Source: Naegleria gruberi (Eukaryota). From it: a stretch of 43,759 nucleotides of DNA. The stretch lies in assembly GCA_000004985.1 (NCBI GenBank), contig GG738949.1, one strand, 5' to 3'. Numbering within the stretch: the first letter of the stretch is position 1; each line of letters begins with the position of its first letter. Shown here one piece after another: positions 1 through 43,759 of the stretch. The notes below the pieces were generated by a model. That model made no database searches. It worked only from the letters and a program-made list of their open reading frames with translations, and was not told the DNA's origin. A program made the position numbers and the translations under genes.

Positions 1-514
1 CACTTTCTGATCTATCAACTCCGACCTGACCATTAGAATTAGAACCACAACCCAATGCAAATCCATCTTCAGTAATTGCAATAGCTTCTGTATAGCCCAT
101 AACGACTGAACTAATCTTGAATGGTGATCGAATATATGCAGGATTCTCAGCATCAGAAATTGCGATCCAATTATCACCAAGGCCTCTCATCGAACTAGTT
201 TCACCAAAACTAAACAAAACAGCTTGGGAAGCTTCCAACAGAGAGAAGGATGTTGGTTCGGATTTATCGTTACGATAGGCTATTCTAGCTTTTATCATTT
301 CTTTAAATTTAGCAGTATAGAAAGTAGCCTGATCTTTACGAAACTTGGTATCTTGACTTTGATGGGAGGCATCAATGTGAGGAATACTCATACTAGGAAT
401 AATTCCAATAGCACCAAATGATTTGGATTCACCTTGAAGACCACCCGATCCATTGTTTGAAGTTTCGGTTGATTTTGGTTTCTTCTTGAAAATGTTGGTG
501 ACGAAAGAAAGCAT
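1..514 (-). CDS. RCC1-like (regulator of chromosome condensation / BLIP-II type) repeat protein, N-terminal 171 codons; the 3' part runs off the left edge of the window
   Basis: The reverse complement of 1-514 reads MLSFVTNIFKKKPKSTETSNNGSGGLQGESKSFGAIGIIP...LFSFGETSSMRGLGDN...AIAITEDGFALGCGSNSNGQVGVDRSES with no stop. The ATG is the complement of 512-514 and has an A-rich context. 'TEDGFALGCGSNSNGQVG' matches the RCC1 repeat signature (G.N..GQLG). This ORF is absent from the supplied track because it has no stop inside the window. Confidence 0.5.
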   Translation of the reverse strand, partial: MLSFVTNIFKKKPKSTETSNNGSGGLQGESKSFGAIGIIPSMSIPHIDASHQSQDTKFRKDQATFYTAKFKEMIKARIAYRNDKSEPTSFSLLEASQAVLFSFGETSSMRGLGDNWIAISDAENPAYIRSPFKISSVVMGYTEAIAITEDGFALGCGSNSNGQVGVDRSES

Positions 515-1135
515 TTTTTTTAATGTTCTTCTTGATTCGAAAGTGAAATGTGAAAGGAGAGGAGGCCTTCTTTTGAAGTTACCATTTGGAGAACATTGGA
601 AAGTTACATAATTTCTTATGATACTCCAATAGGGTTTTAAAAATCCTATATCTTGCTCAGTGTGCGCGGGCAGCACCAATGCTCTGGAGATTTGACTGAG
701 ATGAAAATGAGAGGGTGACGGTTACTTTAATGCGGATTAGTCAACTTTAAATTTTTTAAAATGTGGACTAATCTGACTTTAACTTTTTTCACGATTTGAA
801 ACATTTCAATTAAGATTAATTGAATTGATAATTTCCCAATAATAAAACACCACTGATCCACTCATTATCGTTGATACATTACTGACACAAGGACTTCAGG
901 GGTCAATACATGACTCTACAAGCTAACACACACCAAGGTAAAGCCACGGACATGAAAAGTCAATTGTATCAGTAGTACACGGTAGAATTATCAATAATAT
1001 GAGATTACTACTGATAACTTCCTAATAATTTGATACAAGTTGAACCTAACTTGCTAGAACCAACCACAACTTGCCTTGGCAAGGATCTTAAATGATCTTT
1101 GGTTACGATTAAAGCAAATCGGTCTCGGTACATTT

Positions 1136-1171
1136 CATTAATAATTTACATTAAATGTAAATTTATTAATG
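1136..1171. repeat. Imperfect palindrome cattaataatttacatt / aaatgtaaatttattaatg (~17-bp arms)
   Basis: The reverse complement of the 36-mer matches itself with one offset per arm. It lies just downstream of the transposase stop. Confidence 0.6.
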
Positions 1172-1216
1172 AATCTCCTTCATATCATCGGATCAGCTGT
1201 ACCAATTATATATTAA

Positions 1217-2989
1217 TTATTTAATGTTGTTGGTAATCTTTCGGATCGAATTTAAATAAACCTCTTTCATATGTATAACAAAACATTTTGGATGGACAAA
1301 TTCATTACAAGCATTGCATTTGAAGGTTGTATGTGATTTACAATGCTTGCAATATTTACATACCCCATATGATGATTTCGGGTTGTTTTTGTCTGGTAGT
1401 GTGTTGATGGGAAAATGTTGATTTTGTAAAAACTTATTCAATTCCGAAACATTCAAAGGTGATGCAAATGGTTTGCTAATTTCAACAACTCCAAATTGAG
1501 ATGGAGTACACAATCCCACTACTACCTCTTCAATAAACTTTCTTTGTTCCATTCCTCTTTTATGATGTCCTTCCGAAATATCCAATGAATTCTTAGCAAC
1601 AAAAGAATTAACTAATAATAATTTCAGTAATCCATAACAACAAGCTCGAGTCCACTTCCTTTTTCTATGCTTATACAAATATAAACAAAGAGTGGAATCG
1701 AATCTATCAACGGAATTCATGTGCTTGTTGTAATCAATTAATAGCCCAGGTCGTTTACGTTTCCGAGCTTCATTAATTATTTCAGTACTTCCAATAGATG
1801 AAATGATATTCACCTTTGATGAATCATACATTGTCAAAGCACACAATTTCTTATCATCAGAAACAAGAAATTGTGTGTCTCCTTGTTTTGATGTTTTTTT
1901 CTGTAAATAATTTTTAAATAATTCCGAAGGTCTGTCACATCTACAACTCAAAATTGTCTCGACATTATAATCCTTCACTAATGTTTTAGCCAATGAATCT
2001 GATCCAAAGAATTGATCTGCTAAAACAACATATTTCAAATTATCATCTCTTTTTGGTAATTTTTTAACCATTGTTAAAACATAATCCTCCACAGTACTTG
2101 CTTCGTTTTCTGGATTATCCTTTCCGAGATAAATCCAAAAGTGATACATGTAACCATCTCCATCACAAAGTGAAAATAATTTAATTCCTGTAGAATGTGG
2201 TTTTCCAAATACATGTTGTCTTCCTTTCCATCTTCCCTTGAAGGGAATGATTGTTTCGTCAACAGTAACGAAAACATTGGCCTTCCAATACCTTTTAGAT
2301 ATTTCATTTACTTTTTTAGCTAATGCCAAAATATCAAAATGAAATGCAGAATTAACAGCATAGAATAATTCACGTTTAATTACTTTTGAAATGAATGGAC
2401 AATGAAAGTAAGGATTTTTGTTAGTGACTGACCGAAAATAATCATTAGTGGAAGGAAAATGTATCAAACCCATTAAATAAATAATTCCAATAAATATTTT
2501 AATTAAATTACTATCCACAACTAATATTTTGCCTTCATACATAATGCCATTCTTATTACTGTAATTGTTTGTATATTCAACAAAATGTTCCAAAATTTCC
2601 AAGTTCAAATATTGTATAAATATATTATAACTAGTATCGTTTTTGAGGTTGATAGGTTTTCCACTTGCAGAAGAAATTGGGTTATTAAATTTATCTTGTG
2701 TTTTCCATCCGTTAGGAATTGTTGTTGCTGTTTTAATTTTCTTATTATTTGTATTGATTTCGGAAGGAGGTTTTCTCTTATTTTGATTATTATCATTTGA
2801 TTGATTGTTTTGTGATGGAATTTGTGATGAAGAATTATTTAAATTATTATTTTGTGTAGATGATTGAGTAATATTTTGTGATGAATTTTGGGGTGTAGGA
2901 TGGGATCTTGAAATATGTTGTTTTATTCCTCTTTTCGTAAAGCATTTACCACACTGTTGACAAACTACATCCTTCACACCTACTGTCAT
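1217..2989 (-). CDS. piggyBac-family DDE transposase (DDE_Tnp_1_7-like), 590 aa, intact ORF, with an N-terminal C2H2 zinc finger and a C-terminal Cys-rich domain
   Basis: The ATG is the complement of 2987-2989 in an 'aaaaaATG' context, and the stop is TAA (complement of 1217-1219). The protein aligns block-wise to T. ni piggyBac from memory: IKIFIGIIYLMGL ~ IYAFFGILVMTAV; VTVDETIIPFKGR...GIKLFSLCD ~ LTIDEQLLGFRGR...GIKILMMCD (Asp268 equivalent present); VVLADQFFGS ~ ITCDNWFTS (Asp346 equivalent present); LLIDYNKHMNSVDRFD...KWTRACCYGLLKLLLVNSF ~ MVMYYNQTKGGVDTLD...RWPMALLYGMINIACINSF (Asp447 equivalent present). The C-terminus CKYCKHCKSHTTFKCNACNEFVHPKC is the piggyBac CRD. The N-terminus CQQCGKCFTKRGIKQHISRSH is a C-x2-C-x12-H-x4-H finger. 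Residues ~35-75 form an N/Q/S-rich tract. Confidence 0.9.
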   Translation of the reverse strand: MTVGVKDVVCQQCGKCFTKRGIKQHISRSHPTPQNSSQNITQSSTQNNNLNNSSSQIPSQNNQSNDNNQNKRKPPSEINTNNKKIKTATTIPNGWKTQDKFNNPISSASGKPINLKNDTSYNIFIQYLNLEILEHFVEYTNNYSNKNGIMYEGKILVVDSNLIKIFIGIIYLMGLIHFPSTNDYFRSVTNKNPYFHCPFISKVIKRELFYAVNSAFHFDILALAKKVNEISKRYWKANVFVTVDETIIPFKGRWKGRQHVFGKPHSTGIKLFSLCDGDGYMYHFWIYLGKDNPENEASTVEDYVLTMVKKLPKRDDNLKYVVLADQFFGSDSLAKTLVKDYNVETILSCRCDRPSELFKNYLQKKTSKQGDTQFLVSDDKKLCALTMYDSSKVNIISSIGSTEIINEARKRKRPGLLIDYNKHMNSVDRFDSTLCLYLYKHRKRKWTRACCYGLLKLLLVNSFVAKNSLDISEGHHKRGMEQRKFIEEVVVGLCTPSQFGVVEISKPFASPLNVSELNKFLQNQHFPINTLPDKNNPKSSYGVCKYCKHCKSHTTFKCNACNEFVHPKCFVIHMKEVYLNSIRKITNNIK

Positions 2990-3651
2990 TTTTTACTGCG
3001 CAACAATCATGACTTTGAATTTTTAATTAAAAACGTTCATCTAAAAATAAAAAACAAACTACCACCGCCCTTTTTAAAGATTGTATCTCAATAATCTGCA
3101 ATAGCTTTGAGATTGCATTCAAAAGGAAGGTACTGAACAAGATATATTACAACATTTAGTAAATAAATTATATTTAATTTCTTACCTAAATTCATTGGCA
3201 TGATAGTAAGGATGAAGAAAATGAGGACGAGGAGAACATTATGATATTGTTGTTGTTGATGTTGTTGTAACATTTTTTAAGGCTATTAATATCATCATGT
3301 TCATGAACACAGGAGAATACAACGATTAAGCGCGCCCGAGTATATTTGTTTTGATGATATGGCTAAGGAAATAATATTTGTTCTGATGATTAATTAATTG
3401 TTATTGGTTGAGGAATTTAAACGATGGTGTGATGGTGGTAATGATATTAAATAACTGCCTTGGTTGAAGAGTTGATGATAGAGAGTGTGTTGAGTAAATT
3501 TGTGCAATCTATTCATGAAGATTTCTTCTCCGAAATGTATTTTGAGAATTGGTATTGGTATTATTAATCCATCATGATGAGAGCCACAAGCAGTTTTCAC
3601 TAATTTTTTAATTTGTTGTTTTTTGTTTAATTTTCATAACGGAAACAACCG

Positions 3652-5443
3652 NNNNNNNNNNNNNNNNNNNNNNNNNNNNNNNNNNNNNNNNNNNNNNNNN
3701 NNNNNNNNNNNNNNNNNNNNNNNNNNNNNNNNNNNNNNNNNNNNNNNNNNNNNNNNNNNNNNNNNNNNNNNNNNNNNNNNNNNNNNNNNNNNNNNNNNNN
3801 NNNNNNNNNNNNNNNNNNNNNNNNNNNNNNNNNNNNNNNNNNNNNNNNNNNNNNNNNNNNNNNNNNNNNNNNNNNNNNNNNNNNNNNNNNNNNNNNNNNN
3901 NNNNNNNNNNNNNNNNNNNNNNNNNNNNNNNNNNNNNNNNNNNNNNNNNNNNNNNNNNNNNNNNNNNNNNNNNNNNNNNNNNNNNNNNNNNNNNNNNNNN
4001 NNNNNNNNNNNNNNNNNNNNNNNNNNNNNNNNNNNNNNNNNNNNNNNNNNNNNNNNNNNNNNNNNNNNNNNNNNNNNNNNNNNNNNNNNNNNNNNNNNNN
4101 NNNNNNNNNNNNNNNNNNNNNNNNNNNNNNNNNNNNNNNNNNNNNNNNNNNNNNNNNNNNNNNNNNNNNNNNNNNNNNNNNNNNNNNNNNNNNNNNNNNN
4201 NNNNNNNNNNNNNNNNNNNNNNNNNNNNNNNNNNNNNNNNNNNNNNNNNNNNNNNNNNNNNNNNNNNNNNNNNNNNNNNNNNNNNNNNNNNNNNNNNNNN
4301 NNNNNNNNNNNNNNNNNNNNNNNNNNNNNNNNNNNNNNNNNNNNNNNNNNNNNNNNNNNNNNNNNNNNNNNNNNNNNNNNNNNNNNNNNNNNNNNNNNNN
4401 NNNNNNNNNNNNNNNNNNNNNNNNNNNNNNNNNNNNNNNNNNNNNNNNNNNNNNNNNNNNNNNNNNNNNNNNNNNNNNNNNNNNNNNNNNNNNNNNNNNN
4501 NNNNNNNNNNNNNNNNNNNNNNNNNNNNNNNNNNNNNNNNNNNNNNNNNNNNNNNNNNNNNNNNNNNNNNNNNNNNNNNNNNNNNNNNNNNNNNNNNNNN
4601 NNNNNNNNNNNNNNNNNNNNNNNNNNNNNNNNNNNNNNNNNNNNNNNNNNNNNNNNNNNNNNNNNNNNNNNNNNNNNNNNNNNNNNNNNNNNNNNNNNNN
4701 NNNNNNNNNNNNNNNNNNNNNNNNNNNNNNNNNNNNNNNNNNNNNNNNNNNNNNNNNNNNNNNNNNNNNNNNNNNNNNNNNNNNNNNNNNNNNNNNNNNN
4801 NNNNNNNNNNNNNNNNNNNNNNNNNNNNNNNNNNNNNNNNNNNNNNNNNNNNNNNNNNNNNNNNNNNNNNNNNNNNNNNNNNNNNNNNNNNNNNNNNNNN
4901 NNNNNNNNNNNNNNNNNNNNNNNNNNNNNNNNNNNNNNNNNNNNNNNNNNNNNNNNNNNNNNNNNNNNNNNNNNNNNNNNNNNNNNNNNNNNNNNNNNNN
5001 NNNNNNNNNNNNNNNNNNNNNNNNNNNNNNNNNNNNNNNNNNNNNNNNNNNNNNNNNNNNNNNNNNNNNNNNNNNNNNNNNNNNNNNNNNNNNNNNNNNN
5101 NNNNNNNNNNNNNNNNNNNNNNNNNNNNNNNNNNNNNNNNNNNNNNNNNNNNNNNNNNNNNNNNNNNNNNNNNNNNNNNNNNNNNNNNNNNNNNNNNNNN
5201 NNNNNNNNNNNNNNNNNNNNNNNNNNNNNNNNNNNNNNNNNNNNNNNNNNNNNNNNNNNNNNNNNNNNNNNNNNNNNNNNNNNNNNNNNNNNNNNNNNNN
5301 NNNNNNNNNNNNNNNNNNNNNNNNNNNNNNNNNNNNNNNNNNNNNNNNNNNNNNNNNNNNNNNNNNNNNNNNNNNNNNNNNNNNNNNNNNNNNNNNNNNN
5401 NNNNNNNNNNNNNNNNNNNNNNNNNNNNNNNNNNNNNNNNNNN
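3652..5443. other. Assembly gap (1,792 N)
   Basis: Run of N. Confidence 0.99.
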
Positions 5444-7179
5444 CTGGTACAGGAAATACAGATTTGAATGGAGATGGATTGGAAGCGACATTGACCAATC
5501 TTTATCAACCAATTGCTGTAGCTTACTCTCCTACTTCCAGTGAATTATACTTTTCTGATTATTTACATGATAGAGTGAGAAAGATAACCTCTTCAGGATT
5601 GGTTGAAACAGTTGCGGGAGGTATAGGTGATAAGGGATTGGCTGTTAATGCAAAAATCAGAGGTGTTTCATCAATATTACTGGTAGACAATGATTTATAT
5701 ATCTCTGATGCATTCAATTATAGAATTCGTAAAATTTCCCTCTCAACTGGTATTATTGATTCCATTGTTGGAGCATATGCATCTATTTATAATGGCGACA
5801 ACTGGGCCAATCAAACCAATATTAACTATGTATGGGATATGAGAATTCAAAACGGTGAACTTGTATTTGCTGACATGAACAATAACTTAATTAGGAAAAC
5901 AAGTTTATCTGGTAAAGGAAAGGTAACAACCATTGCTGGTATGGGTGCAAACAATGCTTCGATTATTATCGATAATGTCAAGGCAACAAGTGCCTATTTG
6001 AAAAACCCTGGTTCTGTTGCATTCTTGCCAACTGGTGATATGATTATTGCAGAGACAGAAGGTCATATCATTAGAAAGGTTGATTTGAATGGCAATATTT
6101 CACTCATTGCTGGATCATTCTTCCAACCAGGTTTCAATGGTGACTTGTCAGATTCAAAGAATTCTTTATTGTATCAACCAACAGGACTTTCTATTTTACA
6201 GGATGGTAGAATCATCTTCTCAGACTTTGGAAACAATAGAGTGAGAATGTTAACACCATATTGTAAGGATGAAAAGTATTATTTGACTCAATCTTCACAA
6301 GGTATTGTCTGCAACATTACTTCATGTTATGGACTCGCCTACAATGATGCAAAAGTTTGTTCAGGAAATGGAATTTGTTCATCATTGAATAACTGCAGCT
6401 GCTCAAGTGGATATTCTGGAAACGATTGCTCAACTGCTGATATTTGTTCTGTCTTGTCAAGCTCATATGTTTGTACAACAACGTCTCTCAACACAACTGA
6501 AACTCAAGTTACAACAGTTCAAAATGTCACTCAATTGGATTCGAAAACTATCGAGTTCTCATCTACAAGTACTGTCACTGTTTCACTGCCATCAACAATT
6601 TCACAATACTTGACAAGTGTTGATTCAACATTGAAGAATGACACTGTTACTGTTGTCAGTTCTGTTTCATCAGCAAGCAAAGTAACAGAAACTTCTGAGG
6701 TTATTTCACCAGTCATCTCAATTGTTCTTGTCAAGTCAAGTTCTAATCAAAAAATTTCTGTCCAAAATCTCGAAGAACCAATTTCATTATATTTCAATAA
6801 GGTCAACATGACTGTTTCGAATATTGAAACCTTGAATGTAACTTGTATGTATTATGATGAAAGTGAAAAGGTATGGAAATCGGATGGGGTTGAAAGTGAA
6901 ATTACAGAGATTATTCTCCACAACCTTGCTGATGGAAATGTTACCTTGACAATTTCACTTACATGCAAGACTTTCCATTTAACTTCATTTGGAATCATTG
7001 ATCAAAACTACAAGAAGGCAACTACTAACTCTAATACTGACGATTCCACAATCTTGACAGATTACACAGTTTTAATAGGTGCCATTGTTGGTGGTGTTGG
7101 TGGATGTTGTGTTATTGCCACAATTATTACACTCATCATTGTTGTCATTATCTTTGTCAGAAGAAGAGGAAAGAAATAA
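5444..7179 (+). CDS. Type I membrane protein with NHL (six-bladed beta-propeller) repeats, an EGF-like Cys-rich module, a Ser/Thr/Val-rich mucin-like stalk and a C-terminal transmembrane anchor. The 5' end is in the gap.
   Basis: The frame is open from the gap edge, and the track's 'M' at 5464 is TTG. NHL repeat motifs are present (YQPIAVAYSP...LYFSDYLHDRVRKI; LYISDAFNYRIRKI; FSDFGNNRVRML). EGF-like module: CSGNGICSSLNNCSCSSGYSGNDCS. The T/S/V-rich region spans ~6480-6700. TM anchor LIGAIVGGVGGCCVIATIITLIIVVIIF is followed by RRRGKK and the stop at 7177-7179. Confidence 0.7.
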
Positions 7180-7239
7180 ACCAAGATAATCACTTTATAT
7201 TTTACAAATCTGCTATATTGATATAATTGAAACTGTATT

Positions 7240-8169
7240 TTAATTAATAAGTTCAATTACAGTGTTTTCTTGCAAATTCGAAACCAAAGGTTGCAAACAA
7301 ACAATACATGGCAAATGATCCGATGCATTTTCCTTATACTCACTCAATACCTTACTCGAAATCAATTTAAACTGATCCTTTCTTCCAAAAATGTGATCAT
7401 AACTTCCCCACAATGAAAATGGGCCTTTCAGTGGCCAATACCAAGTTGTTTGATTTTCAATAAAATCATGGAAATTCATTTCTTTGAGGAGGGAGGCATA
7501 GTTAGATTGGAATATTCCAGATTGACTTGTTTCGTTGAAATCTCCTAAAATGATGAGTGGATAGGAACATTTTTGTAATGCTTGTTTCGTATAACTCTCA
7601 ACTTCATTTCGTCTTACTGAAACGGTTTGATAGAGAAAGGCACTAATATGTTGTAAATTTCCACCTTCGAATGAGAGAGGAGGTCTCAAATGTAAATTCA
7701 ATACTTGATAATTAAAAGAATCTTCAAGTTTCGAATTCTTTCTTGTCACAATAATATGCATGGCATCAAAATAACTTCCCTCCACATTACTACTCAACAT
7801 TTCCACATCCAAATTGAGATTAGCTTTAGCCATCACTCCAGTTCCACTTGCTAAATAAACATTCGTCTTGGAATGATCCCAAACTTGATTAGGATATTGA
7901 GTAGAAAGTGTTGTACTATTCGAAACTGCAATTTCCCACCCAACATGAGTCTCCTGTAAACAAATCAAATCAACATTATCCACATTCTCCTTCATGGCTT
8001 GTAAAACTCGTTGACCATTATACGAAAGTGCTCCATCATAATTAACACCACCAAAATTCACATTAAACGACATGATTCGAAGAATAGGAAGAGATTTCCG
8101 TGATTCTATTAAATCATTTAAAATAGACTGTGGGTTGCGTAATGATGTATTGTTTGGAGGTAACGACAT
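7240..8169 (-). CDS. Endonuclease/exonuclease/phosphatase (EEP) family protein, 309 aa
   Basis: Complete ORF; the ATG is the complement of 8167-8169 and is preceded by an A-run on the coding strand. N-terminal LRIMSFNVN...DLICLQE and C-terminal SDHLP are EEP-fold hallmarks. Confidence 0.65.
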   Translation of the reverse strand: MSLPPNNTSLRNPQSILNDLIESRKSLPILRIMSFNVNFGGVNYDGALSYNGQRVLQAMKENVDNVDLICLQETHVGWEIAVSNSTTLSTQYPNQVWDHSKTNVYLASGTGVMAKANLNLDVEMLSSNVEGSYFDAMHIIVTRKNSKLEDSFNYQVLNLHLRPPLSFEGGNLQHISAFLYQTVSVRRNEVESYTKQALQKCSYPLIILGDFNETSQSGIFQSNYASLLKEMNFHDFIENQTTWYWPLKGPFSLWGSYDHIFGRKDQFKLISSKVLSEYKENASDHLPCIVCLQPLVSNLQENTVIELIN

Positions 8170-8348
8170 TTTTTTTTGTAAATTTGTGAGTGTTGAACTT
8201 TTTTGTTCGAAATTAATGAATGAAAATTAGTAAAGAACTGTGAACTTTTGATGACGTAAAAGTAATCGTTGCAAACTAAACGATTCAACTTATTATTATT
8301 CAGATATGAATCTGTACATCCAATATTATTTAGTCTTCTCTTTCTCAT

Positions 8349-9440
8349 TTACCATTTTTTACTTTCACAAATTGAATCGACAATTGGGTGAATTTGGATG
8401 AGGAATTCGCTCAATTGCTCATTAAAAGATCCACTTCGCATACTACCCATTGCAGCAGCAATTCTGTTTTTCATGAGAGTTGGAGCGAATTCTGATGGAT
8501 TCTCTAAGGCACATTCAATTGCCATCTTGAATAAGGAAAAATTCTTCTGAGTACTATCGGTATGTATAATATCCAACAAGATTCTAAAAATGTTATCCTC
8601 TGTAATTGCCAACAACTTTTTGTGAATAGCTCTCACATGCACTGGTAAGGCAATCTTGGGGGAGAATAAACTTGAGAAGCATAAGGGAGTATGAGCTGCC
8701 TCTTTGACAATGCTTGGAGATGTTGCAAGATTTTCATACTCTTCCTCTTTCATCTCTACAAATAATGGATAGAGTGCTTCAAAAACTAACATGCAATCAC
8801 TTGGTTTATAGATCCACTTTGCTTGTCTGCATGCTTCACCAACTCTTTGAATAAGGTAGAAAAGAGGATTGGAAGATTTGTAAACTATTTGGAAAATATC
8901 ACAAATTGGTAAAAAGTGCCTTCTCATCTTTTTCAATGATTGCACTATTGAATGGCTCTTCTTTTTGAAATCCGCCATTGATAAGCTGGTATCAATAAAC
9001 AAGTGCACCGGAGAGAAATTCAAATAGTCACTTTTCAATTGTGAAAGAAAATTTTTGTTTTTCTGAATATCCATAATAATATCCACAATTTCAATCCTAA
9101 CATTCTGTATGGAACTGATTAAAAAATCATTACTGCTACAACAAATTTGTGTGATATTGGAGAGCTTAGAGTTCTTGGTTAAAAACTCTTTCAAAACACT
9201 GGAGATTCGATTGATGAAGAACCTGCGANNNNNNNNNNNNNNNNNNNNNNNNNNNNNNNNNNNNNNNNNNNNNNNNNNATGATCCGTTGAACATAATTGG
9301 GATATATTATTGAATGTTGCCAGAGATGTAAATAGCTGTTTAGTTTTTCCCACCACAATATGGCAAGATGAGAATTTTAAATTGGAACTAGTGAAGAGAG
9401 GAATTTTTCCACCTTCCTTTTTGAAACATTTTAATAGCAT
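8349..9440 (-). CDS. Hypothetical protein, ~363 aa, interrupted by a 50-N gap; no domain recognised
   Basis: Long ORF with an ATG at the complement of 9438-9440. The frame continues across the N block only by assumption about gap length. Composition is protein-like and probably helical. Confidence 0.45.
   Translation of the reverse strand: MLLKCFKKEGGKIPLFTSSNLKFSSCHIVVGKTKQLFTSLATFNNISQLCSTDHXXXXXXXXXXXXXXXXXRRFFINRISSVLKEFLTKNSKLSNITQICCSSNDFLISSIQNVRIEIVDIIMDIQKNKNFLSQLKSDYLNFSPVHLFIDTSLSMADFKKKSHSIVQSLKKMRRHFLPICDIFQIVYKSSNPLFYLIQRVGEACRQAKWIYKPSDCMLVFEALYPLFVEMKEEEYENLATSPSIVKEAAHTPLCFSSLFSPKIALPVHVRAIHKKLLAITEDNIFRILLDIIHTDSTQKNFSLFKMAIECALENPSEFAPTLMKNRIAAAMGSMRSGSFNEQLSEFLIQIHPIVDSICESKKW
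9229..9278. other. Assembly gap (50 N)
   Basis: Run of N. Confidence 0.99.
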
Positions 9441-10422
9441 TTTGAACGATATGGATTTGATTGTAGAAAATGGTTTTTACTTGATTCAATAACCCTATTT
9501 ATTCAATATATTGCTGCAAAAATAAATCAATATTTATTAAGTTAACATTATTAAGGCCAAACGAAATGGCGGGTTTCACAAGAGAAATTTAATAAAAAAA
9601 AAGAATAACTCAAGAATAAATGAAGATAAGCTCCGTTGATATACCCTTATTAAACTAGGAAGGAATACAGAATTAACCGACAAATCACGAAAGAAAGATA
9701 AACAACCTTCATCATCAAGAACAGTAAGGAAGAAAATCATGAAGAAATCAACAAAAAGTGGCATTTAAATTCTAGAAGGAAAAGAAATCCACAACAATTT
9801 AAAACTCTTTCTCCCCCTCATTCTGACTCAGCTCAAAAATCCAAATATAAAGAATTTCATCTTCTGCCCTGCAATGTAGTTACCAGCTCGAAGAATTCTA
9901 ATGAAGCAGAAAACATTCTATTTGAAACAGTTATTAAGGAAGAGAAGAAACAATCGTTAAAGAGTCCGTCAAAAAGAGGTGGGGTCCAACCAAGACTGTC
10001 TTGTCGGATAAATGTAAGTATTACATCATCTTGATTAAGAGTTTGATGATTAAAATGTCTAACAAGGTCCAAAAAGTAAGATTTGTGAAATTGTATTCAT
10101 GTATCATGTAAGAAGTTGTCCTTTCCAATTGAAACATTTTTTTGATAAGAAAACTATTTCTAGAATTGAAATTGCCAGAATCAATAAGGGTTCTGAAGTA
10201 AAGGTGTTAAAGAAGAGAGATTGGAGGAAACAAGTTCAAAATTGGAAAGATAAAAGATGAAACTGGATAGAAAAATGTATAAATTCATGCATTTTCCTCA
10301 TTTACAACATTCCAAATATTCTCCATTGTAAAGAAATCAATGAATTGTGAATTTACCTAAATCATTACAAATTCTGATAAATTTCCAAATTAAATAAAAA
10401 ACTCTCAGAGTTTATATGTAAA

Positions 10423-10735
10423 TTACATAACTGGATTTGTAATGATAATGTCAATATCGAAAAGTTGATGGTTTTCTGGTGATTCATGCAAGTATGTTTT
10501 CAGTTTTGCAAGCATTTCCTTCTCACTCTTTGATGTAAATATTGGGAGATATGGTGAGCAAGCAACCATAGTATTCCAACCTCCGCATGCAACACAAACA
10601 GCTTTCAATTGGATATTTCCCCCAGAGTTGATTTTCATAGAGTCTGGGAATAAATTCATTTCTGATAGAGTTGTTTGAGTTTTCAAAATTCCTGGTTGAT
10701 TTTGTTCCTCCTTTGTACTTTGATTGAATCCACTG
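10423..10735 (-). CDS. 3'-terminal coding fragment (~104 codons) of a gene whose upstream part lies in the 13.4-kb gap
   Basis: Open frame from the gap edge to the TAA at 10420-10422 (complement), reading ...AVCVACGGWNTMVACSPYLPIFTSKSEKEMLAKLKTYLHESPENHQLFDIDIIITNPVM*. No domain recognised. It cannot be linked to the ORF at 24117-24699 across 13 kb of N. Confidence 0.4.
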
Positions 10736-13700
10736 NNNNNNNNNNNNNNNNNNNNNNNNNNNNNNNNNNNNNNNNNNNNNNNNNNNNNNNNNNNNNNNNN
10801 NNNNNNNNNNNNNNNNNNNNNNNNNNNNNNNNNNNNNNNNNNNNNNNNNNNNNNNNNNNNNNNNNNNNNNNNNNNNNNNNNNNNNNNNNNNNNNNNNNNN
10901 NNNNNNNNNNNNNNNNNNNNNNNNNNNNNNNNNNNNNNNNNNNNNNNNNNNNNNNNNNNNNNNNNNNNNNNNNNNNNNNNNNNNNNNNNNNNNNNNNNNN
11001 NNNNNNNNNNNNNNNNNNNNNNNNNNNNNNNNNNNNNNNNNNNNNNNNNNNNNNNNNNNNNNNNNNNNNNNNNNNNNNNNNNNNNNNNNNNNNNNNNNNN
11101 NNNNNNNNNNNNNNNNNNNNNNNNNNNNNNNNNNNNNNNNNNNNNNNNNNNNNNNNNNNNNNNNNNNNNNNNNNNNNNNNNNNNNNNNNNNNNNNNNNNN
11201 NNNNNNNNNNNNNNNNNNNNNNNNNNNNNNNNNNNNNNNNNNNNNNNNNNNNNNNNNNNNNNNNNNNNNNNNNNNNNNNNNNNNNNNNNNNNNNNNNNNN
11301 NNNNNNNNNNNNNNNNNNNNNNNNNNNNNNNNNNNNNNNNNNNNNNNNNNNNNNNNNNNNNNNNNNNNNNNNNNNNNNNNNNNNNNNNNNNNNNNNNNNN
11401 NNNNNNNNNNNNNNNNNNNNNNNNNNNNNNNNNNNNNNNNNNNNNNNNNNNNNNNNNNNNNNNNNNNNNNNNNNNNNNNNNNNNNNNNNNNNNNNNNNNN
11501 NNNNNNNNNNNNNNNNNNNNNNNNNNNNNNNNNNNNNNNNNNNNNNNNNNNNNNNNNNNNNNNNNNNNNNNNNNNNNNNNNNNNNNNNNNNNNNNNNNNN
11601 NNNNNNNNNNNNNNNNNNNNNNNNNNNNNNNNNNNNNNNNNNNNNNNNNNNNNNNNNNNNNNNNNNNNNNNNNNNNNNNNNNNNNNNNNNNNNNNNNNNN
11701 NNNNNNNNNNNNNNNNNNNNNNNNNNNNNNNNNNNNNNNNNNNNNNNNNNNNNNNNNNNNNNNNNNNNNNNNNNNNNNNNNNNNNNNNNNNNNNNNNNNN
11801 NNNNNNNNNNNNNNNNNNNNNNNNNNNNNNNNNNNNNNNNNNNNNNNNNNNNNNNNNNNNNNNNNNNNNNNNNNNNNNNNNNNNNNNNNNNNNNNNNNNN
11901 NNNNNNNNNNNNNNNNNNNNNNNNNNNNNNNNNNNNNNNNNNNNNNNNNNNNNNNNNNNNNNNNNNNNNNNNNNNNNNNNNNNNNNNNNNNNNNNNNNNN
12001 NNNNNNNNNNNNNNNNNNNNNNNNNNNNNNNNNNNNNNNNNNNNNNNNNNNNNNNNNNNNNNNNNNNNNNNNNNNNNNNNNNNNNNNNNNNNNNNNNNNN
12101 NNNNNNNNNNNNNNNNNNNNNNNNNNNNNNNNNNNNNNNNNNNNNNNNNNNNNNNNNNNNNNNNNNNNNNNNNNNNNNNNNNNNNNNNNNNNNNNNNNNN
12201 NNNNNNNNNNNNNNNNNNNNNNNNNNNNNNNNNNNNNNNNNNNNNNNNNNNNNNNNNNNNNNNNNNNNNNNNNNNNNNNNNNNNNNNNNNNNNNNNNNNN
12301 NNNNNNNNNNNNNNNNNNNNNNNNNNNNNNNNNNNNNNNNNNNNNNNNNNNNNNNNNNNNNNNNNNNNNNNNNNNNNNNNNNNNNNNNNNNNNNNNNNNN
12401 NNNNNNNNNNNNNNNNNNNNNNNNNNNNNNNNNNNNNNNNNNNNNNNNNNNNNNNNNNNNNNNNNNNNNNNNNNNNNNNNNNNNNNNNNNNNNNNNNNNN
12501 NNNNNNNNNNNNNNNNNNNNNNNNNNNNNNNNNNNNNNNNNNNNNNNNNNNNNNNNNNNNNNNNNNNNNNNNNNNNNNNNNNNNNNNNNNNNNNNNNNNN
12601 NNNNNNNNNNNNNNNNNNNNNNNNNNNNNNNNNNNNNNNNNNNNNNNNNNNNNNNNNNNNNNNNNNNNNNNNNNNNNNNNNNNNNNNNNNNNNNNNNNNN
12701 NNNNNNNNNNNNNNNNNNNNNNNNNNNNNNNNNNNNNNNNNNNNNNNNNNNNNNNNNNNNNNNNNNNNNNNNNNNNNNNNNNNNNNNNNNNNNNNNNNNN
12801 NNNNNNNNNNNNNNNNNNNNNNNNNNNNNNNNNNNNNNNNNNNNNNNNNNNNNNNNNNNNNNNNNNNNNNNNNNNNNNNNNNNNNNNNNNNNNNNNNNNN
12901 NNNNNNNNNNNNNNNNNNNNNNNNNNNNNNNNNNNNNNNNNNNNNNNNNNNNNNNNNNNNNNNNNNNNNNNNNNNNNNNNNNNNNNNNNNNNNNNNNNNN
13001 NNNNNNNNNNNNNNNNNNNNNNNNNNNNNNNNNNNNNNNNNNNNNNNNNNNNNNNNNNNNNNNNNNNNNNNNNNNNNNNNNNNNNNNNNNNNNNNNNNNN
13101 NNNNNNNNNNNNNNNNNNNNNNNNNNNNNNNNNNNNNNNNNNNNNNNNNNNNNNNNNNNNNNNNNNNNNNNNNNNNNNNNNNNNNNNNNNNNNNNNNNNN
13201 NNNNNNNNNNNNNNNNNNNNNNNNNNNNNNNNNNNNNNNNNNNNNNNNNNNNNNNNNNNNNNNNNNNNNNNNNNNNNNNNNNNNNNNNNNNNNNNNNNNN
13301 NNNNNNNNNNNNNNNNNNNNNNNNNNNNNNNNNNNNNNNNNNNNNNNNNNNNNNNNNNNNNNNNNNNNNNNNNNNNNNNNNNNNNNNNNNNNNNNNNNNN
13401 NNNNNNNNNNNNNNNNNNNNNNNNNNNNNNNNNNNNNNNNNNNNNNNNNNNNNNNNNNNNNNNNNNNNNNNNNNNNNNNNNNNNNNNNNNNNNNNNNNNN
13501 NNNNNNNNNNNNNNNNNNNNNNNNNNNNNNNNNNNNNNNNNNNNNNNNNNNNNNNNNNNNNNNNNNNNNNNNNNNNNNNNNNNNNNNNNNNNNNNNNNNN
13601 NNNNNNNNNNNNNNNNNNNNNNNNNNNNNNNNNNNNNNNNNNNNNNNNNNNNNNNNNNNNNNNNNNNNNNNNNNNNNNNNNNNNNNNNNNNNNNNNNNNN

Positions 13701-16700
13701 NNNNNNNNNNNNNNNNNNNNNNNNNNNNNNNNNNNNNNNNNNNNNNNNNNNNNNNNNNNNNNNNNNNNNNNNNNNNNNNNNNNNNNNNNNNNNNNNNNNN
13801 NNNNNNNNNNNNNNNNNNNNNNNNNNNNNNNNNNNNNNNNNNNNNNNNNNNNNNNNNNNNNNNNNNNNNNNNNNNNNNNNNNNNNNNNNNNNNNNNNNNN
13901 NNNNNNNNNNNNNNNNNNNNNNNNNNNNNNNNNNNNNNNNNNNNNNNNNNNNNNNNNNNNNNNNNNNNNNNNNNNNNNNNNNNNNNNNNNNNNNNNNNNN
14001 NNNNNNNNNNNNNNNNNNNNNNNNNNNNNNNNNNNNNNNNNNNNNNNNNNNNNNNNNNNNNNNNNNNNNNNNNNNNNNNNNNNNNNNNNNNNNNNNNNNN
14101 NNNNNNNNNNNNNNNNNNNNNNNNNNNNNNNNNNNNNNNNNNNNNNNNNNNNNNNNNNNNNNNNNNNNNNNNNNNNNNNNNNNNNNNNNNNNNNNNNNNN
14201 NNNNNNNNNNNNNNNNNNNNNNNNNNNNNNNNNNNNNNNNNNNNNNNNNNNNNNNNNNNNNNNNNNNNNNNNNNNNNNNNNNNNNNNNNNNNNNNNNNNN
14301 NNNNNNNNNNNNNNNNNNNNNNNNNNNNNNNNNNNNNNNNNNNNNNNNNNNNNNNNNNNNNNNNNNNNNNNNNNNNNNNNNNNNNNNNNNNNNNNNNNNN
14401 NNNNNNNNNNNNNNNNNNNNNNNNNNNNNNNNNNNNNNNNNNNNNNNNNNNNNNNNNNNNNNNNNNNNNNNNNNNNNNNNNNNNNNNNNNNNNNNNNNNN
14501 NNNNNNNNNNNNNNNNNNNNNNNNNNNNNNNNNNNNNNNNNNNNNNNNNNNNNNNNNNNNNNNNNNNNNNNNNNNNNNNNNNNNNNNNNNNNNNNNNNNN
14601 NNNNNNNNNNNNNNNNNNNNNNNNNNNNNNNNNNNNNNNNNNNNNNNNNNNNNNNNNNNNNNNNNNNNNNNNNNNNNNNNNNNNNNNNNNNNNNNNNNNN
14701 NNNNNNNNNNNNNNNNNNNNNNNNNNNNNNNNNNNNNNNNNNNNNNNNNNNNNNNNNNNNNNNNNNNNNNNNNNNNNNNNNNNNNNNNNNNNNNNNNNNN
14801 NNNNNNNNNNNNNNNNNNNNNNNNNNNNNNNNNNNNNNNNNNNNNNNNNNNNNNNNNNNNNNNNNNNNNNNNNNNNNNNNNNNNNNNNNNNNNNNNNNNN
14901 NNNNNNNNNNNNNNNNNNNNNNNNNNNNNNNNNNNNNNNNNNNNNNNNNNNNNNNNNNNNNNNNNNNNNNNNNNNNNNNNNNNNNNNNNNNNNNNNNNNN
15001 NNNNNNNNNNNNNNNNNNNNNNNNNNNNNNNNNNNNNNNNNNNNNNNNNNNNNNNNNNNNNNNNNNNNNNNNNNNNNNNNNNNNNNNNNNNNNNNNNNNN
15101 NNNNNNNNNNNNNNNNNNNNNNNNNNNNNNNNNNNNNNNNNNNNNNNNNNNNNNNNNNNNNNNNNNNNNNNNNNNNNNNNNNNNNNNNNNNNNNNNNNNN
15201 NNNNNNNNNNNNNNNNNNNNNNNNNNNNNNNNNNNNNNNNNNNNNNNNNNNNNNNNNNNNNNNNNNNNNNNNNNNNNNNNNNNNNNNNNNNNNNNNNNNN
15301 NNNNNNNNNNNNNNNNNNNNNNNNNNNNNNNNNNNNNNNNNNNNNNNNNNNNNNNNNNNNNNNNNNNNNNNNNNNNNNNNNNNNNNNNNNNNNNNNNNNN
15401 NNNNNNNNNNNNNNNNNNNNNNNNNNNNNNNNNNNNNNNNNNNNNNNNNNNNNNNNNNNNNNNNNNNNNNNNNNNNNNNNNNNNNNNNNNNNNNNNNNNN
15501 NNNNNNNNNNNNNNNNNNNNNNNNNNNNNNNNNNNNNNNNNNNNNNNNNNNNNNNNNNNNNNNNNNNNNNNNNNNNNNNNNNNNNNNNNNNNNNNNNNNN
15601 NNNNNNNNNNNNNNNNNNNNNNNNNNNNNNNNNNNNNNNNNNNNNNNNNNNNNNNNNNNNNNNNNNNNNNNNNNNNNNNNNNNNNNNNNNNNNNNNNNNN
15701 NNNNNNNNNNNNNNNNNNNNNNNNNNNNNNNNNNNNNNNNNNNNNNNNNNNNNNNNNNNNNNNNNNNNNNNNNNNNNNNNNNNNNNNNNNNNNNNNNNNN
15801 NNNNNNNNNNNNNNNNNNNNNNNNNNNNNNNNNNNNNNNNNNNNNNNNNNNNNNNNNNNNNNNNNNNNNNNNNNNNNNNNNNNNNNNNNNNNNNNNNNNN
15901 NNNNNNNNNNNNNNNNNNNNNNNNNNNNNNNNNNNNNNNNNNNNNNNNNNNNNNNNNNNNNNNNNNNNNNNNNNNNNNNNNNNNNNNNNNNNNNNNNNNN
16001 NNNNNNNNNNNNNNNNNNNNNNNNNNNNNNNNNNNNNNNNNNNNNNNNNNNNNNNNNNNNNNNNNNNNNNNNNNNNNNNNNNNNNNNNNNNNNNNNNNNN
16101 NNNNNNNNNNNNNNNNNNNNNNNNNNNNNNNNNNNNNNNNNNNNNNNNNNNNNNNNNNNNNNNNNNNNNNNNNNNNNNNNNNNNNNNNNNNNNNNNNNNN
16201 NNNNNNNNNNNNNNNNNNNNNNNNNNNNNNNNNNNNNNNNNNNNNNNNNNNNNNNNNNNNNNNNNNNNNNNNNNNNNNNNNNNNNNNNNNNNNNNNNNNN
16301 NNNNNNNNNNNNNNNNNNNNNNNNNNNNNNNNNNNNNNNNNNNNNNNNNNNNNNNNNNNNNNNNNNNNNNNNNNNNNNNNNNNNNNNNNNNNNNNNNNNN
16401 NNNNNNNNNNNNNNNNNNNNNNNNNNNNNNNNNNNNNNNNNNNNNNNNNNNNNNNNNNNNNNNNNNNNNNNNNNNNNNNNNNNNNNNNNNNNNNNNNNNN
16501 NNNNNNNNNNNNNNNNNNNNNNNNNNNNNNNNNNNNNNNNNNNNNNNNNNNNNNNNNNNNNNNNNNNNNNNNNNNNNNNNNNNNNNNNNNNNNNNNNNNN
16601 NNNNNNNNNNNNNNNNNNNNNNNNNNNNNNNNNNNNNNNNNNNNNNNNNNNNNNNNNNNNNNNNNNNNNNNNNNNNNNNNNNNNNNNNNNNNNNNNNNNN

Positions 16701-19700
16701 NNNNNNNNNNNNNNNNNNNNNNNNNNNNNNNNNNNNNNNNNNNNNNNNNNNNNNNNNNNNNNNNNNNNNNNNNNNNNNNNNNNNNNNNNNNNNNNNNNNN
16801 NNNNNNNNNNNNNNNNNNNNNNNNNNNNNNNNNNNNNNNNNNNNNNNNNNNNNNNNNNNNNNNNNNNNNNNNNNNNNNNNNNNNNNNNNNNNNNNNNNNN
16901 NNNNNNNNNNNNNNNNNNNNNNNNNNNNNNNNNNNNNNNNNNNNNNNNNNNNNNNNNNNNNNNNNNNNNNNNNNNNNNNNNNNNNNNNNNNNNNNNNNNN
17001 NNNNNNNNNNNNNNNNNNNNNNNNNNNNNNNNNNNNNNNNNNNNNNNNNNNNNNNNNNNNNNNNNNNNNNNNNNNNNNNNNNNNNNNNNNNNNNNNNNNN
17101 NNNNNNNNNNNNNNNNNNNNNNNNNNNNNNNNNNNNNNNNNNNNNNNNNNNNNNNNNNNNNNNNNNNNNNNNNNNNNNNNNNNNNNNNNNNNNNNNNNNN
17201 NNNNNNNNNNNNNNNNNNNNNNNNNNNNNNNNNNNNNNNNNNNNNNNNNNNNNNNNNNNNNNNNNNNNNNNNNNNNNNNNNNNNNNNNNNNNNNNNNNNN
17301 NNNNNNNNNNNNNNNNNNNNNNNNNNNNNNNNNNNNNNNNNNNNNNNNNNNNNNNNNNNNNNNNNNNNNNNNNNNNNNNNNNNNNNNNNNNNNNNNNNNN
17401 NNNNNNNNNNNNNNNNNNNNNNNNNNNNNNNNNNNNNNNNNNNNNNNNNNNNNNNNNNNNNNNNNNNNNNNNNNNNNNNNNNNNNNNNNNNNNNNNNNNN
17501 NNNNNNNNNNNNNNNNNNNNNNNNNNNNNNNNNNNNNNNNNNNNNNNNNNNNNNNNNNNNNNNNNNNNNNNNNNNNNNNNNNNNNNNNNNNNNNNNNNNN
17601 NNNNNNNNNNNNNNNNNNNNNNNNNNNNNNNNNNNNNNNNNNNNNNNNNNNNNNNNNNNNNNNNNNNNNNNNNNNNNNNNNNNNNNNNNNNNNNNNNNNN
17701 NNNNNNNNNNNNNNNNNNNNNNNNNNNNNNNNNNNNNNNNNNNNNNNNNNNNNNNNNNNNNNNNNNNNNNNNNNNNNNNNNNNNNNNNNNNNNNNNNNNN
17801 NNNNNNNNNNNNNNNNNNNNNNNNNNNNNNNNNNNNNNNNNNNNNNNNNNNNNNNNNNNNNNNNNNNNNNNNNNNNNNNNNNNNNNNNNNNNNNNNNNNN
17901 NNNNNNNNNNNNNNNNNNNNNNNNNNNNNNNNNNNNNNNNNNNNNNNNNNNNNNNNNNNNNNNNNNNNNNNNNNNNNNNNNNNNNNNNNNNNNNNNNNNN
18001 NNNNNNNNNNNNNNNNNNNNNNNNNNNNNNNNNNNNNNNNNNNNNNNNNNNNNNNNNNNNNNNNNNNNNNNNNNNNNNNNNNNNNNNNNNNNNNNNNNNN
18101 NNNNNNNNNNNNNNNNNNNNNNNNNNNNNNNNNNNNNNNNNNNNNNNNNNNNNNNNNNNNNNNNNNNNNNNNNNNNNNNNNNNNNNNNNNNNNNNNNNNN
18201 NNNNNNNNNNNNNNNNNNNNNNNNNNNNNNNNNNNNNNNNNNNNNNNNNNNNNNNNNNNNNNNNNNNNNNNNNNNNNNNNNNNNNNNNNNNNNNNNNNNN
18301 NNNNNNNNNNNNNNNNNNNNNNNNNNNNNNNNNNNNNNNNNNNNNNNNNNNNNNNNNNNNNNNNNNNNNNNNNNNNNNNNNNNNNNNNNNNNNNNNNNNN
18401 NNNNNNNNNNNNNNNNNNNNNNNNNNNNNNNNNNNNNNNNNNNNNNNNNNNNNNNNNNNNNNNNNNNNNNNNNNNNNNNNNNNNNNNNNNNNNNNNNNNN
18501 NNNNNNNNNNNNNNNNNNNNNNNNNNNNNNNNNNNNNNNNNNNNNNNNNNNNNNNNNNNNNNNNNNNNNNNNNNNNNNNNNNNNNNNNNNNNNNNNNNNN
18601 NNNNNNNNNNNNNNNNNNNNNNNNNNNNNNNNNNNNNNNNNNNNNNNNNNNNNNNNNNNNNNNNNNNNNNNNNNNNNNNNNNNNNNNNNNNNNNNNNNNN
18701 NNNNNNNNNNNNNNNNNNNNNNNNNNNNNNNNNNNNNNNNNNNNNNNNNNNNNNNNNNNNNNNNNNNNNNNNNNNNNNNNNNNNNNNNNNNNNNNNNNNN
18801 NNNNNNNNNNNNNNNNNNNNNNNNNNNNNNNNNNNNNNNNNNNNNNNNNNNNNNNNNNNNNNNNNNNNNNNNNNNNNNNNNNNNNNNNNNNNNNNNNNNN
18901 NNNNNNNNNNNNNNNNNNNNNNNNNNNNNNNNNNNNNNNNNNNNNNNNNNNNNNNNNNNNNNNNNNNNNNNNNNNNNNNNNNNNNNNNNNNNNNNNNNNN
19001 NNNNNNNNNNNNNNNNNNNNNNNNNNNNNNNNNNNNNNNNNNNNNNNNNNNNNNNNNNNNNNNNNNNNNNNNNNNNNNNNNNNNNNNNNNNNNNNNNNNN
19101 NNNNNNNNNNNNNNNNNNNNNNNNNNNNNNNNNNNNNNNNNNNNNNNNNNNNNNNNNNNNNNNNNNNNNNNNNNNNNNNNNNNNNNNNNNNNNNNNNNNN
19201 NNNNNNNNNNNNNNNNNNNNNNNNNNNNNNNNNNNNNNNNNNNNNNNNNNNNNNNNNNNNNNNNNNNNNNNNNNNNNNNNNNNNNNNNNNNNNNNNNNNN
19301 NNNNNNNNNNNNNNNNNNNNNNNNNNNNNNNNNNNNNNNNNNNNNNNNNNNNNNNNNNNNNNNNNNNNNNNNNNNNNNNNNNNNNNNNNNNNNNNNNNNN
19401 NNNNNNNNNNNNNNNNNNNNNNNNNNNNNNNNNNNNNNNNNNNNNNNNNNNNNNNNNNNNNNNNNNNNNNNNNNNNNNNNNNNNNNNNNNNNNNNNNNNN
19501 NNNNNNNNNNNNNNNNNNNNNNNNNNNNNNNNNNNNNNNNNNNNNNNNNNNNNNNNNNNNNNNNNNNNNNNNNNNNNNNNNNNNNNNNNNNNNNNNNNNN
19601 NNNNNNNNNNNNNNNNNNNNNNNNNNNNNNNNNNNNNNNNNNNNNNNNNNNNNNNNNNNNNNNNNNNNNNNNNNNNNNNNNNNNNNNNNNNNNNNNNNNN

Positions 19701-22700
19701 NNNNNNNNNNNNNNNNNNNNNNNNNNNNNNNNNNNNNNNNNNNNNNNNNNNNNNNNNNNNNNNNNNNNNNNNNNNNNNNNNNNNNNNNNNNNNNNNNNNN
19801 NNNNNNNNNNNNNNNNNNNNNNNNNNNNNNNNNNNNNNNNNNNNNNNNNNNNNNNNNNNNNNNNNNNNNNNNNNNNNNNNNNNNNNNNNNNNNNNNNNNN
19901 NNNNNNNNNNNNNNNNNNNNNNNNNNNNNNNNNNNNNNNNNNNNNNNNNNNNNNNNNNNNNNNNNNNNNNNNNNNNNNNNNNNNNNNNNNNNNNNNNNNN
20001 NNNNNNNNNNNNNNNNNNNNNNNNNNNNNNNNNNNNNNNNNNNNNNNNNNNNNNNNNNNNNNNNNNNNNNNNNNNNNNNNNNNNNNNNNNNNNNNNNNNN
20101 NNNNNNNNNNNNNNNNNNNNNNNNNNNNNNNNNNNNNNNNNNNNNNNNNNNNNNNNNNNNNNNNNNNNNNNNNNNNNNNNNNNNNNNNNNNNNNNNNNNN
20201 NNNNNNNNNNNNNNNNNNNNNNNNNNNNNNNNNNNNNNNNNNNNNNNNNNNNNNNNNNNNNNNNNNNNNNNNNNNNNNNNNNNNNNNNNNNNNNNNNNNN
20301 NNNNNNNNNNNNNNNNNNNNNNNNNNNNNNNNNNNNNNNNNNNNNNNNNNNNNNNNNNNNNNNNNNNNNNNNNNNNNNNNNNNNNNNNNNNNNNNNNNNN
20401 NNNNNNNNNNNNNNNNNNNNNNNNNNNNNNNNNNNNNNNNNNNNNNNNNNNNNNNNNNNNNNNNNNNNNNNNNNNNNNNNNNNNNNNNNNNNNNNNNNNN
20501 NNNNNNNNNNNNNNNNNNNNNNNNNNNNNNNNNNNNNNNNNNNNNNNNNNNNNNNNNNNNNNNNNNNNNNNNNNNNNNNNNNNNNNNNNNNNNNNNNNNN
20601 NNNNNNNNNNNNNNNNNNNNNNNNNNNNNNNNNNNNNNNNNNNNNNNNNNNNNNNNNNNNNNNNNNNNNNNNNNNNNNNNNNNNNNNNNNNNNNNNNNNN
20701 NNNNNNNNNNNNNNNNNNNNNNNNNNNNNNNNNNNNNNNNNNNNNNNNNNNNNNNNNNNNNNNNNNNNNNNNNNNNNNNNNNNNNNNNNNNNNNNNNNNN
20801 NNNNNNNNNNNNNNNNNNNNNNNNNNNNNNNNNNNNNNNNNNNNNNNNNNNNNNNNNNNNNNNNNNNNNNNNNNNNNNNNNNNNNNNNNNNNNNNNNNNN
20901 NNNNNNNNNNNNNNNNNNNNNNNNNNNNNNNNNNNNNNNNNNNNNNNNNNNNNNNNNNNNNNNNNNNNNNNNNNNNNNNNNNNNNNNNNNNNNNNNNNNN
21001 NNNNNNNNNNNNNNNNNNNNNNNNNNNNNNNNNNNNNNNNNNNNNNNNNNNNNNNNNNNNNNNNNNNNNNNNNNNNNNNNNNNNNNNNNNNNNNNNNNNN
21101 NNNNNNNNNNNNNNNNNNNNNNNNNNNNNNNNNNNNNNNNNNNNNNNNNNNNNNNNNNNNNNNNNNNNNNNNNNNNNNNNNNNNNNNNNNNNNNNNNNNN
21201 NNNNNNNNNNNNNNNNNNNNNNNNNNNNNNNNNNNNNNNNNNNNNNNNNNNNNNNNNNNNNNNNNNNNNNNNNNNNNNNNNNNNNNNNNNNNNNNNNNNN
21301 NNNNNNNNNNNNNNNNNNNNNNNNNNNNNNNNNNNNNNNNNNNNNNNNNNNNNNNNNNNNNNNNNNNNNNNNNNNNNNNNNNNNNNNNNNNNNNNNNNNN
21401 NNNNNNNNNNNNNNNNNNNNNNNNNNNNNNNNNNNNNNNNNNNNNNNNNNNNNNNNNNNNNNNNNNNNNNNNNNNNNNNNNNNNNNNNNNNNNNNNNNNN
21501 NNNNNNNNNNNNNNNNNNNNNNNNNNNNNNNNNNNNNNNNNNNNNNNNNNNNNNNNNNNNNNNNNNNNNNNNNNNNNNNNNNNNNNNNNNNNNNNNNNNN
21601 NNNNNNNNNNNNNNNNNNNNNNNNNNNNNNNNNNNNNNNNNNNNNNNNNNNNNNNNNNNNNNNNNNNNNNNNNNNNNNNNNNNNNNNNNNNNNNNNNNNN
21701 NNNNNNNNNNNNNNNNNNNNNNNNNNNNNNNNNNNNNNNNNNNNNNNNNNNNNNNNNNNNNNNNNNNNNNNNNNNNNNNNNNNNNNNNNNNNNNNNNNNN
21801 NNNNNNNNNNNNNNNNNNNNNNNNNNNNNNNNNNNNNNNNNNNNNNNNNNNNNNNNNNNNNNNNNNNNNNNNNNNNNNNNNNNNNNNNNNNNNNNNNNNN
21901 NNNNNNNNNNNNNNNNNNNNNNNNNNNNNNNNNNNNNNNNNNNNNNNNNNNNNNNNNNNNNNNNNNNNNNNNNNNNNNNNNNNNNNNNNNNNNNNNNNNN
22001 NNNNNNNNNNNNNNNNNNNNNNNNNNNNNNNNNNNNNNNNNNNNNNNNNNNNNNNNNNNNNNNNNNNNNNNNNNNNNNNNNNNNNNNNNNNNNNNNNNNN
22101 NNNNNNNNNNNNNNNNNNNNNNNNNNNNNNNNNNNNNNNNNNNNNNNNNNNNNNNNNNNNNNNNNNNNNNNNNNNNNNNNNNNNNNNNNNNNNNNNNNNN
22201 NNNNNNNNNNNNNNNNNNNNNNNNNNNNNNNNNNNNNNNNNNNNNNNNNNNNNNNNNNNNNNNNNNNNNNNNNNNNNNNNNNNNNNNNNNNNNNNNNNNN
22301 NNNNNNNNNNNNNNNNNNNNNNNNNNNNNNNNNNNNNNNNNNNNNNNNNNNNNNNNNNNNNNNNNNNNNNNNNNNNNNNNNNNNNNNNNNNNNNNNNNNN
22401 NNNNNNNNNNNNNNNNNNNNNNNNNNNNNNNNNNNNNNNNNNNNNNNNNNNNNNNNNNNNNNNNNNNNNNNNNNNNNNNNNNNNNNNNNNNNNNNNNNNN
22501 NNNNNNNNNNNNNNNNNNNNNNNNNNNNNNNNNNNNNNNNNNNNNNNNNNNNNNNNNNNNNNNNNNNNNNNNNNNNNNNNNNNNNNNNNNNNNNNNNNNN
22601 NNNNNNNNNNNNNNNNNNNNNNNNNNNNNNNNNNNNNNNNNNNNNNNNNNNNNNNNNNNNNNNNNNNNNNNNNNNNNNNNNNNNNNNNNNNNNNNNNNNN

Positions 22701-24116
22701 NNNNNNNNNNNNNNNNNNNNNNNNNNNNNNNNNNNNNNNNNNNNNNNNNNNNNNNNNNNNNNNNNNNNNNNNNNNNNNNNNNNNNNNNNNNNNNNNNNNN
22801 NNNNNNNNNNNNNNNNNNNNNNNNNNNNNNNNNNNNNNNNNNNNNNNNNNNNNNNNNNNNNNNNNNNNNNNNNNNNNNNNNNNNNNNNNNNNNNNNNNNN
22901 NNNNNNNNNNNNNNNNNNNNNNNNNNNNNNNNNNNNNNNNNNNNNNNNNNNNNNNNNNNNNNNNNNNNNNNNNNNNNNNNNNNNNNNNNNNNNNNNNNNN
23001 NNNNNNNNNNNNNNNNNNNNNNNNNNNNNNNNNNNNNNNNNNNNNNNNNNNNNNNNNNNNNNNNNNNNNNNNNNNNNNNNNNNNNNNNNNNNNNNNNNNN
23101 NNNNNNNNNNNNNNNNNNNNNNNNNNNNNNNNNNNNNNNNNNNNNNNNNNNNNNNNNNNNNNNNNNNNNNNNNNNNNNNNNNNNNNNNNNNNNNNNNNNN
23201 NNNNNNNNNNNNNNNNNNNNNNNNNNNNNNNNNNNNNNNNNNNNNNNNNNNNNNNNNNNNNNNNNNNNNNNNNNNNNNNNNNNNNNNNNNNNNNNNNNNN
23301 NNNNNNNNNNNNNNNNNNNNNNNNNNNNNNNNNNNNNNNNNNNNNNNNNNNNNNNNNNNNNNNNNNNNNNNNNNNNNNNNNNNNNNNNNNNNNNNNNNNN
23401 NNNNNNNNNNNNNNNNNNNNNNNNNNNNNNNNNNNNNNNNNNNNNNNNNNNNNNNNNNNNNNNNNNNNNNNNNNNNNNNNNNNNNNNNNNNNNNNNNNNN
23501 NNNNNNNNNNNNNNNNNNNNNNNNNNNNNNNNNNNNNNNNNNNNNNNNNNNNNNNNNNNNNNNNNNNNNNNNNNNNNNNNNNNNNNNNNNNNNNNNNNNN
23601 NNNNNNNNNNNNNNNNNNNNNNNNNNNNNNNNNNNNNNNNNNNNNNNNNNNNNNNNNNNNNNNNNNNNNNNNNNNNNNNNNNNNNNNNNNNNNNNNNNNN
23701 NNNNNNNNNNNNNNNNNNNNNNNNNNNNNNNNNNNNNNNNNNNNNNNNNNNNNNNNNNNNNNNNNNNNNNNNNNNNNNNNNNNNNNNNNNNNNNNNNNNN
23801 NNNNNNNNNNNNNNNNNNNNNNNNNNNNNNNNNNNNNNNNNNNNNNNNNNNNNNNNNNNNNNNNNNNNNNNNNNNNNNNNNNNNNNNNNNNNNNNNNNNN
23901 NNNNNNNNNNNNNNNNNNNNNNNNNNNNNNNNNNNNNNNNNNNNNNNNNNNNNNNNNNNNNNNNNNNNNNNNNNNNNNNNNNNNNNNNNNNNNNNNNNNN
24001 NNNNNNNNNNNNNNNNNNNNNNNNNNNNNNNNNNNNNNNNNNNNNNNNNNNNNNNNNNNNNNNNNNNNNNNNNNNNNNNNNNNNNNNNNNNNNNNNNNNN
24101 NNNNNNNNNNNNNNNN
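10736..24116. other. Assembly gap (13,381 N)
   Basis: Run of N. All track ORFs of >4,000 aa are translations of this gap. Confidence 0.99.
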
Positions 24117-24699
24117 AATTTGAAATGTCAATTCCATTATATAGTAAGAATTCCCCACCAATGAATCCAAACTCTATTGTAAATGCATCAATAATTGCGT
24201 ATGCCTGTAAATTGCCACGAGTAGTGAACAATTGCTTGTCCTTTCCTTTCCATATCATTTCGAATCGATTTGCGTATTTGGAAAAATCGAAATTTGTTTC
24301 ATAGCTTCGCATAAGTCCATTAATTACAATCACCATTGTGAAATTATCCAATTTTTTACCTTGATTAATTATTTCTGCCAATTCATTGTTTGCTGCTTTT
24401 ACAATTTGACTCGGAGAGGAACATGGTTGATTCTCATCCCTACACGTTGCATTCAAATCATCAACATTAGGAAATTCAGAATCTAAATAATAAATAGCTG
24501 AATATGATGATGAATTAATTGTATTGTTGGCCATTACATATTGATGATGCTCTTGTTCTTGTGGTTGGAGTACTACTACTAATTCATTATTAGCTAATAT
24601 CGACTCGGAGTGTGCAATTATCATCATTATCATCATCATCATAATAATTAAAAGCCTAATAAATCTAAGACTCTCCGAAGAGGTGGTAATCTTGTGCAT
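24117..24699 (-). CDS. 5' portion (194 codons) of a gene encoding a protein with an N-terminal signal peptide or signal anchor. It is a paralog of the N-terminus of the receptor-like kinase at 31467-32174. The rest is in the gap.
   Basis: The first ATG is the complement of 24697-24699; the track start at 24711 is TTG. MHKITTSSESLRFIRLLIIMMMMIMMIIAHS is a hydrophobic leader. The motif NQPCSSPSQ and the block NFDFSKYANRFEMIW resemble PCSTPSQPC and ADYSPFIRINPFKMEISF in the 32174 gene. Confidence 0.5.
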
Positions 24700-24975
24700 T
24701 TTGTTTTTCAATTTTTGAATTTGGTTATCCGTCGGAAGCCTTCATATTCTCTTTCTCTCTCTAGCTGTTGTGTATTAAGATGGATTCAATAGATTATCTG
24801 ATAATTTCTTGAAGTTATCTTAAATTGTAATAGAATTTGTGCTTTTTTGAAATTTTTATTTTTTAATTTTATTTGATGATTCGGAAAGTTTTTTTAATGT
24901 TGCAAATTACTGCCTTAATTAGCCTTGAAAACTTTGAAAGTTCTCCTGTCAGAGCACGTCAACCCATCAAAAAAA
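24700..24975. promoter_or_regulatory. Divergent intergenic region between the minus-strand gene (start 24699) and the plus-strand START-like gene (start 24976)
   Basis: 276 bp of AT-rich non-coding sequence flanked by two outward-facing ATGs. It contains a (ct)n tract at 24750-24760 and an A-run directly before the 24976 ATG. No specific motifs could be assigned. Confidence 0.3.
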
Positions 24976-26252
24976 ATGTCACAAGATAAAGAAGACTCTC
25001 TCACTGAATGGTTGAACAATATTGTTGTTGCTATTGGTGAAGAAGACATTCCAAACAATAATCTTTTGCCTGTCACTGTCAGTGAGACATCAACAAACCA
25101 AACAGTTCCTGCAGGTGATAAGAAGGTTAGAAAGCGAAAGGAAACTAAACAACCACCATTCCCAAATATTCAATCAAGAGACATTTCTGACTTCACTAAC
25201 AGGCTAGTTTCGAATAATAACAAGTTGAGCAGCAAGGACCAACAACAAATAGATTTGTTAAAGATTGGGAAGGGTTTCGTTCAACACACCACTTGGACTA
25301 CTTCATCTGTTCTTAATGGGAAGAGAAAAGAAACTCTAGAAAATATTAGAAACTCAAAGAAGAAGAAGAAAGAAACAGTTGACNNNNNNNNNNNNNNNNN
25401 NNNNNNNNNNNNNNNNNNNNNNNNNNNNNNNNNNNNNNNNNNNNNNNNNNNNNNNTTACCATCGCAGAAGATACACCAGATTGGGAGTTGATTTTAGATA
25501 AGAGTGATGAATACCAACTATTCATTTCCAAAACACCGTATGTCTTCAATCAGGATACCATGATTGGCATGCAGTTAGCAAAAGCTTTCATCTATCTCCC
25601 TTACAATATCGATGACGTTTGGGCCTGTTGGTGGAATACTGACATTATGGAAAAGTTTGATCCAATGGTATTTAAGGGAAGGAAGCCACCTCCTCAACAA
25701 GATGATGCCTCAACAACAAAATCCAGTTTTTCTTACCAGAAACCAAATGGTGGTTATGCTCATTCTTTGAATGTCAGTAATATTAATTTCTTTCCAGTGA
25801 AGAGAACTCTTCACTATACATCAACGATGGTGAGAGATTCAGAGATTGATGCAATCTTGTTGATTGGACATTCGTCTGAGAATTTGAAAGAGGATTTTCC
25901 TGATGAGGAGATTGAACACAAATTATTGCAAGGATTCTTTTATTGGAGTTTGTTTAAGGTAAATGACAAGTTGACCAGAGTAATGATTTCAACGTATAGT
26001 GAAATTAACATTCCAATATTTTCGTCATTCTTTTACAAACAAATGGCGATTAAAAGGACGAAAAGTATAAGGAAATCAATGATGAAAGAATTGGATCGAT
26101 TAACAGATTGTGGACGAAAGAAAATGGATACTAGTTCATTTGTGGATGAATTGAATTTTAGGAAGTGTTTGGAAGAAAATTGTGTGAAATATCCGAATCG
26201 ATCATGGTATAAGGAATGGCTGGCTCTAAAGCAAAATCCAACTCAATTTTAA
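24976..26252 (+). CDS. START-like (StAR-related lipid-transfer / Bet v1 fold) domain protein, ~420 aa, spanning a 72-N gap
   Basis: ATG at 24976 in an 'aaaaaaaATG' context. The N-terminal part is low-complexity and basic. After the gap, DWELILDKSDEYQLFISK...AKAFIYLPYNIDDVWACWWNTDIMEKFDPMVFKG matches the opening of a START domain (Trp in the first beta strand, conserved W/D). A helical tail FFYKQMAIKRTKSIRKSMMKEL follows. Stop at 26250-26252. The two ORF pieces are in different frames only because of the gap length. Confidence 0.5.
25384..25455. other. Assembly gap (72 N)
   Basis: Run of N. Confidence 0.99.
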
Positions 26253-26409
26253 AAGAATTCCACTTTACAGAAAACTTAACATTTTGATGTGTTATTTTAA
26301 TTCATAAGAATGGAAGAACACTTATTGAGCTTGTCACAAATTTCTGCAAATGAAGGTCTTTCAACATCCTTGTCCCAACATTTTGTCATTATTTCACACA
26401 ACTCTTTCA
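26005..26409. repeat. Segmental duplication, copy A (~405 bp up to the gap). It carries the 3' 82 codons of the START-like gene, a 45-bp intergenic spacer and a minus-strand kinase 3' fragment.
   Basis: Direct repeat of 28051-28454 with about 9 mismatches and indels (~98% identity). Homology begins exactly at ttaacattcc (26005 / 28051). Confidence 0.85.
26297..26409 (-). pseudogene. Duplicated 3' fragment of the TKL kinase gene (last 37 codons ...KELCEIMTKCWDKDVERPSFAEICDKLNKCSSILMN*), truncated at the gap
   Basis: Identical at protein level to 28342-28452. Beyond the 50-N gap the minus strand no longer reads as kinase and is antisense to the LRR gene. Confidence 0.45.
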
Positions 26410-26459
26410 NNNNNNNNNNNNNNNNNNNNNNNNNNNNNNNNNNNNNNNNNNNNNNNNNN
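26410..26459. other. Assembly gap (50 N)
   Basis: Run of N. Confidence 0.99.
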
Positions 26460-27017
26460 GATGAGCTATATTGCTCAGCAGTTAATTCTACAGCTCGTTT
26501 ACAAGAATTAATTGTGGAAAAACCACTTGATTCCTCCCTCACAACACTTGATTTATCACAATGTTATGTTGGAGAAGTTTTTTTGAAAGCTCTTTCTTTG
26601 GGAGAATTCAAGAAATTGACTAAACTCTTACTATCTAATAATGAAATTGGAAATGAGGAAGTTCTGCTATTGGGAAAACTTTACATGCCGAATCTAGCTC
26701 ATCTCAATCTTGATGATAACCTAATTGGATTGGAAGGCGCTAACATCATTTCCAATTTTACTAATTTTCCTCATTTAGAATTTCTTTCCTGTAGAAAATA
26801 TCCCGCAACAAAACACAAAACCTTTGAAAGTTATTCATTGAATAATTTTCTTGAGGATTGCAGGGAGGAATTGGGAGAGGAATTAGAGGAGGAAGAAGAA
26901 GATTGTGAAGAGGATTATTATGGAGGTTTACGTAATTCGAAAGGAAAGGAAATTAGTTTTGTATCGTCGTTTGTTAGCTTTACTTGGACCAAAAGTGATT
27001 ATGTCTATGTCTATTAA
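26460..27017 (+). CDS. RNI-type leucine-rich-repeat protein, C-terminal 185 codons with an acidic tail; the 5' end is in a gap or unresolved
   Basis: LTTLDLSQCYVGEVFLKALSLGEFKKLTKLLLSNNEIGNEEVLLLGKLYMPNLAHLNLDDNLIGLEGANIISNF shows 28-29-residue RNI-like LRRs (L..L.L..N.IG.EG). An EELGEELEEEEEDCEED acidic stretch follows. Stop at 27015-27017. There is no in-frame Met before the repeats. Confidence 0.5.
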   Translation, partial: DELYCSAVNSTARLQELIVEKPLDSSLTTLDLSQCYVGEVFLKALSLGEFKKLTKLLLSNNEIGNEEVLLLGKLYMPNLAHLNLDDNLIGLEGANIISNFTNFPHLEFLSCRKYPATKHKTFESYSLNNFLEDCREELGEELEEEEEDCEEDYYGGLRNSKGKEISFVSSFVSFTWTKSDYVYVY

Positions 27018-27288
27018 TGAGCCATGGATTTCACTATGGAATTAGTTTGCATGTTCATTGAAACAGGAAAATTGAATTTTCAAAAATGTTTACAAGATAA
27101 TTATTTGAAATTTCCAATAATCTTGAATGAGATACACTACACGAAAATATCTTATGATTTCGAATAGCAACTGACTACTATTTTGGTAATACAGAACCGC
27201 AATAATGAACTTGCCAATTATTGTAACGTCGTTTAAATAAACCGACCAGTGCCACTACATTAAAGAGAGACATTTGACTTTAAAAAAA

Positions 27289-27897
27289 ATGAGACAAGAC
27301 AAGACAACATTCAACCCAGATAATTATTGTCTCGTCTATGAAGAGGTAATGACATGCCAAGAAACAAGAAATATCTTTAAAGAATTCTTGAAGGAAAACA
27401 TGGCGGAAGAACCACTTCTTTATTTGGACGAATGTGAAAAGTATAAAGTGGAATATGCCAAGTTGAAAGAGAAATTTCACGGTTTATCTTTGATGGTTAA
27501 AAGAAGTAGTAGTGTAGGAAATGTTTCTGATTTGGGAAACGAGACAAGTGGCAAGGAATGGGATAAAAATCAGTTGACTAAATTATTTGTGAATTTAAAA
27601 GGAATTATTGATGAGTTTATTGTGGAAGAGGCAACTAAGGAGTTGAATTTGAGTTCGGTTAGGCAGTGGACGATAATGGAGTGGCAGATAATAGAAGCAA
27701 TGATGAACGGATTCGAACAGGATTCGTCCAATTTGGAACTTTCGAATAATTTGTATAGGAAACTGGATATTAATGTGCTGTTTGAAAAGGTAGATTTAGT
27801 GGTTATGATAGATTTGAAAATGGATCAATTTCCTCGATTTATTCGTTCAAATTTAGCTCGAAAATTTCTATTAGAAAAGGGAGAACATTTCACATGA
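27289..27897 (+). CDS. RGS (regulator of G-protein signalling) domain protein, 202 aa
   Basis: ATG at 27289-27291 in an 'aaaaaaaATG' context. FNPDNYCLVYEEVMTCQETRNIFKEFLKENMAEEPLLYLDECEKYK matches the RGS N-terminal helix pattern (F..FL..E..EE.L.F....E.Y). The C-terminal MIDLKMDQFPRFIRSNLARKFL matches the RGS end (M..D.FPRF..S..Y). Confidence 0.8.
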   Translation: MRQDKTTFNPDNYCLVYEEVMTCQETRNIFKEFLKENMAEEPLLYLDECEKYKVEYAKLKEKFHGLSLMVKRSSSVGNVSDLGNETSGKEWDKNQLTKLFVNLKGIIDEFIVEEATKELNLSSVRQWTIMEWQIIEAMMNGFEQDSSNLELSNNLYRKLDINVLFEKVDLVVMIDLKMDQFPRFIRSNLARKFLLEKGEHFT

Positions 27898-28031
27898 ACT
27901 GTGGCAATCGATATTTCGAAAGGTTTCAAAGTTGATTTGAGATTTAAACCAAAAGATTTGAAAGATAAGGAAATTAATGACAATCACATTTATTTTGGTA
28001 TGTTAAATTGCAAAATTTTCATTGTTAACCA

Positions 28032-28298
28032 TTTTTAGGATTAACCATCGTTAACATTCCAATATTTTCGTCATTCTTTTACAAACAAATGGCGATGAAA
28101 AGGACGAAAAGTATAAGGAAATCAATGATGAAAGAATTGGATCGATTAACAGATTATGGACGAAAGAAAATGGATACTAGTTCATTTGTGGATGAATTGA
28201 ATTTTAGAAAGTGTTTGGAAGAAAATTGTGTGAAATATCCGAATCGATCATGGTATAAGGAGTGGCTGGCTCTAAAACAAAATCCAACTCAATTTTAA
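28032..28298 (+). pseudogene. Duplicated 3' fragment of the START-like gene (copy B), with no 5' part
   Basis: Codes ...NIPIFSSFFYKQMAMKRTKSIRKSMMKELDRLTDYGRKKMDTSSFVDELNFRKCLEENCVKYPNRSWYKEWLALKQNPTQF*, about 97% identical to the end of 24976-26252. The frame opens only 7 codons upstream of the duplication boundary. Confidence 0.5.
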
Positions 28299-28545
28299 AG
28301 AATTCCAATTTACAGAAAACTTAACATTTTGAAGTGTTATTTTAATTCATAAGAATGGAAGAACACTTATTGAGCTTGTCACAAATTTCTGCAAATGAAG
28401 GTCTTTCAACGTCCTTGTCCCAACATTTTGTCATTATTTCACACAACTCTTTCACAACAAGGGCAAGCTTCATCTCTGAATTACGAGAAGATCCAAAAAT
28501 TCCTCCCTTCTCATTTTCCATCAAAAAGGAATTGACATATTCCTT
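28051..28545. repeat. Segmental duplication, copy B. It continues into the 2.9-kb gap.
   Basis: See copy A. The spacing between copies is 2,046 bp, so the duplicated unit may include the LRR and RGS genes. Confidence 0.85.
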
Positions 28546-31500
28546 NNNNNNNNNNNNNNNNNNNNNNNNNNNNNNNNNNNNNNNNNNNNNNNNNNNNNNN
28601 NNNNNNNNNNNNNNNNNNNNNNNNNNNNNNNNNNNNNNNNNNNNNNNNNNNNNNNNNNNNNNNNNNNNNNNNNNNNNNNNNNNNNNNNNNNNNNNNNNNN
28701 NNNNNNNNNNNNNNNNNNNNNNNNNNNNNNNNNNNNNNNNNNNNNNNNNNNNNNNNNNNNNNNNNNNNNNNNNNNNNNNNNNNNNNNNNNNNNNNNNNNN
28801 NNNNNNNNNNNNNNNNNNNNNNNNNNNNNNNNNNNNNNNNNNNNNNNNNNNNNNNNNNNNNNNNNNNNNNNNNNNNNNNNNNNNNNNNNNNNNNNNNNNN
28901 NNNNNNNNNNNNNNNNNNNNNNNNNNNNNNNNNNNNNNNNNNNNNNNNNNNNNNNNNNNNNNNNNNNNNNNNNNNNNNNNNNNNNNNNNNNNNNNNNNNN
29001 NNNNNNNNNNNNNNNNNNNNNNNNNNNNNNNNNNNNNNNNNNNNNNNNNNNNNNNNNNNNNNNNNNNNNNNNNNNNNNNNNNNNNNNNNNNNNNNNNNNN
29101 NNNNNNNNNNNNNNNNNNNNNNNNNNNNNNNNNNNNNNNNNNNNNNNNNNNNNNNNNNNNNNNNNNNNNNNNNNNNNNNNNNNNNNNNNNNNNNNNNNNN
29201 NNNNNNNNNNNNNNNNNNNNNNNNNNNNNNNNNNNNNNNNNNNNNNNNNNNNNNNNNNNNNNNNNNNNNNNNNNNNNNNNNNNNNNNNNNNNNNNNNNNN
29301 NNNNNNNNNNNNNNNNNNNNNNNNNNNNNNNNNNNNNNNNNNNNNNNNNNNNNNNNNNNNNNNNNNNNNNNNNNNNNNNNNNNNNNNNNNNNNNNNNNNN
29401 NNNNNNNNNNNNNNNNNNNNNNNNNNNNNNNNNNNNNNNNNNNNNNNNNNNNNNNNNNNNNNNNNNNNNNNNNNNNNNNNNNNNNNNNNNNNNNNNNNNN
29501 NNNNNNNNNNNNNNNNNNNNNNNNNNNNNNNNNNNNNNNNNNNNNNNNNNNNNNNNNNNNNNNNNNNNNNNNNNNNNNNNNNNNNNNNNNNNNNNNNNNN
29601 NNNNNNNNNNNNNNNNNNNNNNNNNNNNNNNNNNNNNNNNNNNNNNNNNNNNNNNNNNNNNNNNNNNNNNNNNNNNNNNNNNNNNNNNNNNNNNNNNNNN
29701 NNNNNNNNNNNNNNNNNNNNNNNNNNNNNNNNNNNNNNNNNNNNNNNNNNNNNNNNNNNNNNNNNNNNNNNNNNNNNNNNNNNNNNNNNNNNNNNNNNNN
29801 NNNNNNNNNNNNNNNNNNNNNNNNNNNNNNNNNNNNNNNNNNNNNNNNNNNNNNNNNNNNNNNNNNNNNNNNNNNNNNNNNNNNNNNNNNNNNNNNNNNN
29901 NNNNNNNNNNNNNNNNNNNNNNNNNNNNNNNNNNNNNNNNNNNNNNNNNNNNNNNNNNNNNNNNNNNNNNNNNNNNNNNNNNNNNNNNNNNNNNNNNNNN
30001 NNNNNNNNNNNNNNNNNNNNNNNNNNNNNNNNNNNNNNNNNNNNNNNNNNNNNNNNNNNNNNNNNNNNNNNNNNNNNNNNNNNNNNNNNNNNNNNNNNNN
30101 NNNNNNNNNNNNNNNNNNNNNNNNNNNNNNNNNNNNNNNNNNNNNNNNNNNNNNNNNNNNNNNNNNNNNNNNNNNNNNNNNNNNNNNNNNNNNNNNNNNN
30201 NNNNNNNNNNNNNNNNNNNNNNNNNNNNNNNNNNNNNNNNNNNNNNNNNNNNNNNNNNNNNNNNNNNNNNNNNNNNNNNNNNNNNNNNNNNNNNNNNNNN
30301 NNNNNNNNNNNNNNNNNNNNNNNNNNNNNNNNNNNNNNNNNNNNNNNNNNNNNNNNNNNNNNNNNNNNNNNNNNNNNNNNNNNNNNNNNNNNNNNNNNNN
30401 NNNNNNNNNNNNNNNNNNNNNNNNNNNNNNNNNNNNNNNNNNNNNNNNNNNNNNNNNNNNNNNNNNNNNNNNNNNNNNNNNNNNNNNNNNNNNNNNNNNN
30501 NNNNNNNNNNNNNNNNNNNNNNNNNNNNNNNNNNNNNNNNNNNNNNNNNNNNNNNNNNNNNNNNNNNNNNNNNNNNNNNNNNNNNNNNNNNNNNNNNNNN
30601 NNNNNNNNNNNNNNNNNNNNNNNNNNNNNNNNNNNNNNNNNNNNNNNNNNNNNNNNNNNNNNNNNNNNNNNNNNNNNNNNNNNNNNNNNNNNNNNNNNNN
30701 NNNNNNNNNNNNNNNNNNNNNNNNNNNNNNNNNNNNNNNNNNNNNNNNNNNNNNNNNNNNNNNNNNNNNNNNNNNNNNNNNNNNNNNNNNNNNNNNNNNN
30801 NNNNNNNNNNNNNNNNNNNNNNNNNNNNNNNNNNNNNNNNNNNNNNNNNNNNNNNNNNNNNNNNNNNNNNNNNNNNNNNNNNNNNNNNNNNNNNNNNNNN
30901 NNNNNNNNNNNNNNNNNNNNNNNNNNNNNNNNNNNNNNNNNNNNNNNNNNNNNNNNNNNNNNNNNNNNNNNNNNNNNNNNNNNNNNNNNNNNNNNNNNNN
31001 NNNNNNNNNNNNNNNNNNNNNNNNNNNNNNNNNNNNNNNNNNNNNNNNNNNNNNNNNNNNNNNNNNNNNNNNNNNNNNNNNNNNNNNNNNNNNNNNNNNN
31101 NNNNNNNNNNNNNNNNNNNNNNNNNNNNNNNNNNNNNNNNNNNNNNNNNNNNNNNNNNNNNNNNNNNNNNNNNNNNNNNNNNNNNNNNNNNNNNNNNNNN
31201 NNNNNNNNNNNNNNNNNNNNNNNNNNNNNNNNNNNNNNNNNNNNNNNNNNNNNNNNNNNNNNNNNNNNNNNNNNNNNNNNNNNNNNNNNNNNNNNNNNNN
31301 NNNNNNNNNNNNNNNNNNNNNNNNNNNNNNNNNNNNNNNNNNNNNNNNNNNNNNNNNNNNNNNNNNNNNNNNNNNNNNNNNNNNNNNNNNNNNNNNNNNN
31401 NNNNNNNNNNNNNNNNNNNNNNNNNNNNNNNNNNNNNNNNNNNNNNNNNNNNNNNNNNNNNNNNNNTTCATCTCCACCTCTTCAAATATAACTCTTGTTG

Positions 31501-32174
31501 TGTAAATACTCGAAACATAATCATTCTCTACTGCAATCACAGCATTAACATCCCAATTTACAAAGGCAATATTGGTGAATGATATTTCCATTTTGAAAGG
31601 ATTGATTCGTATAAAGGGAGAATAATCAGCACATGAAATGAAAGTCTTTGACAATCCATAAAAGTTGGCAATAATCTTGCTTTGGATAGCCTCTGAATTG
31701 TTATAGTATGGCAAGTCAATTGCACAATTATTATTATTACTACCATCACTCACATCTATATTATTCAATAAATAAATATTTAATTCTTGTTCTTCCGCTA
31801 TTATTACATGATAATAATTTAAATAGTATTATTATTATTAATTTACATATGATGATCATTAATTTACATTGAAAATCAACAAAATTACTATTCACATATT
31901 TAAAACCAAACTACCTACCTGTACTGGTCGTATTGAAAAGCACACTCCACTTCTCCAGTACATATTTTAGTGAGTTACACGGCTGAGAAGGGGTAGAACA
32001 GGGAAAGAAGTTATTGCTACTGCTGCTACTAGCCTTCGGATCAATGTAGACACTACTCGTTATCTTGGCAATTGTGGTGTTGATGGTCAAAATGTTGAGA
32101 AACAATAGCACCACGAGGATAGAAATCAATCGCCACACCTCATGATCCCTTCGGGTCATCATTGAATGTCTCAT
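28342..32174 (-). CDS. Receptor-like TKL-family protein kinase gene. Exon 1 is 31919-32174 (signal peptide/anchor). The intron is 31756-31918. Exon 2 is 31467-31755 and runs into the 2.9-kb gap. The C-terminal kinase end is 28342-28545.
   Basis: Exon 1 (MRHSMMTRRDHEVWRLISILVVLLFLNILTIN...NTTST) ends at G|GTAGGT. The next ORF has no in-frame ATG; its 'M' at 31768 is TTG. That ORF begins immediately after ...aatatAG, and the splice phase fits (g+at = Asp). The C-terminus ...LALVVKELCEIMTKCWDKDVERPSFAEICDKL is the canonical end of a Tyr-kinase-like catalytic domain (LM..CW...P..RPSF.EI). The middle of the gene is unsequenced, so linkage of the two ends is inferred. Confidence 0.5.
28546..31466. 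other. Assembly gap (2,921 N)
   Basis: Run of N. Confidence 0.99.
31756..31918 (-). other. Spliceosomal intron (163 nt, GTAGGT...TATAG, >85% AT)
   Basis: Donor GTAGGT directly after an ORF that otherwise hits TAG. The acceptor is a pyrimidine/AT-rich tail plus AG directly before an ATG-less ORF. The phase-1 junction keeps the frame. Confidence 0.55.
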
Positions 32175-32349
32175 CCACACAAACTATGAGGAGGTTTTTT
32201 ATTCTTCTTGCGTACGATATTACGATGACCAAGTAGTAACATCCACTCAATATTGGAAGTAAACATTGACATGTGAAAATACATTTGATACTTGTCAGCA
32301 ATATTGAAAATTGCATTGTAATAGGTATTATGAATATTTACATAATAAT

Positions 32350-33429
32350 TTAATGCTTGTCTGTGATGAGATAGGATAATTGGAGAGCTTCGTTCTCTGT
32401 TAAAATTCCATCACCATCCAAATCGTAAGGTGAGAGAACTCTCTTGCAAATGTGGTAATGTGTCTCCACTTCAGAGACTTGTATTTTACCTTCCACTTTC
32501 AATTGTTCAATTGATTTTCTGACTCTCTTTTTCCATTCTTCCAATTCATGCAAATCTTCAATATTAGGAATGCTTAACATTTGGTATTGATTCATTTTGG
32601 AGAAACCAGTTTCTGTTTTCTCATGTCTGAACTTTTCCAAATCTGCTAAAAAATCCTTCTTCACCATTGATATGGGTGGAGATTCAACATTATCAATATA
32701 ATTGCTCAATTTTGGAATTACATCCTTCTTCCACTGATCAAGTGACTTGTTCATTACTTCTTCGTATAATTGTTTGAAAATCCAAGCTTTGATATTTTGT
32801 CGAACAAGGTATTGAGGGTGAATTAATAAATCAAAAACAGTTTCCAAATCCAACTTGTTGAGATAAACTGCTGCATAGGCAACACAAGCTCTATTACTCA
32901 GAAGTGAGTCCTTTGTTTCTATATTTATGAGATTTCTCAAGAGTGGTTTAATTTCCTTATCTATCACAACAGTTTGACATCCTACACAAGCACTTAATTT
33001 CAAGGCATAATTTGGTGTATCAATTGAACTGTTTGGCAATTTAAGGGCTCTTTTGATCATATCTGCTCTCATTGTTTCCGAAAGAATAACAAACGGATTC
33101 ATCAGTAAATTACAAAGAGATTGGAAAGGATAAAATTCATTATCAGAAGATTCTGGCAATTTTCTAGTTCCTCTCAAATCAGCAGATATAAACCCGTGAT
33201 CTATTATTTGCTTGAAAATATCCTCATGGTCTTGTAACGTTTCCTTCGTTAATCCTCTCCTCAACTTTTGCATATTATCAACATCTCTTGCCCTCAAAAA
33301 TCCCATAACACTCTCCTCACAACTACTTCCAAGATCCGACAAGTTAGCTCCCGAAGAAAACATTGATAAGGAATCACTCACCGACGATGATGGCGTTAAG
33401 TGTTCGCTGTTATTGTTATTGTTGCTCAT
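32350..33429 (-). CDS. EF-hand-containing protein, 359 aa (single clear C-terminal EF-hand; the rest is unassigned)
   Basis: Complete ORF with ATG at the complement of 33427-33429 and N-terminus MSNNNNNSEH. The C-terminal SPYDLDGDGILTENEALQL fits the 12-residue EF-hand loop D-x-D-x-D-G-x-I-x-x-x-E. Confidence 0.6.
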   Translation of the reverse strand: MSNNNNNSEHLTPSSSVSDSLSMFSSGANLSDLGSSCEESVMGFLRARDVDNMQKLRRGLTKETLQDHEDIFKQIIDHGFISADLRGTRKLPESSDNEFYPFQSLCNLLMNPFVILSETMRADMIKRALKLPNSSIDTPNYALKLSACVGCQTVVIDKEIKPLLRNLINIETKDSLLSNRACVAYAAVYLNKLDLETVFDLLIHPQYLVRQNIKAWIFKQLYEEVMNKSLDQWKKDVIPKLSNYIDNVESPPISMVKKDFLADLEKFRHEKTETGFSKMNQYQMLSIPNIEDLHELEEWKKRVRKSIEQLKVEGKIQVSEVETHYHICKRVLSPYDLDGDGILTENEALQLSYLITDKH

Positions 33430-33795
33430 TACTATAGTAAATAGATATCTATTGGTTATAAGGGCGAAGCGTTGGGTTTTTTTTTAAAGTTTTTTTAAGG
33501 CACTTTTAATTGTACAGAAAAAAGGCGCCAAATTTCAATGCCAATTTTGTAGGAAGCCATTAACTCTGTGCCAAGTTGGTTTTAATTGTGGTTGCAGTTA
33601 TTTGTGCAGAAATAGCAACCAATTAGGTAATGAGAGTGTGTCCAATAAAATTAGGAAAGATTACAATTTGTGAATTTTGAAAGTGTGAAAAGAGCAACCC
33701 AATGGTCAACCAAGAAAAGAACAATGAGGAACTAGCTGCCAAGAGTGGTCACATGTCAATAACTTGAATCATGCAAAAACCATGGTTCAAAAAAA

Positions 33796-34435
33796 ATGCG
33801 AATAAGACCATCTCACTTTCGTCGTTTATTCCCAGACGAATGTTCTATTCGAATGGTCGCTTTTTTTCTTCTCCTAATCATTAGCATTATCCTTTGCATT
33901 GCTTGCCTTATCGGAACGATTATTACCTATTCCCTCTATCAAGGAGAGGATCCAAAATATTGGACACTTGACCGTGATCCATTTACGATGGTTTTTGCAC
34001 ATACAAATTCATGTTATGTGAAAGACGTTGTATGTTCTAGGAGATATTGTGATATATATGGAATTTCCACTTCTTACTAGTATTGTCTTTTGGAATTATT
34101 CGTCATTGGCTAGAGTTTCACCTGGTGTAGTTTATGATATTTCGAATAGTTTTGATTATTCCAAAATATCTCCAAATATTACACTAGAAAAGAATATATT
34201 GTATGGAACAGCAAGAACTTCGGATCAATTTACAAGTATGCTTGGAAAAACTATTACATGTTTTACAGATTATTCTGAAAAGGTATACATTAGTCCAATA
34301 ATTCCAGCCAGTAATGTAAATTATGAATTAGGAAATGCTGGGCTAGCTACTGCAATTTGTAGTGGAATATTCTTTTTGACTTCATTAGGAATGGTGTTTA
34401 TTTACTTTTTTTGTGGTTGGCTTTATAAAACCTAG
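33796..34435 (+). CDS. Small membrane protein with N-terminal and C-terminal TM segments, probably one gene split by a +1 frameshift in 34022-34077
   Basis: ORF 33796-34080 contains the TM segment VAFFLLLIISIILCIACLIGTIITY. ORF 34022-34435 in the +1 frame ends with the TM segment ICSGIFFLTSLGMVFIYFFCGWL. The two overlap by 59 nt. No GT...AG combination in the overlap restores the frame. Confidence 0.4.
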
Positions 34436-34552
34436 TTTCATAATTTTCAATTCGGTACCAAGAGCTTGGGATAGACAAGCTTATCGAATCATCTCAGAAA
34501 TACGAGAAGTTCCAAAAAGAGATAATTCGACAGAATAATACCAAGTAGTATT

Positions 34553-36370
34553 TTATTTCTTCTTTGGTATTTCACCATTAGATGAGGAAGTTCTCTTTCT
34601 CTTCTTTTCATAGGTTGAGTTATTCGTTTCAGTAGTGCTTAGTTTTGATTCATTTTTTTCTGGATTGGAATAAGCATCACGTATGGAAGGAAAGAAATAT
34701 GATCTATAATCTTGTGTATCGACTATATCTGTAATTCCAAGTAATGCCAAGCATTCTCTTGTGGTAGGTCTTTCCTTTCTTTCTATGGCCACCATTTGTT
34801 TAAGCATGTCAAATAGCATACTACCCTTATTGGGCTCTAGCTCGTGGCATTTGATTGAAATTGTTTGCCATATTTCATCAGCAGTATTTTCCAACCGTTT
34901 CTTATCTATATCATTTTCTAATATCAATTCAATAAAAACTAAACCAAGAGAGTAGATATCAGTTTTTGGATGAATAAAGTTTTTCCCTGTGGATTCCTTT
35001 TCAGGAGCATTGTAAGAAGAGGTTCCAGCAGTTGACTGTATCCACAAGTTTGCTAATTTGCAAGTATCACCATCTTCAATGTCAAAACGCTTGGCTAGTT
35101 CAAAATCAATGAATTTACAAAAACAGTTTGGGCCTTTTTTTTCGTGGGCATCTGTTTCCTTAATAACTAATGATTTTAAATGATCCTCCTCTAATATTAT
35201 AATATTACTAGGTTTAATGTCATTGTGAATTATCTTTCTTGAGTGAATGTGGTCAATTTCAAGCAGCAGTTGAGAAATAATGTGCAATTTTTCTTGATGT
35301 GATCGTTTGTTAAAAGTATTGAGCTCATCTCCTGCAATTGATATCTCGATATGTTCTTTACAAACCACATCATTCACAGTAACTCTGTCATGAAGAAGAA
35401 ATATATTTCCAATATCAAACCTTTCTGGTTTTTCTGAATGGAAAATCTTTACAAACACTGGTTGAGAGGAATGATCAAGCACACCATAGAACATGTCTTT
35501 GGTAGCAGTACCTCTTCCTTGACCAGTACTTATCTCGACAAGATACTCCTCAAGAGTGACAGTTGTTGTAAGCACTGTGTCTAATGATGTTGTGAGATGA
35601 ACCACCAACTTATCACCTTGTGAAATATCATATCCACTGACAATAGAACTTTCCATTCTCTTTCTTCCCATAGACGCTTTGGTAATTGTGTCGATAAGAA
35701 TGTTCTCTTCAAAAATAGCTTTTCTGCTTGCCTCTAGTAAGAATGAAATAAATGTGTCAAGTAATTGTTTCTCCTCTGTCGTTGAAGGGTCAAGTGGAAA
35801 CATCCCAACATTAAATAATTGATATTTGTATCTTTTCTTGATACGTGAAGTTTGTGGAACAAAAGCTTTAATTCCCAGCACACGAACAAACCTCTTCTCT
35901 GTCAGTAATCCATAGGTCACCAGTTTATCGATTTGGATTGCATGTTTTTCAGAGGGCTTTATGTTTTTGAGTAAAGTGCCATGAACCATTCTTATTAGAG
36001 CCACTACCTTCAAGAAATCAGGGTGAGCAGTCTCGAAGTCTACCTTGTCCTCATGCCCAAACTTTAGACGAACGTCTTTCTCATTCTTTAATTCTAATAC
36101 AGAAAAGTTATCAAGTGAAATAGTGCCCTGCAGTAAGTTTGCCACTTCCTTGCTGAGATATCTCGAGTTTTTTATCAAATTGCTGATAGAAACATTTCTT
36201 ATTTGTTCTGAGCTCAATAATGTTTGGTTAAAAAACTTACTCATTAATTTTGAAGCCGTAGAGAGTAGGTAGTTGTAATAGCTTGTGGTATTTAGTGTTA
36301 TTGGTATCCTCTCCCAAAGAATGCGTTTTGGTTGGATGTAAGCAATCGGATAAAAGTTGAAAAGCTGCAC
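34553..36370 (-). CDS. Protein kinase (non-RD, divergent motifs), at least 605 aa. The true 5' end probably extends upstream.
   Basis: Glycine loop STGQGRGTATKD, beta-3 Lys VFVKIF, catalytic loop HNDIKPSN (HRD to HND), DFE in place of DFG, APE motif SSYNAPE. The track start at 36370 is GTG preceded by TGA; the first in-frame ATG is 42 codons in. ORF 36237-36574 in another frame is open up to the gap and overlaps by 134 nt. Confidence 0.75.
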   Translation of the reverse strand: MQLFNFYPIAYIQPKRILWERIPITLNTTSYYNYLLSTASKLMSKFFNQTLLSSEQIRNVSISNLIKNSRYLSKEVANLLQGTISLDNFSVLELKNEKDVRLKFGHEDKVDFETAHPDFLKVVALIRMVHGTLLKNIKPSEKHAIQIDKLVTYGLLTEKRFVRVLGIKAFVPQTSRIKKRYKYQLFNVGMFPLDPSTTEEKQLLDTFISFLLEASRKAIFEENILIDTITKASMGRKRMESSIVSGYDISQGDKLVVHLTTSLDTVLTTTVTLEEYLVEISTGQGRGTATKDMFYGVLDHSSQPVFVKIFHSEKPERFDIGNIFLLHDRVTVNDVVCKEHIEISIAGDELNTFNKRSHQEKLHIISQLLLEIDHIHSRKIIHNDIKPSNIIILEEDHLKSLVIKETDAHEKKGPNCFCKFIDFELAKRFDIEDGDTCKLANLWIQSTAGTSSYNAPEKESTGKNFIHPKTDIYSLGLVFIELILENDIDKKRLENTADEIWQTISIKCHELEPNKGSMLFDMLKQMVAIERKERPTTRECLALLGITDIVDTQDYRSYFFPSIRDAYSNPEKNESKLSTTETNNSTYEKKRKRTSSSNGEIPKKK

Positions 36371-36574
36371 TCAAATCTATCAAGTTGAAAACATCTACCA
36401 CTTGTGCAAATTTTTCAATGACCAAACGATAATGTGTGGAAATGGCTTCTTTGTCCTTTTTGAGATTGTCAATGAGGCAGAACAATTGTTCTATTAAATT
36501 TCGAAAGTCGCTTATCACAGATACTTTTTGTATTGCAGCATGGAGGTTGTGATCCAAATGATGAGTATCTGAAA
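36237..36574 (-). CDS. Open reading frame (112 codons, no start) running from the gap into the kinase gene's 5' end in a different frame. It is likely an upstream part of the kinase gene separated by a 1-nt frameshift.
   Basis: Reads ...SDTHHLDHNLHAAIQKVSVISDFRNLIEQLFCLIDNLKKDKEAISTHYRLVIEKFAQVVDVFNLIDLSAAFQLLSDCLHP... Shifting frame inside 36237-36370 gives continuous ...LIDLSAAFQLFNFYPIAYIQPKR... Homopolymer runs (tttt at ~36336, aaaa at ~36351 and ~36359) lie inside the overlap. Confidence 0.35.
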
Positions 36575-39500
36575 NNNNNNNNNNNNNNNNNNNNNNNNNN
36601 NNNNNNNNNNNNNNNNNNNNNNNNNNNNNNNNNNNNNNNNNNNNNNNNNNNNNNNNNNNNNNNNNNNNNNNNNNNNNNNNNNNNNNNNNNNNNNNNNNNN
36701 NNNNNNNNNNNNNNNNNNNNNNNNNNNNNNNNNNNNNNNNNNNNNNNNNNNNNNNNNNNNNNNNNNNNNNNNNNNNNNNNNNNNNNNNNNNNNNNNNNNN
36801 NNNNNNNNNNNNNNNNNNNNNNNNNNNNNNNNNNNNNNNNNNNNNNNNNNNNNNNNNNNNNNNNNNNNNNNNNNNNNNNNNNNNNNNNNNNNNNNNNNNN
36901 NNNNNNNNNNNNNNNNNNNNNNNNNNNNNNNNNNNNNNNNNNNNNNNNNNNNNNNNNNNNNNNNNNNNNNNNNNNNNNNNNNNNNNNNNNNNNNNNNNNN
37001 NNNNNNNNNNNNNNNNNNNNNNNNNNNNNNNNNNNNNNNNNNNNNNNNNNNNNNNNNNNNNNNNNNNNNNNNNNNNNNNNNNNNNNNNNNNNNNNNNNNN
37101 NNNNNNNNNNNNNNNNNNNNNNNNNNNNNNNNNNNNNNNNNNNNNNNNNNNNNNNNNNNNNNNNNNNNNNNNNNNNNNNNNNNNNNNNNNNNNNNNNNNN
37201 NNNNNNNNNNNNNNNNNNNNNNNNNNNNNNNNNNNNNNNNNNNNNNNNNNNNNNNNNNNNNNNNNNNNNNNNNNNNNNNNNNNNNNNNNNNNNNNNNNNN
37301 NNNNNNNNNNNNNNNNNNNNNNNNNNNNNNNNNNNNNNNNNNNNNNNNNNNNNNNNNNNNNNNNNNNNNNNNNNNNNNNNNNNNNNNNNNNNNNNNNNNN
37401 NNNNNNNNNNNNNNNNNNNNNNNNNNNNNNNNNNNNNNNNNNNNNNNNNNNNNNNNNNNNNNNNNNNNNNNNNNNNNNNNNNNNNNNNNNNNNNNNNNNN
37501 NNNNNNNNNNNNNNNNNNNNNNNNNNNNNNNNNNNNNNNNNNNNNNNNNNNNNNNNNNNNNNNNNNNNNNNNNNNNNNNNNNNNNNNNNNNNNNNNNNNN
37601 NNNNNNNNNNNNNNNNNNNNNNNNNNNNNNNNNNNNNNNNNNNNNNNNNNNNNNNNNNNNNNNNNNNNNNNNNNNNNNNNNNNNNNNNNNNNNNNNNNNN
37701 NNNNNNNNNNNNNNNNNNNNNNNNNNNNNNNNNNNNNNNNNNNNNNNNNNNNNNNNNNNNNNNNNNNNNNNNNNNNNNNNNNNNNNNNNNNNNNNNNNNN
37801 NNNNNNNNNNNNNNNNNNNNNNNNNNNNNNNNNNNNNNNNNNNNNNNNNNNNNNNNNNNNNNNNNNNNNNNNNNNNNNNNNNNNNNNNNNNNNNNNNNNN
37901 NNNNNNNNNNNNNNNNNNNNNNNNNNNNNNNNNNNNNNNNNNNNNNNNNNNNNNNNNNNNNNNNNNNNNNNNNNNNNNNNNNNNNNNNNNNNNNNNNNNN
38001 NNNNNNNNNNNNNNNNNNNNNNNNNNNNNNNNNNNNNNNNNNNNNNNNNNNNNNNNNNNNNNNNNNNNNNNNNNNNNNNNNNNNNNNNNNNNNNNNNNNN
38101 NNNNNNNNNNNNNNNNNNNNNNNNNNNNNNNNNNNNNNNNNNNNNNNNNNNNNNNNNNNNNNNNNNNNNNNNNNNNNNNNNNNNNNNNNNNNNNNNNNNN
38201 NNNNNNNNNNNNNNNNNNNNNNNNNNNNNNNNNNNNNNNNNNNNNNNNNNNNNNNNNNNNNNNNNNNNNNNNNNNNNNNNNNNNNNNNNNNNNNNNNNNN
38301 NNNNNNNNNNNNNNNNNNNNNNNNNNNNNNNNNNNNNNNNNNNNNNNNNNNNNNNNNNNNNNNNNNNNNNNNNNNNNNNNNNNNNNNNNNNNNNNNNNNN
38401 NNNNNNNNNNNNNNNNNNNNNNNNNNNNNNNNNNNNNNNNNNNNNNNNNNNNNNNNNNNNNNNNNNNNNNNNNNNNNNNNNNNNNNNNNNNNNNNNNNNN
38501 NNNNNNNNNNNNNNNNNNNNNNNNNNNNNNNNNNNNNNNNNNNNNNNNNNNNNNNNNNNNNNNNNNNNNNNNNNNNNNNNNNNNNNNNNNNNNNNNNNNN
38601 NNNNNNNNNNNNNNNNNNNNNNNNNNNNNNNNNNNNNNNNNNNNNNNNNNNNNNNNNNNNNNNNNNNNNNNNNNNNNNNNNNNNNNNNNNNNNNNNNNNN
38701 NNNNNNNNNNNNNNNNNNNNNNNNNNNNNNNNNNNNNNNNNNNNNNNNNNNNNNNNNNNNNNNNNNNNNNNNNNNNNNNNNNNNNNNNNNNNNNNNNNNN
38801 NNNNNNNNNNNNNNNNNNNNNNNNNNNNNNNNNNNNNNNNNNNNNNNNNNNNNNNNNNNNNNNNNNNNNNNNNNNNNNNNNNNNNNNNNNNNNNNNNNNN
38901 NNNNNNNNNNNNNNNNNNNNNNNNNNNNNNNNNNNNNNNNNNNNNNNNNNNNNNNNNNNNNNNNNNNNNNNNNNNNNNNNNNNNNNNNNNNNNNNNNNNN
39001 NNNNNNNNNNNNNNNNNNNNNNNNNNNNNNNNNNNNNNNNNNNNNNNNNNNNNNNNNNNNNNNNNNNNNNNNNNNNNNNNNNNNNNNNNNNNNNNNNNNN
39101 NNNNNNNNNNNNNNNNNNNNNNNNNNNNNNNNNNNNNNNNNNNNNNNNNNNNNNNNNNNNNNNNNNNNNNNNNNNNNNNNNNNNNNNNNNNNNNNNNNNN
39201 NNNNNNNNNNNNNNNNNNNNNNNNNNNNNNNNNNNNNNNNNNNNNNNNNNNNNNNNNNNNNNNNNNNNNNNNNNNNNNNNNNNNNNNNNNNNNNNNNNNN
39301 NNNNNNNNNNNNNNNNNNNNNNNNNNNNNNNNNNNNNNNNNNNNNNNNNNNNNNNNNNNNNNNNNNNNNNNNNNNNNNNNNNNNNNNNNNNNNNNNNNNN
39401 NNNNNNNNNNNNNNNNNNNNNNNNNNNNNNNNNNNNNNNNNNNNNNNNNNNNNNNNNNNNNNNNNNNNNNNNNNNNNNNNNNNNNNNNNNNNNNNNNNNN

Positions 39501-42319
39501 NNNNNNNNNNNNNNNNNNNNNNNNNNNNNNNNNNNNNNNNNNNNNNNNNNNNNNNNNNNNNNNNNNNNNNNNNNNNNNNNNNNNNNNNNNNNNNNNNNNN
39601 NNNNNNNNNNNNNNNNNNNNNNNNNNNNNNNNNNNNNNNNNNNNNNNNNNNNNNNNNNNNNNNNNNNNNNNNNNNNNNNNNNNNNNNNNNNNNNNNNNNN
39701 NNNNNNNNNNNNNNNNNNNNNNNNNNNNNNNNNNNNNNNNNNNNNNNNNNNNNNNNNNNNNNNNNNNNNNNNNNNNNNNNNNNNNNNNNNNNNNNNNNNN
39801 NNNNNNNNNNNNNNNNNNNNNNNNNNNNNNNNNNNNNNNNNNNNNNNNNNNNNNNNNNNNNNNNNNNNNNNNNNNNNNNNNNNNNNNNNNNNNNNNNNNN
39901 NNNNNNNNNNNNNNNNNNNNNNNNNNNNNNNNNNNNNNNNNNNNNNNNNNNNNNNNNNNNNNNNNNNNNNNNNNNNNNNNNNNNNNNNNNNNNNNNNNNN
40001 NNNNNNNNNNNNNNNNNNNNNNNNNNNNNNNNNNNNNNNNNNNNNNNNNNNNNNNNNNNNNNNNNNNNNNNNNNNNNNNNNNNNNNNNNNNNNNNNNNNN
40101 NNNNNNNNNNNNNNNNNNNNNNNNNNNNNNNNNNNNNNNNNNNNNNNNNNNNNNNNNNNNNNNNNNNNNNNNNNNNNNNNNNNNNNNNNNNNNNNNNNNN
40201 NNNNNNNNNNNNNNNNNNNNNNNNNNNNNNNNNNNNNNNNNNNNNNNNNNNNNNNNNNNNNNNNNNNNNNNNNNNNNNNNNNNNNNNNNNNNNNNNNNNN
40301 NNNNNNNNNNNNNNNNNNNNNNNNNNNNNNNNNNNNNNNNNNNNNNNNNNNNNNNNNNNNNNNNNNNNNNNNNNNNNNNNNNNNNNNNNNNNNNNNNNNN
40401 NNNNNNNNNNNNNNNNNNNNNNNNNNNNNNNNNNNNNNNNNNNNNNNNNNNNNNNNNNNNNNNNNNNNNNNNNNNNNNNNNNNNNNNNNNNNNNNNNNNN
40501 NNNNNNNNNNNNNNNNNNNNNNNNNNNNNNNNNNNNNNNNNNNNNNNNNNNNNNNNNNNNNNNNNNNNNNNNNNNNNNNNNNNNNNNNNNNNNNNNNNNN
40601 NNNNNNNNNNNNNNNNNNNNNNNNNNNNNNNNNNNNNNNNNNNNNNNNNNNNNNNNNNNNNNNNNNNNNNNNNNNNNNNNNNNNNNNNNNNNNNNNNNNN
40701 NNNNNNNNNNNNNNNNNNNNNNNNNNNNNNNNNNNNNNNNNNNNNNNNNNNNNNNNNNNNNNNNNNNNNNNNNNNNNNNNNNNNNNNNNNNNNNNNNNNN
40801 NNNNNNNNNNNNNNNNNNNNNNNNNNNNNNNNNNNNNNNNNNNNNNNNNNNNNNNNNNNNNNNNNNNNNNNNNNNNNNNNNNNNNNNNNNNNNNNNNNNN
40901 NNNNNNNNNNNNNNNNNNNNNNNNNNNNNNNNNNNNNNNNNNNNNNNNNNNNNNNNNNNNNNNNNNNNNNNNNNNNNNNNNNNNNNNNNNNNNNNNNNNN
41001 NNNNNNNNNNNNNNNNNNNNNNNNNNNNNNNNNNNNNNNNNNNNNNNNNNNNNNNNNNNNNNNNNNNNNNNNNNNNNNNNNNNNNNNNNNNNNNNNNNNN
41101 NNNNNNNNNNNNNNNNNNNNNNNNNNNNNNNNNNNNNNNNNNNNNNNNNNNNNNNNNNNNNNNNNNNNNNNNNNNNNNNNNNNNNNNNNNNNNNNNNNNN
41201 NNNNNNNNNNNNNNNNNNNNNNNNNNNNNNNNNNNNNNNNNNNNNNNNNNNNNNNNNNNNNNNNNNNNNNNNNNNNNNNNNNNNNNNNNNNNNNNNNNNN
41301 NNNNNNNNNNNNNNNNNNNNNNNNNNNNNNNNNNNNNNNNNNNNNNNNNNNNNNNNNNNNNNNNNNNNNNNNNNNNNNNNNNNNNNNNNNNNNNNNNNNN
41401 NNNNNNNNNNNNNNNNNNNNNNNNNNNNNNNNNNNNNNNNNNNNNNNNNNNNNNNNNNNNNNNNNNNNNNNNNNNNNNNNNNNNNNNNNNNNNNNNNNNN
41501 NNNNNNNNNNNNNNNNNNNNNNNNNNNNNNNNNNNNNNNNNNNNNNNNNNNNNNNNNNNNNNNNNNNNNNNNNNNNNNNNNNNNNNNNNNNNNNNNNNNN
41601 NNNNNNNNNNNNNNNNNNNNNNNNNNNNNNNNNNNNNNNNNNNNNNNNNNNNNNNNNNNNNNNNNNNNNNNNNNNNNNNNNNNNNNNNNNNNNNNNNNNN
41701 NNNNNNNNNNNNNNNNNNNNNNNNNNNNNNNNNNNNNNNNNNNNNNNNNNNNNNNNNNNNNNNNNNNNNNNNNNNNNNNNNNNNNNNNNNNNNNNNNNNN
41801 NNNNNNNNNNNNNNNNNNNNNNNNNNNNNNNNNNNNNNNNNNNNNNNNNNNNNNNNNNNNNNNNNNNNNNNNNNNNNNNNNNNNNNNNNNNNNNNNNNNN
41901 NNNNNNNNNNNNNNNNNNNNNNNNNNNNNNNNNNNNNNNNNNNNNNNNNNNNNNNNNNNNNNNNNNNNNNNNNNNNNNNNNNNNNNNNNNNNNNNNNNNN
42001 NNNNNNNNNNNNNNNNNNNNNNNNNNNNNNNNNNNNNNNNNNNNNNNNNNNNNNNNNNNNNNNNNNNNNNNNNNNNNNNNNNNNNNNNNNNNNNNNNNNN
42101 NNNNNNNNNNNNNNNNNNNNNNNNNNNNNNNNNNNNNNNNNNNNNNNNNNNNNNNNNNNNNNNNNNNNNNNNNNNNNNNNNNNNNNNNNNNNNNNNNNNN
42201 NNNNNNNNNNNNNNNNNNNNNNNNNNNNNNNNNNNNNNNNNNNNNNNNNNNNNNNNNNNNNNNNNNNNNNNNNNNNNNNNNNNNNNNNNNNNNNNNNNNN
42301 NNNNNNNNNNNNNNNNNNN
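36575..42319. other. Assembly gap (5,745 N)
   Basis: Run of N. Confidence 0.99.
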
Positions 42320-42936
42320 TATTGGCAGGTATCTGTTTGGAAGAGGTGTCATACTATTTTTTTTGTTGAGATTCGTTTTGTTATGCACTTCACCACTTGG
42401 ACTGTTAAGTCCATTCTCATTGGTCTCTTAGATTGAGTTATGGTTTGAATTTCTCATTTTTTGACATGAAGGACTAAACAGTGCTACAAAAAATTATGCT
42501 TTTTCTTTTAAAATGGAAATGATGGACAGTAATATCAACTATTTCATGAATGTGCTCTCATTTCCGTGTGCCGTTGTGGAGAAGACATTTTTTCATTTTT
42601 TGGTTGCAATCATTTCTTTGCAGAGTTGCGAAGCATAGGTACGCACCTGGGTGAAAAGGTTTGGGCAATTTTTTTGGATTTGAAAACTGTAAATAAATAA
42701 TGGCGCGGTGTTGTTAAAAAGAGGAATACTTACCATTAACCATTGTTTAAGAACTTACGAAACAAAATGTGAAATTATGAATATTTAACTAGGGCAAGTG
42801 CTTAACAATATTGTTTTCACTGCCATTTATACAATTTGTCAAGGTCTATTTTACTATTAGATCACAAATCAAGAATCATCGGAAGATTGCAAGAAGAGGA
42901 CTTTTAAGAGTTGGTAGTTGCTTGATAGAACACAAG

Positions 42937-43291
42937 TACTGTAATTCCCCAGCCGTAAGACTTACGCTCGGGTAAACAACAGAATAACCAAACACAAAAA
43001 AAAGTGTCGAAACCCTACCACTTGCGGACTACTAAATCAAATATTAGAAACCAATAAAAAAGATAATTTCTCCAAAGTGTTGTGTTTAATCTTGTTTATT
43101 AAAATATAATGTTGTTTTGAACTGGTTCGATATTTTGTTTCAGTGGTGCGCAGTTGAACAAAAACCATTTCAAAAACTATAATATTGGAACACAAACAAG
43201 CGACATGCCACTTGTTGTTGTTTCTTTTTTTTTAATTAAATTTAGAAAGTCTTATAGGATGAATGAGTCTTACGGCTGGGGTTTTACAGTA
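42937..43291. mobile_element. MITE-like non-autonomous element (~355 bp) bounded by 26-bp terminal inverted repeats
   Basis: Left arm 42937-42962 is tactgtaattccccagccgtaagact. The reverse complement of right arm 43266-43291 is tactgtaaaaccccagccgtaagact, 24 of 26 identical including a perfect 16-bp core CCCCAGCCGTAAGACT. The interior is AT-rich and non-coding, and the track ORF 43154-43402 is spurious. No obvious target-site duplication. Confidence 0.5.
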
Positions 43292-43411
43292 ATGACCTGC
43301 AAGCTTCCAGAAATTCAAAAGCAGTTAAAAACGACGTACAGAAAAATGAAACATCACCAACAGTCATTAATCAAGGAATCAATAACAACAATGGCGAATT
43401 AGTTTTCAATA

Positions 43412-43755
43412 ATGGACGAAACAGACACTTTACTGCCAATAATTACAAAGTTCTCTATGAAGAATTGATGAACAACCCAAAAGGAAGAGAAATCTTTCAG
43501 AAATATCTGAAAACTGAAGCATGCAGTGAAGAGCCAATTCTTTTCCTTAATGAAATGGATGAATTACGAGTCTAATATAACAAGATTAACAATTCTAATG
43601 AAATTTCATTGAAGAAATATTTGGAGAAATTGTTTCGTATGGTTGAGAAATTCATCAGAGAGAAGAGTAATACTGAATTAAATCTTCAAGAAGCTCAACA
43701 GGAAAAAGTATTGAGGAAAATTGATGAAGAAATTGAACCACAATTTCAAGAATAG
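43412..43755 (+). pseudogene. Disrupted paralog of the RGS gene at 27289-27897. It has an in-frame TAA at 43573-43575 and a 1-nt frameshift after the start codon.
   Basis: The RGS frame reads ...RHFTANNYKVLYEELMNNPKGREIFQKYLKTEACSEEPILFLNEMDELRV*YNKINNSNEISLKKYLEKLFRMVEKFIREKSNTELNLQEAQQ..., parallel to TTFNPDNYCLVYEEVMTCQETRNIFKEFLKENMAEEPLLYLDECEKYKVEY...ELNLSS in the intact gene. The only ATG (43412) is in the +1 frame (MDETDTLLPI...). Stop TAG at 43753-43755. Confidence 0.5.
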
Positions 43756-43759
43756 TGAT

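What the first reader, a model, noticed from the sequence alone, without database searches (positions are those of the whole stretch)
1217..2989. Intact piggyBac-family transposase with a complete DDD catalytic triad, a C2H2 finger at the N-terminus and an Asn/Gln low-complexity insert
The 590-aa ORF has no stops or frameshifts and retains the three catalytic Asp positions: VDET, LADQFFGS and SVDRFD, equivalent to D268, D346 and D447 of T. ni piggyBac. It also has the C-terminal CxxC-rich domain. It differs from canonical piggyBac in two ways. It has an N-terminal C2H2 finger. It has a ~40-residue N/Q/S tract coded by aat/caa-rich sequence at ~2760-2900, like the other proteins in this window. 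It starts with the same 'aaaaaATG' context as neighbouring host genes. Together these suggest either a host-adapted, potentially active element or a domesticated PGBD-type gene. Such elements are not a well-known component of AT-rich amoebozoan-like genomes. TIRs were not identified, so domestication is a live possibility.
Basis: partly seen in the sequence, partly recalled or inferred. Interest (0 to 1): 0.7.

Follow-up and report, generated by a model that had tools for sequence, protein, structure and literature searches.

The report
Intact piggyBac-type transposase gene in Naegleria
This is a real, undamaged gene for a piggyBac-type "cut-and-paste" transposase sitting between ordinary genes of the amoeboflagellate Naegleria gruberi; it is an ordinary kind of mobile-element gene, with a conserved extra zinc finger at its front end, and whether it can still move could not be settled.

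Summary
Window 1217-2989 (minus strand) is a 590-codon ORF that matches Pfam DDE_Tnp_1_7 end to end (E = 7e-44). It aligns to the solved piggyBat and piggyBac transposases, and D244, D325, D428 and D431 sit at the piggyBac D268, D346, D447 and D450 positions. The C-terminal Cys/His-rich domain is complete.

The N-terminal C-x2-C-x11-H-x4-H finger is real and conserved. The same motif lies upstream of the core in Acrasis kona, in one unidentified run assembly and in the best protein hit. The 81% N/Q/S tract is a disordered linker between finger and core, not an insert in the catalytic domain.

The host is Naegleria gruberi (Heterolobosea), not an amoebozoan, and the window is one gap-ridden 43,759-bp scaffold.

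No terminal inverted repeats or TTAA duplication flank the ORF, but a 1.8-kb gap starts 662 nt upstream. The nearest relatives are only 37-44% identical. The one N. lovaniensis homolog found is frameshifted, non-syntenic on the side tested and from another subfamily.

I favour a transposon-lineage copy (0.58) over a domesticated host gene (0.30). It is a new member of a known kind, of modest interest.

The parts
1217..2989 (-). Complete 590-codon ORF plus stop codon (1217-1219): piggyBac-superfamily transposase
   Evidence: ORF listing. Pfam PF13843 E = 7.4e-44. PDB piggyBat and piggyBac hits at E about 1e-20. Foldseek on the AF2 model: 9c0f and 6x67 at E about 1e-23.
2900..2962 (-). N-terminal C2H2-type zinc finger, residues 10-30 (C-x2-C-x11-H-x4-H)
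   Evidence: tblastn of residues 1-30 finds the same motif upstream of the core in Acrasis kona L002 6859-6948 and in L006 2683-2772. C10, C13, K15, F17, H25 and H30 are invariant in alignment A2. There are weak PDB hits to ZNF473 and ZBTB38 fingers. AF2 did not model it (pLDDT about 30-37).
2780..2890 (-). N/Q/S low-complexity linker, residues 34-70 (81% N+Q+S)
   Evidence: Read from the translation. Predicted disordered, pLDDT < 50.
2732..2779 (-). Basic stretch KRKPPSEINTNNKKIK (residues 71-86); putative bipartite nuclear localisation signal (inferred)
   Evidence: Sequence. A comparable basic run (KRRRRQRF) precedes the IPNGF/IPNGW motif in A. kona. The function is inferred, not tested.
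1601..2632 (-). DDE_Tnp_1_7 catalytic core, residues 120-463, with D244 (2258-2260), D325 (2015-2017), D428 (1706-1708) and D431 (1697-1699)
   Evidence: Pfam domain limits. Alignment to 6x67 and 9c0f. Invariant columns in A1. Codons read. pLDDT is mostly 85-97.
1271..1360 (-). C-terminal cysteine/histidine-rich domain, residues 544-573 (C544, C547, C558, C561, H566, C569, H573)
   Evidence: Translation. C544 and C547 are invariant and the rest follows the clade consensus C..C...C..C...H..C...H. Weak PHD and C1 Pfam hits.
2990..2999 (-). A-rich translation start context (GTAAAAAATG on the sense strand)
   Evidence: Same context at the RCC1-like and EEP neighbour genes.
1134..1174 (-). Imperfect 19-bp-stem hairpin 45-85 nt downstream of the stop codon; contains AAUAAA on the sense strand; probable 3' UTR or polyadenylation region (inferred)
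   Evidence: RNA fold -14.1 kcal/mol, z = -3.4, 1 of 200 shuffles as stable. Sequence read.

Best explanation
The ORF is a structurally intact transposase gene of a piggyBac-superfamily transposon lineage that lives in heteroloboseans and unidentified soil or freshwater protists. It is a selfish-element copy in the N. gruberi genome (autonomous, or immobilised only recently), not a conserved host gene.

**Shown:**
- The protein has the full piggyBac core fold.
- All four acidic residues used by T. ni piggyBac are present.
- The C-terminal Zn-binding Cys/His domain is complete.
- A conserved N-terminal C2H2-type finger is joined to the core by a disordered N/Q/S linker and a basic stretch.

**Inferred from established knowledge of piggyBac (the structures 6x67, 6x68 and 9c0f, and the biochemistry behind them):**
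- The protein would enter the nucleus and dimerise.
- It would bind element ends through the C-terminal domain, with the extra N-terminal finger adding DNA-binding specificity.
- It would nick the 3' ends, form and reopen hairpins on the transposon ends, and integrate with a 4-bp staggered cut, classically at TTAA.

The ends it would act on were not found. The 5' end may lie in the 1,792-nt gap that starts 662 nt upstream of the ATG, or the copy may have lost its ends.
For: **Family and integrity**
- Pfam match, PDB match, AF2 model pTM 0.74 and Foldseek.
- D244, D325, D428 and D431 are invariant in A1.
- The window protein keeps 54 of 61 clade-conserved positions, as many as the best relatives.

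**Transposon-like evolutionary behaviour of the lineage**
- The exhaustive search gives 5,656 hits, but the best are only 37-44% identical over long alignments.
- The distribution is patchy: metagenomes, run assemblies, Acrasis kona and N. lovaniensis.
- The N. lovaniensis copy is frameshifted, has lost the first finger Cys and is 40% identical, whereas a host kinase from this same scaffold has a 62% ortholog there.
- That copy groups with P0001 and P0002 at 61-62% identity, so it is a different subfamily.
- The L006 copy has an in-frame stop.
- The A. kona copy sits between the two halves of a Mutator-like transposase reading frame, inside an element with 73-nt TIRs and a 7- to 9-bp duplication. 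That placement suggests past mobility.
- No window neighbour (RCC1-like, NHL/EGF, EEP) lies next to the N. lovaniensis copy.

**Context**
- The ORF sits on a small, 55%-N scaffold next to a gap, which is typical of repeat-associated assembly trouble. This is weak evidence.
Against: - No TIR and no TTAA-C...G-TTAA pair occurs in the visible flanks. There is no GTTAA at all in 2986-3651. The best TTAA-anchored pair is 14/20 in AT-rich sequence, and the best free inverted repeat is 15 nt with one mismatch, which is chance level.
- Only one copy exists in the about 20 kb of readable window.
- Spacing to neighbours is gene-like, about 700 nt to the RCC1-like gene start. Codon usage matches host ORFs (RSCU r = 0.90), and the start context and N/Q/S tract are host-like. 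All of these also fit a long-resident or domesticated gene.
- No canonical TTAA-flanked TIRs were found around any relative either, so the ends of this clade are undefined.
- Genome-wide copy number and expression could not be measured.
Confidence: 0.58

Rival explanations
1. It is a domesticated, single-copy piggyBac-derived host gene (PGBD-like, as with PGBD5 or ciliate PiggyMac). It has lost its transposon ends, is kept intact by selection, and uses its retained DDD nuclease and DNA-binding domains for a host function in N. gruberi.
For: - The ORF is intact and all catalytic and Zn-ligand residues are retained, with 89% of clade-conserved positions kept.
- No TIR or TTAA duplication is visible in the flanks.
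- There is a single copy in the window.
- Codon usage, A-rich start context, low-complexity tract and intergenic spacing are all host-like.
- Domesticated piggyBac genes with a complete triad are well documented in other protists (PMC9942806 and PMC3861120).
Against: - No ortholog-grade relative was found. The best hit in 1.84 billion representatives is 37-44% identical, although the N. lovaniensis and Willaertia magna proteomes are in the source collection.
- The N. lovaniensis homolog is decayed, belongs to a different subfamily and is not syntenic on the side tested.
- Other clade members show neutral decay or sit inside other transposons.
- The upstream flank is unreadable beyond 662 nt, so the absence of ends is not established.
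Confidence: 0.3
2. It is an immobile leftover: a transposase ORF whose element ends were deleted or mutated, with no host function, and still intact only because the loss was recent.
For: - There are no recognisable ends in 662 nt upstream and 1,216 nt downstream.
- Relatives in N. lovaniensis and L006 show exactly this fate at a later stage, with frameshifts and a stop.
Against: - A 590-codon ORF with 54 of 61 conserved positions intact shows no decay at all.
- The strongly host-like codon usage suggests long residence, during which an unselected ORF at 30% GC would be expected to pick up stops (inference).
Confidence: 0.1
3. It is foreign DNA (prey, contaminant or mis-join) wrongly placed on a Naegleria scaffold.
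For: - The scaffold is small and 55% N.
- The ORF is absent from the annotated N. gruberi proteins in the collection.
Against: - The ORF is on one uninterrupted contig (1-3651) with the 5' part of an RCC1-like gene.
- Base composition and codon usage match the other ORFs of the scaffold.
- The scaffold carries a gene 100% identical to an N. gruberi predicted protein.
- The nearest named relatives are also heteroloboseans.
- Absence from the protein catalogue is expected if transposon-like models were filtered out (inference).
Confidence: 0.02

Closest known systems
Trichoplusia ni piggyBac transposase (PDB 6x67/6x68) and Myotis piggyBat transposase (PDB 9c0f)
   Same: - Same Pfam family over the whole core.
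- Same fold (Foldseek E about 1e-23, TM 0.55-0.70).
- Same four acidic residues, a C-terminal Cys-rich Zn domain, and a similar length (590 versus 594 and 578 aa).
   Different: - Only 20-23% identical in the structural alignment.
- It has an N-terminal C2H2-type finger followed by an N/Q/S linker; the solved chains show no counterpart to either in these alignments.
- No TTAA-flanked 13- to 19-bp TIRs were found here.
Acrasis kona KAL0476640.1 (P0003) and the unnamed copy in run SRR25266748 (L006)
   Same: - These are the closest relatives with the same architecture: an extreme N-terminal M..(V)KD..C..C.K.FT..G...HI...H finger, a basic stretch, the IPNG(W/F) motif, the core and the Cys-rich domain.
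- They are 39-44% identical to the window protein.
   Different: - The A. kona gene has introns (GTAAGT follows the finger exon) and lies inside a Mutator-like element.
- The L006 copy has an in-frame stop.
- The two are 55% identical to each other but only about 40% identical to the window protein.
Naegleria lovaniensis XP_044542202.1 (P0024) and the piggyBac-class repeats reported for that genome (PMC6125883)
   Same: - Same genus and same superfamily.
- The finger lies next to the (I/V)PEGWK motif.
- It shows that piggyBac-type elements occur in Naegleria.
   Different: - 40% identical and from a different subfamily (61-62% to P0001 and P0002).
- Frameshifted, with the first finger Cys lost.
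- Different neighbours.
- Bounded by roughly 80-nt inverted repeats about 5 kb apart, with no duplication.
Domesticated piggyBac genes that keep the DDD triad (human PGBD5; ciliate PiggyMac, Tpb2 and BPgm)
   Same: An intact catalytic triad and Cys-rich domain with no recognisable transposon ends in the visible flanks (PMC9942806).
   Different: Those genes are defined by conserved orthologous position and purifying selection, or by a demonstrated role in DNA elimination. Neither is shown here, and the one congeneric homolog found is not orthologous.

Membership tests
piggyBac-superfamily transposase (protein family, Pfam PF13843 DDE_Tnp_1_7) | Significant full-length match to the family profile | tested here: met
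   150.9 bits against a cut-off of 22.4, E = 7.4e-44, profile positions 2-349 of 349.
piggyBac-superfamily transposase (protein family, Pfam PF13843 DDE_Tnp_1_7) | DDD catalytic triad (plus the fourth Asp) at the positions of D268, D346, D447 and D450 | tested here: met
   D244, D325, D428 and D431 align to them and are invariant among relatives.
piggyBac-superfamily transposase (protein family, Pfam PF13843 DDE_Tnp_1_7) | C-terminal cysteine-rich Zn-binding domain | tested here: met
   C544, C547, C558, C561, H566, C569 and H573 follow the clade consensus.
piggyBac-superfamily transposase (protein family, Pfam PF13843 DDE_Tnp_1_7) | piggyBac transposase fold | tested here: met
   AF2 pTM 0.74 with a confident core. 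The top Foldseek PDB hits are 9c0f and 6x67 at E about 1e-23; the next is Tn5 at 1e-6.
Complete piggyBac-like element (PBLE, as defined in Bouallegue et al. 2017, PMC5381638) | Two terminal inverted repeats (about 12-19 bp, starting with C) on both sides of the transposase | tested here: inconclusive
   None is visible in 1-1216 against 2990-3651 or 5444-10735. A 1,792-nt gap begins 662 nt upstream of the ATG and could hide the 5' end.
Complete piggyBac-like element (PBLE, as defined in Bouallegue et al. 2017, PMC5381638) | TTAA target-site duplication | tested here: inconclusive
   No TTAA pair with matching inner sequence rises above the shuffled expectation. The best is 14/20, reached or approached in 1-3% of shuffles. 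The gap caveat applies here as well.
Complete piggyBac-like element (PBLE, as defined in Bouallegue et al. 2017, PMC5381638) | Multiple copies in the genome, or evidence of mobility | not testable with these tools
   The N. gruberi assembly is not searchable here. There is only one copy in the window.
Domesticated PGBD gene (as defined in PMC5381638) | Single copy at an orthologous position in different species | tested here: inconclusive
   The only congeneric homolog found (N. lovaniensis L013) is non-syntenic on the side tested and from another subfamily. The orthologous RCC1-like/NHL interval of other species could not be inspected.
Domesticated PGBD gene (as defined in PMC5381638) | Ka/Ks indicating selection | not testable with these tools
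   No relative is closer than about 40-50% amino-acid identity, so synonymous sites are saturated.
Classical C2H2 zinc finger | C-x2-4-C-x12-H-x3-5-H with a conserved hydrophobic core | tested here: inconclusive
   The ligand pattern and the F17 core residue are conserved in four homologs, but the spacer is 11 rather than 12 residues in three of them. No Pfam zf-C2H2 hit was found and AF2 gave low confidence. Zn binding was not tested.

The most novel reading that the evidence does not exclude
The ORF represents an undescribed finger-bearing branch of the piggyBac superfamily, confined to heteroloboseans and allied uncultured protists. In N. gruberi it has been co-opted as a catalytically competent host gene, for example for a programmed DNA rearrangement or for sequence-targeted cleavage directed by the conserved N-terminal finger. 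A second possibility is that this branch uses ends and target sites unlike the canonical TTAA and short TIRs, which would explain why no canonical ends were found around any member examined.
Probability: 0.1. Interest if true: 0.6.

Novelty: new member of a known kind. Interest (0 to 1): 0.3.

Why it matters
If the copy is active, it would be a native cut-and-paste element in Naegleria. The papers I could search list piggyBac-class repeats in this group only in one RepeatMasker table (PMC6125883). Its ends would then be worth defining.

If it is domesticated, it would add a discoban example to the recurrent co-option of piggyBac transposases seen in ciliates and vertebrates.

The conserved N-terminal finger defines a recognisable subgroup whose gene models are routinely truncated in public annotations, so the subgroup is under-reported. 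None of this changes what is known about how piggyBac enzymes work.

Tried and rejected
- **Word-indexed homolog searches.** The full protein and the core alone found nothing useful: 0 hits and two hits at 26-27% identity. The exhaustive HMMER search was needed.
- **Exact-product look-ups.** Neither the ORF nor two N. gruberi neighbours are on record, so the N. gruberi genome is not in that index. I could therefore get no copy count or gene models.
- **TIR searches in the window.** I tried generic inverted repeats, TTAA-anchored pairs with shuffles, C...G termini with any target-site duplication, and blastn-short of the downstream flank against everything upstream including beyond the gap. All stayed at chance level. 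Candidates I considered and dropped:
  - the pair 647-661 / 3132-3146;
  - TTAA at 1151 with TTAA at 3174;
  - the lone TTAAC at 779, which has no partner.
- **Relatives' inverted repeats.** Searching the window with the A. kona and N. lovaniensis repeats gave no match.
- **Canonical ends around relatives.** None were found in L001, L003-L007 or L012. The perfect TTAA pair in A. kona turned out to be internal to the 73-nt TIRs of an enclosing Mutator-like element. The inferred insertion junctions there showed no TIR or TTAA.
- **Shared accessory ORFs.** None are shared among the loci.
- **Non-coding RNA.** No tRNA or Rfam element occurs in 1-3651.
- The metagenome locus search with the 12-sequence alignment failed; a narrower alignment returned six short contigs that added nothing.
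- **Literature.** The N. gruberi genome paper is not held. I found no paper describing an N-terminal C2H2 finger on piggyBac transposases.
Full report
**1. What is there**

Window 1217-2989 on the minus strand is one uninterrupted ORF of 590 codons that starts at an ATG. At about 30% GC, roughly 8% of random codons are stops, so a stop-free run of this length is not a chance event.

Evidence that it is a piggyBac-family transposase:
- It matches Pfam DDE_Tnp_1_7 (PF13843) from profile position 2 to 349 of 349. The score is 150.9 bits against a cut-off of 22.4, E = 7.4e-44.
- Its only strong matches among solved structures are the piggyBat (9c0f, E = 1.3e-20) and T. ni piggyBac (6x67, E = 2.3e-20) transposases.
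- An AlphaFold2 model built on 12 sequences is confident over residues 90-590 (pTM 0.74).
- With that model, Foldseek returns 9c0f and 6x67 at E about 1e-23. The next hit is Tn5 transposase at 1e-6.

**2.

*Catalytic residues.* The HMMER alignment to 6x67 places VTVD244ET on LTID268EQ, LAD325QFF on CD346NWF, and SVD428RFD431 on GVD447TLD450. All four Asp are invariant in an alignment with the eleven closest long relatives (A1). I read their codons directly in the DNA.

*C-terminal domain.* It reads C544-x2-C547 ... C558-x2-C561-x4-H566-x2-C569-x3-H573 and follows the clade consensus.

*N-terminal finger.* It reads C10-x2-C13-x11-H25-x4-H30, and it is not an accident of this copy.
- tblastn with residues 1-30 finds MPRAVKDTQCPQCSKMFTAQGVNRHITAVH upstream of the Acrasis kona core.
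- It also finds TTQPKDTACPHCDKMFTKQGLTNHIRAKHP upstream of the core in an unidentified run assembly, L006.
- The best protein hit, P0001, carries CEHCSKTFKSKKELRGHLKKEH next to its core.
- C10, C13, K15, F17, H25 and H30 are invariant in all four (A2).
- In A. kona the finger exon ends at a GTAAGT splice donor. That explains why public gene models lack the finger and why only one of the 150 best protein hits shows it.
- Caveats: there is no Pfam zf-C2H2 hit, and AF2 gives pLDDT 30-37 for this part. The fold itself therefore rests on motif conservation.

*N/Q/S tract.* Residues 34-70 (window 2780-2890) are 81% N+Q+S. The tract lies between the finger and a basic stretch, KRKPPSEINTNNKKIK, in a region predicted to be disordered. 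It is a linker, not an insert in the enzyme.

*Start context.* The A-rich context is shared with the neighbouring RCC1-like and EEP genes.

**3. Whose genome it is**

A 605-codon ORF elsewhere in the window is 100% identical to an NCBI 'predicted protein [Naegleria gruberi]'. The longest contig on record for that protein is 43,759 bp, which is exactly the window length. The window is therefore a whole small scaffold of N. gruberi, a heterolobosean (Discoba), not an amoebozoan.

About 55% of the scaffold is N-runs. The readable neighbours are ordinary genes:
- an RCC1-like gene whose ATG lies about 700 nt downstream of the transposase stop;
- an NHL/EGF membrane protein;
- an endonuclease/exonuclease/phosphatase-family protein;
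- RGS, LRR and kinase genes.

**4. Relatives**

The exhaustive search of 1.84 billion cluster representatives gives 5,656 hits at E <= 1e-3. The best are only 37-44% identical over long alignments, and about 50% over short fragments. No hit resembles an annotated N. gruberi model of this ORF or a close paralog, although N. gruberi proteins are in the source collection.

The named or traceable relatives are:
- A. kona KAL0476640.1;
- N. lovaniensis XP_044542202.1;
- many metagenome and run-assembly contigs.

Pairwise comparison shows two subfamilies. The window protein groups loosely with A. kona and L006: it is 39-43% identical to each, and they are 55% identical to each other. The N. lovaniensis copy is 61-62% identical to P0001 and P0002 but only 40% identical to the window protein.

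By contrast, the host kinase on this scaffold has a 62% ortholog in N. lovaniensis and a 60% ortholog in Willaertia magna. The N. lovaniensis copy is therefore not an ortholog. It is also:
- frameshifted, reading in frames 2, 1 and 2;
- missing the first finger cysteine;
- without any of the window's neighbour genes in the 10 kb available on one side.

The L006 copy has an in-frame stop.

The A. kona copy lies on the opposite strand between the two halves of a reading frame that carries Mutator-type motifs (CVFHFMK, NNFIENK and a SWIM-like CGCDYC...C). That frame sits inside a 5.9-kb unit with 73-nt, 99%-identical TIRs and a 7- to 9-bp flank duplication. Pfam did not confirm the Mutator assignment.

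Decay, patchiness and nesting in another element are how transposons behave, not how conserved host genes behave.

**5. Ends**

I found no terminal inverted repeats.
- The generic search gave nothing flanking the ORF beyond a 15-nt pair with one mismatch. About two such pairs are expected by chance.
- The TTAA-anchored comparison peaked at 14/20 in low-complexity AT sequence. Shuffles reached or approached this 1-3% of the time.
- No GTTAA occurs anywhere in 2986-3651, and only one TTAAC occurs downstream, at 779.
- blastn-short between the downstream flank and all readable upstream sequence, including beyond the gap, gave nothing above 15 nt.
- The inverted repeats that enclose the A. kona and N. 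lovaniensis copies have no counterpart in the window.

Two limits apply. A 1,792-nt gap starts 662 nt upstream of the ATG, and the inverted repeats enclosing the relatives lie 1.8-2.8 kb upstream of their genes. In addition, no canonical TTAA-flanked TIRs could be found around any relative, so the ends used by this clade are unknown.

In the nomenclature of Bouallegue et al. 2017 (PMC5381638), the locus is at present 'PGBD-like'. That means a transposase with no demonstrated TIR. It is shown to be neither a complete PBLE nor a domesticated PGBD.

**6. Integrity and host adaptation**

The window protein keeps 54 of 61 positions that are at least 80% conserved among its relatives. This is as good as the best of them.

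Its codon usage correlates with the pooled host ORFs at r = 0.90, while host ORFs correlate with each other at 0.59-0.91. Its GC3 of 0.22 is slightly below theirs, 0.26-0.38. This suggests long residence, or an origin in a similar genome. It fits both a resident transposon and a domesticated gene.

**7. Most likely mechanism**

*Shown:* all sequence and fold features needed for piggyBac-type catalysis are present.

*Inferred from the piggyBac and piggyBat structures and biochemistry:*
- a nuclear, dimeric enzyme;
- binding of element ends through the C-terminal Zn domain;
- DDD/Mg-dependent nicking, hairpin formation and hairpin opening at the transposon ends;
- integration with a 4-bp stagger.

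The conserved N-terminal finger most plausibly adds DNA-binding specificity for element ends or for targets. The basic stretch most plausibly serves nuclear import.

I rate a selfish transposon-lineage copy (mobile now or until recently) at 0.58, a domesticated host gene at 0.30, an unselected relic at 0.10, and foreign or mis-assembled DNA at 0.02.

**8. Novelty and verdict**

The protein family, its chemistry and its occurrence in protists are known.
- piggyBac-class repeats are listed for N. lovaniensis: 29 fragments, 23.6 kb (PMC6125883).
- Entamoeba invadens is among the amoebozoan species surveyed for piggyBac-like elements (PMC5381638).
- That 2017 survey lists no discoban.
- I found no paper describing an N-terminal C2H2 finger on a piggyBac transposase.

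I file the locus as a new member of a known kind, with a conserved domain-architecture twist. Interest is modest (0.3). The question of active versus domesticated needs the whole genome, the filled gap and cross-species synteny.

Noticed in passing
window 26005-26409 and 28051-28454: A 405-nt direct duplication at 97.8% identity. The first copy ends at a 50-nt gap and the second lies about 90 nt before a 2.9-kb gap. It is probably unmerged overlap or haplotype redundancy in the draft assembly, not biology.
   Followed up: no
window 3652-5443, 10736-24116, 28546-31466 and 36575-42319, plus three gaps of 50-72 nt: About 55% of this whole-scaffold window is N-runs. Any statement about what is absent near the ORF is limited by this.
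   Followed up: partly
window 726-782: A pair of short inverted and direct motifs (TTTAATGCGGATTAGTCAACTTT and AATGTGGACTAATCTGACTTTAA, 11 nt apart) lies in the intergenic region between the transposase stop and the RCC1-like gene start. It ends at the only TTAAC in that flank. It could be a promoter element or a remnant; no partner was found upstream.
   Followed up: partly
L002 (Acrasis kona JAOPGA020000074.1) 5008-10905: A 5.9-kb unit has 73-nt, 99%-identical TIRs containing three TAGTAAAAAT sub-repeats, and a 7-bp (CTCTAAT) or 9-bp (ACTCTAATT) flank duplication. It encodes on one strand a reading frame with Mutator-type motifs (no Pfam hit) that is split by the piggyBac-like gene on the other strand. 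No TIR or TTAA was found at the inferred junctions. How the piggyBac-like gene got there is unexplained.
   Followed up: partly
L013 (Naegleria lovaniensis PYSW02000061.1) 7095-7174 and 12023-12098: Inverted repeats of about 80 nt (86% identity over 78 nt, with 23-nt and 35-nt near-perfect blocks) lie 5 kb apart and enclose the decayed piggyBac-like copy. There is no flank duplication. Both traceable heterolobosean relatives thus sit between long inverted repeats, which may or may not be coincidence.
   Followed up: partly
P0004, P0009 and P0014 (metagenome and NCBI contigs L003, L005): Related transposases at 29-34% identity to the window protein carry an N-terminal Cys-rich C-x-C-type module (for example CSTRCTKGCKGCVCAKKGERCDAKCRCNNC) where this clade has the C2H2 finger. 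P0001 adds a SAP-like segment. N-terminal DNA-binding modules seem to be swapped among these lineages.
   Followed up: no
window 1217-2989 versus public protein sets: The exhaustive search returned no hit above about 50% identity, so the ORF has no counterpart among N. gruberi proteins in the collection, while other genes of the same scaffold do. Filtering of transposon-like models at annotation would explain this, but that is my inference.
   Followed up: partly
window 3088-3273 and 3394-3600 (minus strand): Two short ORFs (61 and 68 aa) lie between the transposase start and the gap. The first is hydrophobic with a poly-Q start and an A-rich ATG context. Neither was tested against any protein library here, so they may be exons of a gene lost in the gap or may be spurious.
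   Followed up: no

What the first reader, a model, noticed from the sequence alone, without database searches (positions are those of the whole stretch)
24117..32174. Two neighbouring genes share a secreted N-terminal module; one is a receptor-like TKL kinase
The N-terminus encoded at 24117-24699 and the two 5' exons at 31467-32174 both have a hydrophobic leader. They also share a near-identical motif, PCSSPSQ versus PCSTPSQ, followed by similar Tyr/Phe-rich blocks: NFDFSKYANRFEMIW versus ADYSPFIRINPFKMEISF. The 32174 gene plausibly ends in the kinase C-terminus at 28342-28545, giving an extracellular-domain-plus-kinase architecture. The 24699 gene's downstream sequence is lost in a 13.4-kb gap. 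This points to a small local family of receptor-like proteins that has been reshaped by the duplication described above. The shared module is not one I can name.
Basis: partly seen in the sequence, partly recalled or inferred. Interest (0 to 1): 0.5.

Follow-up and report, generated by a model that had tools for sequence, protein, structure and literature searches.

The report
Fragments of beta-helix receptor-like kinase genes
Two neighbouring gene starts in an AT-rich protist genome encode secreted N-termini; one clearly belongs to a receptor kinase family with a beta-helix outer domain, while the link between the two genes is only a short motif and the link to the kinase end cannot be tested because the sequence in between is missing.

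Summary
They are two N-termini with hydrophobic leaders, A at 24118-24699(-) and B at 32174-31919 plus 31797-31467(-), and a TK/TKL-type kinase C-terminus at 28345-28545(-).

The claimed shared module is not supported as described. A versus B gives only the 7-mer, and a Smith-Waterman shuffle test gives p=0.13-0.17. Downstream of the motif there is no similarity (z<=0.1).

Gene A has one real homolog, P0001 on metagenome contig L001 (E=4e-8 in 1.84 billion proteins; pairwise 2e-15). Reconstructed, it is a 1048-aa protein: leader, N-cap, PMP-repeat right-handed beta-helix, TM helix and a complete C-terminal TK/TKL kinase.

C-x5-PC occurs only twice in the window's six-frame ORFs, in A and in B. 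Profile support for B is weak (shuffle p=0.0125).

Whether B joins the kinase tail across the 2921-N gap cannot be tested. A second, 98%-identical kinase-tail copy at 26300-26409 shows the locus is duplicated or poorly assembled.

Verdict: ordinary draft-assembly fragments of receptor-like TKL kinase genes, a known kind of gene.

The parts
24118..24699 (-). Gene A, 5' end (194 codons; ATG at 24699). It encodes a hydrophobic leader (about residues 13-29), an N-cap motif YLD-x12-C86-x5-P92-C93, a predicted cap helix and the first beta-strands. The ORF continues into the 13,381-N run.
   Evidence: ORF and translation. Hydropathy. Homology to P0001 residues 36-157: E=4e-8 library-wide and 2e-15 pairwise, 37% identity. 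Four N-x-S/T sequons.
31919..32174 (-). Gene B exon 1 (ATG at 32174). It encodes a hydrophobic leader (about residues 15-31) and the motif YID-x13-C59-x5-P65-C66.
   Evidence: Motif register from hhalign. The C-x5-PC motif is unique to A and B in the window.
31798..31918 (-). Inferred intron of gene B (121 nt, GTAGGT...TAG, phase 1, very AT-rich).
   Evidence: Read directly from the sequence. Exon 1 hits a stop 2 codons past the donor, and the exon 2 frame is open from 31828 to the gap. There is no RNA evidence.
31467..31797 (-). Gene B exon 2 (110 codons, open into the 2921-N run). It is orphan sequence with no detectable homolog.
   Evidence: no hits; no loci; no similarity to A, P0001 or the PMP profile; AF2 pLDDT 33.5, uninformative.
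28342..28545 (-). Kinase tail K2: the last 67 codons plus stop of a TK/TKL-type kinase (subdomain XI, ...CWDKDVERPSFAEI...). Only 13 residues follow the domain.
   Evidence: Pfam PK_Tyr_Ser-Thr positions 228-258/258, E=0.0014. PDB best hit KSR1, E=0.023. Match to the L001 kinase tail: 28 bits, E=3e-5 pairwise.
26297..26409 (-). Kinase tail K1: a second copy of the same C-terminus (36/36 aa identical), cut off by a 50-N run. No kinase-coding sequence follows on the far side of that run.
   Evidence: tblastn. Repeat families D1/D2. Alignment showing 9 differences in about 405 nt. ORF list for 26460-27014.
28546..31466 (.). 2921-N run that would have to hold the rest of the ectodomain, the TM helix and most of the kinase domain if B and K2 are one gene.
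10736..24116 (.). 13,381-N run that hides the rest of gene A.

Best explanation
The region holds draft-assembly fragments of at least two type-I surface-receptor genes on the minus strand of an AT-rich, intron-containing protist genome. I infer that the organism is amoeba-like.

Gene A (24699 downward) is the 5' end of a receptor-like kinase of the P0001/L001 type. Its proposed parts and how they would work are:
- A signal peptide targets the protein to the ER.
- A short N-cap follows: a beta-strand ending in Y-[IL]-D, a probable disulfide loop C-x5-P-C, then an amphipathic helix. It closes the N-terminal end of a right-handed parallel beta-helix.
- The beta-helix is built from PMP-like (FxxN / GGA[ILV]) rungs and forms the ligand- or surface-binding ectodomain.
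- One TM helix links it to a C-terminal TK/TKL kinase, which relays binding by phosphorylation.

Gene B (32174 downward) starts with the same leader-plus-cap motif and then diverges completely. It is most simply a distant paralog, possibly the same gene as kinase tail K2 at 28345-28545.

What is shown:
- the leaders;
- the cap motif in A, B and P0001;
- homology of A to P0001;
- the full architecture of the L001 protein;
- the kinase-type tails.

What is inferred:
- that A still carries a TM helix and a kinase inside the gap;
- that B is homologous rather than convergent;
- that B and K2 are one gene;
- the disulfide and the cap function;
- any ligand.
For: A to P0001: the only true hit among 1.84e9 representatives, E=4e-8, 35% identity over query 25-143. 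BLASTP gives 2e-15 and 37% identity. The post-motif shuffle test gives z=15-17.

P0001/L001 architecture:
- Pfam Chlam_PMP scores 21.4 on P0001 and 20.9 on the rebuilt L001 protein, against a cutoff of 20.6. Beta_helix is sub-threshold. PK_Tyr_Ser-Thr covers 1-258/258 at E=1e-52 after reconstruction.
- A TM helix lies at about residues 672-697.
- The best PDB kinase matches are EGFR, CTR1, TAK1 and ABL.
- AF2 gives a confident beta-helix over about residues 170-500 (block-mean pLDDT about 80-96 outside a dip at about 261-310). The region aligned to gene A is modelled as strand 41-49, helix 71-85 and strands 96-104 and 121-128, at pLDDT 56-74.
- The top Foldseek PDB matches are nearly all right-handed beta-helix proteins, though weakly (best E=4.6e-3).

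B cap motif:
- hhalign of the A+P0001 profile against B gives E=1.6e-4 with leaders and E=0.013 without them, over 32 columns in the C-x5-PC register.
- The shuffle test gives p=0.0125.
- The regex Y[IL]D.{5,15}C.{5}PC occurs in 2e-5 of composition-matched shuffles (the motif was defined post hoc).
- C-x5-PC is found only in A and B in 10,462 aa of six-frame ORF segments.

B to K2: same strand, and the 3830-nt span from ATG to stop compares with about 3.3 kb for L001. K2 matches the L001 tail at E=3e-5.

Precedent: receptor-type TKL kinases are documented in Dictyostelium, with 6 GDT and 3 DRK members (PMC1420674).
Against: Against A and B being related:
- A and B are not significantly similar pairwise.
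- B has no similarity to A, P0001 or a 25-sequence PMP alignment after the motif.
- Leaderless hhalign probability is only 3%.
- The motif statistics are partly post hoc.
- B has no homolog in any search, and AF2 on its exon 2 is uninformative.

Against the receptor-kinase architecture in the window:
- No PMP repeat, TM helix or kinase core is visible anywhere in the window itself. Everything between the N-termini and the tails is N.
- K2 matches Pfam below the gathering threshold.
- A second tail copy (K1) with no adjacent gene body shows that adjacency in this scaffold is not trustworthy.
- The family rests on one metagenome contig. Its kinase reconstruction needs two micro-exons that I inferred.
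Confidence: 0.6

Rival explanations
1. A and B are unrelated secreted or membrane proteins. The leader is generic and the Cys motif is coincidence. B is a non-kinase secreted protein that ends inside the gap. K2 belongs to a separate kinase gene, receptor-type or cytosolic, whose 5' end also lies in the 2921-N run.
For: No significant A-B alignment. Leaderless hhalign probability is 3%. B has no homologs. Genes here are tightly packed: 179 nt separate the upstream gene's stop from B's ATG, and 50 nt separate convergent stops at 28295 and 28345. So 2.9 kb could hold the end of one gene and most of another.
Against: C-x5-PC occurs only in A and B in the window. In both it follows a leader, with Y[IL]D 12-13 residues upstream, and P0001 has the same arrangement at 11 residues. 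The profile shuffle test gives p=0.0125. Strand and span fit one L001-sized gene.
Confidence: 0.3
2. The apparent 'local family' is largely an assembly artefact. Allelic or collapsed-repeat contigs were scaffolded side by side, so the two kinase tails are one locus seen twice, and the order of A, K1, K2 and B does not reflect the chromosome.
For: A 405-nt block at 26005-26409 is 98% identical to 28051-28454 and ends exactly at a 50-N run. No kinase body follows on the other side. Seven N-runs of 50 to 13,381 nt break the window.
Against: The two copies differ at 9 positions, including 2 amino-acid changes. Copy 2 has a sharp left boundary inside otherwise unrelated sequence. That looks like a real partial duplication or two diverged haplotypes rather than a trivial double placement. 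This rival does not affect the A-P0001 homology.
Confidence: 0.25
3. Gene B is not spliced as inferred and encodes only a small secreted peptide of 88 aa, ending at the stop just past 31917. The downstream ORF at 31469-31828 would be a separate or non-coding feature.
For: The intron is inferred from sequence only. Exon 2 has no homolog and no confident fold.
Against: The GTAGGT donor and TAG acceptor join the two ORFs in frame. The 121-nt interval is far more AT-rich than its flanks. The 360-nt downstream frame is open right up to the gap in a genome where random ORFs of that length are uncommon.
Confidence: 0.1

Closest known systems
P0001 / L001: an unnamed protein on ENA metagenome contig ERZ929261 k127_300871, reconstructed here as 1048 aa
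   Same: Gene A aligns to its residues 36-157 at 35-37% identity. The shared elements are YY[IL]DS, N-x-TC-x-D-x-N-x-PC, AAN[ND]EL, FDFS-x-Y-x-N-x-FE and W-x-G-x-D. The contig has similar GC (32%). The kinase lies at the extreme C-terminus, as in K2. K2 matches its tail at E=3e-5.
   Different: It comes from a different organism, with 40-49-nt introns against 121 nt here. In the window only the first 194 residues of A can be compared. A lacks the Cys109/Cys139 pair of P0001, whereas B has a similarly spaced pair (110/141). B matches only the cap motif.
Dictyostelium discoideum receptor-type TKL kinases (GDT family, 6 members; DRK family, rk1-3 / VSK)
   Same: The same overall logic: signal peptide, lineage-specific ectodomain, single TM helix and C-terminal TKL kinase. 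These are described as a lineage-specific expansion (PMC1420674).
   Different: No sequence similarity to them was detected. phmmer with gene A against 1.84e9 representatives returned only P0001. The P0001 ectodomain search returned no kinase-bearing protein other than itself. The GDT and DRK ectodomains are described as unique (or TIG in rk3), not as PMP/beta-helix domains. I could not fetch those proteins to compare them directly.
Chlamydial polymorphic membrane proteins and other PMP-repeat right-handed beta-helix surface proteins (Pfam PF02415, PF13229)
   Same: The ectodomain of the homolog P0001 carries FxxN/GGA[ILV] rungs. It matches Chlam_PMP just above the cutoff and folds as a beta-helix in AF2. 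The 23 other hits to it carry beta-helix-type domains, PF02415 in 21 of them. PMP passenger domains are known beta-helices (PMC10715098, PMC11166332).
   Different: Bacterial Pmps are autotransporter passengers with a beta-barrel. Here the helix is fused to a eukaryotic TM helix and kinase. None of the eight PMP-type hits whose sequences I read has the Y[IL]D...C-x5-PC cap. No PMP repeat is detectable in the window's visible A or B sequence.
Entamoeba histolytica transmembrane kinases (TMKs)
   Same: An amoebozoan expansion of single-pass receptor kinases related to TKLs (PMC10463195).
   Different: From my own knowledge, their ectodomains are CXXC/CXC-rich repeats, not beta-helices. This was not compared here.

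Membership tests
Receptor-like TKL kinase (type-I membrane kinase) | N-terminal signal peptide | tested here: met
   A charged n-region is followed by a 15-19 aa hydrophobic core in both A and B (Kyte-Doolittle 2.8-2.9). No dedicated signal-peptide predictor was available, so a signal anchor is not excluded.
Receptor-like TKL kinase (type-I membrane kinase) | Single TM helix between ectodomain and kinase | not testable with these tools
   It would lie in the N-runs 10736-24116 (A) or 28546-31466 (B). It is present in the homolog L001 at about residues 672-697.
Receptor-like TKL kinase (type-I membrane kinase) | Kinase domain on the same polypeptide as the secreted N-terminus | not testable with these tools
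   For B and K2 there is only same strand and a 3830-nt span. For A the rest is in the gap. Continuity is shown only for the homolog L001.
Receptor-like TKL kinase (type-I membrane kinase) | TKL-group catalytic domain | tested here: inconclusive
   Only subdomain XI is visible. Pfam PK_Tyr_Ser-Thr scores 18.5 bits against a cutoff of 23.1. The best PDB hit is KSR1, a TKL, at E=0.023. The CW...RPSF motif is shared by the TK and TKL groups. No catalytic loop is available in the window.
P0001/L001-type beta-helix receptor kinases (N-cap family defined here) | Significant sequence homology over the N-cap and first rungs (about 120 aa) | tested here: met
   This applies to gene A: E=4e-8 library-wide and 2e-15 pairwise.
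P0001/L001-type beta-helix receptor kinases (N-cap family defined here) | Gene B: the same homology | tested here: inconclusive
   Only the 32-column cap motif aligns (hhalign E=0.013, probability 3%, shuffle p=0.0125). The post-motif region gives z<=0.1. The motif is unique to A and B in the window.
PMP-repeat / right-handed beta-helix proteins (PF02415, PF13229) | FxxN and GGA[ILV] repeats detectable by the Pfam models | tested here: not met
   Neither A nor B gives a PF02415 or PF13229 hit at E<=10. B versus the PMP alignment gives nothing. The feature is met only in the homolog P0001, downstream of the part that aligns to A. So for the window it is an inference about what lies in the gap.
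Dictyostelium GDT / DRK receptor kinases | Sequence similarity of the ectodomain to the gdt or drk domain | tested here: inconclusive
   Exhaustive phmmer with A found no such protein. Word-seeded searches with A, B and the P0001 ectodomain found none. I could not confirm that those proteins are in the libraries, and I could not compare them directly.

The most novel reading that the evidence does not exclude
A, P0001 and perhaps B define a previously undescribed family of protist receptor kinases. In this family the ectodomain is a PMP-type right-handed beta-helix closed by a conserved disulfide-loop-plus-helix N-cap (Y[IL]D-x11-13-C-x5-PC). In this genome the family would be undergoing local duplication and rapid ectodomain divergence, an adhesin-like bacterial fold recruited as the sensor of a eukaryotic kinase.
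Probability: 0.4. Interest if true: 0.4.

Novelty: new member of a known kind. Interest (0 to 1): 0.25.

Why it matters
Receptor-type TKL kinases are how amoeba-like protists, which lack classical receptor tyrosine kinases, are thought to sense their surroundings. Their ectodomains are mostly lineage-specific and uncharacterised.

A PMP/beta-helix ectodomain fused to a TKL kinase is a tidy example of an adhesin-type fold used as a receptor sensor. I did not find this architecture described in the papers searched, and the family is extremely sparse in public data: one metagenome contig.

What this window adds is small. It holds only two N-terminal fragments and two kinase tails, with all the informative parts hidden in gaps. 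It is useful mainly as a pointer to re-sequence the locus.

Tried and rejected
Homolog and locus searches that found nothing:
- Word-seeded homolog searches with B and with A.
- Exact-product look-ups of three neighbouring ORFs, tried in the hope of recovering the unmasked contig. None is on record.
- Metagenome scans with B and with the A+P0001 alignment.
- GTDB genome scans with B and with the A+P0001 alignment.
- A paper search for PRJEB11402, to learn the source of L001.

- Only A could therefore be searched exhaustively. B never had an exhaustive search.

Analyses that were uninformative:
- The search with the P0001 ectodomain returned only generic PMP/beta-helix proteins. The eight whose sequences I read lack the cap, and none of the 23 carries a kinase.
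- hhalign of B against the 25-sequence PMP alignment found nothing.
- AF2 on B exon 2 alone gave pLDDT 33.5.
- Foldseek of the P0001 model against the PDB gave only weak beta-helix matches (best E=4.6e-3).
- tRNA and Rfam scans of the window were empty.

Ideas rejected:
It cannot coexist with the C-x5-PC register that P0001 supports. It would also make the YxD-to-motif spacing 19 versus 12 residues instead of 12 versus 13.
- The Cys110/Cys141 (B) versus Cys109/Cys139 (P0001) spacing coincidence and the attractive three-way MAFFT alignment as evidence of homology. The shuffle tests give z<=0.

Full report
**What the window is.** The 43.8-kb window is AT-rich (about 30-36% GC in sequenced blocks) and is broken by seven N-runs of 50 to 13,381 nt. 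Its ORFs are eukaryotic in character:
- an intact piggyBac-type transposase;
- a teneurin-like NHL+EGF transmembrane protein;
- an Exo_endo_phos protein;
- RGS and LRR proteins;
- a Pkinase gene.

At least one short AT-rich GT..AG intron is needed to join open frames. There are no tRNA or Rfam features. None of three complete neighbouring ORFs is on record as a called gene product, and neither N-terminus finds even itself in the 5.8-billion-protein collection. So this is an unannotated draft genome. I infer an amoeba-like protist, but I could not identify it.

**Checking the observation.**
- Gene A is a single ORF from the ATG at 24699 down to 24118, where it runs into the 13.4-kb N-run.
- Gene B starts at 32174. 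Its first exon must end at 31919, because the frame stops two codons later. A GTAGGT...TAG interval of 121 nt joins it in phase 1 to an ORF that stays open to the 2921-N run at 31467.
- Both proteins begin with a charged stretch and a 15-19-residue hydrophobic core.
- Both carry N-x-S/T sequons.
- The 67 codons before the stop at 28342-28344 match the end of the Tyr/Ser-Thr kinase model (E=0.0014, below the curated cutoff). In the PDB they best match the C-lobe of the TKL kinase KSR1, weakly (E=0.023).

**The similarity between A and B does not hold up as described.**
- BLASTP returns the 7-mer PCSSPSQ/PCSTPSQ and nothing else (E=0.012 for one comparison).
- When A is searched against the whole translated window, that match has E about 5 and ranks among random hits.
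- The Smith-Waterman score is unexceptional against 2000 shuffles (p=0.13-0.17).
- The 'Tyr/Phe-rich blocks' do not align. Downstream of the Cys motif, B versus A gives z=-0.3 and 0.1.
- Pfam recognises nothing in either N-terminus.

**What gene A is.** One exhaustive HMMER search was available. One was low-complexity junk. The other was P0001 (E=4e-8, 35% identity, query 25-143 to target 36-157), with pairwise E=2e-15.

P0001 lies on a 3.8-kb ENA metagenome contig, L001, with 32% GC. The called product stops at an intron. I reconstructed the gene with four very short GTAAGT..AG introns (47, 45, 40 and 49 nt). This includes two inferred micro-exons that restore the GT-LL-YIAPE motif. The result is a 1048-aa protein whose kinase domain matches Pfam PK_Tyr_Ser-Thr end to end (1-258/258, E=1e-52).

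Its layout is:
- a leader;
- the region homologous to gene A;
- a beta-helix with FxxN/GGA[ILV] rungs (Chlam_PMP scores 21.4 on P0001 and 20.9 on the rebuilt protein against a cutoff of 20.6, and Beta_helix is sub-threshold);
- a TM helix at about residues 672-697;
- a TK/TKL-like kinase whose best PDB relatives are EGFR, CTR1, TAK1 and ABL, ending about nine residues before the stop.

AlphaFold2 with a 25-sequence alignment models a confident beta-helix over most of residues 170-500. At moderate confidence it models the gene-A-like region as a strand (YYID), a helix immediately after the PC motif, and then the first strands. The top Foldseek PDB matches are nearly all right-handed beta-helix proteins, though weak.

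So gene A is with good confidence the start of a receptor-like kinase with a PMP-type beta-helix ectodomain. That it retains the TM helix and kinase is an inference, because the rest is in the gap.

**What A and B really share.** P0001 serves as an arbiter of register.
- A reads YLD-x12-C-RDENQ-PC.
- P0001 reads YID-x11-C-TDVNL-PC.
- B reads YID-x13-C-STPSQ-PC.

A's 'PC' closes the loop, while B's 'PC' at residues 58-59 opens it. The 7-mer identity is therefore largely a coincidence overlapping a real, shorter motif.

Support for the motif is mixed.
- hhalign of the A+P0001 profile against B gives E=1.6e-4 and probability 51% with leaders.
- Without leaders it gives only E=0.013 and probability 3%, over 32 columns.
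- Against 240 shuffles of B the score has p=0.0125.
- C-x5-PC occurs in 0.35% of shuffles, and the full pattern in 2e-5. This pattern was defined post hoc.
- In all 10,462 residues of six-frame open segments in the window, C-x5-PC occurs exactly twice, in A and in B, each just after a leader and each with Y[IL]D 12-13 residues upstream.

I take this as moderate evidence that B starts with the same cap element. Beyond it, B is unrelated in sequence to A, to P0001 and to a PMP-family alignment. B has no homolog in any searchable collection, and its exon 2 gives no confident fold.

**The kinase end.**
- K2 (28345-28545) is on the same strand as B. The ATG-to-stop span of 3830 nt is what an L001-sized gene (about 3.3 kb) with a slightly longer ectodomain would need.
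- K2 also aligns to the L001 tail (28 bits, E=3e-5 pairwise).
- That is all that can be said. The TM helix, the catalytic core and the join itself would lie in the 2921-N run.
- Genes here are tightly packed, so one gene end and another gene start could also fit in that space.
- The tail is duplicated. Positions 26005-26409 are 98% identical to 28051-28454. This gives a second tail, K1 (26300-26409, 36/36 aa identical), which abuts a 50-N run. On the far side of that run there are plus-strand LRR and RGS genes and no kinase body.
- This is either a real partial duplication (copy 2 carries only the last ~80 codons of the neighbouring convergent gene) or allelic contigs scaffolded in tandem. Either way, adjacency in this scaffold is weak evidence.

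**Comparison with what is known.**
- Receptor-type TKL kinases with lineage-specific ectodomains are an established feature of Dictyostelium, with six GDT and three DRK members (PMC1420674).
- Other amoebozoans have them too (PMC10463195).
- PMP repeats are established as beta-helix rungs (PMC10715098, PMC11166332).
- I found no description of the PMP-helix-plus-TKL-kinase combination or of the cap motif in the papers searched. The family appears to consist of P0001 and gene A only. These searches are not exhaustive, however, and I could not compare directly with GDT/DRK ectodomains.

**Verdict.** The region contains fragments of receptor-like kinase genes, which is a known kind of gene. Gene A is the well-supported member, gene B a possible distant relative, and the B-kinase join is untested. 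Interest is low to moderate. The useful outcomes are the corrected motif register, the identification of the beta-helix receptor-kinase homolog, and the warning that the locus is duplicated or poorly assembled.

Noticed in passing
window 26005-26409 and 28051-28454: A 405-nt block is present twice at about 98% identity: 9 differences, including 2 amino-acid changes in the plus-strand ORF tail and 1 synonymous change in the kinase tail. It covers the convergent 3' ends of a 264-aa ORF and the kinase gene. The left edge is sharp, at TTAACATTCC. Copy 1 ends at a 50-N run with no kinase body beyond it. Copy 2 carries only the last ~80 codons of the plus-strand ORF.
   Followed up: partly
L001 3229-3374 (metagenome homolog): Restoring the kinase subdomain VIII motif GTLLYIAPE requires two micro-exons of 5 nt (ATATT) and 6 nt (GCACCT), separated by 45-, 40- and 49-nt GTAAGT..AG introns. 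With them the Pfam kinase model is matched end to end. This organism has unusually tiny introns.
   Followed up: partly
window 1220-2992 (-): An intact 590-aa piggyBac-type transposase ORF (DDE_Tnp_1_7, E=7e-44) with an N-terminal zinc-finger-like stretch. It may be an active or domesticated element. Its terminal repeats were not looked for.
   Followed up: no
window 5446-7176 (+): A teneurin-like surface protein: NHL repeats, an EGF domain, a Ser/Thr-rich stalk and a C-terminal TM helix. Its N-terminus is lost in the 1792-N run.
   Followed up: no
window N-runs 3652-5443, 10736-24116, 28546-31466: These three long N-runs begin exactly inside the bodies of putative surface-receptor genes (the NHL/EGF protein, gene A and gene B). 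This would be expected if those bodies are repetitive or recently duplicated and could not be assembled. It may also be coincidence or deliberate masking.
   Followed up: no
window 27241-27894 (+) and 43267-43572 (+): There is an RGS-domain ORF (Pfam RGS, E=2e-9). A second ORF near the window's end has a visibly similar RGS-like start (...YEELMNNPKGREIFQKYLK... versus ...YEEVMTCQETRNIFKEFLK...), suggesting another local paralog pair.
   Followed up: no
window 34556-36370 (-): A 605-aa open frame with a Ser/Thr protein kinase domain (Pkinase, E=5e-21; HNDIKPSN catalytic loop). An upstream open frame at 36240-36572 overlaps it in another frame, suggesting an intron. It is unrelated to the TKL tail.
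   Followed up: no
gene B residues 110 and 141; P0001 residues 109 and 139: B and P0001 each have a second Cys pair with nearly the same spacing (31 versus 30 residues) at nearly the same distance from the cap, while A has neither Cys. This is suggestive of a shared disulfide, but it is not supported by any alignment statistic (z<=0).
   Followed up: yes

What the first reader, a model, noticed from the sequence alone, without database searches (positions are those of the whole stretch)
42937..43291. MITE-like element with 26-bp terminal inverted repeats immediately upstream of a disrupted RGS paralog
TACTGTAATTCCCCAGCCGTAAGACT at 42937-42962 and its near-perfect reverse complement at 43266-43291 (24/26, with a perfect 16-bp core) enclose ~300 bp of AT-rich non-coding DNA. 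This is the signature of a miniature inverted-repeat transposable element. The GC-rich core stands out against the local composition. It lies ~120 bp upstream of the start codon of the RGS pseudogene, so the insertion may have affected that gene's promoter.
Basis: seen in the sequence. Interest (0 to 1): 0.55.

Follow-up and report, generated by a model that had tools for sequence, protein, structure and literature searches.

The report
Possible small transposon relic in Naegleria
A 355-bp non-coding stretch bounded by a real 26-bp inverted repeat lies upstream of a broken RGS gene copy in Naegleria gruberi; it looks like a small non-autonomous DNA transposon, but I could not count its copies in the genome, so it remains an ordinary, unproven candidate.

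Summary
Arms at 42937-42962 and 43266-43291 are 24/26 complementary with a perfect 16-bp core. They enclose 303 bp of 30% GC DNA that encodes nothing recognisable. It is the strongest inverted repeat in the window, and shuffled sequence never produces one like it.

The window is a complete, gap-ridden (55% N) scaffold of Naegleria gruberi. The element sits on a 1,440-bp terminal contig.

Features that fit a MITE:
- Complementarity stops exactly at TA...TA.
- The interior is neither palindromic nor more structured than shuffles.
- There is no Rfam, tRNA, protein, E. coli or plasmid match.
- The neighbouring RGS remnant is degenerate: its ATG is out of frame and it has two in-frame stops.

The defining MITE property, several dispersed copies, could not be tested. 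No second copy was found in the other 18.3 kb of the scaffold, in 8.3 kb from a near-identical Naegleria strain, or in the viral, JGI metagenome and prokaryote collections.

My best reading is a Tc1/mariner-style, TA-flanked non-autonomous element, with confidence about 0.55. An isolated, immobile inverted repeat is the main rival. A piggyBac or Kolobok type is excluded because there is no TTAA. Interest is low.

The parts
42937..42938 (.). TA dinucleotide at the left end. It is either a putative target-site duplication or the outermost 2 bp of the inverted repeat; a palindromic dinucleotide cannot tell these apart.
   Evidence: Sequence. Complementarity stops here: CAAG on the left versus ATGA on the right are not complementary.
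42939..42962 (+). Left terminal inverted repeat proper, CTGTAATTCCCCAGCCGTAAGACT.
42963..43265 (.). Interior of 303 bp at 30.4% GC. It is non-coding, not palindromic, and has no excess secondary structure.
   Evidence: stops in all six frames; longest ORF 52 aa. (no protein homologue). (left half versus reverse complement of right half scores 19; shuffles 18.2 +/- 2.6). (RNA z-scores -0.82 and +0.21). (no Rfam family, no tRNA).
43266..43289 (-). Right terminal inverted repeat proper; its reverse complement is CTGTAAAACCCCAGCCGTAAGACT.
43290..43291 (.). TA dinucleotide at the right end (putative target-site duplication).
   Evidence: Sequence.
43412..43755 (+). Degenerate RGS-domain remnant. 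The ATG at 43412 is in a frame that stops at 43466-43468. The RGS frame is open from 43267 and carries an in-frame TAA at 43573-43575 and a TAG at 43753-43755. The scaffold ends at 43759.
   Evidence: Pfam RGS E=2.2e-5, 25.3 bits against a cut-off of 23.9. (aligns to residues 23-146 of the translated intact-paralog ORF 27241-27894). (nearest relatives about 50% identical; four of the five checked carry an RGS domain). (no predicted protein anywhere matches this contig).

Best explanation
The 355-bp unit is a non-autonomous cut-and-paste DNA transposon (a MITE, or a decayed single relic of one) in the nuclear genome of Naegleria gruberi. In this model a DDE transposase encoded elsewhere binds the two 24-bp terminal inverted repeats, excises the element, and reinserts it at a TA dinucleotide, which is duplicated. 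This is Tc1/mariner-type behaviour, as in Stowaway-like MITEs. Shown: the repeat itself, its sharp TA-bounded ends, the lack of coding capacity, and the lack of interior structure. Inferred: mobility, TA as a true target-site duplication, and the existence of a matching transposase. The element lies in non-coding DNA 121 nt upstream of the ATG of a decayed RGS paralog. Nothing shows that it caused that decay.
For: The inverted repeat is 24/26 with a perfect 16-bp core and does not occur in shuffles. It is the strongest such repeat in the scaffold. Complementarity ends exactly at TA...TA; the flanks beyond and the interior are not complementary above shuffle level. That pattern suits transposon termini better than a decayed inverted duplication. 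The size (355 bp), AT-rich interior (30% GC) and relatively GC-rich termini are typical of MITEs. There is no ORF over 52 aa inside and no protein homologue in 5.8 billion sequences. There is no Rfam family or tRNA, and the interior folds no better than shuffles. So the only signal is the pair of termini. It is not bacterial or vector DNA. The host genome carries DNA transposons: a piggyBac-type transposase ORF lies on this scaffold, and the literature reports MuDR and Kolobok in Naegleria (PMC3164196, PMC9587614).
Against: No second copy was seen anywhere. There is none at up to 9 of 26 mismatches in the other 18.3 kb of the scaffold. There is none in the two contigs (8.3 kb) from a Naegleria strain that is 97-99% identical where its contig L001 overlaps the window. 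There is none in the viral, JGI metagenome or prokaryote collections; the single two-arm pattern hit, L002, is an unrelated GC-rich palindrome. These samples are far too small to exclude a family in a 41-Mb genome, but they give no positive support. TA flanks are weak evidence, because a palindromic dinucleotide is indistinguishable from two more bases of the repeat and is common in AT-rich DNA. The termini (CTGTAA...) match no consensus I know, neither Tc1 CAGT nor Stowaway CTCCCTCC (from my own knowledge, not tested here). Classified TE content in N. gruberi is low: 0.28% in bioRxiv 10.64898/2026.06.24.734286 and 5.1% total repeats in PMC6125883. No Tc1/mariner transposase was found on the scaffold.
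Confidence: 0.55

Rival explanations
1. It is an isolated, single-copy inverted repeat that is not and never was mobile. It could be the surviving ends of a local inverted duplication or template-switch event, or a cis-acting cruciform or protein-binding pair in the upstream region of the RGS gene.
For: Only one copy is observed in everything that could be searched. N. gruberi has few classified TEs. TA ends carry little information.
Against: The boundaries are sharp, and there is no residual complementarity in the interior or flanks. That is unexpected for a decayed inverted duplication. Template-switch repeats usually have short spacers rather than 303 nt (general knowledge). A regulatory role for a degenerate gene is unlikely.
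Confidence: 0.3
2. It is a transcribed long-hairpin or structured non-coding RNA whose 26-bp terminal stem is the functional feature, for example a small-RNA precursor.
For: The whole unit folds far better than shuffles: RNA z=-7.3 and DNA z=-4.8.
Against: The whole excess comes from the terminal stem; the 299-nt interior gives z=-0.82 and +0.21 on the two strands. No Rfam match comes near a gathering score. No homologues exist to test covariation. A 303-nt unstructured loop is atypical for hairpin RNA genes.
Confidence: 0.05
3. It is a non-autonomous derivative of a TTAA-targeting family present in Naegleria. Candidates are piggyBac, like the transposase ORF at 1220-2992, or Kolobok.
For: A DDE_Tnp_1_7 ORF (E=7e-44) lies on the same scaffold. 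The repeat contains a CCCC/GGGG block reminiscent of piggyBac CCC...GGG ends.
Against: No TTAA flanks either the outer ends (CAAG|TA...TA|ATGA) or the CCCC block (AATT|CCCC...GGGG|TTTT). Eight more perfectly complementary bases lie outside the CCCC block. The repeat has no match near the transposase ORF. Kolobok ends are 5'-RR...YY-3' with TTAA (PMC9587614), which is not seen here.
Confidence: 0.03
4. It is an assembly or cloning artefact on a low-coverage terminal contig of a draft Sanger assembly.
For: The element sits on a 1,440-bp contig at the end of a scaffold that is 55% gaps. The scaffold also shows a duplicated 405-bp segment next to a gap.
Against: There is no similarity to E. coli genomes, plasmids or prokaryote genomes. 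Chimeric joins do not create 26-bp inverted repeats 303 nt apart. Composition matches the host, about 30-35% GC.
Confidence: 0.05

Closest known systems
Stowaway-like / Tc1-mariner-derived MITEs (TA target-site duplication)
   Same: Small size (355 bp), no coding capacity, AT-rich interior, terminal inverted repeats of about 24 bp, TA at both ends, and location in non-coding DNA close to a gene.
   Different: The termini (CTGTAA...) do not match the Stowaway CTCCCTCC or Tc1 CAGT consensus (recalled from knowledge). No family, autonomous partner or empty site has been shown. The organism is a heterolobosean, for which I found no described MITE in the searchable literature.
piggyBac-family elements (a transposase ORF of this type is at window 1220-2992)
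   Same: Both are cut-and-paste DNA transposons with short TIRs. The family is present on the same scaffold.
   Different: There is no TTAA duplication, the CCC...GGG motif is not at the termini, and the repeat is not found next to the transposase ORF.
Kolobok elements reported in Naegleria
   Same: Both are DNA transposons with TIRs, and Kolobok is known from this genus (PMC9587614).
   Different: Kolobok makes TTAA duplications and has 5'-RR...YY-3' ends. This element has TA and 5'-CT...AG-3' ends.

Membership tests
MITE (generic) | Short (under about 800 bp) with no coding capacity | tested here: met
   The unit is 355 bp with stops in all six frames; the longest internal ORF is 52 aa. A six-frame query found no homologue among 5.8 billion proteins.
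MITE (generic) | Terminal inverted repeats | tested here: met
   26 nt, 24/26, perfect 16-bp core; no occurrence in shuffles.
MITE (generic) | Similarity ends sharply at the termini; flanks are unrelated | tested here: met
   The 200-bp flanks and the interior halves show no complementarity above shuffle level.
MITE (generic) | Target-site duplication flanking the TIRs | tested here: inconclusive
   TA is present at both ends. A palindromic 2-bp duplication cannot be told apart from two more bases of the repeat, and no longer direct repeat is present.
MITE (generic) | Multiple dispersed copies in the same genome | not testable with these tools
   The N. gruberi genome could not be fetched. No copy was found in the rest of the scaffold, in 8.3 kb from a near-identical strain, or in the public collections scanned.
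MITE (generic) | Autonomous element with matching TIRs, or insertion polymorphism (an empty site) | not testable with these tools
   The only transposase on the scaffold is piggyBac-type and lacks these TIRs. The near-identical copy of this region on a 665-kb scaffold could not be retrieved.
Tc1/mariner-derived (Stowaway-like) MITE | TA target-site duplication | tested here: inconclusive
   TA...TA is present but uninformative on a single copy.
Tc1/mariner-derived (Stowaway-like) MITE | Family-typical terminal motif (CTCCCTCC for Stowaway; CAGT/CAGG for Tc1/mariner) | tested here: not met
   The termini read CTGTAATT / CTGTAAAA. The consensus motifs are recalled from established knowledge, not from a database search.
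piggyBac / Kolobok non-autonomous element | TTAA target-site duplication | tested here: not met
   The flanks are CAAG|TA and TA|ATGA. Next to the CCCC block the bases are AATT and TTTT. The Kolobok definition is from PMC9587614.
Known structured RNA family (Rfam) | Covariance-model match at gathering score, or structure beyond the terminal stem | tested here: not met
   The best Rfam hit scores 22.5 bits against a gathering score of 65. Interior z-scores are -0.82 and +0.21.
RGS-domain gene (neighbour) | RGS domain present and reading frame intact | tested here: not met
   The domain is recognisable (Pfam E=2.2e-5; relatives are RGS proteins). But the ATG at 43412 is out of frame, and TAA 43573-43575 and TAG 43753-43755 are in frame. 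No gene model exists for it.

The most novel reading that the evidence does not exclude
The element is one member of a recently active, TA-targeting MITE family in Naegleria gruberi. That would be the first MITE family recognised in Heterolobosea. It would imply a still-functional Tc1/mariner- or pogo-like transposase in a genome regarded as almost free of transposons, and could offer a starting point for a transposon tool in Naegleria.
Probability: 0.3. Interest if true: 0.3.

Novelty: new member of a known kind. Interest (0 to 1): 0.15.

Why it matters
If confirmed as a family, it would add a small DNA transposon to the sparse TE catalogue of Naegleria and help repeat-masking and gene annotation there. 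It would also point to a transposase that may still be active. A MITE next to a pseudogene is routine eukaryotic genome content, though. It opens no long-standing question, and nothing here suggests a new mechanism.

Tried and rejected
**Reaching the N. gruberi genome.** The look-up of encoding contigs had no record for the N. gruberi proteins I tried: two NCBI proteins (P0001, P0002) and the window's piggyBac-like ORF. Only contigs from ENA metagenome ERZ929261, which holds a Naegleria strain, could be fetched: L001 (97-99% identical where it overlaps the window) and L003. Neither contains the repeat.

**Using called ORFs as a proxy for DNA copies.**
- A six-frame translation of the element gave no hit.
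- A six-frame translation of both flanks, 42320-42936 and 43292-43759, gave no hit.
- So there is no called ORF from this contig, from an orthologous locus, or from another copy in the database. This test has low power.

**Pattern scans.**
- The 22-base TIR pattern found nothing in viral contigs, and the 20-base pattern found nothing in JGI metagenomes or prokaryote genomes.
- The two-arm pattern gave one hit, L002. It is a GC-rich long palindrome sharing only CAGCCGTAAGACTT and has no other similarity to the window, so I rejected it as unrelated. The same pattern found nothing in viral contigs.

**Literature.**
- Literal strings from the repeat returned nothing.
- 'Naegleria' with 'miniature inverted' returned one paper, found only by term co-occurrence and not opened.
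- The N. gruberi genome paper is not held.

**In-window empty-site comparison.** This failed because the remnant and the intact RGS paralog share no DNA similarity.

**Alternative identities rejected.**
- Structured RNA.
- tRNA-derived element.
- piggyBac or Kolobok type, because there is no TTAA.
- E. coli IS or vector artefact.
- Insertion into coding sequence: the reconstructed empty site has stops in all frames just upstream.

Full report
**Where the window comes from.** The ORF at 27241-27894 is 100% identical to a 'predicted protein [Naegleria gruberi]', whose only contig is 43,759 bp long. So the window is one complete scaffold of the N. gruberi draft genome. N runs make up 24,011 of its 43,759 bases, in seven blocks of 50 to 13,381 bases, typical of scaffold gaps. 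The finding lies on the last contig, 42320-43759. That contig is only 1,440 bp long and follows a 5,745-bp gap.

**Checking the observation.** The inverted repeat is exactly as described. The arms are 42937-42962 and 43266-43291, 26 nt each, 24/26 complementary, and 303 nt apart. The 16-mer CCCCAGCCGTAAGACT is perfect in both arms. Shuffled sequence produced no match to the 26-mer at up to 3 mismatches. In my own census of inverted repeats it is the longest in the scaffold; the next best are 20-21 nt with 2-4 mismatches. The two mismatches are adjacent (AATT versus AAAA). The interior is 30.4% GC.

**Anatomy of the unit.**
- Complementarity ends exactly at TA on both sides (CAAG|TA...TA|ATGA).
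- Aligning 200 bp of left flank against the reverse complement of the right flank gives nothing above the shuffle level. The same holds for the two halves of the interior (score 19 against 18.2 +/- 2.6).
- So this is a pair of sharply bounded termini, not a decayed long palindrome.
- The interior has stops in all six frames, and the longest ORF inside is 52 aa.
- A six-frame translation found no homologue among 5.8 billion proteins.
- No tRNA was found, and no Rfam family comes near threshold (best 22.5 bits against a gathering score of 65).
- The whole unit folds much better than shuffles: DNA z=-4.8 and RNA z=-7.3.
- The interior alone does not: z=-0.82 on the + strand and +0.21 on the - strand. 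The terminal stem is therefore the only structural signal.

**The neighbouring gene.**
- The frame that opens at 43267 carries a weak but above-threshold Pfam RGS match (E=2.2e-5, 25.3 bits against a cut-off of 23.9).
- It aligns to residues 23-146 of the translated ORF (27241-27894) of the intact paralog.
- An exhaustive HMMER search with 53 residues of it found only about 50%-identical relatives. Four of the five I checked carry RGS domains.
- The RGS frame has no upstream ATG. It contains an in-frame TAA (43573-43575, where the intact paralog has Glu) and ends in TAG TGA just before the scaffold end.
- No predicted protein in the database matches any frame of this contig, so it has no gene model.
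- 'Disrupted RGS paralog' is therefore reasonable. The caveat is that a 1.4-kb terminal contig of a Sanger draft could carry sequencing errors.
- Removing the element plus one TA does not restore any ORF across the site. The element therefore sits in non-coding DNA and did not interrupt the gene.

**Searching for more copies.** This is the decisive test for a MITE, and I could not perform it properly.
- N. gruberi proteins are not on record in the look-up of encoding contigs, and no DNA collection on offer contains this genome.
- Within reach, everything was negative.
  - No second site at up to 3 mismatches in the window.
  - No site at up to 9 of 26 mismatches in the other 18.3 kb, where shuffles give best matches of 7-11 mismatches.
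  - Nothing in the viral, JGI metagenome or prokaryote collections with 20-22-base TIR patterns.
  - Nothing in papers.
- A two-arm pattern gave one metagenome hit, L002. It is a GC-rich, roughly 37-bp-armed palindrome sharing only CAGCCGTAAGACTT and has no other similarity to the window. I treat it as coincidence.
- The protein cluster of the intact RGS gene revealed two useful facts.
  - A 98%-identical N. gruberi protein lies on a 665-kb scaffold. This small scaffold is therefore a haplotig or a recent duplicate of part of a large one.
  - An ENA metagenome (ERZ929261) contains a Naegleria strain that is 97-99% identical to the window over contig L001.
- Two contigs of that strain, L001 and L003 (8.3 kb together), hold no copy.
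- These samples are a tiny fraction of a 40.9-Mb genome. They neither support nor exclude a family.

**Artefact and other-family checks.**
- The unit has no similarity to E. coli genomes or plasmids. It is not a cloning-host IS or vector fragment.
- It is not a piggyBac or Kolobok derivative. There is no TTAA at the outer ends or beside the internal CCCC block.
- The repeat does not occur near the piggyBac-type transposase ORF at 1220-2992.
- Kolobok's TTAA and RR...YY ends (PMC9587614) are absent.

**Interpretation.** A sharply bounded, TA-flanked pair of 24-bp inverted repeats around about 300 bp of AT-rich non-coding DNA is what a Tc1/mariner-mobilised MITE looks like. In eukaryotic genomes most such structures are transposon-derived (general knowledge). 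Naegleria carries DNA transposons: piggyBac on this scaffold, and MuDR and Kolobok in the literature. Against this, its classified TE content is very low: 0.28% in one survey and 5.1% total repeats in another. The termini match no consensus I know, and multi-copy status is untested. I put about 0.55 on a non-autonomous TIR transposon, either a family member or a lone relic. I put about 0.3 on an isolated, immobile inverted repeat. The remainder goes to hairpin RNA, a TTAA-family element and artefact.

**Verdict.** A single BLASTN against the full N. gruberi assembly, plus inspection of the near-duplicate region on the 665-kb scaffold for an empty TA site, would settle it.

Noticed in passing
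window 1-43759: The window is a complete 43,759-bp scaffold of Naegleria gruberi. 55% of it is N in seven gap blocks (3652-5443, 9229-9278, 10736-24116, 25384-25455, 26410-26459, 28546-31466, 36575-42319). Only about 19.7 kb is real sequence.
   Followed up: yes
window 1220-2992 (- strand): There is an uninterrupted 590-aa ORF with a full-length piggyBac-type transposase domain (DDE_Tnp_1_7, E=7e-44, profile 2-349 of 349). I saw no convincing TIRs or TTAA-flanked CCC...GGG ends in the 500-650 bp on either side. It may be a domesticated or partly decayed copy. Its copy number in the genome is unknown.
   Followed up: partly
window 26005-26409 and 28051-28454: A 405-bp direct duplication at 97.8% identity. 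The first copy abuts a 50-N gap. In the related metagenome contig L001 the order is LRR gene, RGS gene, then this segment. The scaffold therefore holds either a tandem repeat of a roughly 2.6-kb unit or a mis-join of haplotypes.
   Followed up: partly
window 27289-27894 (P0001) versus P0002: The intact RGS protein (XP_002668812) has a 98%-identical counterpart (XP_002680262, 164 aa) on a 665,159-bp N. gruberi scaffold. This suggests the small scaffold is an alternative haplotype or a recent segmental duplicate of a region in a large scaffold.
   Followed up: partly
L001 (4186 bp) and L003 (4106 bp), ENA assembly ERZ929261, run ERR1078381, project PRJEB11402: This public metagenome assembly contains contigs of a Naegleria strain; L001 is 97-99% identical to N. 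gruberi NEG-M over 25458-28545. It could serve for empty-site or filled-site comparisons.
   Followed up: partly
L002 4320-4335 and 5421-5770 (JGI metagenome contig Ga0222713_10016289): This is a GC-rich element with roughly 37-bp perfect inverted arms (CCCGAGGTCGGCAGCCGTAAGACTTGACCGGCGAAGC) about 275 bp apart. It is flanked by inverted tandem repeats (CCATACCCACA units), and a third copy of the CGGCAGCCGTAAGACT motif lies 1.1 kb upstream. It is unrelated to the window apart from a shared 14-mer, and its nature is unknown.
   Followed up: no
window 5446-7176 (+), 7243-8226 (-), 34556-36370 (-): These are long intron-free ORFs. One is an NHL-repeat/EGF teneurin-like membrane protein, one an endonuclease/exonuclease/phosphatase-family protein, and one a protein kinase. 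They look like ordinary host genes and show that the scaffold is not purely repetitive.
   Followed up: no
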